Below are positions 1 through 64,000 of a stretch of 64,000 bases of DNA, one piece after another. How positions within the stretch are numbered: the stretch's first letter is position 1; each line of letters opens with the position of its first letter. Source of the stretch: an uncultured Eubacteriales bacterium (GTDB taxonomy: Bacteria > Bacillota_I > Bacilli_A > RFN20 > UBA1709); contig CAYIYR010000001.1 of assembly GCA_964367815.1 (NCBI GenBank), forward strand, positions 5,831 through 69,830, in the 5' to 3' direction. The translations under genes and the position numbers were made by a program. The notes under the pieces are model-generated. The model saw nothing but the letters and a program-made list of their open reading frames with translations. It was not told the DNA's origin and searched no databases.

Positions 1-544
1 GAAAGCTCGTCAAGAGAAGGTCTTAGACAACCAAGAGATTGGCACAATGATTACCGCTTTTGGTACCAGCTTTGGACCGGAATTTGATATTGCCAAATTA
101 AGATACCATAAAATTATTATTATGACCGATGCTGATGTTGATGGTGCTCACATTAGAACACTACTATTAACCTTCTTCTATCGGTATATGAAACCATTAG
201 TTGAATTGGGACATGTTTATATTGCTCAACCGCCACTATTTAAAGTGACGCAAGGAAAGAGCATTGAGTACGCCTATAACGATCAACAAATGGATGATAT
301 TAGGACAAGAATGACGCCAGGAACCAAAGCCAGTATCCAGCGTTATAAAGGTCTTGGTGAAATGGATGCCGAACAGCTTTGGGAAACGACCATGGATCCA
401 AACACAAGAGTATTATTGAAAGTCAACCTCGAGGATGCAATGGAAGCTGATATGGTCTTCGATATGTTGATGGGCGAAAAAGTCGAACCGCGTAGAGATT
501 TTATTCTTACGAACGCCAAGTTTGTTAAGAATCTAGATATTTAG
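1..544 (+). CDS. gyrB: DNA gyrase subunit B, C-terminal part (5' end of the gene is outside the window)
   Basis: The translation from nt 2 ([21 protein letters not shown]...[25 protein letters not shown]...QRYKGLGEM...[19 protein letters not shown]) matches the conserved GyrB Toprim/C-terminal region. The stop is at 542-544. Confidence 0.95.
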
Positions 545-560
545 GAAGGAGTTGAGAAAA

Positions 561-3107
561 ATGCCAGAAAACAAAGAGCTTGATCACAGAAATGAAAAAT
601 TCGATTCTGATGTTGATGTAGATAGAACAAAAGACGTTAACCTCAGTAACGAGATGAGAACTTCTTTCTTGGATTACTCAATGTCCGTTATTGTTTCTCG
701 TGCTTTACCTGATATCAGAGATGGTTTTAAGCCGGTTCATAGAAGAATTGTTTATGCAATGAATAACCTAGGGATGACCAGTGGTTATCCTCACAAGAAA
801 TCAGCCCGTATCGTTGGTGAAGTTATTGGTAAATATCACCCTCATGGTGATACCGCAGTCTATGATGCGATGGTTAGATTAGCTCAAGACTTCTCCTGCC
901 GTTATCCTTTGGTTGACGGTCATGGTAACTTTGGATCTGTTGATGGCGACCAAGCGGCCGCTATGAGATATACCGAAGCAAGATTATCAAAAATTGCTAA
1001 CGAACTCGTTAGAGACATAAATAAAGATACTGTTGATTTTATTCCCAACTATGATGGCGAAGAAGAAGAGCCAGTAGTTCTACCGTGTCGAATTCCTAAC
1101 CTCCTAATTAATGGGTCTACAGGTATTGCGGTTGGTATGGCAACAAACATTCCACCCCATAACCTCTCAGAAGTTATTGATGCAACCTTAGCGGTTGCGG
1201 AGAACCCAGATATTTCAGTAACAGATTTAATGAACAACTATTTGCCAGGACCAGATTTTCCTACTGCGGGTATTATTCTTGGCAAGTCCGGTATTAGAAA
1301 AGCTTATGAGACCGGAAGCGGCATCATAGTTTTACGCTCCCGCACTTCAATTGAAGACGATCCTCATCATGCGGGCAGAAAGATCATTGTTGTCACTGAA
1401 ATTCCTTATCAAGTTAATAAGAGTGTCATGATTGAAAGAATCGCTGATCTTGTTAAGAACAAAATCATCGAAGGCATTCACGACATCCGCGATGAATCTA
1501 ACAGAGAAGGTATTAGAGTAATTATTGAATTAAAGAAAGAAGCAATTCCTGAAGTAATTCTCAATCAACTCTTCAAATTCTCCTCTCTGCAAGTAGGATA
1601 TAGTATTAATTTATTAGCAATCTATGATGGGCAGCCAAAGATTTTCCCTGTTAAGGAAATCTTAACCCATTACATGGATCATCAAATTAATGTTGTTAGA
1701 AGAAAGACAAAATTTGATTTAGATAGAGCTATCGAAAGAGAACACATTCTAGAGGGTTTAAAGATTGCGGGTCAACACATTGATGAAGTCATTGAATTAA
1801 TCAAAAAGAGCAAGTCTCCCGAAGAAGCTCAAGCTAGTTTGATTTCCACTTTCAATTTAAGTGACAAACAAGCGAAAGCAATCTTGGATATGAAACTCCA
1901 GAGATTGACCGGAATTGAACAAGATAAGATTGAAGCTGAAATTACCGATCTCAACGCTAAGATAACTGATTACAAAGATATTCTTGCTAATCAGCACCGG
2001 GTCATTGAAGTTATTAAAGAAGACATGAATGACATAAAAGCCAGATATGGTGATTCTAGAAGAACAGAGATTTCTAATGAATCAGCATCCTTAGAAGATG
2101 AGGATTTAATTCCAGAAGAAGATGTCATCTTTACACTTACCTCCAATGGTTATGTTAAGAGAGTTACTGTTGATACCTATCGTTCGCAAAAACGTGGCGG
2201 TCGTGGTGTCAAGGGTATTACTACCCATGATGATGATGTAGTAGACAAGCTTCTATTCGCCTCTACTCACACCGACATTCTCTTCTTTACAAATTATGGA
2301 AAGGTTTATCGGATTAGGGGATATCAGATTCCGGAATTCTCTCGCCAAGGTAAAGGCATACCAGTAGTCAATTTATTACAACTTGCCAAAGATGAAAAGG
2401 TAAAAACTATTATTGATGTTGATGCCTATGATGAAGAACATAGTTTAGTGTTTGTCACCAAAGAAGGCGTAATAAAGAGAGTTGCTCTCAGCCAATTTGA
2501 AAACATCAATCGCAATGGAAAGATTGCGGTCGGATTAAAAGAGGGCGACGAGCTATTCGATGTTAAAAAGACAACTGGTGATGAAAACATTTACATCGCT
2601 TCCAGTGGCGGCAAAGTCTGTCGCTTCCACGAAGATGGTGTTAGAAGAATGGGACGTACAGCTGCTGGTGTTAGAGGTATTACCTTAAACGAAAGCAAAA
2701 AAGTTGTTGGCGTAACCACTTCAAATGAAGGCAAATTGATTTTAGTTATTACGAGTAAAGGCTATGGTAAAATGTCAGATCGTGAAGAATACCGCTTAAC
2801 CAGTCGTGGCGGCAAAGGAGTCTACACTCTAAATGCCACCGAAAAGAATGGTGAGCTAGTAGCTATGCGCGCCGTAGAGGGCGATGAAGATTTATTAATC
2901 ACAACCTCTAAAGGCGTTATCATTAGAACTCCGCTTGCAAGCGTTAAGATTGCCGGTAGACATACTCAAGGCGTAAAAGTTATTAAAGTTGAAGATGGGC
3001 AAGAAGTTGCCTCAATCGCCATTGCTCCTCACCAAGATGAGGAAGAAATAGCAGAAGAGGTTTCAGCAGAAACACCTTCTAATGAAGTAAATACAACCGA
3101 AGAATAG
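561..3107 (+). CDS. gyrA: DNA gyrase subunit A
   Basis: The 848-aa product has the classic GyrA N-terminus ([26 protein letters not shown], active-site [10 protein letters not shown]) and C-terminal beta-pinwheel repeats. RBS GGAAGGAG at 545-552 precedes the ATG at 561. The tracked ORF starts at an in-frame TTG at 552. Confidence 0.95.
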
Positions 3108-3132
3108 GGCGGCATTAGCCGCCTTTCTTCTT
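3107..3132 (+). terminator. rho-independent terminator after gyrA
   Basis: GC hairpin GGGCGGCATTAGCCGCC is followed by a TTTCTTCTTCT run. Confidence 0.6.
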
Positions 3133-3134
3133 CT

Positions 3135-3163
3135 ATTGATTTTGTCTAATTTGGGTGGTAAGA
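3135..3163 (+). promoter_or_regulatory. putative sigma-A promoter of the serS leader
   Basis: TTGATT (3135-3140), a 17-nt spacer, then TAAGAT (3158-3163). Confidence 0.4.
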
Positions 3164-3169
3164 TATGAT

Positions 3170-3395
3170 TAAATCGTTGATTGAGAGTAGTAATCTTCTT
3201 TCTCTTTCTAGAGATCTGCTGGCTGGTGCAAAGCAGAAAAGAGAAGTCGATGAATCCACTCAAGAGAGAAATAGTATACTATTTCCGGTAGAAACCGTTA
3301 TCACAAAAGAGACAATGTTTCACGTGAAACATTGTAAGAAGGGTGGCACCGCGGGAAACCGTCCCTTTGCGGAGGCACTTTTTTTATTGTTTAGG
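3170..3395 (+). promoter_or_regulatory. T-box riboswitch leader (seryl specifier UCC) controlling serS
   Basis: Stem I has GA/K-turn-like strands (TTGAGAGTAG ... CTCAAGAGAG). A candidate specifier loop AAUCCAC has UCC at 3254-3256 followed by the conserved purine. A perfect palindrome hairpin at 3313-3334 sits in the Stem III position. The canonical T-box sequence AAGGGTGGCACCGCG is at 3340-3355. An overlapping terminator hairpin plus T7 run (3352-3386) ends just before the serS RBS. Confidence 0.8.
3316..3331. promoter_or_regulatory. perfect parS consensus site (TGTTTCACGTGAAACA)
   Basis: This is an exact 16/16 match to the Firmicute Spo0J/ParB-binding parS palindrome. It lies inside the serS leader, where it forms T-box Stem III. 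Confidence 0.6.
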
Positions 3396-3406
3396 AGGAA
3401 AAAAGC

Positions 3407-4699
3407 ATGATAGACATTAAACTTTTGAGAGACAATCCAGACGTCGTAAAGGAAAACATTAAGAAAAAATTCCAAGATAGTAAATTACCACTAGTTGATG
3501 AGGTGATTGAACTAGATAAAAAACTACGGCAAATCAAGGTAGAAATAGATGATTTGCGTAGCGAACGTAACCGCGTCAGCAAATCAATCGGGGCGTTAAT
3601 GGGCCAAAAAAAGAGTGAAGAAGCTAACGCCAGCAAACAAAGAGTTGTTGACATTAACAACGCTTTAATCAAGCTTGAAGAGGACGCTGAAAGAATTGAG
3701 AATAGGGTAAGAGAGATCATGCTAGTTATTCCTAATATCATTGATCCAACCGTTCCTGTGGGAAAAGACGATTCAGAGAACGTGGAAATCGAAAGGTTCC
3801 TTGAACCTAAAGTTCCTGACTACGCTATCCCCTATCACCTTGATATCATCGAAAGAGTTGGCGGCATAGATTTAGATAGCGCAAGAAGAGTTGCTGGTAA
3901 TGGCTTTTATTATTTAATGGGTGATATCGCTAGACTTCACTCTGCGGTTTTAAGTTATGCTAGAGATTTCATGATTGATAAAGGTTTTACTTATGTTATC
4001 CCACCATACATGATTAGAAGCGATGTTGTAACCGGAGTTATGAGTTTTGCGGAAATGGATGCGATGATGTATAAAATTGAAGGCGAAGATCTTTATTTAA
4101 TCGGCACTAGCGAACACTCCATGATTGGCAAGTTTATCGGTCAACTATTGAACAAAGAAGATTTACCTTACACCTATACCAGTTATTCTCCTTGTTTTAG
4201 AAAAGAAAAAGGCGCTCACGGAATAGAAGAAAGAGGAGTATATCGGATTCATCAATTTGAAAAGCAAGAAATGATAATTGTGTGTGAACCAGAAGATTCA
4301 AAAGCTTGGTTTGAAAAACTATATCACTTCACTGTTGAATTATTTACTAGCATGAAGATTCCAGTAAGAACTTTAGAATGTTGCAGTGGTGATCTAGCAG
4401 ATTTGAAAGTTAAAAGCATTGATGTCGAAGCCTGGAGTCCACGGCAGCAGAAGTATTTTGAGGTTGGCAGTTGCTCCAATCTCGGCGATGCTCAAGCCAG
4501 AAGACTCGGAATTAGAATCAAAGATGAGAACAAAAACTATTTTGCCCACACCTTGAATAATACCGTTGTTGCGCCACCAAGAATGTTGATTGCAATCTTA
4601 GAAAATCATCTTAACGCCGATGGATCAATTAATATCCCAGAAGTTCTCCAGCCATACATGGGTGGAAAGAAAAAAATCGACGTTGTAACCAAGAAATAA
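3407..4699 (+). CDS. serS: seryl-tRNA synthetase
   Basis: The 430-aa product has an N-terminal coiled-coil tRNA-binding arm (MIDIKLLRDNPDVV...) and class II aaRS core motifs. RBS AGGAGGAAAAAAGC precedes the ATG. Confidence 0.95.
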   Translation: MIDIKLLRDNPDVVKENIKKKFQDSKLPLVDEVIELDKKLRQIKVEIDDLRSERNRVSKSIGALMGQKKSEEANASKQRVVDINNALIKLEEDAERIENRVREIMLVIPNIIDPTVPVGKDDSENVEIERFLEPKVPDYAIPYHLDIIERVGGIDLDSARRVAGNGFYYLMGDIARLHSAVLSYARDFMIDKGFTYVIPPYMIRSDVVTGVMSFAEMDAMMYKIEGEDLYLIGTSEHSMIGKFIGQLLNKEDLPYTYTSYSPCFRKEKGAHGIEERGVYRIHQFEKQEMIIVCEPEDSKAWFEKLYHFTVELFTSMKIPVRTLECCSGDLADLKVKSIDVEAWSPRQQKYFEVGSCSNLGDAQARRLGIRIKDENKNYFAHTLNNTVVAPPRMLIAILENHLNADGSINIPEVLQPYMGGKKKIDVVTKK

Positions 4700-4713
4700 T
4701 TATTAGGAAATGA

Positions 4714-4743
4714 ATCCTCGTTAACGCGGGGATTTTCTTTTTG
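4714..4743 (+). terminator. rho-independent terminator after serS
   Basis: Hairpin AATCCTCG-TTAA-CGCGGGGATT (one G-U pair) is followed by TTTCTTTTT. Confidence 0.6.
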
Positions 4744-4868
4744 TCTTCTTATGACGTTTCTTATCGTAAACAAAAGAATAATCGTTTTTTTGATGGCTAG
4801 TTTGTGAAAGAAAATGTATAGAACTAAATACGATGGACATAGACTAGTTTTGAAGGAGCGATAAATCA

Positions 4869-5402
4869 ATGTTTAGAGAAATACTCACAAAAGCCGTAGT
4901 AGGAAAAGGAAGAAAGAGCAGCATAACCATTCACGAGATTCTTCCCGAGAAAGCTGCAAGTCGAACTTTGGGATGTTGGATAATTAATAGTCATGCAACT
5001 CCTTATGTAAAATCAGATGAGACAATTGAAGTGGAAGGCACTTACGATATTCATATTTGGTATGGGTGTGGCGAAGACCAAGACACAGAAATTATTAAAC
5101 GCACCATCGATTATAAAGAACTCATCCCATTCAAAATAAAGCCGGGCGAAAGATTAGGAATGAATAATGATCTAAAAGCGTTCTTTGTGAAATATCCAGT
5201 TTGCACAGGACTCAAACTACTAGAAAACGGGAAAATCGAAGTAGTAGTCGAAAAAGAATTGGTTGTAGATGCGGTAGGCGAAACAAAGCTTAAAGTTCAA
5301 GTGACTCAAGGCGAAGAAGAATGGATTTTAGATGGGGAGATTGAAGCGAGTATTGATCCTGATTATGTGATAAAGGACAGCCACCAACCAACGATATTAT
5401 AA
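4869..5402 (+). CDS. cotE: spore coat morphogenetic protein CotE homolog
   Basis: The 177-aa product's N-terminus (REILTKAVVGKGRKSSITIHEILPEKAASRTLGCWIINSHAT...EVEGTYDIHIWY) closely parallels B. subtilis CotE (EIITKAVVAKGRKF...). Its acidic C-terminus matches too. Its position immediately upstream of mutS-mutL is the same as in B. subtilis. Confidence 0.8.
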   Translation: MFREILTKAVVGKGRKSSITIHEILPEKAASRTLGCWIINSHATPYVKSDETIEVEGTYDIHIWYGCGEDQDTEIIKRTIDYKELIPFKIKPGERLGMNNDLKAFFVKYPVCTGLKLLENGKIEVVVEKELVVDAVGETKLKVQVTQGEEEWILDGEIEASIDPDYVIKDSHQPTIL

Positions 5403-5408
5403 GAATAG

Positions 5409-5436
5409 TCAACTTTCATAGAAAGTTGATTTTTTA
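5409..5436 (+). terminator. rho-independent terminator after cotE
   Basis: Hairpin TCAACTTTC-ATA-GAAAGTTGA is followed by TTTTTT. Confidence 0.65.
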
Positions 5437-5497
5437 TATAAATATAGATTTTATGCGCGCGATTTGTTATAATCATCATAACAGGATGTGATTTTTT

Positions 5498-8017
5498 ATG
5501 ACAAAAGCTAAATATTCACCAATGATTACCCAATATCTCAAGATAAAAGAGACTTATCCCGACACGCTAATTCTTTTTAGACTCGGTGATTTCTATGAAC
5601 TGTTTTTTGAGGATGCGAAAATAGCATCAAAAGAGTTGGAATTGGTTCTTACTGGAAAAGATGCAGGAGCTGAGGAACGGGTACCCATGTGTGGTGTACC
5701 TCATCACGCGGTAACCAACTACATTGACCGTCTTATCAAGAGAGGATATAAAGTTGGAATTGTTGAGCAGCTTGAAGATCCTAAACTCGCCAAAGGGTTA
5801 GTAAAAAGAGATGTTGTTCAAATTATCACACCAGGAACATTAATTGATGTTGGGCTAGAAGAGAACAAAAACAACTATATTTTGAGTGTTGATTATCAGG
5901 GCCCGTTTTATATAATCGCCTATTGTGACATTTCAACCGGAGAGGTTGGCGTGCTGAATATTGAAGCAGATTCTGAATTGTTGATGAACGAAATAGATAC
6001 TTTTGAAGCAAAAGAAATAATAGTATCAGACAAATTTGATGCTTCTGTTTTTAAAAACAATCAAGGTAAATACACAATTTCCATCCATCACGATGTTGAG
6101 CCAACCTTAGAATATGAAAATGTTGTTATGGATATTAAAGATTTGCGCCAAATTAGATGTTTGGTGCGTTTGATTGATTATTTGGTTTCTACACAAAAAA
6201 GAGATATTGATTATTTGCAAAAGGCCAAAGTTTTAAAAACAAATCAGCACCTGAGAATGGACATCTATACCAGAAATAATCTCGAATTAACTAGAACCAT
6301 CCGCAGCGAAGATCGTTACGGTTCCTTACTTTGGGTTATTGACAAAACAAAGACCGCCATGGGTGCTAGAAAGTTAAAAGCGTATCTATCAAGACCCCTA
6401 GCTGAGCAAAAGCAAATTGAAGAAAGATTAGATATAGTGGAAGCCTTTGTAAATGACTTCTTAGTGCGAAAAGATCTTTCGACCCTTTTAGATGAGGTTT
6501 ATGATTTACCAAGATTAATTGGTCGAATCGGTTATGGAAACGCAAACGCCAGAGATTTAATTCAATTAGCTAAATCTTTGAAAGTAATCCCATTAATGAA
6601 AGAAATGCTAGTAAATAGCGGCGATCAATCACTAGTCAAGTTATCCAACACAATTGATTCGTTAGATGATATCGTCAGATTAATTGAAGCGAGTATCGTT
6701 GAAAACCCACCCTTTACAATTAAAGAGGGCGGAATGATTAAGATGGAATATAACGAAGAACTAAGCGAATTATATAAGTTGAGTAAAGGCGGTAAGCAAT
6801 GGATTTCCGCTTTGGAAGCAAGTGAAAAAGAAAGAACCGGAATTAAGGGCTTGAAAATAGGCTATAACAAAGTTTTTGGCTTTTACATTGAAATCTCCAA
6901 ATCTTTTGTTGGTCAAGTTAAGGACGAATTCGGCTATGTAAGAAAACAAACATTAACCACCGGAGAGAGATATATAACCCAAGAGTTAAAAGAGAAAGAA
7001 GATTTAATTCTCAACGCCGAAGATAAAATAATTAAACTTGAATATGAAATCTTTCAGGCCATAAGAGATGAAATCAAAAAGTATACTGAGAAGATTCAAT
7101 CTCTTTCTGAAACCGTTTCAACCATAGATGTGTTACGCTCATTTGCCGAAGTTGCGGTCAACAACAATTATGTTAGACCATTATTTACTGACACCGGAAA
7201 CATTGAGATTATTGATGGTCGGCATCCAGTTTTAGAAAAGGTCTCGCAAGATGCCTATGTTCCAAATAATCTTGTGATGAATAACAATAACTTTTTGCAT
7301 TTAATCACTGGACCAAACATGGGTGGCAAAAGCACCTATATGCGACAGGTTGCTTTAGCAATTATTATGGCTCAAGTTGGTAGCTTTGTGGCCGCCAAAT
7401 CTATGAAGACACCGGTTTTTGATCAGATATTCACAAGAATCGGGGCTAGTGATGATTTGGTTTCTGGGCAGTCCACTTTTATGGTCGAAATGCTCGAAGC
7501 TAATCACGCTATAAGAAACGCTACTCCGCAATCTCTAATTATTTTTGATGAAATCGGTCGTGGGACATCGACCTTTGATGGCATGGCTTTGGCACAAGCA
7601 ATTATTGAATATATTTGCACAAATGTTAAGGCATTAACACTCTTCTCAACCCACTATCATGAATTAACAGATTTAGAGGGGCGCTTACAAGGGGCGGAAA
7701 ACTATCACGTCAAGGTATTTGAAGAAGATGACAAAGTAACATTCTTATATAAAGTCATAAAAGGTTGCGCAAATAAATCATATGGTATCAATGTTGCAAG
7801 GCTTGCAAAATTACCTGATGATTTGTTGACTCGGGCCAAGGATATACTCTCTTATTTGGAACAGAAGAAAGTCTCCGTTACACCAGGAGAATATATTGTG
7901 AAGGAAGTAGTTAAGAAAAGCGAAGTAGAAGATATAATCAAAGCAACAGATCCTCTATCTATCTCACCAATGGATGCTCTGAATCTTTTGTATGAACTAA
8001 AGAAAAAGCTTAAATAG
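5498..8017 (+). CDS. mutS: DNA mismatch repair protein MutS
   Basis: The 839-aa product has the mismatch-binding N-terminus (ITPMMQQY-like MITQYLKIKETYPDTLILFRLGDFYELFFEDA), a Walker A (GPNMGGKSTYMRQ), and the C-terminal region. An extended -10 TGTTATAAT lies at 5465-5473. Confidence 0.95.
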   Translation: MTKAKYSPMITQYLKIKETYPDTLILFRLGDFYELFFEDAKIASKELELVLTGKDAGAEERVPMCGVPHHAVTNYIDRLIKRGYKVGIVEQLEDPKLAKGLVKRDVVQIITPGTLIDVGLEENKNNYILSVDYQGPFYIIAYCDISTGEVGVLNIEADSELLMNEIDTFEAKEIIVSDKFDASVFKNNQGKYTISIHHDVEPTLEYENVVMDIKDLRQIRCLVRLIDYLVSTQKRDIDYLQKAKVLKTNQHLRMDIYTRNNLELTRTIRSEDRYGSLLWVIDKTKTAMGARKLKAYLSRPLAEQKQIEERLDIVEAFVNDFLVRKDLSTLLDEVYDLPRLIGRIGYGNANARDLIQLAKSLKVIPLMKEMLVNSGDQSLVKLSNTIDSLDDIVRLIEASIVENPPFTIKEGGMIKMEYNEELSELYKLSKGGKQWISALEASEKERTGIKGLKIGYNKVFGFYIEISKSFVGQVKDEFGYVRKQTLTTGERYITQELKEKEDLILNAEDKIIKLEYEIFQAIRDEIKKYTEKIQSLSETVSTIDVLRSFAEVAVNNNYVRPLFTDTGNIEIIDGRHPVLEKVSQDAYVPNNLVMNNNNFLHLITGPNMGGKSTYMRQVALAIIMAQVGSFVAAKSMKTPVFDQIFTRIGASDDLVSGQSTFMVEMLEANHAIRNATPQSLIIFDEIGRGTSTFDGMALAQAIIEYICTNVKALTLFSTHYHELTDLEGRLQGAENYHVKVFEEDDKVTFLYKVIKGCANKSYGINVARLAKLPDDLLTRAKDILSYLEQKKVSVTPGEYIVKEVVKKSEVEDIIKATDPLSISPMDALNLLYELKKKLK

Positions 8018-8028
8018 GAGGAAAGATT

Positions 8029-9780
8029 ATGGGAAAAATTCAAGTACTTGATGCTAGCTTGGCTAATATGATAGCGGCTGGCGAAGTGGTAGAAAGACCA
8101 AGCAGTGTTGTTAAAGAACTATTAGAAAATTCTATTGATGCCGAGGCAAGGGAAATAGAAATTCGGGTTTTTGGGGCCGGAAGAGACAAAATCATTGTTA
8201 AAGATGATGGATATGGAATGATCAAAGAGGATGTTTTGCTTGCATTTACAAGACATGCCACCTCAAAAATCAAAACAAAAAAAGATTTATTCAACATCGG
8301 AACTCTCGGTTTCCGTGGAGAAGCTCTCCCCTCAATTGCGGCGGTCAGCAAAGTCACCCTGCAATCGTGTACGAAAGACAACACAGGCTGGAAAGTACGA
8401 GCGGAAAATGCCATAGTTGTGACCGTTGAACCAAGTGATGGCCGTGTTGGAACCACTGTTACAGCCGAAGAACTGTTTTATAATACTCCGGCGAGGCTAA
8501 AACATTTACGCAACGACAATACCGAAATTGCGAATATTGTTGATGTGGTTACAAAAATTGCGTTGGGTTATCCCAATGTCAAACTTAAATTGTTTATTGA
8601 TAACAAAGAGGTTTTTCAAAGTAGTGGCCGAAACAATGTGTTAGAAATTATTGCTGATGTTTTTGGAATTGAAACCGCCAGAAATATGTTGAAAGTCGAT
8701 TTCAAAGATAATGATTTTCATGTCAGCGGTTATATTAGTAAATTCAACATTCATAAAGCCAGCAGACGCTATATGACTTTTTTGCTAAACAACCGAAATG
8801 TAAAAATACCGCTTATTCAATCAATGATAAAGGAAGCGTATCTTAATTATATTCCGGTGGATCGTTATCCTGTTACCCTTCTTAATATAGAAGTTGATCC
8901 ACGCTTGGTCGATGTTAATGTTCATCCGGCGAAGCACGAAGTGAGATTATCAAAAGATGAGTCGTTGGCTAAACTTGTCAAAGAGAATATTAAAATAGCT
9001 TTAGATGAAGCGACAATGATTCCCAAAGTTGAAGTTGCGAAAAAGGAAGTATTTCGCCCGACGTTAGACCTAGATTCTTATATTTCAGAAGAGCCCTTAT
9101 TAACTTCTCCGATTAATCAATCCACTGATGAATCAAGAATGATTAAGAATGAAGAGCCTGTATTTCATTTCGAAGAACCCAAAGTTGAAGTAAAGGAAAG
9201 AAAAATCAACAAAATGAGACCCATTGGACAGATTCATGGGACGTATATTGTCGCTGAAAGCGTTGATGGTTTTTATCTAATTGATCAACATGCCGCCATG
9301 GAAAGAATTAACTTTGAAAAGCTTTCAGTCATTATGCAAAACCAAATTATTATGAATGATTTGCTACTCCCAAAAGTTATTGAATTGAGTTTTCGTGAAG
9401 TGCAGATACTTAAAGATCGTCTCGATATGTTAGAGGGCGTCGGCATTAAATGTGAGATATTTGGCAATAATGCTATCCGTGTTATTTCGATACCAGTATG
9501 GATGAATAACCTTGATGTGGATTATTATATTAGCGAAATGACAAATCAGATTATTAGTAACTCCAATATCAATGTCTTTTCTTTACGATCCCATGCTATT
9601 TCGACAATGGCTTGTAAGATGTCTTTGAAAGCCAATCATTCTATTACAATAGATGAGCAGCAGGAATTAATTGATAATTTAATGAAATGTAGCAACCCAC
9701 ATAGTTGCCCACACGGACGGCCAACCATGATTTTTTATTCAGAATATGAACTAGAAAAACTGTTCAAGAGAGCTGGATAA
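8029..9780 (+). CDS. mutL: DNA mismatch repair protein MutL
   Basis: The 583-aa product has a GHKL ATPase N-terminus (IQVLDASLANMIAAGEVVERPSSVVKELLENSIDA) and a C-terminal endonuclease domain. RBS GGAGG precedes the ATG. The gene directly follows mutS. Confidence 0.95.
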   Translation: MGKIQVLDASLANMIAAGEVVERPSSVVKELLENSIDAEAREIEIRVFGAGRDKIIVKDDGYGMIKEDVLLAFTRHATSKIKTKKDLFNIGTLGFRGEALPSIAAVSKVTLQSCTKDNTGWKVRAENAIVVTVEPSDGRVGTTVTAEELFYNTPARLKHLRNDNTEIANIVDVVTKIALGYPNVKLKLFIDNKEVFQSSGRNNVLEIIADVFGIETARNMLKVDFKDNDFHVSGYISKFNIHKASRRYMTFLLNNRNVKIPLIQSMIKEAYLNYIPVDRYPVTLLNIEVDPRLVDVNVHPAKHEVRLSKDESLAKLVKENIKIALDEATMIPKVEVAKKEVFRPTLDLDSYISEEPLLTSPINQSTDESRMIKNEEPVFHFEEPKVEVKERKINKMRPIGQIHGTYIVAESVDGFYLIDQHAAMERINFEKLSVIMQNQIIMNDLLLPKVIELSFREVQILKDRLDMLEGVGIKCEIFGNNAIRVISIPVWMNNLDVDYYISEMTNQIISNSNINVFSLRSHAISTMACKMSLKANHSITIDEQQELIDNLMKCSNPHSCPHGRPTMIFYSEYELEKLFKRAG

Positions 9781-9781
9781 A

Positions 9782-10693
9782 ATGGATAAGGTATTAGTTA
9801 TTTGTGGTCCTACTTGTGTGGGTAAAACAAGTCTTTCAATTAATCTTGCCAAAGCCCTTAACGGAGAAATAATTAATGGTGATTCAATGCAAGTTTATAA
9901 AGAAATGAATGTTGGAACAGCCAAAATAAGTGAGAAAGAGAAAGAAGGCATCGCTCATCACCTGTTTGATATTAAAAATATACAACAGAGTTTTAGTGTT
10001 GCAGAATTTCAGAAACTAATCCGCCAAACTATTTCAGAAACCACTGAGAAGCATAAACTTCCAATTATTGTTGGGGGAACAGGTCTTTATTTAAAGGCCG
10101 GACTATATGACTACTTGTTTCAAGAGAATCAACCCACCGATTACAAATTAGATGTTAAAACCACCGAAGAGTTATATCTTCAATTGCAAGAACTTGATGA
10201 AAAGACCGCCCTCACCATTCATCCCAATAACCGTAAGAGAATAATTCGTGCCATTGAATTGTTCTATGAGACAGGAGTGGGCAAAGAAGGGCTTAATAAA
10301 TTACAAGAACATAAGCCATTATACGATGTTATCTATATCGGATTAACTAGACCACGCTCAGAACTGTACACGCTTATTGATGAAAGAGTAGACAAAATGA
10401 TGAGTCAAGGCTTGGAACAAGAAGCCAGATATGTATTGACTAATGCTTCTGCAAATTCAACCGCATTGCAAGCGATTGGATATAAAGAATTCAGATCTTA
10501 TCTAGAGGGAAATTCTACCTTAGAAGAAGTGGCGGCAGCCATCAAAAGTAACACGCATAAATTTGCTAAACGTCAATATACCTGGTTCAATCATCAGATG
10601 GATGTTAAATGGATAGATGTGCAGAACAAAACCATTGAGCAAATTGAAAAAGAAGCTTTGACTATTATTGAAAGCGGGTGGAATAATGGATGA
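9782..10693 (+). CDS. miaA: tRNA dimethylallyltransferase
   Basis: The 303-aa product has the P-loop VICGPTCVGKTSLSINLA and the GDSMQVYK motif. The ATG is 2 nt after the mutL stop. Confidence 0.95.
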   Translation: MDKVLVICGPTCVGKTSLSINLAKALNGEIINGDSMQVYKEMNVGTAKISEKEKEGIAHHLFDIKNIQQSFSVAEFQKLIRQTISETTEKHKLPIIVGGTGLYLKAGLYDYLFQENQPTDYKLDVKTTEELYLQLQELDEKTALTIHPNNRKRIIRAIELFYETGVGKEGLNKLQEHKPLYDVIYIGLTRPRSELYTLIDERVDKMMSQGLEQEARYVLTNASANSTALQAIGYKEFRSYLEGNSTLEEVAAAIKSNTHKFAKRQYTWFNHQMDVKWIDVQNKTIEQIEKEALTIIESGWNNG

Positions 10694-11375
10694 TAGATTT
10701 CTAAGAAATAAAATGTTTCTAGGAGAAGAAACAACAGATTTAATTTTCTCCAAGACCGTCTTAATTGTCGGATTAGGTGGAGTCGGAGGATATGCTGCTG
10801 AAGCTGTGGCTAGACTTGGCTTCGGTACTATTATTTTAGTCGACTATGATGTAGTAGATATAACAAATATAAATCGGCAAATAATTGCTTTAGAAGATAA
10901 CATTGGCAAGAAAAAAACCGCGCTTTTTAAAGAAAGAATTGGCCTCATCAATCCGGCGGTGACCGTCATAGTATACGATTGTTTCCTCGATGAAGAGCAC
11001 CTAACAATGTTTGATGATTTTAAGATTGATTATGTGGTTGATGCCATAGATACGATTACATCTAAAATTTTATTGATGAAAAAATGTGAAGAAAAGAACA
11101 TTTTTATTGCTAGTTCAATGGGGATGGCAAACCGCCTTGATCCCACTTTAATTAAGTGTACGAAACTTCATAAAACAGAAGGCGATCCTGTTGCAAAAAA
11201 AGTCAGAGAATTGGGTAGAAAATGCAATTTAGATTTAAAAAAAATAAATGTAGTTTGTTCTACTGAAATACCCGTTAATGCAGCTACTAAACCTTTGCCG
11301 AGTTTAATGCTTGTTCCAGCCGCAGCCGGTTTAGCTTGTGCCTATACTATAATAAAAGCGATAACACAGCAGTAA
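10686..11375 (+). CDS. tcdA: tRNA threonylcarbamoyladenosine dehydratase (ThiF/MoeB-family E1-like)
   Basis: The product has the ThiF fold with the Rossmann motif VGLGGVGGYAAEAVARLG. It has the TcdA/CsdL-type size and lacks the MoeB C-terminus. The ATG overlaps the miaA stop (ATGGATGA), and the RBS sits inside the miaA 3' end. Confidence 0.8.
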   Translation: MDDRFLRNKMFLGEETTDLIFSKTVLIVGLGGVGGYAAEAVARLGFGTIILVDYDVVDITNINRQIIALEDNIGKKKTALFKERIGLINPAVTVIVYDCFLDEEHLTMFDDFKIDYVVDAIDTITSKILLMKKCEEKNIFIASSMGMANRLDPTLIKCTKLHKTEGDPVAKKVRELGRKCNLDLKKINVVCSTEIPVNAATKPLPSLMLVPAAAGLACAYTIIKAITQQ

Positions 11376-11418
11376 AGTTCATGCTATAATAAAAAGAGTT
11401 TTTTGGAGTGTGTTTACT

Positions 11419-12738
11419 ATGAAAGAAAAGGTAAAGAACTATATCAAAGGTCAAGATGGTCAGATAACCTTGTTTCTGCTGGCAATCGGTCTATTTCTTA
11501 TTGTTGCTGCGTTCTGCTTATCCAGTCCATCAGATATATTCAGTGGAATCTGGTTAATCTTTAAATCTCCAGATATCTTAACAACCGATTATGTTGAATT
11601 AGCAAGCATTGGGGCCGCCCTCTTTAACTCGGGGTTAATGACCTTGATAATGGTTGGTCTGATCAAAATTTCTAAATCACCAATGTCTGGCATTTCAATT
11701 GCAGCCGTTCTAATTACTACCGGGTTCTCGCTATTCGGTAAGAATCTCCCTAATAGTATTCCTATAATTCTAGGCGTAGTGTTATATACGATATTCAAAA
11801 AAGAAAAATTCAGTAAGAATGTTAATACAGCAATTTTTGGCGCAACTATGGGACCATTGGTTTCTGAACTGTTCTCACATACCGAATGGCCACTAGGATG
11901 GGCGATTGCAATCGGTGCTATTGTTGGTATAGTGATAGGTTTTATTCTACCAGCAGTTGCCTCTTTTACAATGAACATTCACCAAGGCTATGTTTTATAT
12001 AATGTTGGCGTAGCCGCGGGTACGATAGTTGTTGCAGCGGTTTCCATAATGCGGGTAGCCGGATTTCAATTCTCTGAACAATTCTATTGGAATAAATCTT
12101 ATACAACTCTACTGACATGGATGTTCATAATTGTCTTTATTGTCTTTTGCGTTGTGGGATTTCTTCTTGATCGAAAAGGGATTTACAAAGCCCTTAAGAT
12201 GACTCGTTATTCTGGTCGTGCGGTCACTGACTACATTGTTCGTGAGGGAGTTGGACCAACACTTATTAATATGGGTTTATTAGGAATAATGAGTATTGTA
12301 TTTACAAGAATAGTTGGGGCACCTATAAACGGACCGACATTAGGAGCAATTATTACTATTGTTGGCTTTGGAGCATTTGGAAACAACTTACGCAATGTTA
12401 TCTATATCTTTCTTGGCGGTTTGATTGGCCATCTATGTGGATTGTGGGATTTTGCGACTGATTCTGGTGCGATATTAGCAATTCTCTTTGCAACTGGGAT
12501 TGCGCCAATTGGAGGCCAAAATGGTTGGTTTTGGGGAATCGTCTCAGGATTCTTGCATGTTTTCATTGTAAAGAATGTTGAAAGAATTCACGCCGGACTG
12601 ACTTTGTATAGCAATGGCTTTGCGGGAATGTTTGATGCGATTATCTTGTTGCCAATCATCGAAATATTTAAAGATCCTTGGAGAAAATTTAAGAATAGAA
12701 TAAGCGGAAAAAAAGGAGGAGAAGTTGATGAAGACTAG
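11419..12738 (+). CDS. polytopic membrane protein (recalled as DUF1576-like; unverified)
   Basis: The product has about 10 hydrophobic helices throughout. RBS GGAG at 11404-11407 precedes the ATG at 11419. The tracked ORF begins at an upstream GTG. Confidence 0.6.
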   Translation: MKEKVKNYIKGQDGQITLFLLAIGLFLIVAAFCLSSPSDIFSGIWLIFKSPDILTTDYVELASIGAALFNSGLMTLIMVGLIKISKSPMSGISIAAVLITTGFSLFGKNLPNSIPIILGVVLYTIFKKEKFSKNVNTAIFGATMGPLVSELFSHTEWPLGWAIAIGAIVGIVIGFILPAVASFTMNIHQGYVLYNVGVAAGTIVVAAVSIMRVAGFQFSEQFYWNKSYTTLLTWMFIIVFIVFCVVGFLLDRKGIYKALKMTRYSGRAVTDYIVREGVGPTLINMGLLGIMSIVFTRIVGAPINGPTLGAIITIVGFGAFGNNLRNVIYIFLGGLIGHLCGLWDFATDSGAILAILFATGIAPIGGQNGWFWGIVSGFLHVFIVKNVERIHAGLTLYSNGFAGMFDAIILLPIIEIFKDPWRKFKNRISGKKGGEVDED

Positions 12739-13075
12739 TGACAAGAAATTATTAAAGATTATCGATGTGTTTTATACTTATTGTTTTTATGTAGGTGGTA
12801 AAAATATCGATGTAAAAACAAAATTAGAAAACAATATTTTTTCAGCAACGATTAAGAGTGATTTTGATTTAAAATATCTTGATTTAATTCAAAGCTTGGA
12901 AGAAAAGCTGAACAAGCCAAGAAATCCATCGATGGAAGCTATGTATTGGAATGTCGTGGGTAACACAGAATTCCAAGATGATAACGACATTTACGTTGTT
13001 GGTAGTATGATAGATACCGCCGATATTATTATTCAAGAAAATCATTTTGAAATAAGACTTACAAGAGCGAAATAA
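12725..13075 (+). CDS. hypothetical protein (116 aa)
   Basis: The ORF overlaps the end of the upstream membrane-protein gene by 14 nt. I recognise no motif in it. A terminator follows. Confidence 0.45.
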   Translation: MMKTSDKKLLKIIDVFYTYCFYVGGKNIDVKTKLENNIFSATIKSDFDLKYLDLIQSLEEKLNKPRNPSMEAMYWNVVGNTEFQDDNDIYVVGSMIDTADIIIQENHFEIRLTRAK

Positions 13076-13091
13076 AGATTAATAAATTAAC

Positions 13092-13122
13092 AAAAAAGAA
13101 GCTATTGCATTAGCTTCTTTTT
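13092..13122. terminator. bidirectional rho-independent terminator
   Basis: Hairpin AAGAAGCTA-TTGCAT-TAGCTTCTT is flanked by A6 on one side and T5 on the other. It sits between two convergent genes. Confidence 0.65.
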
Positions 13123-13607
13123 GGTATGGTGATATCTTTTCCTGTCTTCTGTTTCAATAAGCGAAGAATTCGATTGACTTGAGAAGGAAAGAGAACAGAA
13201 ATATATAAACGACGCGTTACTTCATCTTTCCCAACACAAACTAGAAATCTTTTCATTCCTTTTCGTCCCAAAGAACGACCGAGAGAATTTCCAAAGGTTT
13301 CTTCAATCGTATAACTCACGATATTGTCAAACTCGATGGTTGTCTCGTATTGAATGCGCTCGTTTCTAATTAAAACAAAATCCTTATTCATCCAAATTGA
13401 TTTCTCATCATAGAAAATTGGATAACTGAAGAAATTTCTAATAAGCCAATATAAGCAATAAGCTGCTATAAAAATAGCTAATCCATAGAAAATGGATCCT
13501 TGCTCAACAATATACTTCATGACAAAAAGAGCAACACTGCCAGCAAAAATAAGTAAATATAACCAAATAAGGAATCCTAAAGGATAAATTTTCTTCAAAA
13601 TAGACAC
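13110..13607 (-). CDS. membrane protein with a bacterial PH-like (bPH_2/YdbS-like) domain
   Basis: The product has two N-terminal TM helices followed by a roughly 90-aa soluble domain. That architecture is typical of the YdbS/YdbT family. Confidence 0.5.
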   Translation of the reverse strand: MSILKKIYPLGFLIWLYLLIFAGSVALFVMKYIVEQGSIFYGLAIFIAAYCLYWLIRNFFSYPIFYDEKSIWMNKDFVLIRNERIQYETTIEFDNIVSYTIEETFGNSLGRSLGRKGMKRFLVCVGKDEVTRRLYISVLFPSQVNRILRLLKQKTGKDITIPKRS

Positions 13608-13657
13608 GCTCCTTGCTATTAATAAATAATAACATGAAGTGCGTGTCTTTTCAAAAA

Positions 13658-14644
13658 CTATCGGACTTTTTCACTGTATTCGGTTGTAACTAAGGTTTCA
13701 TATTTTGGGCGGGACTTCAATTGACCAGCCAATTCAGCTATGTCCATCAGTTTTTCGTAGTTTTCTTTTTTCAAGGACAAATCAGTAGGCCATGCTTCAA
13801 TAGATTTATATCTTTCAACAACGGTAGTTATTTCGGCACTTGTATTTGATGAGAAATATGGCTGTAATAGTTTAGCAATTTCTGAACTATCGGCTTTATT
13901 TACCCACTCTAAAGCCTTATAGATGGCACGAGTAAACTTTTCAATTGTCCCGCCATTATCTTTCATGTAACTCTTAAGAGTACTATAACAGGTATAGGGA
14001 ATTGGCCCGGCTTCTTTTCCTAATGAAAGAACCATATGACCTTTACCATTATTAATAACCTGTGTAGCTGTTGGCTCAAACAGAGCAACATAATCGCCTT
14101 GACCAGAGCTAAAAGCACCAGCAAGGACATCAAAAGCCACATCAGTTCTGACACAGACATCTTTAGTAGTGTCATCGACATCAACACTTAATTTATTCTG
14201 CTTAAGCACATATTCTAATACCATTTCCGGCATCCCGCCTAATCGACCACCAATAATGGTCTTTCCTTTTAACTGGGACCACTCAAAATTTTGAACTGGA
14301 TCTTTTGACAGTAAGAAACTCCCATCTCTTTGCGTTAATTGAGCAAAGTTAATCGCATAGTCTTCTTGACCGTTCAAATAAACATACATCGAAGCTTCTG
14401 GTCCCATTAAACCAATATGAGCCTCTTTAGATAATAGAGCGGCCATCGTTTTATCGGCGCCAGGTGTAGTAATAATATCAACTTCTAATCCTTCTTCAGC
14501 GAAGAAACCTTTTTCTATCGCAACATACTGAGGAGCATAGAAAATGGAATGCGTAACTTCCGCAATCGTTATTTTGTTTTTGTTGCTGCAAGCAGCTAGA
14601 GGAATTAGAAACAGCAAAACAAGTAAATACTTTAACTTTTTCAT
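13658..14644 (-). CDS. ABC transporter substrate-binding lipoprotein, NitT/TauT (NMT1/THI5-like) family
   Basis: The lipobox LAAC follows the signal peptide. The fold is NMT1/SsuA-like. This is the last gene of a 3-gene operon on the minus strand. Confidence 0.85.
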   Translation of the reverse strand: MKKLKYLLVLLFLIPLAACSNKNKITIAEVTHSIFYAPQYVAIEKGFFAEEGLEVDIITTPGADKTMAALLSKEAHIGLMGPEASMYVYLNGQEDYAINFAQLTQRDGSFLLSKDPVQNFEWSQLKGKTIIGGRLGGMPEMVLEYVLKQNKLSVDVDDTTKDVCVRTDVAFDVLAGAFSSGQGDYVALFEPTATQVINNGKGHMVLSLGKEAGPIPYTCYSTLKSYMKDNGGTIEKFTRAIYKALEWVNKADSSEIAKLLQPYFSSNTSAEITTVVERYKSIEAWPTDLSLKKENYEKLMDIAELAGQLKSRPKYETLVTTEYSEKVR

Positions 14645-14655
14645 CTTTTTCCTTT

Positions 14656-15450
14656 CTATCGTTTAGAGCGATAATAATTTTCAATTAAATTGACAACTGC
14701 ATACATCAAGAAGGCTAATATTGCCAAAGAAATAACGCCCATCATAACTAGATCCATCTGGAATACTTGACTACCATATACTACTAGGTAACCAATGCCA
14801 AAACGAGAAACCATAAATTCTCCTACGATTACACCAACCCAAGCCATTCCAATATTAATTTTGATAATGTTTATCATATTTGCAAAGTTAGCAGGCAAAA
14901 CAAGTTTAAAAAGAATCTGAAATTTGTTCGCACCAAATGTTCTTAACATCTTAATCTTTTCTTCTTCAATACCAACAAAGTAACTATAGGCGGAAAGAAT
15001 GGTGAGAACTAGCGAGATTGAGATTGCAACAACAACGATTCCTTTTATTCCTGTTCCAGCCCAGATAATCATAATAGGAGCGAGAGCCGTTTTGGGCAAG
15101 GCGTTTAGAACCACGAGAAATGGATCAAGGATTCTACTTAAAGTTGGACTCCACCAGAGAATGATAGCAATCACAATTCCGGTAAATGAGCCAATAACAA
15201 GGCCAATAAGCGTTTCTAATAAGGAAATAGAAAGATGCTTGAATAATTCGCCACTTTCTAAATAACGAGCAAACAACGCAAAAATTTCGCTTGGTTTGCT
15301 AATTAGAAAGACATTGATAAGATTTAATGAAGCGCTTAATTCCCAAAGCCCAAGCAGAGAAATGAAAATGGCCAGCTGGATAATAAGTATTCTTCTCTTA
15401 TTTCTCTTTTTCTTTTTCAAGTATTCTTCCATGGAGTTCGCTTTAATCAT
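14656..15450 (-). CDS. ABC transporter permease, NitT/TauT family
   Basis: The product has 6 TM helices and an EAA-like loop. The ATG at 15450 overlaps the ATPase stop (ATGATTAA), with GGAAGGAG 10 nt upstream. Confidence 0.85.
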   Translation of the reverse strand: MIKANSMEEYLKKKKRNKRRILIIQLAIFISLLGLWELSASLNLINVFLISKPSEIFALFARYLESGELFKHLSISLLETLIGLVIGSFTGIVIAIILWWSPTLSRILDPFLVVLNALPKTALAPIMIIWAGTGIKGIVVVAISISLVLTILSAYSYFVGIEEEKIKMLRTFGANKFQILFKLVLPANFANMINIIKINIGMAWVGVIVGEFMVSRFGIGYLVVYGSQVFQMDLVMMGVISLAILAFLMYAVVNLIENYYRSKR

Positions 15451-16189
15451 TGTCATTCAACTCCTTCCAAATAGCATCAAAGTAAGTCTTAAAATCACTA
15501 CTGGTTCTTACGCGCAATGGAGTGCGCTCTTCATTTGGAAAAAAGTCGATTTTGTGGATACTTTTTATTCTTGCTGGTCTTTTGGTTAAGACAACAACAT
15601 AATCGGCCATTGCAATTGCTTCGGTAATGTCATGAGTAACAAGGATTGTTGCTTTGTTCTCCTGCCGTATAATGTGATATACGTCTTCTTGAACAGTCAA
15701 TTTGGTTTGGTAATCCAAGGCAGAGAAAGGTTCATCTAGTAAAAGGATGTCTGGATTTAAAGTTAGTGTTCTAATTAAGGCCACTCTTTGTCTCATGCCA
15801 CCAGACAGTTCTTTTGGATGATAATCGCGAAACTCTTTCAGACCGTATTTTTCAATAAGCGCATCGATGTGGCAATAGTCTTCTCGGTTCTTTTGCCGGC
15901 TTATCTCCAGGCCCAAAGTAATGTTCTTATAAACGTTTCGCCAATCTAATAGATTGTCTTTTTGAAACATATATCCTAGTTTTCCTAGCTTAACAATTTT
16001 GCCTTCAGTAGGCTGTTCCAATCCACTGATTAAATTTAAGACTGTAGATTTTCCGCAGCCAGAGGGACCAACCAACGCAATGATTTTTCCGGCAGGCAAA
16101 CTAAAAGAGATATCTTTCAGCACTTCGATAGTTCCTTTGTCAGTAAAAAAACTCTTAGATATATGGGTCAACTCTAAAATATCTGCCAT
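15443..16189 (-). CDS. ABC transporter ATP-binding protein, NitT/TauT family
   Basis: The product has Walker A (GPSGCGKST), the signature LSGGMRQR, and Walker B (ILLLDEPFSALD). Confidence 0.9.
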   Translation of the reverse strand: MADILELTHISKSFFTDKGTIEVLKDISFSLPAGKIIALVGPSGCGKSTVLNLISGLEQPTEGKIVKLGKLGYMFQKDNLLDWRNVYKNITLGLEISRQKNREDYCHIDALIEKYGLKEFRDYHPKELSGGMRQRVALIRTLTLNPDILLLDEPFSALDYQTKLTVQEDVYHIIRQENKATILVTHDITEAIAMADYVVVLTKRPARIKSIHKIDFFPNEERTPLRVRTSSDFKTYFDAIWKELNDND

Positions 16190-16342
16190 TCTATTCCACC
16201 TTGCAAACCTAATAACATAATATTAAGTTGACAGTATTCGGTGATTACCTACCTAGCCCAAATGTAATCTTCTTTAGAAGAGGAATGCCCTATTATTGTG
16301 ACTTAAGTTATGAGATTTATTTTTTTCACGCATATTATATGA

Positions 16343-16894
16343 ATGGGTGAAAATGTGTTTCAAACAAAAAGATGTCTAGTTAGACGATTTCGCTATTCTG
16401 ATTTACAAGATGTTTTCTTTTATTCTTCTAACCCCAAGATCGGTCCAATGGCAGGATGGAGACCACATTCTTCAATTGAAGAAACTTATCAGACCTTAAG
16501 AACTTTTATCAGCAGTGATGAATTGTGGGCGATTGTCGATAAGTCTACTAATTGTGTTATAGGCTCAATTGGTGTTCATCGTGAGCCTTCACAAGAAGAT
16601 TCACAGGTGCGAATGATTGGATATGTATTATCGGAGCCTTATTGGGGCAAAGGAATAATGGTAGAAGTGGTTAGTGCAATGATATGTTATGTTTTCACCA
16701 AGACCAATATCGAGTTATTGACCATTCGTCATTATTCTTTCAATTATCAATCAAAACGCGTAATTGAAAAGTGCGGTTTTCATTTTGATGGTATAGTTAC
16801 AAAAGGCAGCCGCTTAATTAATGGTGAAATGTGTGATGATTATCGTTATTCATTAAGGAAAGAAGATTATTTGCGAAATTTAAGAAAAATTTAA
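16343..16894 (+). CDS. GNAT family N-acetyltransferase (RimJ/RimL-like)
   Basis: The product has an acetyl-CoA-binding core (GYVLSEPYWGKGIMVEVVSA). It is transcribed divergently from the ABC operon. Confidence 0.75.
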   Translation: MGENVFQTKRCLVRRFRYSDLQDVFFYSSNPKIGPMAGWRPHSSIEETYQTLRTFISSDELWAIVDKSTNCVIGSIGVHREPSQEDSQVRMIGYVLSEPYWGKGIMVEVVSAMICYVFTKTNIELLTIRHYSFNYQSKRVIEKCGFHFDGIVTKGSRLINGEMCDDYRYSLRKEDYLRNLRKI

Positions 16895-16948
16895 TATTCT
16901 TTGATATAATATTTATGCTATAGTTAGATAGCACAAAGGAGATATAAA

Positions 16949-17644
16949 ATGGAAGAAGAAAAAAAAGAATTTAACGAAACACCTGAAAACGAAGAAAAAG
17001 AAAAGGTGGAAGTTGAAATAGTTGAAGAAACAAAACCAGTCGAGACAAGTGGTACCGAATCAGTTGATCAGCCAGAAGTAGAAGAAGTCATTGAACCGGG
17101 ATTGACTAGAGATCTCACCATTTCTCAGACAACCTATACAGAGTTTTTTAACCGCAATATGGTAAAAAGGCAAATACTAACAACGGTGTATACTGTTGTT
17201 ATCATGATAGTTATACTATATCTATTTAGAAAAGATCAGACCATTGCAGAATTTCTTGCTCAAGCAGGGATTTTCACTGGAGTTATTATTGTTGTATCTT
17301 TCCTCTTTGGACTACTTTCATCTAAAATGCTAGTAAAGAAGAATTACATTCGTTCTGGATTAGACAGAATAACAATAAATGTTACTTTTAACTCTAAAGG
17401 AATATACCAGCAAGTGGAAAATCAAAAAGCTGCCACTCATTGGGAAGAGATTGCAAATGTTGAAGAGACAGAAAATTCATTGTTCTTCATTTCTGGAAAC
17501 AGACGGGCAATAATTCTATCGACGGATAAGCTCATGCCCGGCGATAGAGAATATATTCGCAGTTTAGCAACTGGCAAAGTCGGTGAAGAGCATTATAAGA
17601 TTGCAAAAAGTAAAAAAGAAAAAGGAGATAGCGAGATTCGTTAA
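16949..17644 (+). CDS. hypothetical membrane protein with an acidic N-terminus and YcxB-like C-terminal region
   Basis: A Glu-rich N-terminus is followed by 2 TM helices and a soluble C-terminal domain. Confidence 0.45.
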   Translation: MEEEKKEFNETPENEEKEKVEVEIVEETKPVETSGTESVDQPEVEEVIEPGLTRDLTISQTTYTEFFNRNMVKRQILTTVYTVVIMIVILYLFRKDQTIAEFLAQAGIFTGVIIVVSFLFGLLSSKMLVKKNYIRSGLDRITINVTFNSKGIYQQVENQKAATHWEEIANVEETENSLFFISGNRRAIILSTDKLMPGDREYIRSLATGKVGEEHYKIAKSKKEKGDSEIR

Positions 17645-18267
17645 TCTCCTTTTTTCTCCTCTTTTATAGAGTATTTACATCCGCAATAGTTCTGACGATA
17701 AAGATTATACTTAGTAGTTAAGGCGAGTCCAATTTCTTGACCGCCTTTTTTCTTGAAATTATGAACTAGAAATTTTGTGTTCGGGAAGAAACCGCTTAAA
17801 ACAAGGCCAATCTTATTTATTACTTGTTCATCTTTTTGCCGACTAATTGTCATTACGGTTGAAAAGTAATCAAAATGATTGTCGCTAGCGTATTGATAGG
17901 TTTCCTTCATTCTTGTAACAAAGCAGAGATGACAACGCGGTCCTCGTTCGGGATCTTTACGGCGAATTCCGATATAGTCCATATAATTGATATCATAAGG
18001 TGTTTTTATAAGTTTAATCGCCGAATTATGCTCAGAATTAAATAATGAAAGATAATTTTCTAATTCTTCTAAACGACGATCATGTTCTTCAATGGGATAA
18101 ATATTTGAATTATTGAAATAAACTGTAATTTCAAAATAATCGTTCAATAATTGCAGAGGATAAGTCGAACAAGGCGCGCAACAGGCATGCAAAAGCAGGG
18201 TTGGACGCAGGCCACTTCTTGCAATTCCATCTAAGGTTTTCTTGCCAATTTGGTAACTGTTTATCAT
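17641..18267 (-). CDS. queH: epoxyqueuosine reductase QueH (DUF208)
   Basis: The CCAPCS motif is near the N-terminus and Cys pairs (CHLCF, CGCKYS) occur later. It sits immediately downstream of queA. Confidence 0.8.
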
Positions 18268-19289
18268 ATTATAAGCATGCCATCACCAAAGGAGAAGAAA
18301 CGGTATTCTTTTTGAATGGCTTCACTGTAAGCTTTCATTATTAACTCTTTAGTTGCGAAAGCAGAAACAAGCATAACTAAAGTAGATTTTGGTAAGTGGA
18401 AATTAGTAATAATGGTATCAACGGCTTTGAATTTATATCCAGGATAAATAAAAATATTAGTTTTCTCAGTAGTTGGCTGGAAAGTATTATATTTTGAATA
18501 GTTTGCTTCCAAAGTTCTCACAGAAGTAGTGCCAATAGCGATAATCCGGCGATATTCACGCTTCGCTAAATTTAATCTTTCAGCGGCTTCTTTACTAACC
18601 ATATAATATTCTTCATGCATAATGTGATTTTCGATTGATGCTACTTCAACTGGTCTAAAAGTACCCAAACCAACATGAAGGGTAATATCAATTACTTCCA
18701 CACCTTTTTCACGAATTTGATCAAATAATTCTTCTGTAAAATGGAAACCCGCTGTTGGGGCGGCGGCACTGCCATTTATTTTAGCGTATACAGTTTGATA
18801 ACGATCCTTATCTTCTAATTTTTCTTTGATATATGGTGGCAAAGGCATTTGGCCCAATTCATCCAAAAGTTCATAGAAAATACCAGTATAATGCATCTTA
18901 AAAATACGCAAGCCCTCATCTTTGACTTCTAGACATTCAGCCTTTAATTTACCTTCACCAAAATCGATGAAAGTTCCTTCTTTGACCGTTCTTGCATTGC
19001 CAACAAGACATTCCCAAGTGTCATTTTCTAATTGTCTTAACAAGAGTAATTCAACATGAGCTCCTGTTTGCTCTTTTATTCCTAGCAATCTTGCGGGGAT
19101 GACACGCGTGTTGTTGCGAACTAAGACATCTCCAGGATTAAGGTATTCGACAATGTCCTTAAAATGACGATGTTCAATTGATTGAGTCGCACGATTTAAA
19201 ACAAGCATTCTTGAATCCGCCCGATTTAAGAGCGGAGTTTGAGCAATTAAGCGCTTTGGTAAATCAAAATCAAAATCATTTGTATTCAT
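18264..19289 (-). CDS. queA: S-adenosylmethionine:tRNA ribosyltransferase-isomerase
   Basis: The product ([20 protein letters not shown]...[15 protein letters not shown]...[13 protein letters not shown]) is co-linear with B. subtilis QueA. I placed the start at the second Met of the tracked ORF. Confidence 0.9.
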
Positions 19290-19290
19290 A

Positions 19291-20895
<1,605 letters not shown>

Positions 20896-20896
20896 A

Positions 20897-20920
20897 CCGC
20901 TCAGCGGTTTTTTTCTTTTT
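20897..20920 (+). terminator. rho-independent terminator after rpoE
   Basis: Hairpin AACCGC-TCA-GCGGTT is followed by TTTTTTCTTTTT. Confidence 0.6.
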
Positions 20921-20962
20921 ATATAGATATTGTGATAAGATAATAAGGTGGAGGAAATAACA

Positions 20963-22666
20963 ATGATCAAATTTAACGATTATAAGTATGAAGAATTAAA
21001 TATTGAAGAAATAGAACAGCAGTTCAAACAATTAACTGTCGAATTTAAAGCAGCAAAAACAGCAAAAAAACAAATTGAAATAATTGCAAGATTAAACGAG
21101 CTAAATATTAGAATTGATACGGCTTTATCTTTGGTTAATATTCGCTTCTTACAGGATGTTAGCAACGAATATTATTCAAAGCAGCAAGATTTTTGTGATG
21201 AAAGTCGTCCTAGATTACAATTGGCGGCCAATGAGTTTGCAAAAGCACTTATTGAAAGTCCCTTTAAGAAAGCAATTAATAAGGTCTATGGACCAAGAAT
21301 GTGGATCAATGCTGAAGTCACAATCAAGACTGTAAGTCCCGAAGTTATCGCTGATATGATTGAAGATAATAAACTACGCAGTAAGTATAGTAAACTATGT
21401 GCGGGAGCAAAGATTCGCTTCAAGGGTAAAATCTATAATTTCCCAGGGATTAATAAATTTACAGCGGATCCGGATAGAACCATTAGAGCAGCGGCCAGCA
21501 AGGCTTATTTCAAATGGTATAGTGATCATTTAGAAGAATACGATGATATTTATGATCAGATGGTTAAGGTTAGAGATAGAATAGCTAAAAAATTAGGCTA
21601 TGAAAACTATGTGGCCTTAGCGTATTTAAAAATGGGTAGAACCGATTATAATCCTGAGGATGTAAAAGGCTATCGTGATCAGGTCTATAAGTATCTAGTT
21701 CCCTTAACAAAACAGTTATTTAGAAGACAAGCCAAGCGCTTAGGAATTAAGGGAATGAAATGGTATGATTACAATTTGCAATTCTTAAGTGGAAACGCCA
21801 CTCCTAAGGGCACGCCGAAAGAATTGGTTGAGGTTGCTAGCAAAATGTATAGCGAAATGTCGCCTGAAACCAAGGAATATTTCCAATTTATGAGAGATTC
21901 TGATTTGCTGGATTTAGAATCAAGACCCAATAAATCTGCCGGTGGTTTCTCAATTACTATTCCCGCTTATAAAGCACCATTCATTTATGCGAACTTTAAC
22001 GGAACCAGTGCTGATGTTGATGTATTAACTCACGAAGCTGGTCATGCTTTTATGGCTTACTGCTGTAAAGATGCCATTGTTGAAGATAATGTTTGGCCAA
22101 CAATGGAGGCTTGTGAAATTCACTCAATGAGCATGGAATTCTTTGCCTATCCTTGGCTAGAAGGCTTCTTCAAAGAAGAAACAAATAAATATAAGTTTGC
22201 CCATCTAAGTGGATGCCTAACCTTTATTCCTTATGGTGTTGCGGTTGATGAGTTCCAGGCTTTCGTTTATGAAAATCCAACAGTTACCCCAGCAGCGAGA
22301 AGAGCAAAATGGAGAGAGATTGAGAAAAAGTATTTACCTCATCTCAAATATGGCAATAATGAATTTCTCAACAATGGTGGTCGCTGGATGAGACAGGCTC
22401 ACATCTATGAGGATCCATTCTATTATATTGATTATACAATCGCTCAAGTCTGTGCTTTCCAATTCTTCAATGCCATGAATGTGGATTATAAAGAAGCTTG
22501 GAACCGTTACTTGAATCTGTGTAAATTAGGTGGAAGCAACACATTCTTGAATCTATTAAAAGATAAGGGAGTGAAATTAGTTTCTCCATTCAAAGCTGGA
22601 TGCATTAAAAAAGTAGTCAAACCACTTAAAGAATATTTAAATCAATTTGATGATAGTAAGATGTAA
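20963..22666 (+). CDS. pepF: oligoendopeptidase F (M3B family)
   Basis: The product has the HEAGH zinc motif (LTHEAGHAFMAY) and M3-family length. RBS GGTGGAGG precedes the ATG at 20963. Confidence 0.9.
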   Translation: MIKFNDYKYEELNIEEIEQQFKQLTVEFKAAKTAKKQIEIIARLNELNIRIDTALSLVNIRFLQDVSNEYYSKQQDFCDESRPRLQLAANEFAKALIESPFKKAINKVYGPRMWINAEVTIKTVSPEVIADMIEDNKLRSKYSKLCAGAKIRFKGKIYNFPGINKFTADPDRTIRAAASKAYFKWYSDHLEEYDDIYDQMVKVRDRIAKKLGYENYVALAYLKMGRTDYNPEDVKGYRDQVYKYLVPLTKQLFRRQAKRLGIKGMKWYDYNLQFLSGNATPKGTPKELVEVASKMYSEMSPETKEYFQFMRDSDLLDLESRPNKSAGGFSITIPAYKAPFIYANFNGTSADVDVLTHEAGHAFMAYCCKDAIVEDNVWPTMEACEIHSMSMEFFAYPWLEGFFKEETNKYKFAHLSGCLTFIPYGVAVDEFQAFVYENPTVTPAARRAKWREIEKKYLPHLKYGNNEFLNNGGRWMRQAHIYEDPFYYIDYTIAQVCAFQFFNAMNVDYKEAWNRYLNLCKLGGSNTFLNLLKDKGVKLVSPFKAGCIKKVVKPLKEYLNQFDDSKM

Positions 22667-22669
22667 AAA

Positions 22670-22702
22670 GAAAAGCAGCAAATTTTGCTGCTTTTTTCTT
22701 TT
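22670..22702. terminator. bidirectional terminator between pepF and argS
   Basis: Hairpin AGCAGCAAA-TT-TTGCTGCT is flanked by A and T runs. Confidence 0.65.
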
Positions 22703-22706
22703 TTAT

Positions 22707-24359
22707 TTACATTTGTTCGGGAGCTGTAACGCCAATGATGTTTAAGGCATTTTCAAGAACCGTTTTTGTGGCGATTAACAAGCCAACTCTTTCATTTGTT
22801 AATGCCGGGTTACTGGCATCCACAACTTTGCAAGCACCATAGAAGGCATGGAACATCTGTGCAAGTTTCTGGATATAGTTGCATATTTTGTTTGGACTTC
22901 TTGTTTTCGCAGCCGTAGACACATCGTTAGTAAACTCACTAATATGTTTAAGCAAATCTACTTCTTTTTCGTGATTCAATAATTCATAACAATCTTGCTT
23001 GGTGAACTCGGGCGCACTTCTAAGAATGGAACAAATCCGCGCATGGGCATATTGAGCATAGAAGACAGGATTGTCACTTGTTTGCGATTTTGCTAATGTT
23101 AAATCAAAATCTAGATGGGTATCAGCGGCTCTTGAACAGAAGAAATAACGCAAAGCATCAACGCCAATATCATCAATTAATTCTCTCAAAGTAACAGCTT
23201 TGCCTGTTCTCTTTGACATTTTAACTTCCTCGCCATTTTCAATTAAGCGAACCATTTGAAGTATATCAATATCCAAGCAGTTTGCTGGATAGCCAAAGCA
23301 CATTAAGGCTGCTTTCATCCGTGAAATGTAGCCATGATGGTCGGCACCCAAGATATCAACTAAGTGAGTATAACCTCTTTCTAACTTTGTTAAATGATAT
23401 GCAATATCCGGCATCAAGTAAGTATAAGCACCATTTTGCTTTTTAATTACACGGTCTTTATCATCACCAAATTCGGTGGTTTTTAGCCAGACCGCACCAT
23501 CAGTCTCGTAAGCATAGCCTTTTTCAAGTAAGGCATCAAAAGTTTCTTCAACTTTATGGGAGTCTCTAATTGTTTGCTCGCTAGACCAAACATCAAAAGT
23601 GACACCAAATTCATGGAGAATAGCTTTGATTTTATCTAATTCCATTCTAATTCCAGTCTTACGGAAGTATTCATGACGAGCATCCGACTTAGCGCTTAGC
23701 CACTTATCGCCATCTTCTTCTTTTACCTTTTTGGCCAAGTCAATGATATCCACGGCGTGATAGCCGTCTTCCGGAAATTCTACAGTTAATCCAAAGGCTT
23801 CACAATAACGAGCGTAGATAGAAGCGGCAAGATTATCAATTTGATTGCCGGCATCGTTAATATAATACTCTCTGATACAATCATAACCACTCATTTTTAG
23901 TAATCTAGTTAATGAATCGCCCCAAGCTGCAGCTTTGGCATGACCAACGTGTAGATCACCAGTTGGGTTTGCTGATACATACTCAACTAATATTTTTTCA
24001 CTTTGTCCGCTTTGATTATAACCGTATTTCGCACCTTCACTAATTATGTGATTTATGCAATCCGCAAGTGCGCTTTCTCTAACAAAAAGATTGATGAAGC
24101 CAGGACCAGCAATTTCTACTTTCTTAAGTGGAAGAGAAGAATTATCTAAACCAATTTTTATTGCTTCAGCAATAATTCTGGGATTCTGCTTTAATTCTTT
24201 TGCTAAACGCATAGCAACACTGGTAGAGTAATCTCCTAAAGAACAAGACTTAGGAATCTCAATAACTAAAAGAGGATTATCGGCAGTTATGTCATAATTA
24301 AATTTTACTTTTAGAATTTCTACTATTTCACTTTTTATCAATTGCTCGATCTTGTTCAT
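22707..24359 (-). CDS. argS: arginyl-tRNA synthetase
   Basis: The product has the class I HIGH motif (PTGDLHVGHAKAAAWGD), KMSKR-like MSKRTG, and an Arg-tRNA anticodon-binding C-terminus. The start is MNKIEQ. Confidence 0.95.
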   Translation of the reverse strand: MNKIEQLIKSEIVEILKVKFNYDITADNPLLVIEIPKSCSLGDYSTSVAMRLAKELKQNPRIIAEAIKIGLDNSSLPLKKVEIAGPGFINLFVRESALADCINHIISEGAKYGYNQSGQSEKILVEYVSANPTGDLHVGHAKAAAWGDSLTRLLKMSGYDCIREYYINDAGNQIDNLAASIYARYCEAFGLTVEFPEDGYHAVDIIDLAKKVKEEDGDKWLSAKSDARHEYFRKTGIRMELDKIKAILHEFGVTFDVWSSEQTIRDSHKVEETFDALLEKGYAYETDGAVWLKTTEFGDDKDRVIKKQNGAYTYLMPDIAYHLTKLERGYTHLVDILGADHHGYISRMKAALMCFGYPANCLDIDILQMVRLIENGEEVKMSKRTGKAVTLRELIDDIGVDALRYFFCSRAADTHLDFDLTLAKSQTSDNPVFYAQYAHARICSILRSAPEFTKQDCYELLNHEKEVDLLKHISEFTNDVSTAAKTRSPNKICNYIQKLAQMFHAFYGACKVVDASNPALTNERVGLLIATKTVLENALNIIGVTAPEQM

Positions 24360-25320
24360 CGTCAACACCCTCTTCTTTTGTGTCTTTAATTATATCTATA
24401 TTTTCCGCTTTTGCAATATTACCGGCTGAATTTGTTGCATTTTCGCGTTCGATTTTCCTCTTTCGAATTTCATTAAAGTCAATTTGAGCAAAAACGATAG
24501 CAATTATCATAATAATTCCGCCAATGGCGTTCTTCCAATGGAAAGGTTCGCCCATGAAAGAAATTGCGATAATTGTGGCAAACAATCCTTCTTGAGACAT
24601 TATTAAACTGGCTTTGCTCGGTTCAAGGTGTCGCTGGCTCCAAATCTGGCCAACAAAACCGACAACTCCCGATAATAAAGCAAAGTAAGCAATTCCCCAC
24701 CAACCAACGGGTCCACCAAATACTGGGCTTTTGGTAACTAAAACGCCAATTCCCGAGTAAACTCCCATAATAATAAATTGGATAGCCGCAATTGCAAAAG
24801 CAGAAAAATCCTTGGTGTGTCTATCAATATAGAGTATATGAACAGCATAGGCCGCCGCGCCAGCTAAGACTAGGAGATCTCCAATTTGTGGCTTAAATGA
24901 ATCATCTAAGCTGAGAACTGCTGCACCAATAAAAGCGATTAAGCAGGCGATGAAAGCGATGCTTGAAGGTTTTTTGCGAAAGAAAATCCAGGAAAATAAA
25001 GGCACCAGAATAATACCAGCGGATGTTAAAAAGGCGGTATTAGAAATGGTGGTTATTTTTTGTCCTTCTAACTGTAAAACATATCCAGCAAAAAATAAAG
25101 TTCCAGAGATGATGCCAATTTTAAGCATATTTTTATTTTTCCAAAACTTCGTTTTCCACGCTAGAACAAGGCAAACGGCTCCACCAATAATACTTCTAGC
25201 AAAAAGGATAGAGAAAGTAGACCAACCAGAATTAATGGCAATTTGGGAAGCACTATAACCGCCGCCCCAAATGATAGCGACAATAATCATCACAATAACA
25301 GCCAAACGTTTTTTTCCCAT
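24328..25320 (-). CDS. EamA/DMT-family transporter
   Basis: The product has ten TM helices in two EamA repeats. RBS GGAAGGAGG precedes the ATG at 25320. It overlaps the start of argS by about 30 nt. Confidence 0.8.
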   Translation of the reverse strand: MGKKRLAVIVMIIVAIIWGGGYSASQIAINSGWSTFSILFARSIIGGAVCLVLAWKTKFWKNKNMLKIGIISGTLFFAGYVLQLEGQKITTISNTAFLTSAGIILVPLFSWIFFRKKPSSIAFIACLIAFIGAAVLSLDDSFKPQIGDLLVLAGAAAYAVHILYIDRHTKDFSAFAIAAIQFIIMGVYSGIGVLVTKSPVFGGPVGWWGIAYFALLSGVVGFVGQIWSQRHLEPSKASLIMSQEGLFATIIAISFMGEPFHWKNAIGGIIMIIAIVFAQIDFNEIRKRKIERENATNSAGNIAKAENIDIIKDTKEEGVDDEQDRAIDKK

Positions 25321-25496
25321 ACTTTCCTCCTTCCATCTAAGCAAATAAAAATGCCCAACAGCGGCTTGGACATATAATCAGAAATTGCCGAGAAACAACA
25401 AAGTAAGAGCATATTTCATCTTCGGGTGAGAATAAATCTCACATGTAACCTCATTATACCATATTATTCTTATCTTAGTAAGGGGTGCACCAAGAA

Positions 25497-25532
25497 AAAG
25501 CACAGAGGACTTAGTCTCCTTCTGTGCCATCT
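25497..25532 (-). terminator. rho-independent terminator after the yfhO-like gene
   Basis: Hairpin GCACAGAAGGAGAC-TAAG-TCCTCTGTGC on the minus strand includes the stop codon and is followed by TTTTTCTTGG. Confidence 0.6.
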
Positions 25533-28500
25533 TCTTCTTTCTTCTTTTTCTTATTAAAAACAATTTCGATTGTAACCGTTGCACCAATAAACAGGAACGC
25601 ACAAATTCCGCTCAACGCCAATCCTTTATTAATTCCTGGTGAAGTATATTGAAGGTGATATGTATTTTTTCCTTCATTCGCAATTAAGCCAATGAAGCCG
25701 CCATCCACTTTATAATACTTTGTATTAACGCCATTTACAGTTAATTTCCAGCCACTATCATAGGGTACTGATAAAACAACAAAGCGCTTATCACTATAAT
25801 TGGTTGTGAAATCAATCGTATTGTTGGTATGACTAATGTTTTCTAATGGAGATTGCTCAAGTTTTTGAAGGCGTGATAAGTAGGCGTTGTAGGGTTCTGA
25901 GAAAAAGCTCAATCCATATTTTGTAAGCAAGGATGGTTCAATATCATTTAATGCTTCAATCTCAATACGATCAACACTCTTACGAATATAAAATCCACGA
26001 GCAAATTTATGATCACCATTATGATCATAATAATTTACGCCATGATCATCCGAAGTTACCAATTCATCGCCGTGATAAAAACTAATCTTCAAGTTTGGTC
26101 CATAGTTGATTCCGCAGATTACATGGTAGCCACCACAAGTCTCGGCATCAGGACCGATGACATTACTTGCTGACAAGCGAACAATAACCTTGTCACCAGA
26201 ATCACTAGCTAAATCTGAATTCTCCGGCCAAGGCCCATAGAGCTTATAGCCATATTCTTTTCTAAAGTTTGCTTGTCCCTCGTTATAATTTACATCTTCT
26301 TGATTTTCAAATATATCACGAATATAGTCAGAACCTAATGTTCGAATTGAAGTAGAACCTATAGGGTATTCAACCGCTCTTTCTCTTGGCTGATAGAATA
26401 GATTATTGTTTTGAATATAAGTTCGATTGTAGGTAGTATAGTAACTATCAAGGAAGTTTAGATTCGAACCCATAAGACTTGTTATTTCTTCTTTATCGGT
26501 GGCTTGAACAATCGCACAATCAGTTAGTGCTGATTCATACATAAAATGATCAGACATATTATTTGAAACATCAAACGAAGTAGAATGGCCGCTGTTGCTT
26601 TGCGTGTAACAAAATGCTTGATCAAAAGCATAACCTAGTTCAACAAAGTGATCGTTCTTATACACTTTATAATGTTCTGTTTCTTTATATAAACTATAAC
26701 CCAAAGGAATGTTGGTATCTTCTTTTTCTAAAAGATAATACTTTACATTTAAGAATGCATCGAGATTATAACGCTTCTCATCGATTCCCATTGACCAGTT
26801 TCCACTAGTATAGGAAGAACGTGTCCAGTTTTGAATAAAGACATCCAATTCCGTATTGTATAGGGAGTGAAATGTTCCTAATCCTTTATAGCCCAACGAT
26901 AAAGAAAGATTGTTGGTGTTGCGATCAGCCATACTATCAAAAATGCGGTAAAATGAAGGGTCTTCTTTTTGCAATTCATTGACAATTTTTCTTTGCTCTC
27001 TAAATAAATTCTGCCCGCCATATAATTCCCAATAGTTTTGGATTCCTTGGCCTAATAATGCGATGTTTCCACAGACAATTAAGTCAATGGCAACCATAAT
27101 TAAAACAATGCGTTTTGTCGGTACTTTTTTACGTAGGATTCCAATTTCGTCGTGCGGCATTATGCGATACATAATTGTGAATATTACAATTTGGAAAACC
27201 ATCAAAATGCAGATGCCGGCAATGTGATACCAATCTAGACTCAATCTTTCATAATGAAGAGCGGCTCCCACGGATATTCCAATTAGTGTCAAACAAATGA
27301 TAAAACTCTTTATAAGGTCAGTTCGATCCATCTCTTTTAGTTTATCAATTGTTGGTGCGGTAGCAATAATCATGATCAAGACAACAAAGATTAGCCATCT
27401 TCCATACAGGACAGTACTGAAGCCACCGAATAGATAAAAATAGAATGGTATAAAAGGCATAAATATCATCCAAATTGTGCCAAAAAATTTCCAAAACTTT
27501 TTTGAACGGAAATTAAGTTTTATAGTTGGCCATAATAACAATAACATAGGAGTAGAGATATAAAGATTTGAAACATAATTATCATAGCCCGAATTGCTGA
27601 ACAAGGCATTTTCCCAACTGCTTGTTGCGGGAAATACCGTTTCTAAGATAATGTAAATAAACTTTTGCTCGCGATCAGATGCGCTGCCAGGATAGACAAA
27701 CACATAGCGAAGCAAGTTTTTAAAATTGTCATTGCTGAAGAATGCTTTGAAGGATTTTAAAGCCCCAAAGTTAAAGCCATCTGCGGTCTTTTCAGGTGAA
27801 ACAAAGAAAAACTTTAAGAAATCCATTAGTAGCGATGAGCCACTAACTCTTGATACGGTTGTTACGATATGAATGGCGGGGAAGATTACAAATGCGCACA
27901 TACCAACGCCAACGCAAGAATAAAATAAGCCTTGTAATATTATTGATAAATTATGTCCTTTATTCTTTTTGAAGCATTGGAAATAGCGAAACAAAGCATA
28001 CATCATTGTTGTAAATACAAAGGTAAAAAGAAAATAGTAATTAACCAAGCCACAGACTAACAAGGCAATGGCTAATGGCCAGCCTTTTCTCTTTTGAACA
28101 CAGTATTCTACACCAAGTAAGGTCAGAGGTAGAACCGCTAATACATCATAGAAGTGATTAAACCAGACATAATATAGTCCCCAACCACATAAACCATAGG
28201 CAATCGCACCCGTTAATGAGGCGGTGTCCGATAAGTGGAAGAATTTATTTAGTAGAATATAGACAAACAAACCACCACACGCTATCTTGATAGTCATCAT
28301 TATGAAGATTCCTTGGGGGACTAAAGAAACGGGTAATAAATAGATGGGTAAGGAGAAAGGACTAGTTAAGTAGTAAAAGGTATTACCAGCAAAATAGTTA
28401 TAGCCTAAATACCCTTCATAACTCCACATTTGGAATTCTCCAGTCTTGAAGAAATTCCAGAATGCATCATGTCCTTCAACATAGAAATGTAACTGTTGGA

Positions 28501-28666
28501 GACAATAATCGCCCGATACAGGGAGAGTTAAGCCGTTTGGTATGGCTTGAAAGGCAAAAAGAAAGAAAGTAATTGCCCAAATTATGCTAAAAACACGTAA
28601 GTATTTATGCTTTTTGTAGAAAGCACCAATTTTACTTAAAATTGTTCTTATTTTTTGCATAGCCAA
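25511..28666 (-). CDS. YfhO-family membrane glycosyltransferase-like protein, unusually long (1051 aa)
   Basis: About 13 N-terminal TM helices and a conserved YfhO-type N-terminus (TLPVSGDYCLQQLHFYVEGHDAFWNFFKTGEFQMWSYEGYLG) are followed by a large extracytoplasmic domain of roughly 500 aa and a final C-terminal TM helix. Confidence 0.75.
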   Translation of the reverse strand: MAMQKIRTILSKIGAFYKKHKYLRVFSIIWAITFFLFAFQAIPNGLTLPVSGDYCLQQLHFYVEGHDAFWNFFKTGEFQMWSYEGYLGYNYFAGNTFYYLTSPFSLPIYLLPVSLVPQGIFIMMTIKIACGGLFVYILLNKFFHLSDTASLTGAIAYGLCGWGLYYVWFNHFYDVLAVLPLTLLGVEYCVQKRKGWPLAIALLVCGLVNYYFLFTFVFTTMMYALFRYFQCFKKNKGHNLSIILQGLFYSCVGVGMCAFVIFPAIHIVTTVSRVSGSSLLMDFLKFFFVSPEKTADGFNFGALKSFKAFFSNDNFKNLLRYVFVYPGSASDREQKFIYIILETVFPATSSWENALFSNSGYDNYVSNLYISTPMLLLLWPTIKLNFRSKKFWKFFGTIWMIFMPFIPFYFYLFGGFSTVLYGRWLIFVVLIMIIATAPTIDKLKEMDRTDLIKSFIICLTLIGISVGAALHYERLSLDWYHIAGICILMVFQIVIFTIMYRIMPHDEIGILRKKVPTKRIVLIMVAIDLIVCGNIALLGQGIQNYWELYGGQNLFREQRKIVNELQKEDPSFYRIFDSMADRNTNNLSLSLGYKGLGTFHSLYNTELDVFIQNWTRSSYTSGNWSMGIDEKRYNLDAFLNVKYYLLEKEDTNIPLGYSLYKETEHYKVYKNDHFVELGYAFDQAFCYTQSNSGHSTSFDVSNNMSDHFMYESALTDCAIVQATDKEEITSLMGSNLNFLDSYYTTYNRTYIQNNNLFYQPRERAVEYPIGSTSIRTLGSDYIRDIFENQEDVNYNEGQANFRKEYGYKLYGPWPENSDLASDSGDKVIVRLSASNVIGPDAETCGGYHVICGINYGPNLKISFYHGDELVTSDDHGVNYYDHNGDHKFARGFYIRKSVDRIEIEALNDIEPSLLTKYGLSFFSEPYNAYLSRLQKLEQSPLENISHTNNTIDFTTNYSDKRFVVLSVPYDSGWKLTVNGVNTKYYKVDGGFIGLIANEGKNTYHLQYTSPGINKGLALSGICAFLFIGATVTIEIVFNKKKKKEEDGTEGD

Positions 28667-28781
28667 CCTTCTTTCACGTAAACATTATAAAGGTAGAAAA
28701 AAAAGATAGCAAGATAATGAACTTCAATGTGGAAAATATCGCTGAGTTTGTTATAATTAAGAAGAACAAGAGGTGTTGACG

Positions 28782-29387
28782 ATGATGTATCAACAATATA
28801 AAGAAGGCTGGATAGAAGTAATTACCGGCTGTATGTTTGCAGGAAAAACCGAAGAGTTAATTAGACGGATTCGGGTTCTCCAATTTGCTAAAAAGAAAAT
28901 TCTAGTAATTAAGCCAAAAATAGACAATCGATATAGTGAGGATGAAATCGCTTCACATTCTGGATATAGAGTAAAAAGCATTAATGCTGACAAAGCTAGA
29001 GACATACTGAAGTATGTGACTGACGATGTGGAAGTAGTCGCCATTGATGAAGCTCAATTTTTTGATAAAGATTTGATTCTTGTTTGTGAATCATTAGCAG
29101 ATGCTGGCAAAAGAGTAATGGTTGCTGGTCTCGATCGGGATTTCCGTGGAGAGCCGTTTGGCGTTATGCCAGAACTATTAGTAAGAGCTGAATTTGTTAC
29201 TAAACTAAGCGCCGTTTGTGCTGTCTGTGGCACACCTGCTACAAGAACACAAAGAATCGTTAACGGAGAACCGGCGGATTATTATGATCCAATTGTTTTA
29301 GTGGGAGCTAGCGAGAGTTATGAACCTAGATGTCGCCACTGTCACGAGGTCAAAAATGCACCAACCATTAAGATTGGTAGCAAATAA
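28782..29387 (+). CDS. tdk: thymidine kinase
   Basis: The product has the P-loop [13 protein letters not shown] and the C-terminal zinc ribbon CAVCG...CRHCH. RBS AGAGGTG lies upstream. Confidence 0.9.
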
Positions 29388-29425
29388 ATCCCAAGAACAG
29401 TATTCTAAATAAAGAAGGTGTTGCT

Positions 29426-30133
29426 ATGCTATTATCTACTTATCAGAAAAGACTGGCTTTTCGTGTTCTGATTTTTCTTTTTGCTGTTTATCTTTATTTC
29501 TTTTATCCACAGTTAACAAATGATTTAGTAAATTTCAGAATAGATAACCTTACCTATTTAACAATTATATGGACAGTATTAATACTTGAAATGATTATTG
29601 TCTTTGCTCCACGACCCAAAGTTAGTATGGGCAGCTTAAAATTGTTCAAACATAATTATGTTGAAAGAGGAGTCGAAATTAATAAAGAAGCTTTCAAGCG
29701 CGAGAAAAGACGCCTTAATTTAGGTGCTTTGAAAGTAGCAATTGCATGGCTTGTGTTGAATGGCATTGTTGCGGCTTTGTATTTTACAAAACTCATTCGT
29801 GAAAAAGAATTGTTTTTAATTTCCATGGGCTATTATGTTAGTGATTTATTCTGTATACTCTATTTTTGCCCCTTCCAAAAATTTTTTATGAAAAATCGTT
29901 GCTGTGTAACTTGTCGCATTTTTAACTGGGATCAAATTATGATGGTAACGCCACTGTTTTTTATCGTGGGAGTGTATAGTTGGACCTTATGTGCAGTTGC
30001 AGTTTTCACTTTTATTCAATGGGAAGTGAATTTTCATAGACATCCAGAAAGATTTATTGAAATGACAAACGCTAGATTGAGTTGTCTAACTTGCAAAGAT
30101 AAAACTTGTAAGATTAAGAAGCCTCTTCGATAG
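29426..30133 (+). CDS. hypothetical Cys-rich membrane protein
   Basis: The product has 5-6 TM helices with CCVTCRIF and CLTCKDKTCKIKK motifs. Its 3' end overlaps the convergent MATE gene by 20 nt. Confidence 0.45.
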   Translation: MLLSTYQKRLAFRVLIFLFAVYLYFFYPQLTNDLVNFRIDNLTYLTIIWTVLILEMIIVFAPRPKVSMGSLKLFKHNYVERGVEINKEAFKREKRRLNLGALKVAIAWLVLNGIVAALYFTKLIREKELFLISMGYYVSDLFCILYFCPFQKFFMKNRCCVTCRIFNWDQIMMVTPLFFIVGVYSWTLCAVAVFTFIQWEVNFHRHPERFIEMTNARLSCLTCKDKTCKIKKPLR

Positions 30134-31496
30134 GGGCTTTTTCTTTGCTCTTCTTAGCGAAGGCCACATTAACGGCTTTTATTCCTCTGGGGAAGAAGAT
30201 AGCTACACCGACTAATTCAGCAATGGTATAACAGAAGAAAACACCTTCAAAGCCAAAGAGTTTAGATAGTAGCAAAGCACTAGGTAACAATATAATAATT
30301 TGGCGACAAAGAGATAGCAGTAAGGAACTGGTTCCTTTACCAATTGATTGGAAGGTGGTTGCAGTAATAATTCCTAGCGCGGAGAAAACAAAGCTAATGC
30401 TGAGAATTCTTAGGGCATAGATTCCCGCTGTGTAGGCTTCAGCTGGTAAATTAAATAATTGAAGAATAAGTTTTGGTAAGGTAAAGAAAAGCACGGTTCC
30501 CACACACATAATGATGACACAAGAAATCAATGAGATCTTTCGGGCCTGATTAAAGCGACCTTTATTATTCGCCCCATAATTATAACTAAGAATTGGCATT
30601 AACCCTTGGGTGAGCCCAAAGACTGGCATAAAGATGAATGAACGCAGCTTAAAATAGATTCCTTGAATTGTAATGGCATAAGGATAGACCTTAATAATCA
30701 AATTCATTAAGGTAGTTGTGAAGGCCGCGATAGCATTCATGACAAATGTTGGAATACCTACTCTTGCAATTGACAGCACATTATCAGAGGTGAGCTTGAA
30801 GTCTTTCAAATTCATATCGATATCTAATTTTTTAACTATATAGATGATAATAACAAAAATCATCGATAAAACCTGACCAATAATAGTGGCGATAGCAGCG
30901 CCTAAAACACCCATTGAAGGAACAAACCAAAAGCCAAAAATAAATACAGGATCAAGAATGATGTTAGTTACCGCTCCAATAATCTGCGAAATCATTGGAA
31001 TTTTCATGTTTCCTGTGGCTTGTAGCACTCGGCACAAGCAAACCTCAATAAAAACGCCAAAACCAAAGCAGAGAATAACTCTTAAATAGGTGACACCCAT
31101 TTGAATGGTTGTAGCATCTTCAGTAAACCAACTCATGAAAAGAGAAGGAAAAAGCAATCCGATAATACAGACCACAATCGCGCCGCATAGTGCTATAAAC
31201 AAACCGGTTCTAGCAATTTGACTGGCATCATCTTTTCGCTTTTCACCAAGTCGACGCGCAACCATTACATTGGTTCCGACCCCAATGGCGACCGCCAAGG
31301 CGATAACAATTGTCTGCAGGGGGAAAGCTATAGATAAAGCATCGAGTCCAGCGGTGCTATATCGTGATACATAGATTGAATCAACAATATTATAAAGCGC
31401 TTTAACAATCATTGAGAGCATTGCCGGTAAAGACATGGTCAAAATAAGTTTGCCTATCGGCATGTCGCGCATTTTATCTGAATGTAGTGCTTGCAT
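30114..31496 (-). CDS. MATE family efflux transporter
   Basis: The product has 12 TM helices and MATE/NorM-like repeats. RBS GGCGGAG precedes the ATG at 31496 (MQALHSDK...). Confidence 0.8.
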   Translation of the reverse strand: MQALHSDKMRDMPIGKLILTMSLPAMLSMIVKALYNIVDSIYVSRYSTAGLDALSIAFPLQTIVIALAVAIGVGTNVMVARRLGEKRKDDASQIARTGLFIALCGAIVVCIIGLLFPSLFMSWFTEDATTIQMGVTYLRVILCFGFGVFIEVCLCRVLQATGNMKIPMISQIIGAVTNIILDPVFIFGFWFVPSMGVLGAAIATIIGQVLSMIFVIIIYIVKKLDIDMNLKDFKLTSDNVLSIARVGIPTFVMNAIAAFTTTLMNLIIKVYPYAITIQGIYFKLRSFIFMPVFGLTQGLMPILSYNYGANNKGRFNQARKISLISCVIIMCVGTVLFFTLPKLILQLFNLPAEAYTAGIYALRILSISFVFSALGIITATTFQSIGKGTSSLLLSLCRQIIILLPSALLLSKLFGFEGVFFCYTIAELVGVAIFFPRGIKAVNVAFAKKSKEKAPIEEAS

Positions 31497-31616
31497 ATAA
31501 TCTCCGCCTTTGTACTTTATGATTATACGCGAGACAAAACGAAGTAGCAAACAACAAATACAAAATAATACATTTAATGCAGTTTTATTTGTTATAATAG
31601 GAAAGCATAGAAAAGA

Positions 31617-32039
31617 GTGAGCAGATTTATGAACAACATAACTCTAAAGCGGACAAAAGGCGACATTATCGTTATTATTGCTGCCGTTAGTTTAATAATT
31701 GCAATGTTGATTGCTCTTTTCAGCGTGCGAGGTAATAAAGAGAATAATGTTGTTACAGTCAAATATGACAATCAAGTTATTCACACAATGCATTTAAACA
31801 TTGATGAAACTTTCACAATGAAGCAAGCAGATTATGATAAGCTTCTAGGCGATTTAGTCATAGTTGTCGAAGATGGTGCGGTGCGTGTTGATGAACAAAC
31901 TTCCCACTACAATTATTGTGAATATATGGGCCCAGTATCTCAAAAAGGGACTTCAATTATCTGCGCACCAAATAGTGTTGTCATAACTATTGATGGTTAT
32001 GAAGATACTGGTGTCGATTGGCAAGGTGGTGGTAAATAA
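31617..32039 (+). CDS. NusG domain II-containing protein
   Basis: A single N-terminal TM helix is followed by a beta-rich domain. It sits immediately upstream of a Gx-transporter gene, which is the usual pairing. The start may be the ATG at 31629. Confidence 0.55.
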   Translation: MSRFMNNITLKRTKGDIIVIIAAVSLIIAMLIALFSVRGNKENNVVTVKYDNQVIHTMHLNIDETFTMKQADYDKLLGDLVIVVEDGAVRVDEQTSHYNYCEYMGPVSQKGTSIICAPNSVVITIDGYEDTGVDWQGGGK

Positions 32040-32533
32040 TGACAGTTAAAAAAATTGTGCGTTATGCCTTTCTTCTTGCAATTGCAATTTTGGTCAACTA
32101 CATTGAATCTTTAGTTGTCCTCCCCTTTGTTTTCCCGGGAGTAAGACTTGGACTAGCCAATGCTGTTGGCCTATTGGTTCTCTATTATTTGGGTGATAAG
32201 TACTATGCAGGATTTGGAATATTACGAGTAGTCTTAACAACTTTGTTGTTACGTGGCTCATTAACTGGTTTCTTGATTGCTTTGAGTGGTAATGTACTTG
32301 CAACTATTATTACATTGATTATCAAGCGGTTGAAAGTGTGCTCAATCTATGGGTTATCAGTTGTTGGTGCTATTTTTCATGGTATTGGTCAAGTAATTAT
32401 GGTGGCCATTCTTTATCAAACAGTATATATGTTCACTTATGTTATTGTTTTGACTATATCGGGTATTATAACGGGAATATTGGTTGCTTATGTCTCTTCA
32501 CTAATTGTCAAAAGAATGCCAAAACTCATATAA
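32039..32533 (+). CDS. Gx transporter family protein (heptaprenyl-diphosphate synthase component I-like)
   Basis: The product has 5 TM helices and the motif RLGLANAVGLLVLYYLG. The start overlaps the NusG_II stop. Confidence 0.65.
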   Translation: MTVKKIVRYAFLLAIAILVNYIESLVVLPFVFPGVRLGLANAVGLLVLYYLGDKYYAGFGILRVVLTTLLLRGSLTGFLIALSGNVLATIITLIIKRLKVCSIYGLSVVGAIFHGIGQVIMVAILYQTVYMFTYVIVLTISGIITGILVAYVSSLIVKRMPKLI

Positions 32534-32534
32534 A

Positions 32535-32569
32535 AAAATCGGTTCTTAATAAACCGATTTCTTTTTTTA
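32535..32569. terminator. bidirectional rho-independent terminator
   Basis: Hairpin AAATCGGTT-CTTAATAA-AACCGATTT is flanked by A7 and T8 runs. Confidence 0.7.
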
Positions 32570-34048
32570 TTTACCTAATTTTTCAAATGGTTGACCGCTT
32601 ATTTCTTCTAGATGTTTCTTAACTGATTCATCGGTAGTATTACGGTTTGTAATCTCATTTCTTATCATTGGATAAGTTAGATTATTAATAGGATAAAGGG
32701 TTGCGACCGTTAGTGATGCGATCAAGAGAATAAATGGTGCGAAAACCGCGAAGTAACGAATGCCATTTTTGATTGAAGCATCCATTCCTGCATAAATACA
32801 ACTATTATTATTGCCGCCACAGCTTTCAGCTAATTCTTCAATGCTATAATCAAGTGTATCTAGATATATACCAACGATAAATAACGCAATGGCTTGAGAT
32901 AGTTGTCTAATAAAGGTTAAGAATCCAGAATAAATTCCGTCTTTCTTTTTTCCGGAGATTAATTCTTCAACATCCATAACTTCAGGTAGCATAGCCCACG
33001 GTAGATAGGCAACACCGCCAGCACCAAGAGCCATGATGAAGGTAGGAATATAAACCATAATTGGATTGGCAGTTGCAGAGGCCATTATGAGCATGAGAAT
33101 CAAACCTATTGCCCAAATGGAAGCTCCAGTGACAAAGGCAAAGCGTTTGCCGATGACGTTCGCGAGTTTAATATAAATGAAAATTGATAGAATTTGAGTA
33201 ATTAAGAATATGCCCAAGAGAATGGTATAGGAACCGGGCATATTTAGGAACCATTTAACATAATACATCAAAATAGCCATAAATATATCCATTCCAGTAT
33301 AGGCCAGCAAATAGAGACCAAGCATTATTCTAAAGGAACGGTTTCTAAGAACCATTTTTGCGTTACTGAAGAAATCTTTAAAAATATGAACTTTTTCTTT
33401 GGGTTGGGCTTCACCAGGATGGTCAATTTCTTTAGTAGAAAGAAAGACAAAAATCCAAGGAATAGCATAGAAAACGCCAAAACAAAGAGCCATGACTAAG
33501 TAAGCGTAAGAATGTTCCTTTCCAACAAGATTAACTAGCATCATTGGAACAGTTCCAGCAATTAAGGTCGAGCAGTTTGAGAAAATCGCTCTAATTCCAA
33601 CGGTTCTATTTCTCTTTTTAATGTTGGTTGTTAATTCTGGCAACATCGCATGGTATGGAACCATTGTTAACGAGAAAGAAGTAGCAAACAACATATAAGC
33701 AAAGGTGTAGTAAATGATCTTAAACCAAAGCGGTAAAGTTTCCAAAGGAAGCCACAAAAGGGCAAATGCTGGAGCAATATGGAATATACCAGCCAAGAAA
33801 AAGATTCTTCTTCTGCCAACTTTTGAGCGGACTCTCTCACTTAATGAACCAATAAATGGATCGATGAAAGCATCCCAAATCTTTCCAACCAACATCATCG
33901 TGCCAACGGCAGCGGCACCGATATAAATGTTGTCGGTTAAGAAATTCATAAATAATAGACCGACTAATGTAAAAGCTCCTCCACCAAAAATGTCACCGGC
34001 ACAATAACCGAACATCCGTTTAGTAGTGAGTTTATCTTGTGTGTTCAT
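32567..34048 (-). CDS. MFS transporter, glycoside-pentoside-hexuronide (GPH) cation symporter family
   Basis: The product has 12 TM helices and a MelB/GPH-like N-terminus (FGYCAGDIFGGGAFTLVGLLFMNFLTD). Confidence 0.85.
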   Translation of the reverse strand: MNTQDKLTTKRMFGYCAGDIFGGGAFTLVGLLFMNFLTDNIYIGAAAVGTMMLVGKIWDAFIDPFIGSLSERVRSKVGRRRIFFLAGIFHIAPAFALLWLPLETLPLWFKIIYYTFAYMLFATSFSLTMVPYHAMLPELTTNIKKRNRTVGIRAIFSNCSTLIAGTVPMMLVNLVGKEHSYAYLVMALCFGVFYAIPWIFVFLSTKEIDHPGEAQPKEKVHIFKDFFSNAKMVLRNRSFRIMLGLYLLAYTGMDIFMAILMYYVKWFLNMPGSYTILLGIFLITQILSIFIYIKLANVIGKRFAFVTGASIWAIGLILMLIMASATANPIMVYIPTFIMALGAGGVAYLPWAMLPEVMDVEELISGKKKDGIYSGFLTFIRQLSQAIALFIVGIYLDTLDYSIEELAESCGGNNNSCIYAGMDASIKNGIRYFAVFAPFILLIASLTVATLYPINNLTYPMIRNEITNRNTTDESVKKHLEEISGQPFEKLGK

Positions 34049-34150
34049 AGTTAACCTCCATGTATAAAACGATTATACATTATTTATAATAATATAACTA
34101 CCAAAATGAAGTTAAATCATTTACAATGATAATATAAAGAAGGTGTGCAA

Positions 34151-34744
34151 ATGAAAGACCCAAAACTAAGTGAGTTCATTGAACAATTAAGTAGTGATAG
34201 TCCTACTCCAGGCGGTGGCGCAGCAGCGGCATATGCAACGGCGATGGCACTTTCTTTAGCGTTGATGAGCATCAATGTCTCGAAAAAGCGCAAGAAATTT
34301 CTTGCTTTACCACAGCAGGAACAGGATCGAGTTTCTAAAGTGATTTGTTGGTTAAATGACCTTCAAAAAGAATGTTTCAAGATACAAGAAAGTGATGAAA
34401 AAGCCTTTGAAGGCTATATGAAGATATATAAGAGTGATAAAAAAGAAGAAATTGAGAAGGCCGCATTTCTTTGCTATAACATTCCCTTTAAATTATTGGA
34501 ATTGAATTTTAAAGCGATAGAGATGATTTTGTTTCTAAAACAATACATTGTGTCTAGTATTATTAGCGATTATAAAATGGCATTGGAGATGTGCTGTTCA
34601 AACATCAGATGCTGCATTATAAATATGACAATTAATATTAAGAATATAACTGACAAAGACATTATCGATGAGTATAACAATTCAAAGCTGATTGCAGAAA
34701 ATGCCATTAAACGAATTGTTAATTTGCAAGGAGAGATCGAATGA
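34151..34744 (+). CDS. fchA: methenyltetrahydrofolate cyclohydrolase (cyclodeaminase/cyclohydrolase family, FTCD C-domain-like)
   Basis: The product has the [18 protein letters not shown] motif. It leads the fhs-folD operon. RBS AAGAAGGTG precedes the ATG at 34151. Confidence 0.8.
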
Positions 34745-36405
34745 AAACTGATATAGAGATTGCTCAAGAGCATAGAAAATTACCGATAATTGAAATCGCG
34801 AATAATCTTAGTATACCAGAAGATTATTTGGAGTTTTATGGTAAATATAAAGCAAAAATTAACCTTGATTATATGGAAAAGCTTTTAACGCACAAGGATG
34901 CAAAGCTTGTTTTGGTTACCGCCATTACACCAACCAAAGCCGGCGAAGGTAAAACAACAACAACCATTGGTATTGGCGATGCTCTAAAAAAGATTGGTGC
35001 CAAACCGGTTATCTGTTTAAGAGAACCATCAATGGGGCCAGTATTTGGCATTAAAGGCGGAGCCGCAGGCGGTGGTTATTCACAGGTGGTGCCTATGGAA
35101 GATATCAATTTACATTTTACTGGCGATATGCATGCCATAACTAGTGCAAACAACTTAATTTCGGCTTGTCTTGATAATTCAATCTTTCAAGGCAATGAGC
35201 TAAACATTAATCCCGGACGTGTTGTTTGGAAGCGTTGTTTAGATATGAACGATAGAGCTTTGCGACAAGTAGAAGTTGGTATGGGTAAGAACAATGGCAT
35301 AGAAAGAAAAGATGGATTTGTTATTACGGTTGCCACCGAAGTGATGGCTATTATGTGTTTAGCTAAAGATCTTGAAGACTTTAAAGATAAAATTGGTCGT
35401 TGTATTGTTGCCTACACCTATGATGAACAAGCGGTTACTGTTAAGGACTTAGGTGTAGTGGGATCTGTTGCCTTATTAATGAAAGATGCCTTAAAGCCAA
35501 ATCTTGTTCAAACATTAGGAGGAACGCCAGTTCTTATGCATGGTGGACCATTTGCAAACATTGCCCATGGATGTAATTCATTAATTGCAACTAAAATGGG
35601 ATTGAAACTTGGAGATATAGTTGTTACCGAAGCTGGATTCGGTGCTGATTTGGGCGCCGAGAAGTTTTTTGATATTAAGTGTAGAACCGGTTTTCTAAAA
35701 CCAAATTGTGTTGTAATAGTCGCTACAATTCGTGCTTTAAAGATGCATGGTGGTGAAGACAAAAACAACTTAAGTGAAGAGAATGTTGATGCATTAATAG
35801 CGGGTTTTCCAAATCTTAAAAAACACATCGAGAATGTTCAACAATTTGGTCTGCCCTATGTTGTAGCAATCAACAAATTTCCGAGCGACACCGACAAAGA
35901 AGTGGAAACTTTATTGAATTTGTGTAAGCAGGGTAACCATCCGGTTTGTTTAAACGATGTTTATGCAAAGGGTGGAGATGGAGCAATAGAGATTGCTAAA
36001 AAGATTGTTGATTTGGTTGATAATAATAATTCGCTTAAGTATATCTACGAGTTAAATGAACCAATTAAAGATAAGATTAGTAAGATATGCACTAAGATAT
36101 ATGGTGCTAAAGATGTTGTCTATTTAGATTCTGCTGAGGAAACGCTGCATGTAATTGAAAAGAATGGATATCAGAACGGTTTTATTTGCATGGCCAAAAC
36201 ACCCAATTCATTGTCAGATAACGATAAGCTGATTGGTAGACCAAAAGATTTTACTATTACTGTAAAAGAAATAAGATTGTCCGCTGGCGCTAATTTTATT
36301 GTAGTGCTAACTGGAGCTGTTATGACAATGCCTGGTTTATCAAAGACACCGGCAGCCACCAAGATTGATATCTTGAAAAATGGCGAGATTGTGGGGTTGT
36401 TCTAA
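34741..36405 (+). CDS. fhs: formate--tetrahydrofolate ligase
   Basis: The product has [19 protein letters not shown] and [15 protein letters not shown] signature motifs. It overlaps fchA by 4 nt. Confidence 0.95.
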
Positions 36406-37235
36406 TGATTTTAGATGGTAAAAAAGTAGTTGAAGCTAGAAAGACTGAGCTAATAAAACAAGTAGAGGAATTTAAGAGCCAGGGTTTGATGCCAAGACTC
36501 GCTATTCTTCAACCAAATTCAGACCAAGCTTCTCTTTCCTATTTGAGAAGTCGGATTAAACTTGGCAAAGAACTAGGTATTGAAGTGTCTTCACTTGATT
36601 TCGAACAAAGCATTAGTAAAGAAACATTATTAAAAATGATAGAGCCATTGAATATCAATGATGGGTTTTGGGGAATAATGGTTGATAAACCGTTACCTAC
36701 ATATATGAACGCTGATGAGATTGATAATTCAATCGATCCATCAAAGGACATTGACGGGTGCACTTTTCTCAATGCGGGTAAACTAAGTCAAGGCAAACAG
36801 TGTTTGGTCCCGTCAACCGCCCAAGCTGTGGTTGACTTATTGAAATTCTATGATATTTCTTTGGTTGGTAAAAAGGTAACAGTAGTGGGAAGAAGCAAAA
36901 CAGTAGGAGCTCCTGTTGCACAGTTATTGATTCAAGAAAATGCAACGGTTACTGTCTGTCATTCTAAGACTCTCAATTTAAAAGACGAGTGTAAGAATGC
37001 GGATATATTGATAGTTGCCATGGGAAAGAAAAAGTTTATTACAAGCGAATATGTATCGGAAAAATCGGTGATTATTGATGTTGGAATACATGAGGACAAT
37101 GGAAAAATCTGTGGGGATGTCGATGTCAGCGCATTACAGAAATGTGCGAGTTATTCGCCGGTTCCTGGCGGAGTTGGTCCTTTGACAACCCTCGAGTTAT
37201 TTGTTAATCTTCTTAAGACTAGGATGGTGAGATAA
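36405..37235 (+). CDS. folD: bifunctional methylenetetrahydrofolate dehydrogenase/methenyl-THF cyclohydrolase
   Basis: MILDGKKV...PVPGGVGPLT is typical of FolD. It overlaps the fhs stop by 1 nt. Confidence 0.95.
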   Translation: MILDGKKVVEARKTELIKQVEEFKSQGLMPRLAILQPNSDQASLSYLRSRIKLGKELGIEVSSLDFEQSISKETLLKMIEPLNINDGFWGIMVDKPLPTYMNADEIDNSIDPSKDIDGCTFLNAGKLSQGKQCLVPSTAQAVVDLLKFYDISLVGKKVTVVGRSKTVGAPVAQLLIQENATVTVCHSKTLNLKDECKNADILIVAMGKKKFITSEYVSEKSVIIDVGIHEDNGKICGDVDVSALQKCASYSPVPGGVGPLTTLELFVNLLKTRMVR

Positions 37236-37236
37236 A

Positions 37237-38124
37237 ATGTGGCAAGAAATAGTTGATTGGTATAATGCAATTGAATGGCCTAATGTCTTGGATATAGTTA
37301 TTAGAGTAATAATCTTAACAGTAATTGTATTTTTGGCTTACAAAATACTGCTAATAGTCATTAAAAAAGCACTGGCCTTTAATATCAAATGGAAGAAGAA
37401 AGATACTAATGGTCAAAAACGAATTGAGACAACCTATTCGCTCATTCGTTCAATTATGCGCTATTTTGCTATACCGGTTTATATAATCTTTTTACTACCA
37501 ATTTTTGGTGTTAATCCATCAACGGTTTTTGCAAGTGCTGGTTTAGTTGGTATTGTTATCAGTTTTGCCTTTCAAGATTTACTTAAAGATATAACATCGG
37601 GCCTATTTATCATTTTTGAAAAAGTTTATGAGGTTGATGATTACATTGAAGTTAATGGTTTTTCGGGAAAGGTCAAGAAAATAGGCGTAAAAAACACGGT
37701 GCTAGAATCTTGGACTGGTGAAATATGCACGATGAATAATCGTGATGTTGGGAATGTAAAAAATTATACTAAAGCCGAAAAAGCGATATGTGTGAATTAC
37801 TTTACGGTTTCCTATGATACAGATATTAAAGAAGTTCAAAGAGTTTTTGCAAAAGAGATAAAAGCAATTTCAAAGAATTATCCCGAAATATTGGTACTGC
37901 CCGAGATAAAAGGGGCCAACTCATTGGCCGGCAATGGAATCGAATTTCAAGTTAATACGGTCGTAAAACCCGAAACACATTGGCAATTCAGAAGATCATT
38001 TAATTTGGAACTATCGGATATGTGTAAACGAAATGGTTTTAAATCACCGCGTGTCATGGTGGTTACCGAAGAAACAGAAGTCACAAAAAAGAAAACACAG
38101 GTAAGAAAAAATGGAAAGACCTAA
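37237..38124 (+). CDS. small-conductance mechanosensitive channel (MscS family)
   Basis: Three TM helices are followed by an MscS beta-domain. The gene begins 2 nt after the folD stop. Confidence 0.85.
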   Translation: MWQEIVDWYNAIEWPNVLDIVIRVIILTVIVFLAYKILLIVIKKALAFNIKWKKKDTNGQKRIETTYSLIRSIMRYFAIPVYIIFLLPIFGVNPSTVFASAGLVGIVISFAFQDLLKDITSGLFIIFEKVYEVDDYIEVNGFSGKVKKIGVKNTVLESWTGEICTMNNRDVGNVKNYTKAEKAICVNYFTVSYDTDIKEVQRVFAKEIKAISKNYPEILVLPEIKGANSLAGNGIEFQVNTVVKPETHWQFRRSFNLELSDMCKRNGFKSPRVMVVTEETEVTKKKTQVRKNGKT

Positions 38125-38311
38125 GTATGATTTGGGCGATATTGTTGAACTAAAAAAAGAGCATCCATGTGCTACTAGAAGTAAAAAATGGCAAATTATT
38201 AGACTTGGAGCCGATATTAAAATAAAGTGTCTTGGATGCGGAGCTATTGTGATGTTGACAAGATATGATTTTGAGAAAAGAATTGCAAAGGTAATTGGAA
38301 AGTCGATATAA
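38111..38311 (+). CDS. DUF951-family small protein
   Basis: The 66-aa product (DLGDIVELKKEHPCATRSKKWQIIRLGADIKIKCLGCG) has a KOW/zinc-ribbon-like fold. It overlaps the mscS 3' end by 14 nt. Confidence 0.55.
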   Translation: MERPKYDLGDIVELKKEHPCATRSKKWQIIRLGADIKIKCLGCGAIVMLTRYDFEKRIAKVIGKSI

Positions 38312-38314
38312 AGA

Positions 38315-38341
38315 TATAGGATTGTCTCCTATATTTTTTTG
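38315..38341 (+). terminator. rho-independent terminator ending the fchA-fhs-folD-mscS-DUF951 operon
   Basis: Hairpin ATATAGGA-TTGTC-TCCTATAT is followed by TTTTTT. Confidence 0.7.
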
Positions 38342-38367
38342 TGTTCTCTCAAACAAATAAGAAAATG

Positions 38368-38395
38368 GTTGAAAAAAAACTCTCTTTATTTATAA
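38368..38395 (+). promoter_or_regulatory. putative sigma-A promoter of the orphan gene
   Basis: TTGAAA, a 16-nt spacer, then TATAAT. It lies about 150 nt upstream of the ATG at 38546. Confidence 0.35.
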
Positions 38396-38545
38396 TAAAG
38401 TTGAAGTATAAAGAGTTTATAGCAATGATAAGATAAAGATTTAAGAGTAATGATTGAGAAAAGATTAGCAAGTTTTATGGTATTTCTGTTTTTTTGTAGT
38501 TTATTCTATGCCGCCGAATTAATAGACTAATAGGGGGAATCAAAA

Positions 38546-39850
38546 ATGAAAAAGAGAATAATTATTTTAGTTTGTTTTCTAGCTGTAATTCTTGTGCTAG
38601 GCTCTATTGATGGAATCCAAAGAATTGTTTCGGAATTTAATGATCCAGTTGAAGTCACAGAAAATGATAGGTATTCCAGCTATACTAATAGCAATCGTAC
38701 CTTAGTGGAAGTTGCGAATAATGCCAATTATTATGATGTTGTTGTTCTACAAAAAGATGAAAGTGATTTTTATATTCATCGGCCAATAGAAGGTGGTTTT
38801 GATAGCAAGATAATTATTGGAGAAACTTTCTCAAAGCTCAATTTATTGGGAATTTCTTATGTTAACAACTTAAGGGACGCCTCAATTGTTGGTACAAATA
38901 AAACATACTTAGTATATGGGGTGGGAGAAAAAGCAAACGGATCAGTATTTACAATCTGTCTTTGGTATTCTTCTGCTGGGGAATTAATATCAACATCTTA
39001 TATTCCGGATGTCTACGCATCATCAGTAATATTTGCAAGTAATGTCAATAGTGAAAGAACAATTCTACTATGTGGTCAGAAGAATAAATTACCTTATGCA
39101 GCGTTCTATAATTCTAATTTTGTCTTTCAAAAAGATTGGACAGCAGGGGCATCGTTTGATGGCATGAGTTGTATCAATGCGTATTTTTTAGATGCCGCTA
39201 GTTATTCGGGACAACAAGAAACTAGGTTTGTTGCAAAAATGGGTATAATAACGGATTTGTTGAGTAAATCCAAGTATGAAACTTATAAGTTATGCATGTT
39301 TTATCGCTTTGATGCCGCTGAAGTAAGCACTTGTGATTTCCACGAAATCTCAAACAATAATCACATAACTTACCATGTATCTAAATATGCTCAGCAATTA
39401 TTTTTGCGAATAGATGGAGATAAAGCATACATGCATATTGAAGCAAAGCAATTTGTCAACGATAATCGTCCGGCAACCAGCATGAGCTTTTCCGATAACA
39501 AAGAATATGTTTTCAATATTGTAACGAAATCTAATCGCGAGCCGTATCAAATATCAGTGAATTTTTTAAAAAAGAATGAAAGCAAAGAGAATAAACTATA
39601 TTTACCAAAGAGTTCAGCAAAATATGAAATTTTGTCTAGTGTTGGAGCCTATAAATATATTTTAGGATCATATGATGAAAAACAAGGGTATGCCGTGTTC
39701 CAATGGGTTGCCTTATCATCATCATTTGGAGAAACACCAGATTTTGGATATAGAACATATATTAAAATGAGCCTAGATGAATATACGGATAAGATCATAC
39801 CAATCTATCCGGGATTAGTAATAACCTCCAAGAAAATATACTCTTTCTAA
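38546..39850 (+). CDS. hypothetical exported or membrane-anchored protein (434 aa)
   Basis: An N-terminal signal/anchor helix is followed by a large domain with no motif I recognise. It is monocistronic between two terminators. Confidence 0.5.
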   Translation: MKKRIIILVCFLAVILVLGSIDGIQRIVSEFNDPVEVTENDRYSSYTNSNRTLVEVANNANYYDVVVLQKDESDFYIHRPIEGGFDSKIIIGETFSKLNLLGISYVNNLRDASIVGTNKTYLVYGVGEKANGSVFTICLWYSSAGELISTSYIPDVYASSVIFASNVNSERTILLCGQKNKLPYAAFYNSNFVFQKDWTAGASFDGMSCINAYFLDAASYSGQQETRFVAKMGIITDLLSKSKYETYKLCMFYRFDAAEVSTCDFHEISNNNHITYHVSKYAQQLFLRIDGDKAYMHIEAKQFVNDNRPATSMSFSDNKEYVFNIVTKSNREPYQISVNFLKKNESKENKLYLPKSSAKYEILSSVGAYKYILGSYDEKQGYAVFQWVALSSSFGETPDFGYRTYIKMSLDEYTDKIIPIYPGLVITSKKIYSF

Positions 39851-39866
39851 TAAAAGATAAATAGGA

Positions 39867-39894
39867 AATCGGTTTTGGCCGATTTTCTTTTTTT
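39867..39894 (+). terminator. rho-independent terminator
   Basis: Hairpin AATCGG-TTTTGG-CCGATT is followed by TTTTCTTTTTTT. Confidence 0.6.
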
Positions 39895-39956
39895 GACATA
39901 TTTAGGTAAATAATTGGTAATTAGTACAAAAAAGGCTTATTTTATAAGGCTTTCAT

Positions 39957-39985
39957 CTTGCAATAATACAAACGATTATTTATAA
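39957..39985 (+). promoter_or_regulatory. putative sigma-A promoter of hppA
   Basis: TTGCAA, a 17-nt spacer, then TATAAT. Confidence 0.45.
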
Positions 39986-40030
39986 TAATGTGGTTGGTGA
40001 AAACCATTTTTTATCAAAGGAGGGGTTTTG

Positions 40031-42130
40031 ATGCCCATGATTATGGCAGGATTCTTTATGGAATTTACTGCAATTATTCTCGTCACAATAGTTGGCGTAT
40101 TAGGTGTTCTTTACACATTCTATTTGAAGAGTAAAATCAACAAAGAAAAAGTTGAAGATCCTAAGATGGCTGAAATTCAGTCATACATTAAAGAGGGAGC
40201 GATGGCATTCCTAAAACGCGAATATAAAACACTAGCAATTTTTGCTGCTGTTCTATTTATCGCCATTGGTTTTGGAATTTCATGGTGGACCGCAATCTGT
40301 TTCCTCTGTGGAGCAGGTCTATCTGGACTAGCAGGATTCTTAGGCATGAGAGCTGCGACAAGCGCTAATGCTAAAACAGCTGCTGCTGCCCAAAAATACG
40401 GCATGAGCAAGGCACTACAAGTTGCTTTCTCAGGCGGTTCTATTATGGGCCTATGCGTTGTTGGCTTAGGCTTAGGTGGATTAAGTTTAGTCTTTGTTAT
40501 TTTTGAATCAGCTATTGGAAATGTTTCCCAAGTCGCTGATATTATTACTGGTTTCGGCTTAGGCGCTTCTTCAATCGCTTTATTCAGCCGTGTCGGTGGT
40601 GGTATTTATACTAAGGCCGCTGATGTTGGTGCTGACTTAGTTGGTAAAGTAGAAGCCGGAATTCCTGAAGATGACCCACGTAACCCAGCCGTTATCGCTG
40701 ATAACGTTGGTGATAACGTTGGCGATGTCGCTGGTATGGGAGCCGATTTATTTGAGTCTTATGTTGGTGCAATTATTTCTGCAGTTTCATTGGGAGCCTT
40801 TATGACTGGTCTCCAAACTCAAAGTGTAATTTATCCAATGTTCTTATCTGGAATTGGTATTATTGCTGCGATTCTTGGCGGTCTATTTGTCAAGGGTGAC
40901 AAAAATCCTGCCAAAGCTTTAAAGAAAGGAACCTATGCTGCTTCTGCTATTGTTGTTGTTGCAGCGTTAGTCCTAAGTATTCTTTATTTCAATAACGATT
41001 GGTATAAAACCTTCTTCTCAGTTGTTATCGGCCTAGTAGTTGGAGTTATTATCGGTAGCATTACAGAGATCTTTACATCAGGCGATTATAAATTTGTTAA
41101 GAAGATTGCTGGACAGTCCGAAACTGGACCAGCCACAAACATTATCTCTGGTTTATCAACTGGTATGATGTCAACTTGTATTCCTGTCATTTTAATTAGC
41201 GTTGCTATTTTGGTGGCTTATTATGTTAGTGGTGGTAGTACCAATCCAACCTCAGGCGTTTATGGTATTGCTTTAGCTGCTGTTGGTATGCTATCAACAA
41301 CCGGTATTACTGTTGCTGTTGATGCTTATGGCCCAGTTGCTGACAATGCTGGCGGTATTGCTGAAATGGCTGGATTAGATGAGAGTGTTAGAGATATTAC
41401 TGACCAATTAGATGCAGTTGGAAATACAACTGCTGCTATGGGCAAGGGCTTTGCAATTGGTAGTGCTGCTTTAACTGCTTTAGCTTTATTTGTTACATTT
41501 ATCTTTAGTTTTAACGCCAAAACTGCTGTTGATATTACTACCCAATTAAATTTGGCATCACCTTCTGTAGTTGTTGGCTTATTAATTGGTGGTATGTTAC
41601 CATTCCTCTTCTCAGCCTTGACAATGGCAAGTGTTGGAAAAGCCGCTTTTGAAATGATTGAAGAAGTCAGATCACAATTTAAGAATGATGCTGGTATTAT
41701 GGCTGGAACAAGCAAACCAAATTATTCTAGATGTGTTGATATCTCAACCAAAGCCGCTCTAAAAGAAATGATTGTTCCTGGTGTCCTAGCTATTGTTGCT
41801 CCAATCGTTATTGGTGTCTTACTTGGATATCAAGGCTTAGCTGGTCTATTAGCTGGATCTTTAGTCACTGGTGTTTTGATGGCAATCTTTATGTCCAACG
41901 CCGGTGGTGCTTGGGATAATGCTAAGAAACTAATCGAATCAACTGGAAGAAAAGGAACTGAAGTTCATAAAGCTGCCGTTGTTGGTGATACTGTTGGTGA
42001 TCCATTCAAGGATACCTCCGGTCCATCTATCAACATTCTAATTAAGCTAATGACTATTGTTGCTGTTGTCTTCATTCCATTATTCTGTGCCATCTGTGGT
42101 GGTATGGGATTAATCGGATTTATTCAGTAA
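40031..42130 (+). CDS. hppA: membrane-bound Na+/K+-stimulated pyrophosphate-energized pump (V-type PPase)
   Basis: The product has about 16 TM helices and signature motifs ([57 protein letters not shown]). RBS GGAGGGG precedes the ATG at 40031. Confidence 0.9.
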
Positions 42131-42133
42131 AAT

Positions 42134-42160
42134 AAACCGGGGTTAAATCCCCGGTTTTAT
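42134..42160. terminator. bidirectional rho-independent terminator
   Basis: Hairpin AAACCGGGG-TTAAAT-CCCCGGTTT lies between convergent hppA and marR. Confidence 0.7.
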
Positions 42161-42178
42161 TTATTTTTTTATAAGTGC

Positions 42179-42604
42179 TTAGGCACTTTTTTTACTTTTC
42201 ATAACTGTTCTATTTTTTATTTTGTCTAAGCATTGATAGAATATTTCTTTTTCTTCGGTTGTTAAGTCTTGTGTTGCTTCTTCCGCCCACTTGTCAAAGA
42301 CATTTATGACATCATGCATCATTTTCATTCCATCTTCGGTTAAGGACAAAAGATTCTCTCGCCGGTTATTTGTATTCACAGTTCTTACTAATAAGCCTTG
42401 CTTTTCTAATTTACTAATCATTTTAGCAACAGTGGCTTTATCAATCGAATAAGCCCTGGAAATCTTATCTTGATTTGTGTTTTCGTGTAGATAAATAAAG
42501 GCGCAGACATTATGCTCAATTGAAGTTAAACCTAAATCTTTAAGCTCAACATAGGCATTGTTTTGACAAAATTTTGCGATTGCAACGAGATCTTGGATAA
42601 GCAT
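42179..42604 (-). CDS. MarR-family transcriptional regulator (paralog 1)
   Basis: The product has a winged HTH (DKATVAKMISKLEKQGLLVRTVNTNNRRENLLSLTEDG). It shares the MLIQDL N-terminus with paralog 2. Confidence 0.8.
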   Translation of the reverse strand: MLIQDLVAIAKFCQNNAYVELKDLGLTSIEHNVCAFIYLHENTNQDKISRAYSIDKATVAKMISKLEKQGLLVRTVNTNNRRENLLSLTEDGMKMMHDVINVFDKWAEEATQDLTTEEKEIFYQCLDKIKNRTVMKSKKSA

Positions 42605-42727
42605 AGTATCACTCCGTTTCTTCTAAATAATTTACCATAAATGTAGATTATAGTAAATGTTTTATATAATAAAAAGCCAAATAATCGTGATAATTAAGAA
42701 GTATATGGCATATATAGTAATAAAAAG

Positions 42728-42810
42728 TTGATAAAATCAACAGTTGGTTATTGACAACTATTTTTCTAAAGAGTATATTGAAATTGTCAACAGTTGAGAA
42801 AATCAACAAT
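42728..42810. promoter_or_regulatory. cluster of palindromic candidate MarR operator sites in the divergent promoter region
   Basis: The perfect palindrome TTGATAAAATCAA is at 42728-42740. AGTTGGTTATTGACAACT is an inverted repeat. TCAACAGTTGA is a palindrome. TTGAGAAAATCAA is a near-palindrome just before the marR2 RBS. Confidence 0.4.
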
Positions 42811-42823
42811 AATGAGGTAAAAT

Positions 42824-43231
42824 ATGCTAATACAAGATTTGATTGTTATCGCCAAAAGTGCGCAACGAGCAGCAAATGAGAAGGTAAAGAGCCTTGGTTT
42901 TACTACGCGCGAAAATACAATATGTAATTATTTATATTTACACCAAGAAGCGAGCCAAGATAAAATTGCTAAAACATTGCTAATTGATAAAGCCACTGTC
43001 GCAAAGATTTTAAAGAAATTAGAAGATCAAAAGATAATTGAACGAAAAGTCAATCCAAACAATCGTAGACAAAATATCATTACTCTTTCCGATGGCGGTT
43101 CGGCCGTAATTAAAGAAATGATTGGATTTTATGATGCTTGGACTGATTTTGTTATGGATGAATTAAGTGAAGAAGAAAAAGCGCAGTTCTACTCCTATTT
43201 GAAAAAAATTAAGCATAAAGCGATGTCATAG
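42824..43231 (+). CDS. MarR-family transcriptional regulator (paralog 2), first gene of the operon
   Basis: The winged HTH is DKATVAKILKKLEDQKIIERKVNPNNRRQNIITLSDGG. It is about 40-45% identical to paralog 1 by eye. Confidence 0.8.
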   Translation: MLIQDLIVIAKSAQRAANEKVKSLGFTTRENTICNYLYLHQEASQDKIAKTLLIDKATVAKILKKLEDQKIIERKVNPNNRRQNIITLSDGGSAVIKEMIGFYDAWTDFVMDELSEEEKAQFYSYLKKIKHKAMS

Positions 43232-43264
43232 GCATCCATTAAAAATAATAGAAAGGGTGATGGT

Positions 43265-43978
43265 ATGGAGAGTTTAATCGTCTTTAGCGAAGTAAATGTC
43301 AGTTGGGGAATGGCATTGGTAGATTTTATCCCTGTAGTTTTTTTCTCGGCAGGTATGGGTTATTTATTAAAAATGACTTATCGCAAGCTAAATCCATTTT
43401 GGTATTCACTGCTTAGTGGTGGGGCATTCCTAGGGTTTTTCGCGGGCTTATCAAAGTGTACGTGGAAATTGTTGTATGCAGCGGGTTTTGATTTTGCACC
43501 ATTTAATGTTTCATTTGCTGTCTATCAAACCGTTGGCTTCCTATTAATTGCTATTGCCTTAATTGCGGTTGTCGTATTCGATAAGAAAACGACCGCTATG
43601 CCGAAAGTAAAGAGCATTGAATTGCCAGTATCGATTCTTGCTTTATTACCGCTAGTGTTAGCAACAGTAAGATCAGTTACTAAACCAGGATTCCTTTGGT
43701 ATATTTGCATGGGAATTTTCACAAGTGTTTATCTCGTTTGTATGGCAATCTTGACCATCAGAAGAAAGATGGTTAAAGAGACAATATCTTTAGTAATTTC
43801 GTTTGTTTGCATGTGGACCATGGCTGGATTGAAATCTCAATTTGAATCTGGCGGGACCTTTGAGAGAATGAATTGGATTGCTCAGATTGTCAATAGTATT
43901 ACTCAACTTGCAATGGCGTATCCTGCTTTTATGCTTTGTAAAAAAGAAATACTAGTCAATAAAGCAGTAGAACAATAA
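43265..43978 (+). CDS. hypothetical polytopic membrane protein (237 aa)
   Basis: The product has 6-7 TM helices and no motif I recognise. Confidence 0.5.
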   Translation: MESLIVFSEVNVSWGMALVDFIPVVFFSAGMGYLLKMTYRKLNPFWYSLLSGGAFLGFFAGLSKCTWKLLYAAGFDFAPFNVSFAVYQTVGFLLIAIALIAVVVFDKKTTAMPKVKSIELPVSILALLPLVLATVRSVTKPGFLWYICMGIFTSVYLVCMAILTIRRKMVKETISLVISFVCMWTMAGLKSQFESGGTFERMNWIAQIVNSITQLAMAYPAFMLCKKEILVNKAVEQ

Positions 43979-44002
43979 TAACCACAAAGAGGAGGAGATA
44001 AA

Positions 44003-45082
44003 ATGAGTGGAATTGTCGCATATGGTGTCAAGATTCCTTTTAGAAGAATAGAATCAGCGACCATATTAGAAGTTTGGCGTAATGTTTCCGAAGAAATATT
44101 AACCAAATTAAACCTTAAGGAACGGGCTGTTACGGGTCCAGATGAAGACCCTATTACCTTAGGTGCCAACGCAGCCAATAGTTGTTTAAAACAAAGCAAC
44201 TTAAAATTAGATCAAGTAGATGGATTAATCTTTGCTAGTCAAACCAATCCTTATGCAACCAAATCAAGCGCTACGGTTTTACAAGATATCTTGGGTTTAA
44301 AGCACGATATCTTTACCACCGATGTTCAACAGGCTTCACGCAGTGGATTCGATGCGATTTTCATCGCTAAAAATCTAGTCGATAGTGGTAGATGCAAGAA
44401 TGTTTTAGTTATCGCCAGTGATTGTCTGAATCAATTCATTTCACCGGGTCATGTTTATGAATATGCCGGTAGTGCCGGTGCCGTAGCCTTAATCATCAGC
44501 AGAGAAAATGTTATCGCTGAAATTAACGATATGCAATTTGCATCAGAAGATCGCGCCAACTGGTATCGTTTAAATACCGAAAGATATATTCAACTGGGCT
44601 GTGGCTTTGTTGGCTATATCAGTAGCTGGGGATTAATGGAATCTGTTAAAGATAGTTGGACTAAATATAAAGAAGTTAATGGCGTAACTGCCGATGATTT
44701 CATGCACTTTGCCTTACCACAAGGTAATGTTGTTCAATCATTTATGACGACCGGAGTATTGAACTGCGATGTCTACCAAGCATTACCATACGTTATCAGT
44801 GAATCAGTTGGTGATTTAGGCTGTGGATTAGTGCTTGCATCAATGTGTAACATTTTTGATCTCATTGATGAGGGTGGACAAACCATCTGTGCTGTTGGCT
44901 ATGGTTGGGGTGATGGGTCCTGTATTATGGGCCTAACAACTACTGATTTAATCGGACAAGTTGCTGATAAACCAGTAGTTATGACACAGATAGAGAAGAA
45001 AGAATACATCAGTTACGGCAAAGCCGTGAAATATGAAAAGAAATTAGACCGCAATATGAAGGGTCTATCCAGTTATTATTAG
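44003..45082 (+). CDS. archaeal-type HMG-CoA synthase-like / KAS III-like condensing-enzyme family protein
   Basis: GIVAYGVKIPFRRIESATILEVW...PDEDPITLGANAA...NPYATKSSATV parallels the archaeal HMGCS N-terminus (GIVGYG..IP.YRI...DEDT.T.A.EAA). The His of FMHFALPQGN is conserved. RBS GAGGAGGAG lies upstream. Confidence 0.75.
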   Translation: MSGIVAYGVKIPFRRIESATILEVWRNVSEEILTKLNLKERAVTGPDEDPITLGANAANSCLKQSNLKLDQVDGLIFASQTNPYATKSSATVLQDILGLKHDIFTTDVQQASRSGFDAIFIAKNLVDSGRCKNVLVIASDCLNQFISPGHVYEYAGSAGAVALIISRENVIAEINDMQFASEDRANWYRLNTERYIQLGCGFVGYISSWGLMESVKDSWTKYKEVNGVTADDFMHFALPQGNVVQSFMTTGVLNCDVYQALPYVISESVGDLGCGLVLASMCNIFDLIDEGGQTICAVGYGWGDGSCIMGLTTTDLIGQVADKPVVMTQIEKKEYISYGKAVKYEKKLDRNMKGLSSYY

Positions 45083-45094
45083 GAGGCAAAGAAA

Positions 45095-46300
45095 ATGGAT
45101 AAAAAAATTAGAAAAGTCGTTGTTTATTCCTTTGCAATCACTGATAGAGGATATCCTTACGCGACTCCCTGGAGAAAAATCGTTGTTGATGCTTTTACAA
45201 AAGCTTTAGATCAAACAACATTAAAAGTTGAAGATATTCAATGTGGATCTGTTGGATATAACGAAAGAGGCGTTAGTGAAGCGGCCCTTGGTACGCAAGT
45301 TGCTGATGCTCTAGGTCTACCATTGTCTTGTAGTATGACTCCAGTCTCCCATGCTTGTGCAGGTGGTGGTATGGCGTTATACAATGTTTGGAATTATATT
45401 GCTTCTGGCATGTATGATGTTGGGCTAGTAATGAGTTTCCAAGTCGGTGATAGCTTCGACAACATGGAAGCTATGAACCCCATCGGTAATCACTCTGATT
45501 ATGACTATACTTTCGGATTTTCACATGTAGAATACAGTTTCTTAAGAGATAAATGGTATCGTGAAAAATATGGCTATGATGTAATTCCCGCGGCTACTTG
45601 GGCGCAAGTCTGTCATGAATATGCTAGAAAAGTTCCTGGTAGTGTTGAATATGGAAAAGATATGCCAGTTTGGGAAGATCTAGCTGCTGAAACCGCCGAA
45701 GGCGAAAGAGCAAGAAGTGCTGCTGCTAGAGGTGCTACAGCCACAGCAACCATTCTTGTTTCTGAAGAGAAAGCAAAAGAATTGGGTATCAAAGATCCAG
45801 TTACTTGCTATGTTGCTTATGCTTTCAGACCTCCATATATTGGAAATCATATGTTCTATGAAGGCTGTCCTGGTTACGAGAATTATGACTTAGCAAATCA
45901 ACCGGGTATGATTAATGCCGCGCAACAAGTTTATAAGATTGCTGGCATTACCCCAAAGGATATTGATGTTGCTGAAGTTCATGATCTCAGCGGTTGGGAA
46001 GGCATCTACTCCCTAGAGGGATTAGGAATCTGTGAAATCGGTGAAGGTGGAAAATTTGTTGCCGAAGGAAATACAAGAGTCGGTGGAAAATGTCCAACTT
46101 GTACCCATGGTGGTGGAATTGCTTATGGACATACTTCTGTCGGTAGTGATTTCCAGATTAACTTCTTTGAAGCCTGCCTCCAATTACAAGGCAAAGCTGA
46201 AGGAAGACAAGTTGAAGGAGCAAAGATTGGTGTTGCCCAAGCTTATGGAACCCATCACTCCTATGATGTCGTATCAGTATTGAAGAAGGGAGAGATTTAG
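45095..46300 (+). CDS. thiolase (SCP-x/archaeal-type acetyl-CoA C-acetyltransferase-like)
   Basis: The product has a thiolase fold with the nucleophile Cys in SHACAGGG and the C-terminal GGGIAYGHTSVGSD segment. Confidence 0.8.
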   Translation: MDKKIRKVVVYSFAITDRGYPYATPWRKIVVDAFTKALDQTTLKVEDIQCGSVGYNERGVSEAALGTQVADALGLPLSCSMTPVSHACAGGGMALYNVWNYIASGMYDVGLVMSFQVGDSFDNMEAMNPIGNHSDYDYTFGFSHVEYSFLRDKWYREKYGYDVIPAATWAQVCHEYARKVPGSVEYGKDMPVWEDLAAETAEGERARSAAARGATATATILVSEEKAKELGIKDPVTCYVAYAFRPPYIGNHMFYEGCPGYENYDLANQPGMINAAQQVYKIAGITPKDIDVAEVHDLSGWEGIYSLEGLGICEIGEGGKFVAEGNTRVGGKCPTCTHGGGIAYGHTSVGSDFQINFFEACLQLQGKAEGRQVEGAKIGVAQAYGTHHSYDVVSVLKKGEI

Positions 46301-46302
46301 TT

Positions 46303-46737
46303 ATGGCTGACAATTTATTTGGCTCAATCGCAAGAGTAGAAACTCATAATACCGTAAGAGCGTATAAAGAAAAAGATGGACGTTTCCGGATTATTGGTTC
46401 TAAGTGTCCAGATTGTGGATCAATTTGGTATCCAAGAAGATTTATTTGTCCAAAATGTCACGGTCGTAATCTTCAACCATATGAGTGTGCACAAGAAGGC
46501 GAAGTAGTAACTTCTTGGGTCGATATGATTGGTTTCCCAGTAATTGGCTTTGAAGATATTGATGATCGCTGTGTTGCAATGATCAAATTGGATGATGGCA
46601 TCCATGTCATGGGCGAGATTATCGATGTTAGAAAAGAAGTTCCAAATGGGACAAGAGTAAAAGCTGTTATTAGACAATTAAAAAGAGACGATACTGGTAA
46701 CCTAATGTATGGTTATAAATTCGAAGTCGTTGAGTAG
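46303..46737 (+). CDS. DUF35 zinc-ribbon/OB-fold protein (thiolase-HMGCS scaffold subunit type)
   Basis: A rubredoxin-like zinc ribbon (CPDCGSIWYPRRFICPKCHG) is followed by an OB-fold. It starts 2 nt after the thiolase stop. Confidence 0.8.
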   Translation: MADNLFGSIARVETHNTVRAYKEKDGRFRIIGSKCPDCGSIWYPRRFICPKCHGRNLQPYECAQEGEVVTSWVDMIGFPVIGFEDIDDRCVAMIKLDDGIHVMGEIIDVRKEVPNGTRVKAVIRQLKRDDTGNLMYGYKFEVVE

Positions 46738-46781
46738 AACTCGAATTTACAATATAGAAATAATTAAAGGAGGACATTATT

Positions 46782-47126
46782 ATGTCAAAAATTAGTGAAG
46801 TTATTTACAATCTACCAAATTTATTCGTTAAAGAAAAAGCCAAGGGATGGGACAGATGCTTAGTATTCGAGTTAACTGGAGAAGAAGCCAGCAAATACAC
46901 TGCAATTATTAAAGGTCAAGTTCTAACAATTCATGATGGCGAACCAACAGAAGAAGAAAACGCAATGAAGAAATTAGTTGTCTTTGGTGACAGCCAATAT
47001 GTTGTTCAAATGTTCACCGGTGAAGTTCCACCAATGAAATTAGTCAACGCCAAATTAATCCAAATGAAGGGTGGACTAATCGATTCTATGTCCTTCAGCC
47101 GTATTTGGAATATTCCCAAGAAATAA
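46782..47126 (+). CDS. SCP2 (sterol carrier protein 2-like) lipid-binding domain protein
   Basis: The 114-aa product has SCP2-fold length and pattern (LVFELTG...KLVVFGDSQYVVQMFTGEVPPMKL...KLIQMKGG). Confidence 0.65.
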   Translation: MSKISEVIYNLPNLFVKEKAKGWDRCLVFELTGEEASKYTAIIKGQVLTIHDGEPTEEENAMKKLVVFGDSQYVVQMFTGEVPPMKLVNAKLIQMKGGLIDSMSFSRIWNIPKK

Positions 47127-47168
47127 GGTACATTTTACGTTTATTACTAACTAAAAGGAGGTTAGCAA

Positions 47169-48218
47169 ATGTTAAAATATCGTGAGGAACAAAATCATCG
47201 TTGGGCCCATAATCTAAAAGCAGCCCGTGAATATTTTAATTCCGATTTAGAAAAATTCTATAACGGAGATATTCCTGCAGAGTTCCCCTATCCAGGCATC
47301 AAAATCTTGGGTGCCTTCTGGGTAGCCGAAAACATGGAGATGCAAGAAAGACTAGCTATTCACAAAGATGTTCTTGATTTAAAAGAACACTATAAAGAAT
47401 ATGAAGTGTTTTCAGAAGAGTTCTATCGTTGGTTTGTGGAAGACTTTGTTGAAATGTCTAATCGTTTTGACATTTATTCTAAAGAGGACTTAGACCAATT
47501 AGTCAGAATATCTCAACAAGAAGTCAAGATTCCTGAAGATTGGCAAGAACAAATTGAAAGTTTAGAAGCCAGATCAGAAGAAATGCTTTCCAGTAAGCAA
47601 AAAGATGATGAACTACTAAGAGATTGGTTCTTCTATTGTGGAAGATTTATTCTCTCATATGCTCAGAACTTGATCAGACAAGGAGTTATTACTGCCTTGT
47701 TTGTAAAATACTTCGGCGTTGATGCTTTGAAGAAAGCAATTGAACCGACCATTGATTACTTTGGTTGGAACATTAATAGAGTTTTCTTTAATGTTGCGAT
47801 GCCAGCCACTGGTTTCCAAGACCTAGGTGACATTGTTGCCTTAGGGGCTTATGGAATGTTGGCCGACCAAGCAGTTAGTCCAAGTAGTGAAGAAGTCAAA
47901 GATGGAGTCACCTACAAACGTAGTTATTTAGATACTTGCCAATTATATGGCTTTATCGACTCGGTAGCTGATTTCCTAAATCAACCTAAGGGTTGTACTT
48001 CTGATGCTTATTGTCGCTTCTGCGTTGGCCATGGTGAGAAAACAATGCACTTTGTTATTCCACCAGATAGAACAGTCGATTATTCATTAGAGACTGGTCT
48101 CGGCTACGGTGGTAAAAGATGTACATTCTTATTAAAGACCGTTGAGGGTGAAGATGATGAGAGATGTGCAAATGCTGAAGCCAAAATATTTGGCGATGAA
48201 GAATTAACTTATAAATAA
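47169..48218 (+). CDS. hypothetical protein with C-terminal Cys motifs ([16 protein letters not shown] ... GGKRCTFLL ... ERCANAE)
   Basis: I recognise no family for this 349-aa soluble protein. RBS AAAGGAGG lies upstream. Confidence 0.5.
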
Positions 48219-48232
48219 AGGAGAACACAATT

Positions 48233-48988
48233 ATGAGATTTCAAGATAGAGTTGTAATTGTTACTGGTAGCGCCTATGGAATTGGCAGAGCCACCGCTTT
48301 AGCGTTTGCTAAAGAAGGTGCAAAACTAGTTATCACTGATTACAATGCCGAAAAGTTAGAGCAGACAGGTAAATTATTAGAAGAATTAGGCACTGAGTAT
48401 ATTTCAAGAGCCTTTGATATTCGTGATGGCGAGAAAATTGATGAAATGATGAGTGCTGCCATGGAAAAATGGGGACACATCGATGTTATGGTTAACAACG
48501 CTGGTGTTGGTCAATTCAATCCTTTCCCAACCACCTCAATTGATGAATGGGATACAATTATGGGAATCAACGCTAAAGCCGTTTATATGTGCTGCCGTGC
48601 AGTAGTTCCTTACATGATGGATGCTGGAAAGGGTGCTATTGTTAACATCACCAGTATCATGGGTGAATTTGCTGCCATTGCTCAATCTATTTATAACACC
48701 TCCAAGGGTGCTGCCAAGATGCTAACACAAGCTATAGCCAAAGATTTAGGTGAAACAGGTATTAGATGTAATGCTGTTGCTCCAGGAATGGTTCAAACAG
48801 GTTTAACTGAAAACATGTTTGCTGATGATGGTCAGAGACAATGGTTTGAGGAAAGAATTCCATTAGGAAGAGTCGCCCAACCAGATGAACTAGCCAAAGC
48901 AGTATTATTCCTCGCTAGCGATGATGCCAGTTATATTACCGGTGCAACTTTAAGAGTTGATGGTGGTATGACCTGCGCTATGAACTAA
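48233..48988 (+). CDS. SDR-family oxidoreductase (3-oxoacyl reductase FabG-like)
   Basis: The product has [13 protein letters not shown] (NAD(P) binding), NNAG, and the catalytic YNTSK. Confidence 0.85.
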
Positions 48989-48989
48989 C

Positions 48990-49796
48990 ATGAAGAAAGA
49001 AAAGAAATCAAAAAAAGTTTTAACACCTGAAGAAAAAGCTGCTAAAAAAGCAAAAATGAAGGAAACCGCTTGGCTCGGATTTAAAGATGGTATTATTCCA
49101 TTCTTTATTCAGATGGGAATCCTGGTAGTTGTCATTCTAGAATTCGTTTTTGTCATTGCTAACAAGAACATCCCCAATGTTTCTAATGTTGCGGATCGAA
49201 TTGTTGGTGGCGAAGTAATTAATGATCCTAACATACTACGCCTAATTTATATGATTCTATGTGTGCCAGCTGTTATCGGATTGCTATGGTGGTCTTCCAA
49301 AGTTGAAAGTAAAACCAAACAATTCTGGATTTCACTTGTTGCAGGAATTGTTGCTTGGCAGTGTATAGGTGAATGTAGTTTCCATTTTGGACTCTATGTC
49401 AATGGCACTTTTGAGTTCTTCCCCCAAATTGAAGGACCACAAGGCCTATTCCTACTTGTCTTTATTAGTCCAGTTCTGTTCTATGCCAATAAGAAGAAAG
49501 CATTCCCTTGGTTTGTTCAAATCTTCTTACTGTCATTTATGTGTAACTGGTTAGGACACTTTGTTATTGAAGGTATTGCCCCAATGTGGCCAACCACATT
49601 GCGTTATCATAATCCAGCAAAATGGCCAAAAATTGTAGGTATCCTAGCTGGTCTCCATGGTAGCTTAATGCTTTTATACAAAATTATCTTCAAAGCCAAA
49701 ACCAAAGAAGAAAGACTCGTTTTATCACTATTACTTTATACGTTTGTTGGAGTATTAGTAGAGGGTGTCTTTGGCGTTGGCGGGTCGTTAGGATAA
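48990..49796 (+). CDS. hypothetical membrane protein (268 aa)
   Basis: A Lys-rich N-terminus is followed by about 7 TM helices. It starts 1 nt after the SDR stop. Confidence 0.5.
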   Translation: MKKEKKSKKVLTPEEKAAKKAKMKETAWLGFKDGIIPFFIQMGILVVVILEFVFVIANKNIPNVSNVADRIVGGEVINDPNILRLIYMILCVPAVIGLLWWSSKVESKTKQFWISLVAGIVAWQCIGECSFHFGLYVNGTFEFFPQIEGPQGLFLLVFISPVLFYANKKKAFPWFVQIFLLSFMCNWLGHFVIEGIAPMWPTTLRYHNPAKWPKIVGILAGLHGSLMLLYKIIFKAKTKEERLVLSLLLYTFVGVLVEGVFGVGGSLG

Positions 49797-49799
49797 ACT

Positions 49800-49827
49800 A
49801 AACCCCCACTCAGGGGGTTTTATACTT
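49800..49827 (+). terminator. probable terminator ending the 9-gene operon
   Basis: Hairpin AAACCCCC-ACTCA-GGGGGTTT is followed by a short T/A run. Confidence 0.5.
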
Positions 49828-50547
49828 ATGAAAAAACACACAAAACTTAAAATAACTCTAATAGTTATCTTAACGGTAGTTCTAGCAATTGTAGTTGGCG
49901 GAACCATTTATGTCAAAGATTATTATCATAGTGATGAGAGCGTTGCAGCAATACTAAATAATGAGAATGTCCAAATCGAAAAAAATTATATTACTTTTGG
50001 TGATGAGAAAGCAGAGACAGGTATCATATTTTATCCTGGTGGTAAAGTAGAACATACTGCTTATGCACCACTGATGAATCAATTGGCAGACAAGGGATGT
50101 TTTGTTGTTCTAGTAAAGATGCCTTTTAACCTTGCCGTATTTGATATAGATGCCGCCGATGAAATTAGAGAGACCTTTGGCCAAAAGCAATGGTATATAG
50201 GTGGGCATTCGTTAGGCGGTGCAATGGCAAATAGCAACCTAGGAAAGCAACCCAAAAGTTATCAGGGACTAATATTACTTGGTGCTTATCTAACTGATGA
50301 TTTAAGCGCATATGACGGAATTGTTGTTTCCATTTATGGAAGTGAAGATCAAGTTTTAAACAAAGAAAAATATGATGAAGGACTTGAATATAAACCTTCA
50401 AAGTATTATGAATTAGTTCTTAGTGGCGGCAATCATTGTCAATTTGGAAACTATGGTTTTCAAAAAGGTGATGGAATAGCTTCTATCAGCGCATCTAATC
50501 AACAACAACAAACGAGTGATTTTATTTGGAGCAAAATAAGTACCTAA
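49828..50547 (+). CDS. alpha/beta hydrolase with N-terminal membrane anchor
   Basis: A TM helix is followed by the nucleophile elbow GHSLGG. Confidence 0.7.
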   Translation: MKKHTKLKITLIVILTVVLAIVVGGTIYVKDYYHSDESVAAILNNENVQIEKNYITFGDEKAETGIIFYPGGKVEHTAYAPLMNQLADKGCFVVLVKMPFNLAVFDIDAADEIRETFGQKQWYIGGHSLGGAMANSNLGKQPKSYQGLILLGAYLTDDLSAYDGIVVSIYGSEDQVLNKEKYDEGLEYKPSKYYELVLSGGNHCQFGNYGFQKGDGIASISASNQQQQTSDFIWSKIST

Positions 50548-50633
50548 AAAAGCATAGAATTTACATTTTGATATTGGATGATGTTCTAAGATTATTAAAG
50601 TGCGCATATCAATCTATTAGTTAAGGAAGGTTG

Positions 50634-51425
50634 ATGAGAATGCGTACTTTTTTTGATAAGACAAGAACAAAGATTGCTTTGCTGTGTGCTATTGTAATAC
50701 TAGTTTCGGGAGTAATGGTTGGTTTAACTCAATTTTACACCAATATTAGCGCAACATCATGGGGGCTTAGTTATCCAAATAATGGAAGTGAGCCTTATAT
50801 TGATATCGAAGAAAACTATCTAGCAAAATACAAAACATATTATCGAGGAGACAAGACAAAGCCAAATATCTATTTAACATTTGATGCCGGTTATGACAAC
50901 GGAAATACGGGAAAAATTTTGGATATACTAAAGCATTATAATGTAAAGGCGTGTTTTTTCTTGGCCGGTTATTTCTTTGAATCACAGCCCGAGCTTGTTA
51001 AGAGAATGGTTCAAGAAGGACACACGGTAGGTAATCACACTAATAACCATAAGAATATGTCAAAAATGGACAAGGCAACATTTATCAAAGAAATAGAAGC
51101 AGTTGAAAAAATGTATTTCAAGTTGATAGGCAAAGAAATTCCTAAATATTATCGTCCACCAGAGGGAAGATATAATGAAGAAAACTTGAAATGGATTAGC
51201 GAAAGAGGATATAAAACCATCTTTTGGAGTCTAACACATAAAGACTGGGATCCAAAGAATCAACCAAATGCCCAACAATCCATTCAATTGTTAACAAAAA
51301 GGATGCATAATGGGGCGATAGTTCTTATGCATAGCGTTTCCGATACAGATGTAAAGATACTGGGAGAACTTATCGAGAGTTATACCAATTCTGGATACAA
51401 GATTAGACCGATTACAAGCTTATAG
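50634..51425 (+). CDS. pdaA: polysaccharide deacetylase, PdaA-like (spore cortex delta-lactam de-N-acetylase family)
   Basis: The NodB domain (YLTFDAGYDNGNTGKILDILKHYNVKACFF, HTVGNHTNNH) is closely co-linear with B. subtilis PdaA (YLTFDNGYENGYTPKVLDVLKKHRV...GNHSFHH). RBS AAGGAAGG lies upstream. Confidence 0.7.
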   Translation: MRMRTFFDKTRTKIALLCAIVILVSGVMVGLTQFYTNISATSWGLSYPNNGSEPYIDIEENYLAKYKTYYRGDKTKPNIYLTFDAGYDNGNTGKILDILKHYNVKACFFLAGYFFESQPELVKRMVQEGHTVGNHTNNHKNMSKMDKATFIKEIEAVEKMYFKLIGKEIPKYYRPPEGRYNEENLKWISERGYKTIFWSLTHKDWDPKNQPNAQQSIQLLTKRMHNGAIVLMHSVSDTDVKILGELIESYTNSGYKIRPITSL

Positions 51426-51560
51426 TTGTTCGTATATTGAGTTGAAAATACTGACGATTATATGGTAAAATATTAGGGAACAGACGGAGAAGCAACAATG
51501 TGGAGTAGATATCAAAAAACTCCACTTGTCATTCTCTGTTTGAGAAGATATTTGCAAATT

Positions 51561-51595
51561 AAAAGATTGGATTTATACTCCAATCTTTTTTGTTA
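51561..51595. terminator. bidirectional rho-independent terminator
   Basis: Hairpin AAAAGATTGGA-TTTATAC-TCCAATCTTTTTT. Confidence 0.65.
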
Positions 51596-52765
51596 TTTAT
51601 TAGTTACTTTGCTTTCAATGGCAGCTTTGCTAACGGCTTGGGCTACCAATTCATGGATAACCTTATTAAATGGTAAAGGAATAACATAATCGGGATGCAG
51701 TTCTTCTTTGTTGATTGAGTTAGCGATTGCATAAGCGGCCGCTAACATCATTTCAGAATTGATTTGACTTGCTCTAACATCTAATGCTCCTCTAAAAATG
51801 CCCGGAAAAGCTAAAACGTTATTGATTTGATTTGGAACAGCACTACTACCGGTTCCAACTATGTAGGCTCCAGCTTCCAATGCATCTTCTCTTGTGATTT
51901 CGGGCACCGGGTTAGCTAAAGCTAGAACAATTGCCTTTTTATTCATGGATTTAACCATGTCTTTGCTGACAATTTTACTGACGGAGACACCGATAAAAAT
52001 ATCACTATTTTTCATTGCATCTGCTAATTTTCCTGTTAGGTGTTCACGATTGGTTACTTTAGCCATCTTTTGCTTTACAGGATTTAAGTTTGGATCTCCT
52101 TCACAAATGATGCCTTTACTATCAACCATCGTGATATGTTTTGCTCCAAGGCTCAATAGGAAGTAAGCGATAGATACACCAGCGGCACCAGCACCATTTA
52201 TAACAATTTTAACATCTTCTATTTTTTTGTTAACTAGTTTGAGGGAGTTGATAATAGCGGCACCAGCAACGATTGCTGTTCCATGTTGATCATCGTGGAA
52301 TACGGGAATGGTGCATATTTTTTTAAGTTCTTCTTCAATTTCAAAACAGCGAGGAGCAGAAATATCTTCCAAGTTAATGCCACCAAAATTTCCTTGTAAT
52401 AAAGCGACAGTTCTAATTAATTCTTGTGGATCTTTACTTTTAATGCATAATGGGATGGCATCAACCCCACCAAATGTCTTTAATAGGGCACATTTTCCTT
52501 CCATTACGGGCATACCAGCTTCCGGACCAATATCGCCTAAGCCTAGGACGGCAGTACCATCAGTAATAACGGCAACTAAATTGCCTCTTCCTGTTAGTTC
52601 AAAACTCTTTTGTGGCTCTTTTTGGATAACTAAACAAGCTTCCGCTACACCAGGAGTGTAGGCGATTGACAATTCTTCTTTACTGGTTATTGGCATTTTT
52701 GGAACAATGTCTAATTTTCCGTGCCATTCATAATGCTTTTTTAATGATTCTTCTTTAATATTCAT
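51593..52765 (-). CDS. NAD(P)-dependent malic enzyme (short form)
   Basis: The product has the malic-enzyme N-domain and an NAD-binding domain (GAGAAGVSIA). Confidence 0.9.
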   Translation of the reverse strand: MNIKEESLKKHYEWHGKLDIVPKMPITSKEELSIAYTPGVAEACLVIQKEPQKSFELTGRGNLVAVITDGTAVLGLGDIGPEAGMPVMEGKCALLKTFGGVDAIPLCIKSKDPQELIRTVALLQGNFGGINLEDISAPRCFEIEEELKKICTIPVFHDDQHGTAIVAGAAIINSLKLVNKKIEDVKIVINGAGAAGVSIAYFLLSLGAKHITMVDSKGIICEGDPNLNPVKQKMAKVTNREHLTGKLADAMKNSDIFIGVSVSKIVSKDMVKSMNKKAIVLALANPVPEITREDALEAGAYIVGTGSSAVPNQINNVLAFPGIFRGALDVRASQINSEMMLAAAYAIANSINKEELHPDYVIPLPFNKVIHELVAQAVSKAAIESKVTNK

Positions 52766-52941
52766 AATCTGCCTCCGAATAATATAGTAATTATACCATT
52801 ATTTCTGATTAGTAAAAACCCTTCTTTTTTAGTCAAATGCACTATTTATGAAAATAAACCTTTACCATTTCTTTACTAGTGTATCTAGTAAGAATTATAT
52901 TTTATATGTTAAAATATGAAATAGTTAGAAGGAGTGAAACT

Positions 52942-53355
52942 ATGGCTAATAATCAAATGACTAAAGCGCGTGCCAAAAGATATTTAAAATCAATCAGAAG
53001 TTGGAAGAAGAAAAGAATGTCTATTACCGATTTATCCTTAGATGTTGGTATCTTTGAAGATGTTGTTCGTGATAACCTTGCAGCCTTTGATCCCATGATT
53101 AGAATGTTGCCCGATGTCAATGTTTTGGAATATGAAATTTTATTAGATAAATTTATCTCTGAAATAAAAGTTATCAAACCAAAACAGAAGCCAAAGAAAG
53201 TTGGCAATTACAAAGGAATTGGTGATTTTGTCTATAAGAACATGACAATTCCCGGTGGTATAGTTGATGCTTCTATTGAACTTAGCTTTGAACAAATTCA
53301 AGTTCTGAAAAAATTAGTGAATGAAGAATATAAAGCGAAAAAACCGTTGAAATAA
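52942..53355 (+). CDS. hypothetical basic protein (138 aa), first gene of the galU-PFOR operon
   Basis: RBS GAAGGAG precedes the ATG at 52942 (MANNQM...). The tracked ORF starts further upstream. I recognise no family. Confidence 0.45.
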   Translation: MANNQMTKARAKRYLKSIRSWKKKRMSITDLSLDVGIFEDVVRDNLAAFDPMIRMLPDVNVLEYEILLDKFISEIKVIKPKQKPKKVGNYKGIGDFVYKNMTIPGGIVDASIELSFEQIQVLKKLVNEEYKAKKPLK

Positions 53356-53367
53356 AGGAGAGGCATA

Positions 53368-54246
53368 ATGCAGAAAATCAGAAAAATAGTTATTCCGGTT
53401 GCGGGCTTGGGTACAAGATTCTTTCCGATTACTAAATCGATTCCAAAAGAAATGTTTCCCATTATTGATGTACCTACCATTCAATTAATCATTGAAGAGG
53501 CAATAGCAGCTGGGATTAATGAAGTAATCATTGTTAATAGCCGGAGTAAGCCTAGCCTAGAACATTATTTTCATAAAGATGAGTTATTGAACGCAGAATT
53601 GATGGAAAAAAACAAACAGGATCTTGTTGAAATGTTGAAAGGCATTGAGGAAAAGGTAAAAATTACTTTTACCTACCAAGACAATCCCCGTGGATTAGGA
53701 CACGCAGTATTGTGTGCTAAAGAGGCGGTTGGCAACGAACCTTTTGCTATAGCATTGGGTGATGATGTTGTTTTGGGAGATAGACCAGCAATTGGGCAAT
53801 TGATAGATTGCTATTATAAAACAGGCTGTTCTGTTGTTGGCGTTCAAACCGTTTCTTTAGAGAATGTAGTAAAGTATGGGATTGTGAAACCAGAAAATAT
53901 GAGTGGTCGTGCTTGCAAACTTATGGATATGATTGAAAAGCCAAAGGTTAATGAAGCACCAAGTCAACTGGCTGTTCTAGGAAGATATGTAATGACGCCG
54001 AAGATATTTGATTTATTAGAAACACAAACGGTGGGCAAAGGCAATGAGATTCAATTGACTGATGCCATTAGAAGATTAATTCCTTTGGAAGGTGTTTATG
54101 CTTATGATTTTGAAGGAAAACGCTATGATGTTGGCGATAAATTAGGTTATGTCATGTTAACGCTTGATTATGCTCTAACAAATAAAGCATATCATGATGA
54201 CTTGATTAAATATTTGAAAGAGATACTCACAAAGGAGGAATATTAG
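53368..54246 (+). CDS. galU: UTP--glucose-1-phosphate uridylyltransferase
   Basis: VIPVAGLGTRFFPITKSIPKEMFPIID matches the GalU signature. Confidence 0.9.
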   Translation: MQKIRKIVIPVAGLGTRFFPITKSIPKEMFPIIDVPTIQLIIEEAIAAGINEVIIVNSRSKPSLEHYFHKDELLNAELMEKNKQDLVEMLKGIEEKVKITFTYQDNPRGLGHAVLCAKEAVGNEPFAIALGDDVVLGDRPAIGQLIDCYYKTGCSVVGVQTVSLENVVKYGIVKPENMSGRACKLMDMIEKPKVNEAPSQLAVLGRYVMTPKIFDLLETQTVGKGNEIQLTDAIRRLIPLEGVYAYDFEGKRYDVGDKLGYVMLTLDYALTNKAYHDDLIKYLKEILTKEEY

Positions 54247-57200
54247 ATGAGTAAAAAGATATATAAAACAATGGACGGTAATGAAGCGGCTGCTTATGGT
54301 GCATATGCATTCACCGAAGTGGCAGGAATTTATCCAATCACTCCATCATCACCAATGGCCGAGCATACAGATGTCTGGGCATCAAAGGGACAACTAAACG
54401 TTTTTGGTAGTCCAGTCAAGATTATTGAGATGCAATCAGAAGGTGGCGCTGCTGGTACCGTTCACGGAGCTTTACAAGCCGGATCATTAGCGACTACTTA
54501 TACTGCTTCGCAGGGATTATTATTAATGATTCCAAACTTGTATAAGATAGTTGGTGAATTATTACCAGGTGTCTTCCACGTTTCTGCTCGTTCATTAGCA
54601 ACAAGAGCATTATCAATTTTTGGTGATCACCAAGATATTTATGCTTGCCGTCAAACAGGCATTCCAATGATTTGCTCACATTCTGTTCAAGAAGTGGCCG
54701 ATTTAGCTCCTCTTGCACACTTAATTGCGATTAAAGCTAGTGTTCCAATCATCCATTTCTTTGATGGATTTAGAACATCCCATGAAATTCAAAAGGTCGA
54801 ATTACAAGATTATAAGAATTTAGCAAAACTACTTGATATGGATGCGGTTAAAGCCTTTAGAGAAAGAGCATTAAATCCCCACACCAATCCAGTAACTAGA
54901 GGTGGAGCCGAGAATGATGACATTTACTTCCAAGGAAGAGAAGCACAGAATCTCCACTATGACAATGTTGTCAAAGTAGCAGATGGTTACTTTAAGAAAA
55001 TTTCTAAGTTAACCGGTCGTGAATATGCACCATTTGTCTATTCTGGCCATCCAAATGCCACAAAAGTAATTGTCGCAATGGGTTCTGTAACTGAAACTAT
55101 TAAAGAAACAATCGATGTTATGAATGCTAATGGTGAGAAAGTTGGCTTAGTTAAAGTCCACTTATATCGTCCATTCTCTGCCAAGCACTTACTATCTGTT
55201 TTGCCACAATCAGTTAAAAAGATTGCGGTTCTAGATAGAACAAAAGAAATTGGCGCCAGTGGTGAGCCATTATATTTGGATGTTGTTAGCGTTATTAGCA
55301 GAAGCAATAGAAACATTATGGTTATCGGTGGTCGTTATGGCTTATCAAGTAAGGATACACAACCATGCAGCATTAAAGCAGTTTATGATCATTTAAGTAA
55401 AAAGAATCCTTTCCATGGATTTACAATTGGAATTAATGATGATGTAACTCATCTTTCATTACCAGAAGATACATCTTTTGAAGTAACAAATGACTATACT
55501 TCCTGCTTGTTTTATGGCTTAGGCTCTGATGGAACCGTGTCAGCCAATAAAAATTCCATTAAAATTATTGGTGACCACACCGATTTATATTCCCAAGCTT
55601 ACTTTGCTTACGATTCCAAAAAAGCTGGTGGCGCAACTAGAAGCAACCTTCGTTTTGGAAAGAGCCCAATCAGATCAACCTATTATATTAAAAATGCCGA
55701 CTTTATCTCTTGTTCCTTAGATTCTTATTTATTCAAGTATGATATGTTAAGAAACTTAAAAAATGGTGGATCTTTCCTATTAAATACCACCTTTGGGGAA
55801 GAAGAAATCTTAAAATATTTGCCAAATAGAGTTAAAAAAGAGTTAGCAACGAAAAATGCGAAATTCTACATCATTGATGCAACTCATATCGCAGAAAAGA
55901 TTGGTATGGGTCGGAAAACCAACACCATTCTTCAATCAGCTTTCTTTAAATTGGCACCATCATTACTAAAATTTGAAGATGCTGTCAGATATATGAAAGA
56001 AGCTGTTAAGAAGGCTTATAGTAAAAAGGGACAAGAAATTGTTGAATTAAATTACAAAGCCATTGATATGGGTGCCGATGCCATTAAGGAAGTTAAAGTG
56101 TTACCAGAATGGAAGAGTTTAGAAGTTGTAAATAATCATGCTCAAGTTGAAGATGAATACTTTGATTATTATGTTGATTCCATTGAAACCTTAAATGGTT
56201 ATGATCTTCCTGTCTCGGTCTTCACCAAGAACGGATTACTTGATGGAACAATGAAGAATGATATTACCTATAAAGAAAAACGTAATATTGCCCAAGAAGT
56301 TCCAATGTGGAAAAAAGAGAGCTGCATTCAATGTGGTAAATGCGTATTTGTCTGTCCACACGCAACGATTCGGGCGTTCATGTTAGATGATAAAGAAGTC
56401 GCTAATGCACCTGAGATAGTAAAATCTGATTTAGCGGATGCCATGGGCGGACCAAATGTCAAAGGTCTAAAGTATCGTATCCAAGTTTCACCAGAAAATT
56501 GTGTTGGCTGTGGATTATGCGTTGTTGAATGCCCGGGTAAGGGTGGAGAGAAAGCTCTTGAAATGGTTGATGTTAAGAAACAAGCGGTTCAGGAAGCTGG
56601 TTCAGATTACCTTTATAAACACATTAAGTATAAGGAAGGTTTATTCCCAGCGACAACTGTTAAGGGTGTTTCCCTATTGAGACCATACTTTGAAGTATCT
56701 GGTTCTTGTGCTGGCTGTGGTGAGACTCCATATTATCGTTTGGTTTCTCAATTGTTTGGTAAAGATATGCTAGTCGCTAATGCCACTGGTTGCTCTTCCA
56801 TCTATTGTGGTTCTACTCCTGCTACTCCATTTGCAACCGATGATAAAGGACAAGGTCCTGCCTGGGCAAACTCCTTGTTTGAAGATAATGCCGAGTTTGG
56901 CTTTGGTATGAGAGTTGCAACAAATTATAAATTAAATTGCATTCGCCTAATTATGGAAAACAGCTTGAACAAGGTTGAACCAAAATTAAAAGAATTAATT
57001 GAAAAGTATCTTGCCAATCAAACCGATCGTGTTTTAGCAACATCATTAAAAGATGAAATGGTTTCTTTAATTAAATCCAGTAAATGTGTGGGAATTAAAG
57101 AAGTTCTAAATTATGAAGATGATATCGTTGATAAGTCAGTTTGGATTATTGGTGGAGATGGTTGGTCATATGATATTGGTTACGGCGGTTTAGATCACGT

Positions 57201-57774
57201 TATTGCTAATAGAGAAAATGTTAACATTTTAATTCTCGATACCGAAGTCTATTCTAACACCGGTGGCCAATCATCAAAGTCTAGCCAAACTGGTTCAATT
57301 GCCAAGTTTGCTGCTAGTGGAAAGAAAACAGCAAAGAAAGATATCGCCGCAATTGCTATGGCCTATCAACATGTTTATGTTGCCCAAGTCGCAATGGGGG
57401 CAAATCCAATGCAATTAATTAAGGCTTTGCAAGAAGCTGAGAGTTATGATGGTCCATCATTAGTCATCGCTTATTCTCCATGTATTGAACATGGTATTAA
57501 AGCCGGCATGAGTAATCATCAAATCACTCAACGGAAAGCGGTTGAATGTGGTTACTTCCCAATCTATCGTTATGATCCAAGAAAGGAAAAACCATTGCAA
57601 GTTGACTGTAAAGAACCAGACTATGATAAATTCAGAGAATTTGTTATGTCAGAAACTAGATTCAGTCAATTACCAACTGTTAATCCAGAGCATGCTAATG
57701 AGTTGTTAGAGCATTCAAAAGAATATGCAAAAGCTCGTTATGAACGCTTGAAAAAGATGTCTGAACAACAATAA
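54247..57774 (+). CDS. nifJ: pyruvate:ferredoxin (flavodoxin) oxidoreductase
   Basis: The 1175-aa single-chain PFOR has two 4Fe-4S ferredoxin motifs (CIQCGKCVFVCP, CVGCGLCVVECP) and a TPP domain (GGDGWSYDIGYGG). Confidence 0.95.
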   Translation: MSKKIYKTMDGNEAAAYGAYAFTEVAGIYPITPSSPMAEHTDVWASKGQLNVFGSPVKIIEMQSEGGAAGTVHGALQAGSLATTYTASQGLLLMIPNLYKIVGELLPGVFHVSARSLATRALSIFGDHQDIYACRQTGIPMICSHSVQEVADLAPLAHLIAIKASVPIIHFFDGFRTSHEIQKVELQDYKNLAKLLDMDAVKAFRERALNPHTNPVTRGGAENDDIYFQGREAQNLHYDNVVKVADGYFKKISKLTGREYAPFVYSGHPNATKVIVAMGSVTETIKETIDVMNANGEKVGLVKVHLYRPFSAKHLLSVLPQSVKKIAVLDRTKEIGASGEPLYLDVVSVISRSNRNIMVIGGRYGLSSKDTQPCSIKAVYDHLSKKNPFHGFTIGINDDVTHLSLPEDTSFEVTNDYTSCLFYGLGSDGTVSANKNSIKIIGDHTDLYSQAYFAYDSKKAGGATRSNLRFGKSPIRSTYYIKNADFISCSLDSYLFKYDMLRNLKNGGSFLLNTTFGEEEILKYLPNRVKKELATKNAKFYIIDATHIAEKIGMGRKTNTILQSAFFKLAPSLLKFEDAVRYMKEAVKKAYSKKGQEIVELNYKAIDMGADAIKEVKVLPEWKSLEVVNNHAQVEDEYFDYYVDSIETLNGYDLPVSVFTKNGLLDGTMKNDITYKEKRNIAQEVPMWKKESCIQCGKCVFVCPHATIRAFMLDDKEVANAPEIVKSDLADAMGGPNVKGLKYRIQVSPENCVGCGLCVVECPGKGGEKALEMVDVKKQAVQEAGSDYLYKHIKYKEGLFPATTVKGVSLLRPYFEVSGSCAGCGETPYYRLVSQLFGKDMLVANATGCSSIYCGSTPATPFATDDKGQGPAWANSLFEDNAEFGFGMRVATNYKLNCIRLIMENSLNKVEPKLKELIEKYLANQTDRVLATSLKDEMVSLIKSSKCVGIKEVLNYEDDIVDKSVWIIGGDGWSYDIGYGGLDHVIANRENVNILILDTEVYSNTGGQSSKSSQTGSIAKFAASGKKTAKKDIAAIAMAYQHVYVAQVAMGANPMQLIKALQEAESYDGPSLVIAYSPCIEHGIKAGMSNHQITQRKAVECGYFPIYRYDPRKEKPLQVDCKEPDYDKFREFVMSETRFSQLPTVNPEHANELLEHSKEYAKARYERLKKMSEQQ

Positions 57775-57782
57775 TAAAGAAA

Positions 57783-57808
57783 AACAAGTCCAACGGGACT
57801 TGTTTTTA
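57783..57808. terminator. bidirectional rho-independent terminator
   Basis: Hairpin AACAAGTCC-AACG-GGACTTGTT is followed by TTTT. Confidence 0.7.
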
Positions 57809-58819
57809 TATTGATTTTAGAAATTCTTCGACAGCGGATAGAGGTGTTGCCCAGGAACATACTAAGCGAACAAAGCTTGATTTATCATCAACCGCTCCCA
57901 TAGTAATAAAATTGAAGTTATTATTTAATCTTTCGATTAATTCATTAGTGAAAATCGGAAAAATTTGATTTGTTGGCGAATTATACATAAACTTAATTCC
58001 TTTTGAAGATAGACCAGTTCTTAATGCTTGAGCCATCTCATTGGCATGATTTCCTAACTCTAGATAGAGATTATTTTTCAATAATACTTCAAATTGAATC
58101 CCAGTGATAAATCCTTTAGCGGTTAGTCCACCACGTTGCTTAATCATGAAGCGGAAATTATCATTTAGTTTTGGATTTGCTATTACTAAAGCCTCTCCAA
58201 ACAAGGCACCATTCTTGGTTCCGCCAAGATAGAAAGCATCACATAATTCAGCGATATCTTGTAAAGTAATATCGTTTCCCTCGGCAACTAGAGCATTGGG
58301 AAGTCTAGCACCATCTAGATAAAGATATAGATCATATTTATCACAAATGTTTCTTAATTCCTGTAAATCTTTTTTACAATAGATTGTGCCATATTCCGTC
58401 GAATCAGAAATAAATACTAATTTAGGTTTGACCATATGTTCATCGGTATGGGTTAGGCATACCATCTCAACATCTTTAGCAGTTAACTTTCCTTCGTGGG
58501 TTGGGCAAGTGCAAATCTTGTGACCAGTTGCTTCAATCGCTCCGGTTTCATGAACATTTATGTGGCCATTGATTGGAGCTATAACTGCTTCAAAAGGTCT
58601 TAACGCTGAGGAAATGAAGGTTAAATTGGTCTGCGTTCCACCAGGTAATAAATAAACATGAGATTTCGGTGCCTTTATCATCCTTTTTAATTGCTTTTCA
58701 ACATTTAAACAATGTTTATCTAAACCGTATCCCGTATTTTGCTCGGTCGAATACTTCTGTAAAGCTTTCAACACTTTGGGATGAGCAATCTCGCTATAAT
58801 CATTTTCAAAACTATACAT
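57806..58819 (-). CDS. ltaE: low-specificity L-threonine aldolase (PLP-dependent)
   Basis: It belongs to the beta-eliminating lyase/threonine aldolase family, judging by MYSFENDYSEIAHPKVLKAL and the PLP lysine region GGTKNG. Confidence 0.8.
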   Translation of the reverse strand: MYSFENDYSEIAHPKVLKALQKYSTEQNTGYGLDKHCLNVEKQLKRMIKAPKSHVYLLPGGTQTNLTFISSALRPFEAVIAPINGHINVHETGAIEATGHKICTCPTHEGKLTAKDVEMVCLTHTDEHMVKPKLVFISDSTEYGTIYCKKDLQELRNICDKYDLYLYLDGARLPNALVAEGNDITLQDIAELCDAFYLGGTKNGALFGEALVIANPKLNDNFRFMIKQRGGLTAKGFITGIQFEVLLKNNLYLELGNHANEMAQALRTGLSSKGIKFMYNSPTNQIFPIFTNELIERLNNNFNFITMGAVDDKSSFVRLVCSWATPLSAVEEFLKSI

Positions 58820-58877
58820 TACTAATCATCTCCTGGTTAGAATATTATACTATATGATAAGTAAAAGAAAACAATAA

Positions 58878-61262
58878 TTAGACTAATTTTTTTATTCTAC
58901 TTTTGCTAACCAAGAAAGCCGCACTAGAGACAAATATAGTTATTGATAATATGCTTAAGGGAATAATGTAGTCGATGGCTAGTATTCCGCCATCAATCAT
59001 TAACATTTCATCAATGAGTGAATTAATTATTGTGCAGCAAGCAAAGCAGATTAGAATGGCTAATGCACTGGTTACGATGCTTCTTAATAAAGAGATAAAA
59101 AACCAAACCTTATTGATATCTTTATTGGTCCAACCCAAATGCTTAAGCATTATTATCTGTTTTTCATAGTCACTTATTTCTAGATAACTAAGCATAATAA
59201 TTGAAAAGAAGGAAATAGTAAGCATTATTAGTATAAGTACTGCAAATCCGATGTTGATTTTTCCAAGTAAAGAATTTAATGTTTCCATTACTTCATTTAC
59301 AGAGGAATATATTTCATAATTTGGATAGGTCAAAGCGAGTGATTCAACAGTGGAAGTAGCGGAATTTGGGGGAACTAGCACTAAATATCCGAGCGGTTTC
59401 ACTAGATATGGTGTCAAATTAAAATAATTTTCGTAGTATTTTAATGGCCAAGAAGGTTGCTGATATATCGCGTAATCATCTTCAATATCACTGATTCCAA
59501 CAACAGTTAATTCTCTACTAGAACCACGGTATTCTATCTCTATGTTCTGTTGGTTAATAAGATTGCCGAAAACTGCTAGCATTATTGATTTTGAAACCAC
59601 AATTTCATTGATATTTTCTGGATAACGACCAGCGATGAGTGAGGGCTTATCAATCTCAAAATAGATTATGGCATCACCGATTTTTTGATTAATTTTTAGT
59701 TCATTGTAATAGAATAAGCCATTATAATATTTTAGCCAAAAAGCATCGTTATTATCACTGAAAGGTAGACAATATTGATATTCACTAGAAATGTCATCAA
59801 TCGAAATTGTTTGATATTTTGATTTGTATATTTCTAATTCATCATTTTTAATAAAAACATAATCTCTTGTTTTAGACATCCAGACAATTTCATCTTCAGA
59901 CAAACTTTTATTGCAAAGGATTGTTTTGTAATCACTACTAGTTTGATCAAAAAAAGAATCGTTTAAGCGAACATTGGAATGAAAGATAGTAAAGTTTGGA
60001 TATTCTGTATCAATAAACACATCGATGATTTGGAGCGCTGTTTCAGTGCTTTCTATTTGAAAGACCATATTAATATTCTCATCTAAAATATATTCTTCAA
60101 GGCTGTCAATTGATAAGGCTTCTTCAATCAAATGAACCATTTCTGTATCAAGTGAAATAATCACGTCGGTATCCTTTAATTGTTCACTAATAACAATTGG
60201 ATGATGACCAAGAACAGAAGCATTAGTTACAAAAGGTTCGTTGTTTATATAGATTTCAATTTCACCAGCGAGAGAGTAATTATTTGCAAATTGAAGGGAA
60301 GGAATCTGCTGATTAATACTGATAATATCCTTTTTTGTAACATTATTCAGCTTGTTGTTGTTTGTAATGGATATGCTAGTTAATTCAGAGCTTGATCTGG
60401 TTTGGTCTTTGAAGAAGCCGACAAATCCTTTGCTGAGAGATATGGCGAATCCCAAGCATAATAATGCGGTAATGAATGATGAAATAAAGATCGATGTCTT
60501 CGCTTTTTGAGCTCGCATTAGTTTAAAGGCAAAGCGCAGAGCAGACAAAACTTTTATAGATCTTGTTGAACTAGTTATAGAGGGCGAGGTAATTTTATTC
60601 ATCTTGCGAAAGTTCTTTTTAGTCTTGCCATCATTAATTATTATTATTTCATCGGCATATTTTCTGGCTAAATCTTCATCGTGAGTAACAAATATAAGAA
60701 TTCGATTTCTTGCAAACTCTTTTAACATTTTCATAATAATTTCGGCATTACTTTTATCAAGTGATCCCGTTGGTTCATCGGCGATAATAAGATTTGCGGA
60801 TGTTGAGAAGCAGCGAGCAATAGCAACTCTTTGCTTCTCGCCTCCAGAAAGTTTCATAAGATTGGTTTTCGGAGAGCAACCCAAATTTAGATTTTTCAGG
60901 TTGTAAATGTAAGATTCATTTGATATTAAGTGTGGTAAAGAGATATTATCCTTAACTGAAAGATGTTCAAAGTTAATAGGCCTCTGATAGATATATGCTA
61001 CTTCATGGTTTAGATAGTTCTGCCTCTCTTCCTCTGAGAAATCTTTTAGGTTGAAATCATTATAGTAAACATCGCCAATGTAATCAGTATCAATTCCCGC
61101 AATAATATTTAAAAGAGTGGTTTTACCGCCGCCCGATGGACCAAGAATAGCATACGTTTTTCCCTCTTCAAATTGCAAAGAAACACCTTTTAAAATAGGG
61201 ATGGTATTGTTATCAACAATATAAGATTTTTTAATCTGCTTTAATCGTAGCTTATACATCAT
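58878..61262 (-). CDS. MacB-like fused ABC transporter: N-terminal ATPase + FtsX-type permease with large extracytoplasmic domain (794 aa)
   Basis: Walker A GPSGGGKTT, signature LSGGEKQR and Walker B LIIADEPTGSLD are followed by a TM helix, an N/I/Y-rich extracytoplasmic domain of about 400 aa, and a C-terminal FtsX 3-TM bundle. Confidence 0.8.
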   Translation of the reverse strand: MMYKLRLKQIKKSYIVDNNTIPILKGVSLQFEEGKTYAILGPSGGGKTTLLNIIAGIDTDYIGDVYYNDFNLKDFSEEERQNYLNHEVAYIYQRPINFEHLSVKDNISLPHLISNESYIYNLKNLNLGCSPKTNLMKLSGGEKQRVAIARCFSTSANLIIADEPTGSLDKSNAEIIMKMLKEFARNRILIFVTHDEDLARKYADEIIIINDGKTKKNFRKMNKITSPSITSSTRSIKVLSALRFAFKLMRAQKAKTSIFISSFITALLCLGFAISLSKGFVGFFKDQTRSSSELTSISITNNNKLNNVTKKDIISINQQIPSLQFANNYSLAGEIEIYINNEPFVTNASVLGHHPIVISEQLKDTDVIISLDTEMVHLIEEALSIDSLEEYILDENINMVFQIESTETALQIIDVFIDTEYPNFTIFHSNVRLNDSFFDQTSSDYKTILCNKSLSEDEIVWMSKTRDYVFIKNDELEIYKSKYQTISIDDISSEYQYCLPFSDNNDAFWLKYYNGLFYYNELKINQKIGDAIIYFEIDKPSLIAGRYPENINEIVVSKSIMLAVFGNLINQQNIEIEYRGSSRELTVVGISDIEDDYAIYQQPSWPLKYYENYFNLTPYLVKPLGYLVLVPPNSATSTVESLALTYPNYEIYSSVNEVMETLNSLLGKINIGFAVLILIMLTISFFSIIMLSYLEISDYEKQIIMLKHLGWTNKDINKVWFFISLLRSIVTSALAILICFACCTIINSLIDEMLMIDGGILAIDYIIPLSILSITIFVSSAAFLVSKSRIKKLV

Positions 61263-63204
61263 TTAACACATCCTTAATAGATTCGCGTTTGATGTTGTGC
61301 ATAGCAATCGATGTTGATAGAATAGCCGCCACTACCAAAGCAAAGACCACACTGATAATTCCACTACCATCAAGCGACAGGAGATGAAATCGCCAATTCT
61401 GATTAAGCAATTTAGGACTTATTTCATAGATGACTTCGCTAGCAACAAAGGTAATTACACCACCAAGCAATAGACCCGGGAGCATAAGGATTAATGATTC
61501 CGTAAATGAAATAGTAATTAAATCATTATTACTGGCGCCAAAACTTTTTAGTATTGCAATCTCTTGGCAACGTTCCTTAAGAATATAAGTTAATACGAGA
61601 CTGAGCAATCCCAGGGTAGATATAAAAATCATTGCTGTTGCAGAAATTAAAATAAGTTTGAAAGAATCAATTAGTGAGGAAAGTGAATTGCGAAGTATTG
61701 CTGTTGAAGTATCATATAAAAAGTAATGCTCTTTAACCGCTTTCAGTGGATCGAGTTTATAAAAAATATTTTCTTTGCTTGAGATTAGTTCATAGAAACA
61801 ATTAAAATCTGAAGAAATCATTAACCTAGTTGGAATAATTATCTCTGATTGAGAGAAGAAAAACATCTGAATAAATTCATCGCTAAACAGTGACTTTATA
61901 TAATTATAATCTAAATAGATTTTAGGCGTATTATATAGACCACCATCATCTATTACACCCGCAATTGGAAAGACCCAATTAGCATCAATAAGATAGTTCA
62001 TTATATAGGTGCTTTCATCAACGACTATATCATTTTGATTATTAGTTTTATCGTAAAACTGCTTGTTAATTATGGCGTTAGTGTTATCTAGTTCTGGGGA
62101 CAATATGGACTTAGTATTGGAGGTTAAAAGAGTAAAGTCAATTATTGATATGTCAAAATAAAAGTCTAAATAATCTTTTTGAGTGAAGCTTGAACTAAAG
62201 TAGTTATCCATAAGAAAATCCAAGTTAATAGTTTTAAAATAATTGATATTATTATTGCTTAGATAAACATAAAAATCTTCCGGAATATTGGTACAAATTT
62301 CTTTTTCGTAGTATTCTATGTCTACGTAATGACTATCTAATCTTGCTTGCAACATATAAGCTAGATATGTGTTTGCACCATTAGTTATGCCAAAGGTTAG
62401 AAGGATAGCAAAAAAAGATAATGCTGCAATTATTAATATTCCTAGCGGGCCTTTGGAACGCTTTTTGTAAGAGGTTATTGTATGGCGTATTGATTCTGTA
62501 ATATTGAGCCCGTGATAATTAATAGATGGTTCAGCATAGCCAATTGAATTAACGGCTTGAAGTGAAGTATCTTCTATTATAGAGCCATCCTCTATTCTAA
62601 TGATTCTCGTGGCATATTGAAGTGCAATTTCTTCGTTATGAGTAACCATAATGATCAGCCTATTAGAACTATTGGTCTTTAATAGATTCATTACTTGCAA
62701 AGCATTCTTGCTATCTAAGGCACCGGTTGGTTCATCTGCTAAAATTATTTTTGGACTAGTTATAAGCGCTCTAGCAATGGCAACTCTTTGCTGCTCTCCT
62801 CCTGATAATTCAGCTGGGTATGATTTTTCTTTTCCCACTAGATTAAGCGTAGTTAATAAATTAGTAAAAGCCTCTTTATCTATTTTTTTAAACAGACACG
62901 AACTATGGATGTTTTGAAATGAATTATAGTAAGGAATGAGATGATAATTTTGGTAAATAAAGCCGAAATAGTCATATCTATACTTAGATGATTTTCTGCT
63001 TTTAACGCAGATATCATTAATGTATATTCTCCCACTTGTTGGCTTGTCAATTAATCCAATAATATTCAATAAAGTACTTTTACCGCAGCCGGATGGACCG
63101 AGAATGGCAACAAATTCTCCTAGATTAAAAGAAAGATTAATCTCTTTTAATACCTTTGCACTTTGATAGCATTTTGTGATGCCTTCGATTCTTAAAAAAG
63201 TCAT
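61252..63204 (-). CDS. MacB-like fused ABC transporter ATPase/FtsX permease (650 aa), paralog of the downstream gene
   Basis: Walker A GPSGCGKST, LSGGEQQR and ILADEPTGALD are followed by a TM helix, an extracytoplasmic domain of about 250 aa, and an FtsX C-terminus. It overlaps the downstream gene by 11 nt. Confidence 0.8.
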   Translation of the reverse strand: MTFLRIEGITKCYQSAKVLKEINLSFNLGEFVAILGPSGCGKSTLLNIIGLIDKPTSGRIYINDICVKSRKSSKYRYDYFGFIYQNYHLIPYYNSFQNIHSSCLFKKIDKEAFTNLLTTLNLVGKEKSYPAELSGGEQQRVAIARALITSPKIILADEPTGALDSKNALQVMNLLKTNSSNRLIIMVTHNEEIALQYATRIIRIEDGSIIEDTSLQAVNSIGYAEPSINYHGLNITESIRHTITSYKKRSKGPLGILIIAALSFFAILLTFGITNGANTYLAYMLQARLDSHYVDIEYYEKEICTNIPEDFYVYLSNNNINYFKTINLDFLMDNYFSSSFTQKDYLDFYFDISIIDFTLLTSNTKSILSPELDNTNAIINKQFYDKTNNQNDIVVDESTYIMNYLIDANWVFPIAGVIDDGGLYNTPKIYLDYNYIKSLFSDEFIQMFFFSQSEIIIPTRLMISSDFNCFYELISSKENIFYKLDPLKAVKEHYFLYDTSTAILRNSLSSLIDSFKLILISATAMIFISTLGLLSLVLTYILKERCQEIAILKSFGASNNDLITISFTESLILMLPGLLLGGVITFVASEVIYEISPKLLNQNWRFHLLSLDGSGIISVVFALVVAAILSTSIAMHNIKRESIKDVLNDV

Positions 63205-63310
63205 CTTTCCACCTCAAAGAGATTATATCAATTTAATCTATTTATAAATCTCATGTTTGTTCCACTAAAAAAGAGGAATCAATTAAGTAACAAATCACTA
63301 TATGATCCTC

Positions 63311-64000
63311 TTATTTTTTATCGCCAATCAATTTGCTTAAAATCTCTTTTAGTTCTTCTGGAGAATTATATTGAATCTTTATGGCATTTTTGGATACAAC
63401 GACTTTTGTATTTAATTTCTCTTCGAGACGCTTTTCTTTTTTTACTTTCTTACTACGAGTTTTCTTCTTCGAAGACTTCATAGATTGAACTAATTCTTCC
63501 GCTTCTCTAACATTCATGTTTTCGCTCTTAATCCTATCAATATAGGTTAGGGCATCTTTCTCACTTAGACCAACCAAGGTTCTAACATGGCCAACGCTAA
63601 GATGATGTTTTTCTAATTCGCTTTGAACCGAATTTGGTAATTGTCTTAGGCGAAGAATGTTTGCGATATAAGAACGGGATTTACCAACTTTTTGTGCTAA
63701 CTGTTGTTGGGTTAGGCCATAGTTACGTTGCATATCGGCATAAGCTTTTGCTTCTTCTAAAGCACTTAAGTTTTCTCTTTGAATGTTTTCAATCAACGCA
63801 ATTTCGCTCATTTGTTGATCATCAAAATGTTCAATAATTGCCGGGATATCTTTCATTCCCGCTAGTTTGGAAGCTCTATAACGGCGCTCACCAGCGACTA
63901 TTTCGTATTTTCCTTGGATATAACGAACAAGAATTGGAGTGAATACACCATGTTCTTTAATCGAGTCAGCTAATTCGGCCAATCTTTGCGGATCAAAGGT
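63311..64000 (-). CDS. parB: ParB/Spo0J-family partition protein (5' end of the gene is outside the window)
   Basis: The product has the ParB box and HTH (GERRYRASKLAGMKDIPAII...SQQQLAQKVGKSRSYIANILRL) and a C-terminal basic tail. The frame stays open to the window edge. It cannot be told apart from Noc on this fragment alone. Confidence 0.85.
   Translation of the reverse strand, partial: TFDPQRLAELADSIKEHGVFTPILVRYIQGKYEIVAGERRYRASKLAGMKDIPAIIEHFDDQQMSEIALIENIQRENLSALEEAKAYADMQRNYGLTQQQLAQKVGKSRSYIANILRLRQLPNSVQSELEKHHLSVGHVRTLVGLSEKDALTYIDRIKSENMNVREAEELVQSMKSSKKKTRSKKVKKEKRLEEKLNTKVVVSKNAIKIQYNSPEELKEILSKLIGDKK

Follow-up and report, generated by a model that had tools for sequence, protein, structure and literature searches.

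We consider it likely, from sequence comparison, that a 64,000-nucleotide stretch of DNA from an uncultured bacterium (hereafter the window, analyzed at its full length) holds a genuine origin-proximal parS site at positions 3316-3331, and that this site is housed in Stem III, the sequence-free stem, of the serS T-box riboswitch. A sequence-only reading had proposed that the same letters act as a parS site at the DNA level and form Stem III in the transcript. Comparison with related loci supported this proposal, ParB binding to the site being putative.

The parS core and the T-box leader of serS

The core TGTTTCACGTGAAACA at 3316-3331 (no strand assigned) matched parS at 16 of 16 positions with no mismatch, as had been claimed. 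It was annotated as a putative ParB nucleation site on the basis of this match and of its conservation in serS leaders, and it agreed with the parS pattern tGTTNCACGTGAAACa as an inverted repeat of 16 bp. It was the sole parS with two or fewer mismatches within the 64-kb window. Calculated with the base composition of the window, about 2.5e-5 exact matches are expected per 64 kb, in line with the earlier estimate of about 3e-5. The next-best matches, at 10116, 27788 and 60144, had three mismatches each. Dinucleotide shuffles gave 0.43 matches at three or fewer mismatches, as opposed to these three observed sites, which we rejected as parS candidates; they are intragenic and their number is near the chance expectation. 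The perfect palindrome around the core, ACAATGTTTCACGTGAAACATTGT, extends over 24 nt (3312-3335) rather than the 22 bp originally given.

The T-box leader (RF00230) was the only Rfam family found in the window. It occupies 3168-3369 on the + strand and comprises Stem I, the specifier loop, Stem II/IIA-B, Stem III and the antiterminator. The match scored 127.2 bits (gathering score, 93; E value, 7e-28) and covered the full model (1-219). The Rfam alignment assigned 3312-3335 to the pairs that form Stem III in the model, and the T-box sequence AAGGGTGGCACCGCG was located at 3339-3353, 3 nt beyond the palindrome; both the Stem III position and the location immediately 5' of the T-box sequence that had been assigned to the palindrome were thus borne out. 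Ahead of the leader, a terminator-like hairpin with an 8-bp GC-rich stem and a T-rich tail (3106-3125, +) would end the gyrA transcript. A promoter-like region follows at 3136-3169 (+), in which a consensus scan and direct reading gave TTGATT-17-TAAGAT or TTGTCT-16-TATGAT, and we infer that this region, which borders the Rfam model start (3168) on its 5' side, is the promoter of the serS leader.

On its 3' side, the specifier loop has the sequence GAA-UCC-A (3252-3258), in which the sequence and the Rfam alignment identify the serine specifier codon UCC (3255-3257, +) followed by the conserved purine A3258. A serine codon fits the downstream serS, and related leaders carry UCC, UCU or UCA at the specifier position. 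In T-boxes, the stem and loop of Stem III are normally variable and free in sequence, Stem III is reported to be indispensable, and its flanks are defined by the arrangement 5'-RRRxG-Stem III-AA-3' (PMC7583486). The window showed this arrangement, with the purine string AAGAG at 3307-3311 (+) as the RRRxG motif, a Stem III hairpin of 10 bp with an ACGU tetraloop at 3312-3335 (+) in the Rfam alignment, and AA at 3336-3337. Folded as RNA, 3312-3335 had a minimum free energy (MFE) of -10.2 kcal/mol (z = -3.9).

The MFE fold of 3303-3369 contained a predicted antiterminator at 3338-3368 (+) with the published architecture (PMC7583486). Helix A1 pairs 3338-3343 with 3363-3368, helix A2 pairs 3351-3354 with 3359-3362 and has a G-U pair at its base, and the 7-nt T-box bulge UGGCACC occupies 3344-3350. 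The first four bases of the bulge, UGGC, are complementary to a tRNA 3' end reading GCCA; no tRNA genes were found in the window. A competing intrinsic terminator at 3342-3385 (+), consisting of a stem and a U7 tract (3379-3385), appeared in the fold of 3336-3390 with -22.3 kcal/mol, and the antiterminator and terminator folds are mutually exclusive. Given the full Rfam match, the serine specifier, the Stem III flanks and the alternative folds with U7, the riboswitch looks intact, with parS as its Stem III. The case for a working Stem III draws mainly on the model alignment, the reported indispensability of this stem and the intact rest of the leader.

Origin-proximal position and the ParB protein

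The window opens with the 3' end of gyrB (47-544), ahead of gyrA (552-3107, +; NCBIfam gyrA equivalog, 1192 bits), an origin-proximal marker. The end of gyrA lies 209 bp upstream of parS, in agreement with the roughly 200 bp stated before. Downstream of the leader is the regulated gene serS (3407-4699, +; NCBIfam serS equivalog, 418.6 bits), with a ribosome-binding site AGGAGG at 3393-3398, followed by cotE, mutS, mutL and miaA. The dnaA start precedes serS by about 8.6 kb in L200 and L201, two syntenic relatives, and by synteny the parS of the window would be about 8.5 kb from dnaA. GC skew was positive across most of the window. The location in the origin-proximal domain, as proposed earlier, is thus supported by gyrB-gyrA directly upstream, by synteny and by GC skew. 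Because no other parS was found in the 21-kb L200 locus, and none with at most two mismatches in the window, the serS-leader parS may be the principal site on this origin flank.

A candidate partner of the site is encoded by parB at 63311-64000 (-), its N-terminus cut by the window end. The product contained the Pfam domains ParB_N, HTH_ParB and ParB_C and matched the NCBIfam parB_part model with 174 bits, while the Noc model stayed under its cutoff. The recognition helix region reads GKSRSYIANILRLRQ...GHVRT (motif GKSR...GHVR), with R, I, Q and G at the specificity positions equivalent to R173, I179, Q184 and G201. RxxG characterizes parS binders, as opposed to QKKR in Noc (PMC7383237). Judged by these residues, the partial ParB of the window is of the RxxG parS type and not of the Noc QKKR type.

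Two further features of this region were observed. The parB gene is not next to dnaA but is separated from the serS parS by about 60 kb, and rpmH-rnpA-yidC abut dnaA in L200 (1-1400), with no parAB there; the ORI gene cluster that is ancestral in Firmicutes (PMC8136486) therefore appears to be dislocated in the lineage of the window. In addition, a homologue of CotE (outer spore coat protein E) is encoded at 4869-5402, between serS and mutS, and none is present in the L200 lineage. The CotE homologue suggests that the uncultured Bacilli lineage of the window forms spores.

Recurrence and loss of the site in related genomes

A scan covering 185,579 species, each represented by one genome, looked for parS followed by a T-box motif, with the pattern TGTTNCACGTGNAACA, a gap of 0-25 nt and GGTGGNACCNCG. 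At least 119 matches were obtained, and 116 of those listed were serS leaders. The serS start lay 44-86 nt beyond the motif in 114 listed matches, and two further contigs stop short of the gene. Among the matches listed, the palindrome core was perfect in 112 of the 116 serS leaders, an invariance that arises partly by construction, since the scan demanded parS. The two positions left free in the pattern are unbiased, and they were T in 114 of 116 and A in 113 of 116 of the listed leaders (98% invariant), a stricter constraint than base pairing by itself would impose. Where gyrA was in the locus, its product was only 42-67% identical to the GyrA of the window in the matches listed. The listed carriers were mostly recorded as Erysipelotrichaceae, Solobacterium, Bulleidia and Erysipelothrix, the others being Galactobacillus, Anaerorhabdus, Lactimicrobium, Culicoidibacterales and unclassified Bacilli.

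The purine string, the T-box sequence, CGTCCC and the T-run were kept in 113 of 113 aligned leaders. On an Rfam rescan of serS leaders, eight of ten were above the gathering score, with L073 below it and L200 without a leader. T-boxes of other amino-acid classes did not occur among the matches listed, though the pattern could catch them, indicating that parS is associated with the origin-proximal serS locus and not with T-boxes generally. Conservation at the orthologous position, in at least 116 species and after deletion of the T-box, exceeded the neutral expectation. Three matches, in L037 (a Betaproteobacteria MAG), L045 and L062 (Agromyces), had no T-box by Rfam and no serS and were rejected as chance co-occurrence; those in L037 and L062 adjoin parB genes. 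As a separate observation, SerS was only 27-35% identical to that of the window in 17 loci with the same gyrA/parS/T-box leader (L011, L013, L022, L023, L056, L059, L074, L082-L084, L093, L095, L096, L098, L101, L103 and L113), compared with 57-82% in the others, which suggests that the coding gene was replaced in situ beneath a conserved leader.

For a sample chosen without regard to parS, we took the loci that encode nine of the nearest SerS relatives (77-87% identity, L200-L208). Three of these loci, L200, L201 and L203, which represent the lineage closest to the window, showed the gene order of the window (dnaA-dnaN-yaaA-recF-gyrB-gyrA-serS-mutS-mutL-miaA-thiF-DUF1576), and their SerS proteins were 83-85% identical to its SerS. 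Their gyrA-serS spacer is only 33-35 nt long; the T-box is gone (Rfam rescan of L200) and a perfect parS is kept, as in TAA-AAGGT-TGTTTCACGTGAAACA-AAAGGAGAAATT-ATG. The spacers that hold parS are at 9968-10000 in L200 and 5966-6000 in L203. The survival of a perfect parS after T-box deletion argues that the DNA site is conserved in its own right, and among the comparisons made here we regard this retention as the strongest evidence for selection of the DNA site itself.

The other six loci of this sample have T-boxes. L202 carries parS in Stem III, whereas L204-L208 have five different Stem III sequences unrelated to parS, and no parS was found in these five loci over 10-13 kb. Stem III of L204 likewise consists of 10 bp and a tetraloop, and the unrelated sequences of similar shape in L204-L208 indicate that the T-box needs no parS sequence. 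Since parS is missing at serS in five of the nine nearest relatives, it is not indispensable there and can be lost or relocated. Unrelated Stem III sequences in relatives that keep their parS sites elsewhere had been named in advance as evidence against the proposal. Unrelated sequences were indeed found in these five loci, but L202 and at least 116 species share parS, and the comparison of serS leaders among relatives, in which parS was also kept without a T-box, favours dual use.

Additional parS sites were observed around serS. In 61 related loci among L001-L119, a second perfect parS lies 0-144 nt past the serS stop, so that serS is bracketed (for example, L116 at 4696, L068 at 4457, L036 and L112); the window has no such site after 4699. 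This second site sometimes abuts the stop codon and is sometimes extended to a terminator-like hairpin with a T-run (L036, L112 and L015). In L073, L077 and L109, it precedes the SRP RNA gene (RF00169) by 35-47 nt, with parS and SRP RNA at 2567 and 2618-2704, 5004 and 5051-5138, and 5098 and 4961-5056 (-), respectively. In L046, L070, L071 and L118, it is about 10 nt upstream of a promoter-like pair TTGnnn-17-TATAAT.

Another clade was represented by 80 metagenome loci of SerS relatives (L120-L199, 73-77% identity), and none of these 80 loci had a T-box at serS. In this clade, parB is directly upstream of serS and parS clusters are present. At 2766-2781 of L132, the parS variant TGTTCCACGTGGAACA shares bases with the stop codon of parB, 25 nt ahead of the serS ATG, and the adjacency of parS and serS thus recurs independently of the riboswitch. 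In L170 (2108-2284; also in L179 and L151), three TGTTTCATGTGAAACA sites with a CATG centre are spaced by exactly 38 nt. A single TGTTTCACGTGAAACC comes next, close to the 5' side of a promoter-like TTGTTGTATAAT box, with a ParB-family gene on either side.

Two probable roles for one sequence, alternatives and known systems

Judging from the ParB family, dimers of the ParB encoded at the window end would recognise the two parS half-sites, bind CTP, close into sliding clamps and spread across the gyrA-serS region, where they would organise the origin domain and recruit SMC. Transcription of the leader would start at about 3170, and, according to the Rfam alignment and the fold, the parS bases with four flanking pairs would form the 10-bp tetraloop Stem III in the RNA. 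The purines AAGAG and AA on its two sides would buttress the antiterminator once uncharged tRNA-Ser reads the UCC specifier, and without uncharged tRNA-Ser the terminator at 3342-3385 would form. The two roles can coexist because Stem III needs shape and not sequence, and the parS inverted repeat folds as a hairpin in RNA. Regulatory coupling between the DNA and RNA roles is not required.

It is unlikely that the two roles also affect each other, with ParB as a roadblock or pause for polymerase just ahead of the antiterminator/terminator decision, or with leader transcription modulating ParB loading, so that serS would be tied to the segregation status of the origin. Such cross-talk would fit the position of parS 8-23 bp upstream of the T-box sequence within the transcribed leader, the persistence of the parS-serS association, the second parS after serS in 61 related loci among the matches listed, and the overlap with the parB stop codon 25 nt ahead of serS in the unrelated clade. 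Precedents are comCDE in Streptococcus pneumoniae (PMC4488948) and PA0011/PA0013 in Pseudomonas aeruginosa (PMC7022226). However, nothing in the sequence demands coupling, relatives work with parS minus the T-box or with the T-box minus parS, and ParB binding was without general effect on gene expression in S. pneumoniae (PMC4488948). Furthermore, polymerase passes parS irrespective of T-box termination, and the state of the riboswitch therefore cannot gate ParB loading at parS. We hold it to be quite improbable that polymerase is paused or blocked before the antiterminator by ParB, or by a ParB-CTP clamp, at the Stem III DNA, with origin segregation or ParB occupancy tuning tRNA-Ser sensing and with serS, which two parS sites bracket in many Erysipelotrichaceae, being cell-cycle-gated.

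A functional parS within a decaying, relic T-box, which would leave no real dual use in the window, is very unlikely. The sister lineage of L200, L201 and L203 is entirely without the T-box, as mentioned above, and would accord with such decay. However, the leader of the window scored 127 bits over the whole model and has the serine specifier, the purine string, the 7-nt bulge, the terminator and U7. The same motifs as noted for the 113 aligned leaders were kept in every one of them, and eight of ten rescanned serS leaders exceeded the Rfam gathering score.

Highly improbable, too, is the view that the 16-mer was kept for its RNA, for example for an RNA-binding factor, with its likeness to parS incidental and without ParB binding. 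The 16-mer in the leader is always transcribed, and the flanking bases covary so that pairing is preserved. Three pairs flanking the core covaried (U-A 43 and A-U 30 at ±1), and 0 of 500 shuffles reached the observed score. Similar complementarity at ±1 and ±2 was, however, seen at parS sites of these loci that lie outside T-boxes, and with this control the covariation was rejected as proof of RNA-level selection. Extension by at least three further contiguous pairs was seen at 68% of T-box sites versus 42% elsewhere (Fisher p = 1e-4). Flank covariation is thus weak evidence for RNA-level selection, of which the greater extension at T-box sites remains. Against a constraint on the RNA alone, the identical 16-mer survives loss of the T-box, it recurs past serS and elsewhere outside T-boxes within the same genomes, and it is the consensus ParB site across phyla (PMC4488948, PMC10197239), whereas T-boxes of close relatives carry unrelated Stem III sequences. 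Over all loaded loci, complementarity at ±1 and ±2 of parS was far above that of shuffles, with T-A and A-T alternating, which points to a general tendency of parS palindromes toward extension, via hairpin use or template-switch correction.

A perfect hairpin whose tetraloop is self-complementary always reads as a palindrome in DNA, but a Stem III that happens to spell parS by pure coincidence is scarcely credible and effectively refuted by the approximately 2.5e-5 exact matches expected per window, the overlap in at least 116 species and the retention of parS after T-box loss.

The preferred reading, an origin-proximal parS housed in Stem III, can be compared with known systems. The site has the same 16-bp consensus as chromosomal parS of Firmicutes (Bacillus subtilis Spo0J sites, TGTTNCACGTGAAACA; S. 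pneumoniae, tGTTTCACGtGAAACa), together with an origin-proximal position and a ParB with R173/G201-type residues. It differs from those sites in being apparently alone within about -8 to +60 kb of dnaA. The well-studied B. subtilis parS sites are mostly within protein-coding genes, whereas the parS of the window is a defined riboswitch helix. In B. subtilis, a parS lies within the spo0J coding sequence, likewise one DNA stretch under two unrelated constraints; in the window, the second code is RNA secondary structure and not codons. The Stem III flanks, the 7-nt bulge, the G-U pair of A2 and the terminator are all common to the window and the known T-box discriminator domain (Li et al. 2019; reviewed in PMC7583486). 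In contrast to that domain, the central 16 nt of Stem III in this clade are fixed to a protein-binding DNA motif.

The parS(-1.6°)/comCDE locus of S. pneumoniae and parS3/parS4 of P. aeruginosa (PA0011 and PA0013) resemble the window in having parS near a regulated unit. ParB affects neighbouring genes in these cases by spreading over or sitting on promoter regions (PMC4488948, PMC7022226), whereas the parS of the window lies inside a transcribed attenuator, and an effect on expression here is hypothetical. parS and Stem III are naturally matched, since transcription turns an inverted DNA repeat into an RNA hairpin. No relevant paper came up in full-text literature searches that combined parS with T-box or serS, used the 16-mer, or combined Erysipelotrich* with parS and ParB. 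parS and the T-box are each textbook elements, and a fusion of both was not found described.

For annotation, these data carry a warning: invariance of Stem III across the T-box alignments of this clade should not be equated with a requirement of the RNA. The arrangement provides a defined system for asking whether ParB complexes and transcription attenuation interfere, and it is experimentally accessible through cultured carriers, namely Erysipelothrix species, Bulleidia extructa and Lactimicrobium massiliense. It represents a widely conserved natural case of a short sequence with two unrelated codes, a DNA palindrome and a riboswitch helix, and shows a possible seat for a centromere-like site in a compact origin region.

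Follow-up and report, generated by a model that had tools for sequence, protein, structure and literature searches.

A rare, conserved operon of anaerobic bacteria with a thiolase-fold trio better described as PhlACB/MucABC-like and a possible role in acyl transfer or cleavage

The operon described here, found in a 64,000-nt stretch of DNA from an uncultured Eubacteriales bacterium (the window), represents a module that is rare but strongly conserved in anaerobic bacteria. Judged by similarity scores, its core, a trio of HMG-CoA-synthase-like (A), thiolase-fold (C) and DUF35 (B) subunits, is more aptly described as related to the bacterial C-acyltransferase complexes PhlACB/MucABC. We tentatively favour, with real reservations, a substrate-inducible module that would take a hydrophobic beta-dicarbonyl or acyl-phenol through CoA-linked C-C acyl transfer or cleavage and one redox step. 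Of the two directions we favour the catabolic or detoxifying one, in which cleavage would yield acyl-CoA. The features of the locus are the following.

40028-42130, H+-pyrophosphatase gene, upstream neighbour of the locus
42134..42157, no strand assigned, terminator-like bidirectional hairpin (9-bp stem, 6 G-C pairs, T-runs on both strands)
42179..42604, minus strand, marR1, divergent MarR-family regulator, paralogue of marR2 (Pfam MarR, E 1.6e-10)
42727..42807, no strand assigned, putative operator and promoter, function proposed from sequence
42824..43231, plus strand, marR2, MarR-family regulator, first plus-strand gene of the operon (Pfam MarR, E 2e-10)
43265..43978, plus strand, memA, 237-aa polytopic membrane protein (no Pfam or NCBIfam match)
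44003..45082, plus strand, A subunit, PhlA-like/HMG-CoA-synthase-like (NCBIfam PRK04262, E 1e-65)
45095..46300, plus strand, C subunit, SCP2-type thiolase fold (Thiolase_C_1, E 5e-34)
46303..46737, plus strand, B subunit, DUF35 zinc-ribbon and OB-fold, PhlB/MucC-like (Pfam zf-ChsH2 and OB_ChsH2_C)
46782..47126, plus strand, SCP2-fold carrier of lipids or hydrophobic ligands, 114 aa (PF02036, E 0.016 for the window copy)
47169..48218, plus strand, orphan 349-aa protein (N-terminal helical bundle, C-terminal alpha/beta domain)
48233..48988, plus strand, classical SDR oxidoreductase (adh_short_C2, E 3e-72)
48990..49796, plus strand, memB, 268-aa membrane protein of an orphan family (conserved motifs WQxxGExxxHFG, NWxxH and EER)
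49800..49820, plus strand, G+C-rich hairpin AAACCCCC-ACTCA-GGGGGTTT with a T-rich tail behind it (terminator scan)
49828..50547, plus strand, Abhydrolase_5 alpha/beta-hydrolase (PF12695, E 2e-48)

Nine genes, from marR2 to memB, follow each other on the plus strand with intergenic gaps of 33, 24, 12, 2, 44, 42, 14 and 1 nt. The original prediction, which placed the operon at 42179-49827 with gaps of 1-44 nt, described these ORFs and their spacing correctly, but its gene list omits the divergent marR1 inside that interval. Upstream, the hairpin between the H+-pyrophosphatase gene and marR1 marks the boundary of the locus. Downstream, the terminator proposed after the last gene corresponds to a G+C-rich hairpin whose plus-strand tail reads TTTTATACTT when the stem is trimmed. 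By the scan criteria, however, it qualified only on the minus strand; a leaky terminator and an element that stabilises the transcript are both possible roles. Starting 8 nt past this hairpin, beyond the interval first proposed, the Abhydrolase_5 gene encodes a protein that starts with a membrane anchor or signal and carries the nucleophile motif GHSLGG. Its homologues adjoin the module in loci L002/L003 (42% identity), L007 (35%) and L018 (35%), in the last directly 3' of the B subunit gene. Because this gene recurs beside the module in other genomes, the conserved unit probably runs past 49827, and the hydrolase is a probable accessory member.

The same gene set occurs in more than ten independent loci with different flanks, which is far beyond chance. 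The genes for the orphan 349-aa protein, SCP2, A, C, B and SDR recur in shuffled order in the clade of the window (L002-L011) and in sister clades (L012/13, L014, L016, L018), and in all loci with readable flanks, covering three clades, the trio is found together with SCP2, an NAD-type SDR and the 349-aa protein. The suggestion that the genes form one operon-like unit is thus upheld as a conserved functional unit: the SCP2, SDR and 349-aa proteins, whose independence from the trio had been considered as a counter-argument, stay with it across distant lineages. Transporters, the Abhydrolase_5 esterase and ligand-responsive regulators are the parts that vary. The transporters, lying beside or inside the module, include an RND efflux set with outer-membrane factor (L016), MFS proteins (L010, L018) and an ABC pair (L002). 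Neither PKS or NRPS genes nor conserved downstream catabolic genes were found in the loci examined. The module was detected in 5 of 185,579 species representatives, and a literature search found no paper describing the gene combination, in agreement with the earlier impression that it matched no characterised bacterial locus.

Both membrane proteins are accessory parts of the operon. Orthologues of memA (43-47% identity) are present in L002, L004, L007 and L008, a paralogue in L002 and a 28%-identical homologue in the sister-clade locus L012; L010 and L011 lack it. The memB family is very small (18 clusters in 5.8e9, all without Pfam domains) and has a distant homologue in L010. Its AF2 model (pLDDT 87.8) found no fold relative in the PDB (best E 1.2).

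As to regulation, a palindrome GTTGA(T/G)AAAATCAAC(AGTTG) stands in two copies on either side of a sigma-70-like promoter, TTGACA-17-TATATT, at 42751-42779. Exact TCAACAGTTG occurs twice in the 64 kb, both times in this region, and the paired palindromes are plausible operators. The top NCBIfam match of marR1 is BilQ-like (69 bits, below the cut-off of 125). In other loci the place of marR2 is taken by TetR, HTH-cupin, AraC-PocR or two-component regulators. These differing regulators, together with the transporters, argue for inducible, xenobiotic-style wiring.

All three subunits of the trio have PhlA, PhlC and PhlB (and MucC) as their top-scoring structures, above the archaeal complex. The A subunit scores 191 bits against PhlA (34% identity) and 130-141 bits against archaeal HMG-CoA synthases (29%); the B subunit, with zinc-ribbon cysteines 35, 38, 49 and 52, scores 86-87 bits against PhlB and MucC and 62 against archaeal DUF35. 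For the C subunit the values are 157 bits for PhlC (32% identity), 116-124 for the ACAT 7yvy, 106-112 for MucB and 88 for archaeal ACAT. The trio had been called archaeal-type; homology to the archaeal thiolase/HMGCS/DUF35 complex holds, but the nearest characterised relatives are the bacterial PhlACB and SmaATase.

In the A subunit the catalytic tetrad E82/C114/H238/N270 is replaced by Q80, S112, A237 and D271, the first two positions varying among orthologues. Since the whole tetrad is lost, this subunit cannot make HMG-CoA and is almost certainly a non-catalytic scaffold, which makes its earlier presentation as a condensing enzyme misleading. The C subunit is the sole predicted active site of the trio. 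Its residues Cys88, Asp137, His144, His296 (in HDLS) and His346 (GH) make up, by alignment, a hybrid of PhlC/MucB and thiolase sites. Cys88 and the GH histidine are invariant in the aligned family and sister clades, and the motif YD(Y/F)..G.(S/T)H, containing PhlC Asp137/His144, is held in common with PhlC and MucB only.

Of the remaining conserved genes, those for SCP2 and the 349-aa protein point to a hydrophobic ligand. No complete locus of the three clades bearing the 349-aa protein lacks the SCP2 gene; the window copy scores 16 bits, below the Pfam threshold of 21.3, and orthologues 50-71% identical to it pass the gathering score (E down to 6e-13). The orphan 349-aa protein, whose family comprises 34 clusters among 1.8 billion, yields a confident model with fold matches to phenol-sensor V4R domains and palmitate-binding Bet3, suggesting a remotely V4R/Bet3-like ligand-binding fold. 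Its Cys257, Cys282, Cys285, His288 and Cys318 (AYCxxCVGHG), invariant in a 17-sequence family alignment, are a possible zinc site; the sister-clade copy in L012 has Asp for Cys285. The SDR has catalytic Ser141, Tyr154 and Lys158, which together with Asp36 are kept in 11 of 11 aligned loci. Asp36, at the end of beta-2, indicates a preference for NAD(H). PDB neighbours of the SDR are generic (FabG, butanediol dehydrogenase, BbsD and 7alpha-HSDH, all about 160-174 bits).

From these features we infer a complex in which A and B would serve as scaffolds, while Cys88 of C would hold the acyl group as a thioester and swap it between CoA and a carbon atom of the substrate. This would amount to a Claisen or retro-Claisen (retro-Friedel-Crafts-like) reaction on a beta-dicarbonyl, enolic ketone or acyl-phenol that is itself no CoA ester. 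His296 (the HDxF histidine) and His346 may steady the thioester or enolate, with Asp137 and His144 as proton relay. The SDR would interconvert an adjacent hydroxyl and keto group, thereby making or removing the beta-dicarbonyl; SCP2 and the V4R/Bet3-like zinc-motif protein may carry the greasy substrate or product. Transport and pre-processing would fall to the membrane proteins or transporters and the anchored esterase, and the MarR protein (elsewhere TetR, AraC or others) would induce the operon in response to the compound. Acyl transfer back to CoA is chemically plausible, because PpATase and SmaATase are described in the literature as using acetyl-CoA as donor via an acetyl-Cys intermediate.

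Several points weigh against this reading. Nothing links the module to a particular compound class, and in an anaerobe NAD preference leaves the direction unfixed. Moreover, the HDxF histidine, which both the PfACAT/HMGS-DUF35 'intermediate' complex and BbsAB require for acetoacetyl-CoA thiolysis, suits an ordinary thiolase on CoA esters equally well. C and the SDR might thus be a true thiolase and 3-hydroxyacyl-CoA dehydrogenase, shortening or elongating long or branched acyl-CoAs presented by SCP2, which would make them a split bacterial counterpart to peroxisomal SCPx/MFE-2 or to the DUF35-organised fatty-acid synthase of archaea. We regard this as rather unlikely, yet worth serious attention. 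C keeps Cys88 and both thiolase histidines, the SDR is an invariable partner with BbsD among its neighbours, SCP2 pairs naturally with SCP2-type thiolases (as in SCPx), and for the TetR regulators of L010 and L011 the best full-length match is Bacillus FadR, at scores well under the cut-off. In Sulfolobus, a DUF35 protein organises a ketothiolase and a ketoacyl-CoA reductase (bioRxiv 10.1101/2024.07.05.601840). Against it, no locus conserves a CoA ligase/transferase, hydratase/dehydratase, acyl-CoA dehydrogenase or enoyl reductase; the motif HDL(S/T) is without the acid/base Cys and the Phe of HDCF; ancestral Glu116 is lost to Gln or another residue; and both Asp137/His144 and the peak of overall similarity belong with the acyltransferases.

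The transporters close by would also be compatible with a product that the cell itself makes and exports. In such a biosynthetic scheme, a PhlACB/MucABC-type Friedel-Crafts C-acyltransferase would acylate a hydrophobic enolic or phenolic scaffold that is imported or synthesised elsewhere, the SDR would reduce the product, SCP2 and the orphan protein would chaperone it, and it would leave as a bioactive or membrane compound. The phl cluster carries the regulators phlF and phlH, of which the TetR regulators are reminiscent. The nearest characterised relatives are two known C-acetyltransferases, A is dead with Asp137/His144 conserved in C, and the RND and MFS transporters are of efflux type by family. 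Still, we consider this improbable: a type III PKS, NRPS, PKS or other scaffold-forming gene lies in or near no locus, and the residues of PhlC chemistry are incomplete, as detailed below.

It is highly improbable that the complex is a side-chain aldolase for steroids or bile acids like Ltp2-ChsH2 or Sal-Shy, in which a thiolase-like retro-aldolase bound to DUF35 acts on hydroxyacyl-CoA side chains. The pairing of a DUF35 protein with an SCP2-type thiolase fold, the ChsH2-derived Pfam names, and SCP2 with an SDR having 7alpha-HSDH as neighbour give a superficially steroid-like picture. Aldolases of this type, however, have Tyr first in the motif (YDHF or YDCY) and no thiolase nucleophile (CtSal has Gly89), whereas the motif of the C subunit is HDL(S/T) and its Cys88 is invariant. 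Ltp2 and ChsH2 give low PDB scores (44 bits; E 0.1), and none of the loci contains a MaoC hydratase, a CoA ligase or any other gene of steroid catabolism; the sterol/bile-acid suggestion made earlier has no specific support. A split mevalonate entry step, channelling from acetoacetyl-CoA thiolase to HMG-CoA synthase as in archaea, is effectively refuted, as originally anticipated: despite the homology of the trio, PRK04262 (archaeal-type HMG-CoA synthase) as top family match of A, and a need for DMAPP signalled by miaA in the window, A stays under the family cut-off (222 versus 244 bits), the archaeal enzyme loses all HMG-CoA synthesis in the equivalent quadruple tetrad mutant (PMC12960953), the L004 module adjoins ispG (GcpE) of the MEP pathway, and such rarity is a poor fit to a housekeeping role.

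Returning to the favoured acyl transfer or cleavage, the closest known systems are PhlACB, the acetyltransferase of Pseudomonas 2,4-diacetylphloroglucinol synthesis, and SmaATase, the MucABC-type enzyme of reutericyclin synthesis (PMC6392133, PMC12960953). Cys88 and Asp137/His144 of the C subunit are as in PhlC and MucB, the latter pair not being in common with ACATs. Unlike PhlC, it keeps the thiolase HDxF histidine, at the position of PhlC Tyr298, and has Asn56 and Gln116 in place of the essential His56 and of Glu116, the proposed general base (Glu116/Asp115). Because of these replacements, Gln116 being itself variable among C subunits, the Friedel-Crafts mechanism as described for PhlC is not conserved. 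A large uncharacterised class of bacterial HMGS/ACAT/DUF35 clusters that lack PKS and NRPS genes has been noted before (1,001 of 1,030; PMC12960953). Finally, the HMGCS-like gene does lead the trio, as had been pointed out, but this is not unusual: the order A-C-B is that of phlA-phlC-phlB.

All nine plus-strand genes that the original prediction had placed in a single operon were found as it described them. From marR2 to memB they are separated by 33, 24, 12, 2, 44, 42, 14 and 1 nt, and one further gene follows on the same strand:

42824-43231, + strand: marR2, MarR regulator (MarR domain call)
43265-43978, + strand: memA, 237-aa membrane protein
44003-45082, + strand: A subunit, HMG-CoA-synthase-like
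45095-46300, + strand: C subunit, thiolase
46303-46737, + strand: B subunit, DUF35 protein
46782-47126, + strand: SCP2-like protein, 114 aa (sub-threshold SCP2 profile match; orthologues pass)
47169-48218, + strand: orphan protein, 349 aa, without any family
48233-48988, + strand: SDR (short-chain dehydrogenase)
48990-49796, + strand: memB, 268-aa membrane protein
49828-50547, + strand: Abhydrolase_5 gene

The predicted interval began at 42179, yet its gene list, sound for the genes it named, left out the minus-strand gene at that end, marR1 (42179-42604), which is transcribed divergently. marR1 and marR2 are head-to-head MarR paralogues, both starting with MLIQDL; their closest named family is the bilirubin-utilisation regulator BilQ, which they match with 69 and 60 bits, well short of its cut-off (125). 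Between the two genes lies a good match to a sigma-70-like promoter (42751-42779), with one copy of the palindrome GTTGA(T/G)AAAATCAAC on either side of it. The 10-mer TCAACAGTTG has two exact matches in the 64-kb window, both between marR1 and marR2. The two palindrome copies are likely to be operators.

At the other end, a G+C-rich hairpin is indeed present where a terminator had been expected after memB (49800-49820), but its T-tract on the plus strand is imperfect. The Abhydrolase_5 gene starts 8 nt past this hairpin. Since the same gene adjoins the module at other loci as well, the operon probably extends beyond the predicted end and takes it in. Clear terminator-like hairpins occur at 42134-42157, after a pyrophosphatase gene, and at 51561-51589, after a polysaccharide deacetylase gene; because these bracket the region, the transcription unit could run from marR2 as far as 51425.

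The three subunits of the trio were searched against all solved structures (PDB). They had been described as an archaeal-type complex of thiolase, HMG-CoA synthase (HMGS) and DUF35 protein, but each of them scores higher against Pseudomonas PhlACB than against the archaeal complex. The A subunit matches PhlA with 191 bits (34% identity) and archaeal HMGS with 130 bits (29% identity). The C subunit matches PhlC with 157 bits (32% identity), the acetoacetyl-CoA thiolase (ACAT) 7yvy with 116 bits and archaeal ACAT with 88 bits, and for the B subunit PhlB and MucC are equal best (86-87 bits), archaeal DUF35 reaching 62 bits. The leading position of the HMGCS-like gene, pointed out earlier as a peculiarity, departs from the archaeal order only; A-C-B equals the order phlA-phlC-phlB. 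Of the bacterial descendants of the archaeal complex, two have been characterised: PhlACB and the MucABC-type SmaATase of streptococci (PMC6392133, PMC12960953). Both are Friedel-Crafts C-acetyltransferases in which the thiolase-like subunit alone is catalytic, via an acetyl-Cys intermediate, and in both the E-C-H-N tetrad is gone from the HMGS-like subunit and the HDxF histidine from the thiolase-like subunit (PMC6392133, PMC12960953).

The window likewise encodes three subunits together (HMGS-like A, thiolase-like C and DUF35 B), and its A subunit has lost the tetrad. The HMGS positions E82/C114/H238/N270 (Methanothermococcus numbering) are Q80/S112/A237/D271 in the window, and the orthologues have E, G, C or Q at the first position and G, A, H or S at the second. 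The score of the A subunit for the NCBIfam archaeal-type HMG-CoA synthase is below cut-off, and an archaeal HMGS quadruple mutant at the equivalent tetrad is dead (PMC12960953). Because the tetrad is replaced and its first two positions vary freely, HMG-CoA synthesis is excluded and the A subunit, to judge from its residues, is almost certainly a scaffold.

In the C subunit, neither Cys88 nor His346, the GH histidine, varies within the family. The motif YD(Y/F)..G.(S/T)H, common to PhlC and MucB and absent from archaeal ACATs, carries Asp137 and His144 of PhlC; together with Cys88 these residues, acyl carrier and proton relay of PhlACB/MucABC, are invariant across the family and its sister clades. 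Also invariant is His296, in the motif HDL(S/T). The window family has not undergone the loss of this HDxF histidine that marks PhlACB/MucABC (Tyr298 in PhlC, Tyr in MucB). The general base of these enzymes (Glu116; Asp115 in MucB) and the acceptor residues His56 and Tyr124 are missing from the window protein, which has Gln116, Asn56 and Asn123 instead; in PhlC, His56 is essential and binds substrate (PMC6392133). Position 116, Gln in the window and other residues in the sister clades, is Glu or Asp in PhlC, MucB and ACATs. Of the archaeal thiolase marks, Cys88, His346 and His296-Asp297 are present, the motif HDL(S/T) lacking the Phe. Since it has neither an acid/base Cys nor this Phe, the enzyme is no standard thiolase, and its predicted active site represents a third state, neither standard thiolase nor described acyltransferase. 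The PhlACB-related trio as a whole appears from its sequences to have just one plausible active site, whose catalytic residues form a hybrid set.

The association of the SCP2, SDR and hypothetical (orphan) genes with the trio, a point on which the predicted operon could have failed, is conserved across reshuffled loci. In every readable locus of the window clade (L002-L009, hosts including Bacillota MAGs) the genes and their order are identical and the flanks unrelated. Two loci are more distant: the Symbiobacterium locus L010 reads TetR-A-C-B-MFS-SCP2-orphan-memB-like-SDR and the Fermentithermobacillaceae locus L011 TetR-A-C-B-SCP2-orphan-SDR. The sister clades, with C subunits 40-47% identical to that of the window, keep the six core genes in changed order: orphan-SCP2-A-C-B-memA-like-444aa-SDR in L012/13, two orphan paralogues followed by SDR-SCP2-A-C-B in L014, orphan-SDR-SCP2-MFS-A-C-B-Abhydrolase_5 in L018, and TetR with an RND efflux pump followed by orphan-SDR-SCP2 in L016, where the contig ends. 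Homology of the sister-clade orphan copies is certain (hhalign probability 100, E 2e-49 to 3e-40). That the six-gene set stays together through such reshuffling is strong evidence for one function.

Other components vary between loci. The regulator may be MarR, TetR, HTH-cupin, AraC-PocR or two-component, the transporter or membrane proteins memA, memB, MFS, RND or an ABC pair, and the Abhydrolase_5 esterase is variable too. BilQ is the closest relative of the MarRs, and FadR or KstR that of some TetRs; all scores fall far below the family cut-offs, and as substrate clues these relatives are weak hints. The soluble 444-aa protein encoded between the memA-like gene and the SDR gene in L012 (12399-13733, + strand) has a faint ferrochelatase-like match (hemH, E 8e-4) and is a clade-specific extra component. 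In L016, from a diderm host, TetR and a complete RND set (outer-membrane factor, membrane-fusion protein and RND pump; 1513-7891, + strand) immediately precede the module, which shares their strand. The tandem orphan paralogues of L014 (5541-7761, + strand) lie in one operon and measure 365 and 321 aa, the shorter lacking the first ~30 residues of the family. In L004 (1-5293) the module adjoins ispG (GcpE) of the MEP pathway and an acetyl-CoA carboxylase/ACP block; with ispG beside the module, this host has a non-mevalonate route.

An A-C-B trio with SDR was also detected in Asgard (Hodarchaeota/Hodarchaeales) MAGs, the proteins being 43-45% identical to those of the window (L015; P0048, P0142). 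The Asgard-like locus L015 (GCA_976602785.1, 7544-11864) consists of A, C, B and SDR only, with a Gtr1/RagA GTPase gene nearby, and the SCP2 and orphan genes are absent from the 21 kb of this locus that were covered. This suggests that a core of trio and SDR moved between domains. Linkage of orphan and trio may not hold for the most distant relatives, because a distant homologue of the orphan protein in a further locus (P0172, in L019) does not adjoin a trio.

Several features elsewhere in the window bear on its host. A T-box leader (3168-3369, + strand, 127 bits) lies directly upstream of serS (3407-4699), an arrangement typical of tRNA-sensing regulation in Bacillota, and PFOR, formate-THF ligase and H+-PPase are encoded as well. 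All four fit an anaerobic, low-G+C, Bacillota-like host. Two other proteins have little or no family assignment: a 434-aa protein (38546-39850, + strand) with an N-terminal hydrophobic segment and no Pfam or NCBIfam match, located in the window's lowest-G+C stretch (0.32), and a 1051-aa protein (25511-28666, - strand) whose only match, a weak one in its N-terminal part, is to the streptococcal glycosyltransferases PgfM1/PgfM2 (73 bits; cut-off 1500).

The partners of the trio are partly of very rare kinds. Clustered at 90% identity, a set of 5.8 billion proteins contains 17 clusters of the orphan protein; a profile search among 1.84 billion gave 34 representatives, and 5 of 185,579 species representatives carry it. 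The best fold matches of its C-terminal half are to the V4R/Bet3/H-NOX ligand-binding fold (the phenol sensors PoxR, MopR and DmpR; TRAPP Bet3). Its cysteines, spaced C257-x24-C282-x2-C285, resemble the zinc site of MopR, which we take to be Cys-x22-Glu-x2-Cys. The family of memB is equally rare, with 18 clusters. In its model (pLDDT 87.8), memB shows some seven helices along with short beta-hairpins; comparison with the PDB by Foldseek gave no fold relative (best E 1.2), and the conserved polar motifs WQxxGExxxHFG, NWxxH and EER sit in predicted helical segments. A weak Mpo1-like Pfam match of the window copy (E 0.0013) was not reproduced in the two orthologues scanned. Neither the orphan nor the memB family has a Pfam domain.

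The SCP2 protein of the window scores 16.0 bits against a gathering score of 21.3 (PF02036), while its orthologues (six, at 50-71% identity) reach 21.4-49.5 bits; orthology thus assigns the window copy, too, to PF02036. SCP2 and the orphan protein are probably two binders of hydrophobic ligands. The SDR is classical, with TGxxxGxG (T11-G18), an N-S-Y-K tetrad (N88, S141, Y154, K158) and D36 at the end of beta-2. An acidic residue at this place goes with preference for NAD(H), and Asp36, kept with the catalytic residues in all loci aligned, indicates such a preference here. Database neighbours of the SDR are generic (FabG, butanediol dehydrogenase, BbsD, 7alpha-HSDH), and neither its family nor its PDB neighbours gave a specific signal for a phloroglucinol reductase of phloroglucinol catabolism.

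How might these components work together? The trio would assemble like PhlACB (PpATase), with Cys88 carrying the acyl group, which would be exchanged between CoA and one carbon centre in a hydrophobic molecule of beta-dicarbonyl or acyl-phenol type. The SDR would set the neighbouring keto or hydroxyl state, and SCP2 and the V4R-like protein would chaperone the compound. We tentatively favour an inducible module working in the catabolic or detoxifying direction, a reading that is possible rather than probable, because there is no biosynthetic partner, the regulators are of xenobiotic-sensing kinds, the SDR is NAD-type and the module needs only CoA and NAD. It contains neither a synthase to form a scaffold nor a CoA-activating enzyme, its regulators are ligand-responsive, and transporters often accompany it. 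A more specific form of this reading is speculative and rather unlikely to be right in all its parts: in an enzymatic strategy that would be new, the hybrid thiolase/PhlC heterocomplex would thiolytically cleave a hydrophobic beta-diketone or acyl-phenol, free and not bound to CoA, at its ring-acyl or beta-dicarbonyl bond and transfer the acyl straight to CoA in an energy-conserving 'reverse Friedel-Crafts' reaction, the substrate being fed by SCP2 and by a hitherto undescribed V4R/Bet3-like family that would bind zinc.

The retained HDxF histidine, the analogy with SCPx/MFE-2 and the archaeal DUF35-organised fatty-acid synthase could also point to an ordinary pair of thiolase and hydroxyacyl-CoA dehydrogenase acting on long or branched acyl-CoAs, but every other beta-oxidation or elongation enzyme is absent, and we regard this as somewhat improbable. 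It is doubtful that the trio is a biosynthetic tailoring acyltransferase combined with export; neither the window locus nor any of its homologues contains a scaffold-forming PKS or NRPS gene. Very little speaks for a steroid side-chain aldolase (Ltp2/Sal), which needs the Tyr of YD(H/C)(F/Y) and has no nucleophile Cys; the window family has HDL(S/T) at that place and an invariant Cys88. The mevalonate entry step is effectively ruled out by the lost catalytic tetrad of the A subunit. The annotated genes of the 64-kb window include none of the MVA or MEP pathway.

Few enzymes make or break the C-C bonds of aryl ketones or beta-dicarbonyls with CoA as sole cofactor, and such enzymes are sought as biocatalysts; within this type of complex, a reaction is known for PhlACB and SmaATase alone. 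The operon described here defines a coherent sub-class, with an active site between the 'thiolase' and 'acyltransferase' states and a fixed set of partners, which offer handles for a substrate search (ligands co-purifying with the carriers, inducers of the MarR/TetR repressors). The analysis also removes a likely annotation error, as homology would name the A subunit HMG-CoA synthase and the trio could be mistaken for a mevalonate pathway in an organism where it is none. A literature search found no description of this gene combination. The trio itself belongs to an already known kind; what appears undescribed is the hybrid active site, the constant grouping of six genes in which the trio is joined by SCP2, an NAD-type SDR and the orphan protein with its zinc motif, and the two orphan families. 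About 1,000 bacterial HMGS/ACAT/DUF35 clusters without PKS or NRPS partners were flagged as uncharacterised in a 2026 study (PMC12960953), whose PF08541 mining probe may have missed the A subunit of the window. The operon is a well-defined lead, open to testing, in an enzyme class that is small and of biocatalytic interest, its chemistry deduced and its host range narrow.

Among known systems, PhlACB, the 2,4-diacetylphloroglucinol acetyltransferase of Pseudomonas protegens (PDB 5M3K/5MG5, 9SKH), shares with the window trio the A-C-B order, 32-34% identity in each subunit, an A subunit without HMGS catalytic residues, a C subunit with Cys88, the GH histidine, Asp137 and His144, and a B subunit composed of a Cys4 zinc ribbon and an OB fold. 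It differs in PhlC His56 (essential, binding phloroglucinol), which is Asn in the window, in Tyr298, replaced by His so that the thiolase HDxF histidine is kept, and in Glu116 and Tyr124, replaced by Gln and Asn. The window locus lacks the phlD type III PKS, phlE and phlG, whereas SCP2, SDR and the orphan protein, fixed in its module, have no counterpart in the phl cluster.

SmaATase of oral Streptococcus, which C-acetylates reutericyclin (PDB 9VBO/9VBT; PMC12960953), resembles the window system in its Bacillota host, tripartite architecture, dead A subunit and C subunit with Cys and Asp-His relay, and MucC matches the window B subunit with 87 bits. The A and C subunits are less similar (26% and 29%), MucB lacks the HDxF histidine that the window C subunit has, and the muc cluster includes an NRPS-PKS line absent from the window locus. 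The archaeal thiolase/HMGS/DUF35 complex is homologous in all three subunits (130, 88 and 62 bits for A, C and B), and its nucleophile Cys, GH histidine and His-Asp of HDxF recur in the window C subunit. It differs in gene order and mevalonate context; the window A subunit is without the whole HMGS tetrad, and its C subunit has the PhlC-type YDY..SH where archaeal-type ACATs such as 7yvy have EWE..F.

BbsAB/BbsCD of benzylsuccinate beta-oxidation and the Sulfolobus KT-DUF35-KR-dehydratase fatty-acid synthase also unite DUF35, SCP2-type thiolase and SDR, and BbsA, BbsB and BbsD are among the weaker matches of the window proteins. However, these systems have no HMGS-like third subunit, and their CoA-transferase or dehydratase and reductase partners are absent at the window module. 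The 'evolutionary intermediate' PfACAT/HMGS-DUF35 of Pseudomonas fluorescens thiolyses acetoacetyl-CoA and does not condense (PMC12960953). Compared by its description there, it shares a dead HMGS part, the kept HDxF histidine and a neighbourhood without PKS/NRPS genes; its HMGS and DUF35 parts are fused, it is not reported to have SCP2, SDR or orphan partners, and Asp137/His144 of the PhlC type are a further acquisition of the window family. By analogy, it would be the nearest functional counterpart of the hybrid state.

Follow-up and report, generated by a model that had tools for sequence, protein, structure and literature searches.

We think that the open reading frame at positions 44003..45082 (+ strand) of the window, as we call the whole 64,000-nucleotide stretch of DNA that was analysed, encodes with a probability of about 0.8 the HMG-CoA-synthase-like (HMGS-like) subunit A of a PhlACB/MucABC-type thiolase complex with three components, in which A would be a scaffold and catalysis would take place on subunit C. 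An initial annotation had seen in this protein either an acyltransferase with a Ser nucleophile or a non-catalytic partner of the Cys-bearing thiolase encoded next to it. The second of these suggestions is the one favoured by our alignments and structural models, through the homology of A to PhlA, and then to MucA and to archaeal HMG-CoA synthase (HMGCS). The replacement of Cys by Ser is in itself no pointer to new chemistry; the loss of HMGS catalytic residues in scaffolds of thiolase complexes was already described in 2018 and 2026. What is new, and modestly so, is the mixed signature of the thiolase together with its constant partners: SCP2, an orphan zinc/V4R-like protein and an NAD-type SDR. 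The features of the locus are the following.

42179..42604, - strand: MarR-family regulator, divergent paralogue of the following MarR gene (Pfam MarR, E 1.6e-10)
42751..42779, + strand: promoter-like site TTGACA-17-TATATT, upstream of the operon-opening MarR gene (consensus scan, 11/12 matches)
42824..43231, + strand: MarR-family regulator, first + strand gene of the operon (Pfam MarR, E 2e-10)
43265..43978, + strand: membrane protein memb1, 237 aa, no Pfam match, conserved upstream of the complex genes (tblastn)
44003..45082, + strand: subunit A, HMG-CoA-synthase-like, PhlA/MucA-type, catalytic tetrad replaced by Q80/S112/P239/D271 (profiles, PDB matches, AF2 model, alignments)
44336..44338, + strand: codon TCA of Ser112, in the column of the HMGCS nucleophilic Cys (MAFFT alignment)
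45095..46300, + strand: subunit C, SCP2-type thiolase-like, PhlC-like, Cys88 at 45356-45358 (PDB phmmer)
46303..46737, + strand: subunit B, DUF35 protein with zinc ribbon and OB fold, PhlB/MucC-like (Pfam zf-ChsH2, OB_ChsH2_C)
46782..47126, + strand: SCP2 (sterol-carrier-protein-2) domain protein, 114 aa (PF02036)
47169..48218, + strand: orphan p349, 349 aa, helical N-terminal half and V4R/Bet3-like C-terminal domain (AF2, Foldseek)
48233..48988, + strand: classical SDR, FabG/BbsD-like (Pfam adh_short_C2, E 2.6e-72)
48990..49796, + strand: membrane protein memb2, 268 aa, downstream, conserved in close relatives (tblastn, 49-58% identity in L002 and L008)
49828..50547, + strand: alpha/beta hydrolase (Abhydrolase_5), in the cluster of some relatives (Pfam, E 2.3e-48)
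51561..51589, + strand: terminator-like hairpin after the last + strand gene (consensus match only)

The genes of the three subunits follow each other in the order A-C-B, with intergenic gaps of 12 and 2 nt and strong Shine-Dalgarno sites. Promoter-like sites are not more numerous in the region than in shuffled sequence, so that the one at 42751..42779 is weak evidence, and an Rfam search found neither a riboswitch nor another element near the operon. Across the relatives A, C, B, SCP2, p349 and the SDR are always found together. The surroundings vary more: memb1 has counterparts of 42-47% identity in L001, L002, L003 and L008 (tblastn) and resembles a 205-aa protein of the L011 cluster (27.6% identity, E 4e-17), the alpha/beta hydrolase occupies the same position in L008 (42% identity) and is located elsewhere in L002, and the regulators adjoining related clusters are of the MarR, PadR or TetR types. 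A scan of genome contigs gave 6 related loci only. The cluster occurs in Bacillota, in Izemoplasmatales and even in an Asgard archaeon; the MAG hosts of the Bacillota/Izemoplasmatales type are presumed to be anaerobic.

Subunit A and its active-site columns

The open reading frame of A was confirmed, and its product has 359 aa. The likeness to archaeal HMGCS that had been claimed for it extends over its full length (NCBIfam PRK04262, E 1.4e-65), although the scores stay below the equivalog cut-offs of both models concerned, with 221.6 bits against 244 for PRK04262 and 178.3 bits against 353.35 for TIGR00748. The best sequence matches in the PDB are CsPhlA (3.3e-55) and PpPhlA (2.5e-50), ahead of the HMGCS of Methanothermococcus thermolithotrophicus (MtHMGCS, 1.1e-36) and MucA (1.2e-27). 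The AF2 model (pLDDT 85.4) has the HMGCS fold, with TM values of 0.89-0.92 to MtHMGCS (6ESQ/6ET9 chain I), 0.90 to PhlA and 0.87-0.90 to MucA.

In the numbering of the M. thermolithotrophicus enzyme, which we use throughout for archaeal HMGCS, the catalytic tetrad is Glu82-Cys114-His238-Asn270, and all four residues are substituted in A (E82/C114/H238/N270 to Q80/S112/P239/D271). The alignment with HMGCS bears out the initial reading that the nucleophile position holds Ser and not Cys: MAFFT, run with sequences rebuilt from the PDB entries, sets S112, within the segment T-D-V-Q-Q-A-S-R-S-G-F-D-A, against MtHMGCS C114 and PhlA G115, in agreement with the way in which PhlA G115 and C83 were mapped from structures (PMC6392133). 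The His of FMHFALPQGN, which had been taken for the retained catalytic one, turned out to be another residue; it is His235, four residues upstream of the His238 column, and it varies between H, F, Y and A among 15 family members. The true column is occupied by Pro239 in A and by Pro in 14/15 of the family. The Cys114 column reads S/A/H/H/H/H/G/A/A/S/S/G/G/G/T in these same 15 proteins and D/S/G/T in more distant clusters, and the Glu82 column is variable among the orthologues as well. In a wider alignment of 155 relatives, 24 have Cys at the nucleophile column, always together with Glu82 and, in 20 of these 24, with the full E-C-H-N tetrad; in the other 131 the column is filled by nearly any residue (L, T, G, A, S, E, P, H).

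A Cys located elsewhere in the protein was considered as a possible rescue of the site and rejected, none being invariant at any position among the 15 family members. The best kept, C61 and C282, are present in only 13/15; both lie in helices, and their counterparts in PhlA and HMGCS are aliphatic residues or Ser. We also rejected an apparent natural A-C fusion (P0187, 784 aa) as evidence for the complex: in it the two TAG stops of the window sequence have been translated as Gln, which makes it a gene-calling artefact.

Could A nevertheless be an active acyltransferase working alongside the thiolase, with Ser112 (or the invariant Ser114) as nucleophile? The model for this idea is DpsC, the KAS III-like priming enzyme of daunorubicin synthesis, in which Ser replaces Cys and works in a conserved Ser-His-Asp triad. 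A shares with it the thiolase-superfamily fold and a Ser in the nucleophile column, the latter in this particular sequence; Asp271, in the Asn column, and S114-G115 are invariant, and the motifs lining the pocket are conserved. Moreover, acetyl-CoA would reportedly find room in the cavity of PhlA (PMC6392133). This reading, which had been proposed from the initial annotation, is nonetheless very improbable in our view, because the Ser column is variable, with A, H, G, T or D replacing Ser112 in orthologues from the same conserved operon, and because the column of the triad's His is Pro, His235 being no substitute. PhlA has the equivalents of S114 and D271 too, yet in its ligand complex the substrate is contacted by PhlC residues only (PMC6392133), and both PpATase and SmaATase, given acetyl-CoA, showed no second activity beyond CoA release (PMC12960953). 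Still more remote, to the point that we hardly entertain it, is the view that A is a genuine HMG-CoA synthase of the mevalonate pathway whose Cys is missing only through an error of sequencing or alignment. The likeness to the archaeal models over the whole length would fit it, as would the archaeal-type trio of HMGCS, thiolase and DUF35. However, four tetrad residues differ and the scores fall short of both cut-offs, and in the archaeal complex tetrad mutants made no HMG-CoA (PMC12960953). The codon TCA is two substitutions away from TGY, so that a single-base error is not behind the missing Cys; an identical protein was found in an independent Logan assembly, and the entire orthologue family is devoid of this Cys. 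The host is bacterial, with a T-box leader at 3168..3369 of the window, and no further mevalonate-pathway gene is present among the annotated open reading frames (about 34.7-54.2 kb of the window).

There are also points against a mere scaffold role for A. A diverges faster than C (65/46/36% versus 76/59/46% identity to the window proteins in the same genomes), but it shows clear purifying selection, and the polar residues N82, Y84, K87, D107, Q109, S114, G115 and D271 around the degenerate pocket are invariant. With such conservation the pocket may have a ligand, or even an unrecognised catalytic function. We know of no mutational test of the PhlA Ser equivalent to S114.

The thiolase, its partners and the known complexes

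Subunit C matches PhlC (4e-45), archaeal acetoacetyl-CoA thiolase (ACAT, 2.6e-32) and MucB (1.8e-29) in the PDB (phmmer). Its Cys in SHACAGGG, correctly pointed out beforehand, is Cys88 and is invariant; conserved with it are Asp137, His144, His296 (of HDLS) and Gly345-His346, and about 30 members of the clade all have C88, D137, H144, H298 and H347 (PhlC numbering). This clade thus keeps the HDxF His, in whose place PhlC and MucB have Tyr. Position 116, in contrast, is Gln in C and Q/A/N/S across the clade, so that the acidic general base of PhlC (Glu116) and MucB (Asp115) is not kept. The clade has CxG/A (CxG in C itself), as against CxS in ACATs and acyltransferases (ATases), and His56, Tyr124 and Trp211 of PhlC are not conserved. 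This combination, a kept His that PhlC and MucB have lost and a missing Glu116, is new, though modest. It also makes it unsafe to transfer a mechanism from either group, since at 298 C has His where the ATases have Tyr, and since neither ACATs nor ATases share its lack of Glu116 and of CxS. Subunit B has a Cys4 site (C35/C38/C49/C52) and, like PhlB, a tail at the N terminus, and its PDB matches are MucC (1.2e-23), PhlB (2.4e-23) and archaeal DUF35 (5e-16).

Among characterised systems the closest is PhlACB (PpATase of Pseudomonas protegens, PDB 5M3K/5MG5; CsATase, PDB 9SKH), which consists of the same three proteins in the same order A-C-B and gives the best sequence and fold match for A and C, B being about equally near to PhlB and MucC. 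It too combines an HMGS-like subunit without catalytic Cys and Glu (PMC6392133), a thiolase-like subunit with Cys88, Asp137, His144 and His347, and a DUF35 protein that has an N-terminal tail and a zinc ribbon of the Cys4 type. The PhlC variants that were tested had impaired activity (PMC6392133). The differences lie in the tetrad columns (Q-S-P-D in the window's A, C-G-Q-D in PhlA), in positions 298 (His versus Tyr) and 116 (Gln versus Glu) and the CxG versus CxS motif of the thiolase, and in the locus, where phlD (type III PKS) is absent and SCP2, the V4R-like protein and the SDR are found instead. MucABC (SmaATase of Streptococcus macacae, PDB 9VBO/9VBT), which acetylates reutericyclin A, is likewise built of HMGS, ACAT and DUF35 parts with the HMGS-like one inactive, comes also from Firmicutes, and supplies with MucC the best PDB match of B. 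However, its similarity to A and C is weaker (1.2e-27 and 1.8e-29), the tetrad of MucA is C-E-Q-Y, MucB is without the HDxF His, and the genes lie inside an NRPS-PKS cluster. MucA and PhlA are both without E-C-H-N, neither PpATase nor SmaATase makes HMG-CoA, and catalysis goes by way of the thiolase-like subunit, where the acetylated residues are Cys88 of PhlC and Cys87 of MucB (PMC12960953).

The archaeal HMGCS/acetoacetyl-CoA thiolase/DUF35 complex (M. thermolithotrophicus, PDB 6ESQ/6ET9) has the same fold in all three subunits, and its thiolase shares the HDxF His and the GH motif with C. Unlike the window complex, it has the intact tetrad and makes HMG-CoA, its thiolase has Glu116 and CxS without the Asp137/His144 pair, and its DUF35 protein is without the N-terminal tail. 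In the "evolutionary intermediate" PfACAT/HMGS-DUF35 of Pseudomonas fluorescens (PMC12960953) the HMGS part is without the tetrad, the thiolase has Cys, HDxF His and GH, no PKS or NRPS lies nearby, as here, and acetoacetyl-CoA is cleaved without any HMG-CoA being made; the HDxF His is required for this thiolysis. There, however, HMGS and DUF35 are fused (about 470 aa, "TLYN"-type), whereas here they are separate proteins with sequences nearer to PhlACB, and no SCP2, V4R-like or SDR partner has been described for that system.

As for these partners, 7/7 orthologues of the SCP2 protein match PF02036 (best E 6.3e-16), and a PDB profile search matched SCP2-type domains. The protein p349 has no Pfam or NCBIfam match, a sequence search of the PDB gave nothing meaningful, and only 17 homologues were found; C157, C257, C282, C285, H288 and C318 (AYCxFCVGHG) are invariant. 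Its AF2 model (pLDDT 93.5) retrieves with Foldseek the phenol-sensor domains of PoxR/MopR (E 3e-3 to 1e-2), then Bet3 and H-NOX. The PDB matches of the SDR include FabG and BbsD (4.7e-47, among the best), and an Asp ends strand beta2 (...VITD) and is kept in 9 orthologues, which points to NAD(H) as cofactor.

Possible reactions of the complex

By analogy with the solved homologues, A would form no acyl-enzyme and would build with B a dodecameric scaffold and one wall of a shared substrate chamber, while the acyl group would be carried on Cys88 of C with the help of His346 of the GH motif; the Asp137/His144 pair, common to PhlC and MucB, would also assist. The retention of His296 in C and the constant presence of SCP2, a Zn/V4R-like ligand-binding protein and an NAD(H)-type SDR make a module that oxidises and then cleaves, or in reverse condenses and then reduces, the most likely arrangement, though a less certain one than the role of A. 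Oxidation of an alcohol would give a beta-keto or beta-dicarbonyl compound, whose C-C bond would then be cleaved in the manner of thiolases, Cys88 taking up the acyl group; the substrate may be bulky, hydrophobic and possibly phenolic. The logic would be like that of BbsCD with BbsAB in the anaerobic toluene pathway or of MFE-2 with SCPx in peroxisomes, where the beta-keto group is made by a classical NAD-dependent SDR, the partner of an SCP2-type thiolase associated with DUF35 or SCP2. Neither pair has an HMGS-like subunit, though, BbsB is only distantly similar to C (1.9e-13), and bbs encodes the remaining beta-oxidation enzymes alongside, whereas the operon has no CoA ligase or transferase, hydratase or acyl-CoA dehydrogenase, a complete beta-oxidation-like route not being encoded locally.

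With A still a scaffold only, the complex may instead be a Friedel-Crafts-type C-acyltransferase or deacylase, as in PhlACB and MucABC, acting on a cyclic beta-dicarbonyl or phenolic acceptor and not by thiolase chemistry on a CoA ester. We regard this as possible but rather doubtful. Its attraction is that the three subunits match PhlACB best (with the near tie of PhlB and MucC for B), that C has the ATase-specific Asp137/His144 pair absent from archaeal ACATs and B the PhlB-type tail, and that p349 resembles phenol-binding domains and the clusters adjoin MarR, PadR or TetR regulators. The characterised ATases, on the other hand, have Tyr where His296 is kept, the very His needed by PfACAT (PMC12960953); the proposed general base is Gln, Ala, Asn or Ser in this clade; no PKS or NRPS able to make an acceptor lies near the cluster, and His56, Tyr124 and Trp211 of PhlC are unconserved. 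As a tentative proposal, which we would not call likely either, the operon could represent a third functional class of HMGS/ACAT/DUF35 complexes, with the signature Cys88-Asp137-His144-His298 without Glu116, with an SCP2 carrier, a Zn-binding V4R/Bet3-like orphan and an NAD-dependent SDR as fixed partners, and with a hydrophobic or phenolic substrate. In such a class p349 would possibly carry a ligand or even, like Bet3 with palmitate, a covalently bound acyl group, and the reaction could be, for example, a thiolytic (retro-Friedel-Crafts-like) cleavage, conserving energy, in which an acylated phenol or a cyclic beta-diketone is split.

A literature search for HMGS-like/thiolase/DUF35 operons with SCP2, a V4R-like protein and an SDR gave no description beyond the papers cited here, and about 1,000 bacterial HMGS/ACAT/DUF35 clusters without known function were counted in the 2026 study. 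The present locus is a clean, conserved example of these functionally uncharacterised clusters. Its characterisation could reveal a new C-C bond-forming or -cleaving reaction, useful in biocatalysis, and clarify what part the inert HMGS-like subunit plays.

Subunit A and the residues of HMG-CoA synthase

The operon on the + strand comprises the following genes:

42824..43231, +, MarR gene, opening the operon
43265..43978, +, membrane protein (memb1)
44003..45082, +, A, HMGS-like ORF, 359 aa
45095..46300, +, C, thiolase-like ORF, 401 aa, starting 12 nt after A
46303..46737, +, B, DUF35 protein, 144 aa, ChsH2-type zinc ribbon and OB fold, 2 nt after C
46782..47126, +, SCP2 protein, 114 aa
47169..48218, +, orphan protein p349, 349 aa
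48233..48988, +, SDR
48990..49796, +, membrane protein (memb2)

The initial annotation described A as an HMGCS-like protein, similar to archaeal HMGCS, that appears to have Ser in place of the nucleophilic Cys. The likeness does extend over the full length, though A reaches neither curated cut-off (PRK04262, 221.6 bits against 244; TIGR00748, 178.3 against 353.35). Reference sequences of MtHMGCS (Methanothermococcus thermolithotrophicus, 6ESQ_I), PpPhlA (5M3K_A), CsPhlA (9SKH_A) and MucA (9VBO_A) were rebuilt from HMMER alignments, and the numbering of the rebuilt MtHMGCS matches the published tetrad E82, C114, H238 and N270. In a MAFFT alignment of these with A and 14 family members, the four columns hold Q80, S112, P239 and D271 in A; PhlA C83 and G115 fall in the Glu82 and Cys114 columns, and crystallographers had matched these two, by structure comparison, to the catalytic Glu and Cys (PMC6392133). 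The Ser is thus real (codon TCA, 44336-44338), and an assembly error is excluded because an identical A protein is encoded on an independent Logan contig. The catalytic His thought to be kept in FMHFALPQGN is not: His235 lies off the catalytic-His column, which is occupied by P239. A is predicted to be incapable of HMGCS chemistry.

It had also been proposed that the Ser might act as a nucleophile, and this idea fares badly. The 15 family members have S, A, H, H, H, H, G, A, A, S, S, G, G, G, T at the Cys114 column, and more distantly related clusters with this type of operon have D, S, G or T there; the His238 column is Pro in 14 of the 15. The Glu82 column holds E, Q, G, S or C, the Asn270 column is Asp throughout the family, as in PhlA, and the position of His235 is H, F, Y or A. 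Nor does another Cys appear to serve the active site, since the family alignment of A holds no invariant Cys. In an exhaustive HMMER search with A against 1.84 billion representatives, of which the best 150 hits were aligned (155 sequences in all), Cys occupies the nucleophile column in 24, every one with Glu82 and 20 with the full E-C-H-N set. Among the remaining 131 the residue is L, T, G, A, S (10 sequences), E, P, H or another, and therefore loss of the nucleophile is the rule in this very large HMGS-like set. Judged from these alignments, Ser is one incidental outcome of that loss, and S112 is not meaningful. In a distant cluster (L006:5216-6298) the HMGS-like protein reads C-T-H-N, with His and Asn kept and Glu and Cys lost, apparently an intermediate in the decay of the tetrad.

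A probable complex of the PhlACB/MucABC type

Best PDB sequence matches of the three subunits (E-values)
A: PhlA 3.3e-55 and 2.5e-50; archaeal HMGCS 1.1e-36; MucA 1.2e-27
C: PhlC 4.4e-45; archaeal ACAT 7YVY 2.6e-32; MucB 1.8e-29; 6ESQ thiolase 5.2e-24; BbsB 1.9e-13
B: MucC 1.2e-23; PhlB 2.4e-23; archaeal DUF35 5.1e-16

As modelled by AF2 (pLDDT 85.4, pTM 0.87), A superposes on PhlA with a TM of 0.90, on MtHMGCS with 0.89-0.92 and on MucA with 0.87-0.90. The genes run A-C-B, as in phlACB. In B the Cys4 zinc ribbon is present (C35, C38, C49, C52), and its alignment to PhlB begins at residue 8, so that it possesses the N-terminal tail that PhlB buries inside the PpATase dodecamer and that archaeal DUF35 lacks (PMC6392133). 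PhlA has neither the Cys nor the Glu, and the substrate is contacted by residues of PhlC only (PMC6392133); E-C-H-N is missing from MucA and PhlA, SmaATase and PpATase produce no HMG-CoA, acetylation takes place on Cys87 of MucB and Cys88 of PhlC, and activity requires all three subunits (PMC12960953). From these matches, the gene order and this literature, we conclude that A is probably an inert HMGS-like subunit of the PhlA/MucA type, in agreement with its suggested role as non-catalytic partner of the thiolase; the residue loss first flagged is an already known property of this class. Compared over one set of genomes, A is 64-66, 46 and 36% identical to its window counterpart and C 76-78, 57-61 and 46%; this faster divergence of A is consistent with a scaffold role.

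C was aligned with seven orthologues and then with about 30 clade members (40-78% identity, one from a Hodarchaeales MAG).

Signature of C (PhlC numbering): clade; PhlC/MucB; archaeal ACATs
Cys88: invariant; present; present
Asp137 + His144 (ATase proton relay): invariant; present; Glu / Phe
HDxF His, 298 (window His296, in HDLS): invariant; Tyr; His
GH, His347 (window His346): invariant; present; present
Position 116: Q/A/N/S; Glu / Asp; Glu
CxS motif: CxG/A; CxS; CxS

The adjacent thiolase thus keeps its Cys, as had been noted. By its sequence C is a thiolase with conserved nucleophile and histidines, yet not a plain PhlC. In a published evolutionary scheme the tetrad is lost in step 1 and the HDxF His in step 2 (PMC12960953); on its residues, the window complex would have taken step 1 and not step 2. 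PfACAT/HMGS-DUF35 is at the same stage, but the window complex is nearer to PhlACB in sequence and has changes of its own.

The operon and its relatives

Intergenic gaps are 1-44 nt for all genes from 42824 to 49796, with a GGAG-type Shine-Dalgarno at each except the 1-nt SDR-memb2 junction; the tight spacing of A, C and B is consistent with co-translation. A and C both stop at TAG, and a 784-aa A-C "fusion" from Logan (P0187), corresponding to 44003..46300 and some sequence past it, is the same DNA with both TAG codons read as Gln, a gene-calling artefact. Two divergently transcribed MarR paralogues, 42179..42604 (-) and 42824..43231 (+), surround the putative promoter region, with nearly identical N-termini (MLIQDLVAIAKF… vs MLIQDLIVIAKS…); related clusters have TetR, PadR or HTH-cupin regulators instead. 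Elsewhere in the window, a T-box leader (3168..3369, 127 bits) lies 5' of a 430-aa ORF (3407..4699) and indicates a bacterial host of the Bacillota type. Just upstream of the operon, at 34741..37235 and 40028..42130, genes for formate-tetrahydrofolate ligase, FolD and a membrane H+-pyrophosphatase fit a host that lives anaerobically by fermentation or acetogenesis.

The genes for A, C, B, the 114-aa protein, p349 and the SDR are neighbours in every close relative (L001, L002, L004, L005, L008-L010), in a different order in L006, and also in an abundant clade (L011/L012; thiolase identity ~44%), where a 347-aa protein shares 31.5% identity with p349 (E 3e-56) and a membrane protein of 205 aa matches memb1. 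In that clade a 444-aa protein (L011:10399-11733), whose only Pfam match is a faint one to ferrochelatase, lies between the DUF35 and SDR genes. The relatives include Bacillota MAGs, Symbiobacterium, Ca. Fermentithermobacillaceae and Ca. Izemoplasmatales; L013 and L014 retain A-C-B and an SDR. L013, a Candidatus Hodarchaeales (Asgard) MAG (JBQSKJ010000180.1, 6909..9863), has a bacterial-type degenerate trio, in which A has Ser at the Cys column and the thiolase has the signature seen in C, with an adjoining SDR and PadR regulator; either horizontal transfer or misbinning could account for this.

The 114-aa protein is assigned to the SCP2 domain (PF02036 matched by 7/7 orthologues, best E 6.3e-16). 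The SDR is classical and FabG/BbsD-like. By the usual SDR cofactor rule, the Asp that closes strand beta2 in 9/9 orthologues indicates NAD(H) as the predicted cofactor. For p349, Pfam and NCBIfam gave zero matches and 5.8 billion clusters only 17 homologues; the family is always encoded alongside A-C-B. Its confident AF2 model (pLDDT 93.5) matches only the PoxR/MopR phenol-sensing domains (E 3e-3 to 1e-2, probability 1.0), Bet3/TRAPPC3 and H-NOX, and the C-terminal domain is predicted to be a V4R/Bet3-type ligand-binding fold. The invariant Cys/His cluster C257, C282, C285, H288 and C318, together with C157, recalls the structural Zn site of MopR (PMC9556785). Possible roles of p349 are Zn-binding ligand carrier and acyl carrier.

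Possible function

By analogy with solved homologues, A and B would assemble with C into a dodecamer, walling the substrate chamber, and Cys88 of C would carry the acyl group. The genomic context suggests that the SDR and then the His-retaining thiolase could convert an alcohol to a beta-keto compound and cleave its C-C bond, or work in reverse, on a bulky, hydrophobic, perhaps phenolic substrate handled by the SCP2 and V4R-like proteins. Such a sequence has analogues in BbsCD plus BbsAB, in MFE-2 plus SCPx and in the DUF35-mediated archaeal thiolase/reductase assembly (bioRxiv 10.1101/2024.07.05.601840). We give this context-based scenario roughly one chance in three; Friedel-Crafts-type acyl transfer, as performed by PhlACB, is a serious alternative. 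The locus is a variant of the HMGS/ACAT/DUF35 complexes, with a mixed thiolase signature and fixed partner genes, including one orphan family, and what deserves attention is the operon rather than the Ser.
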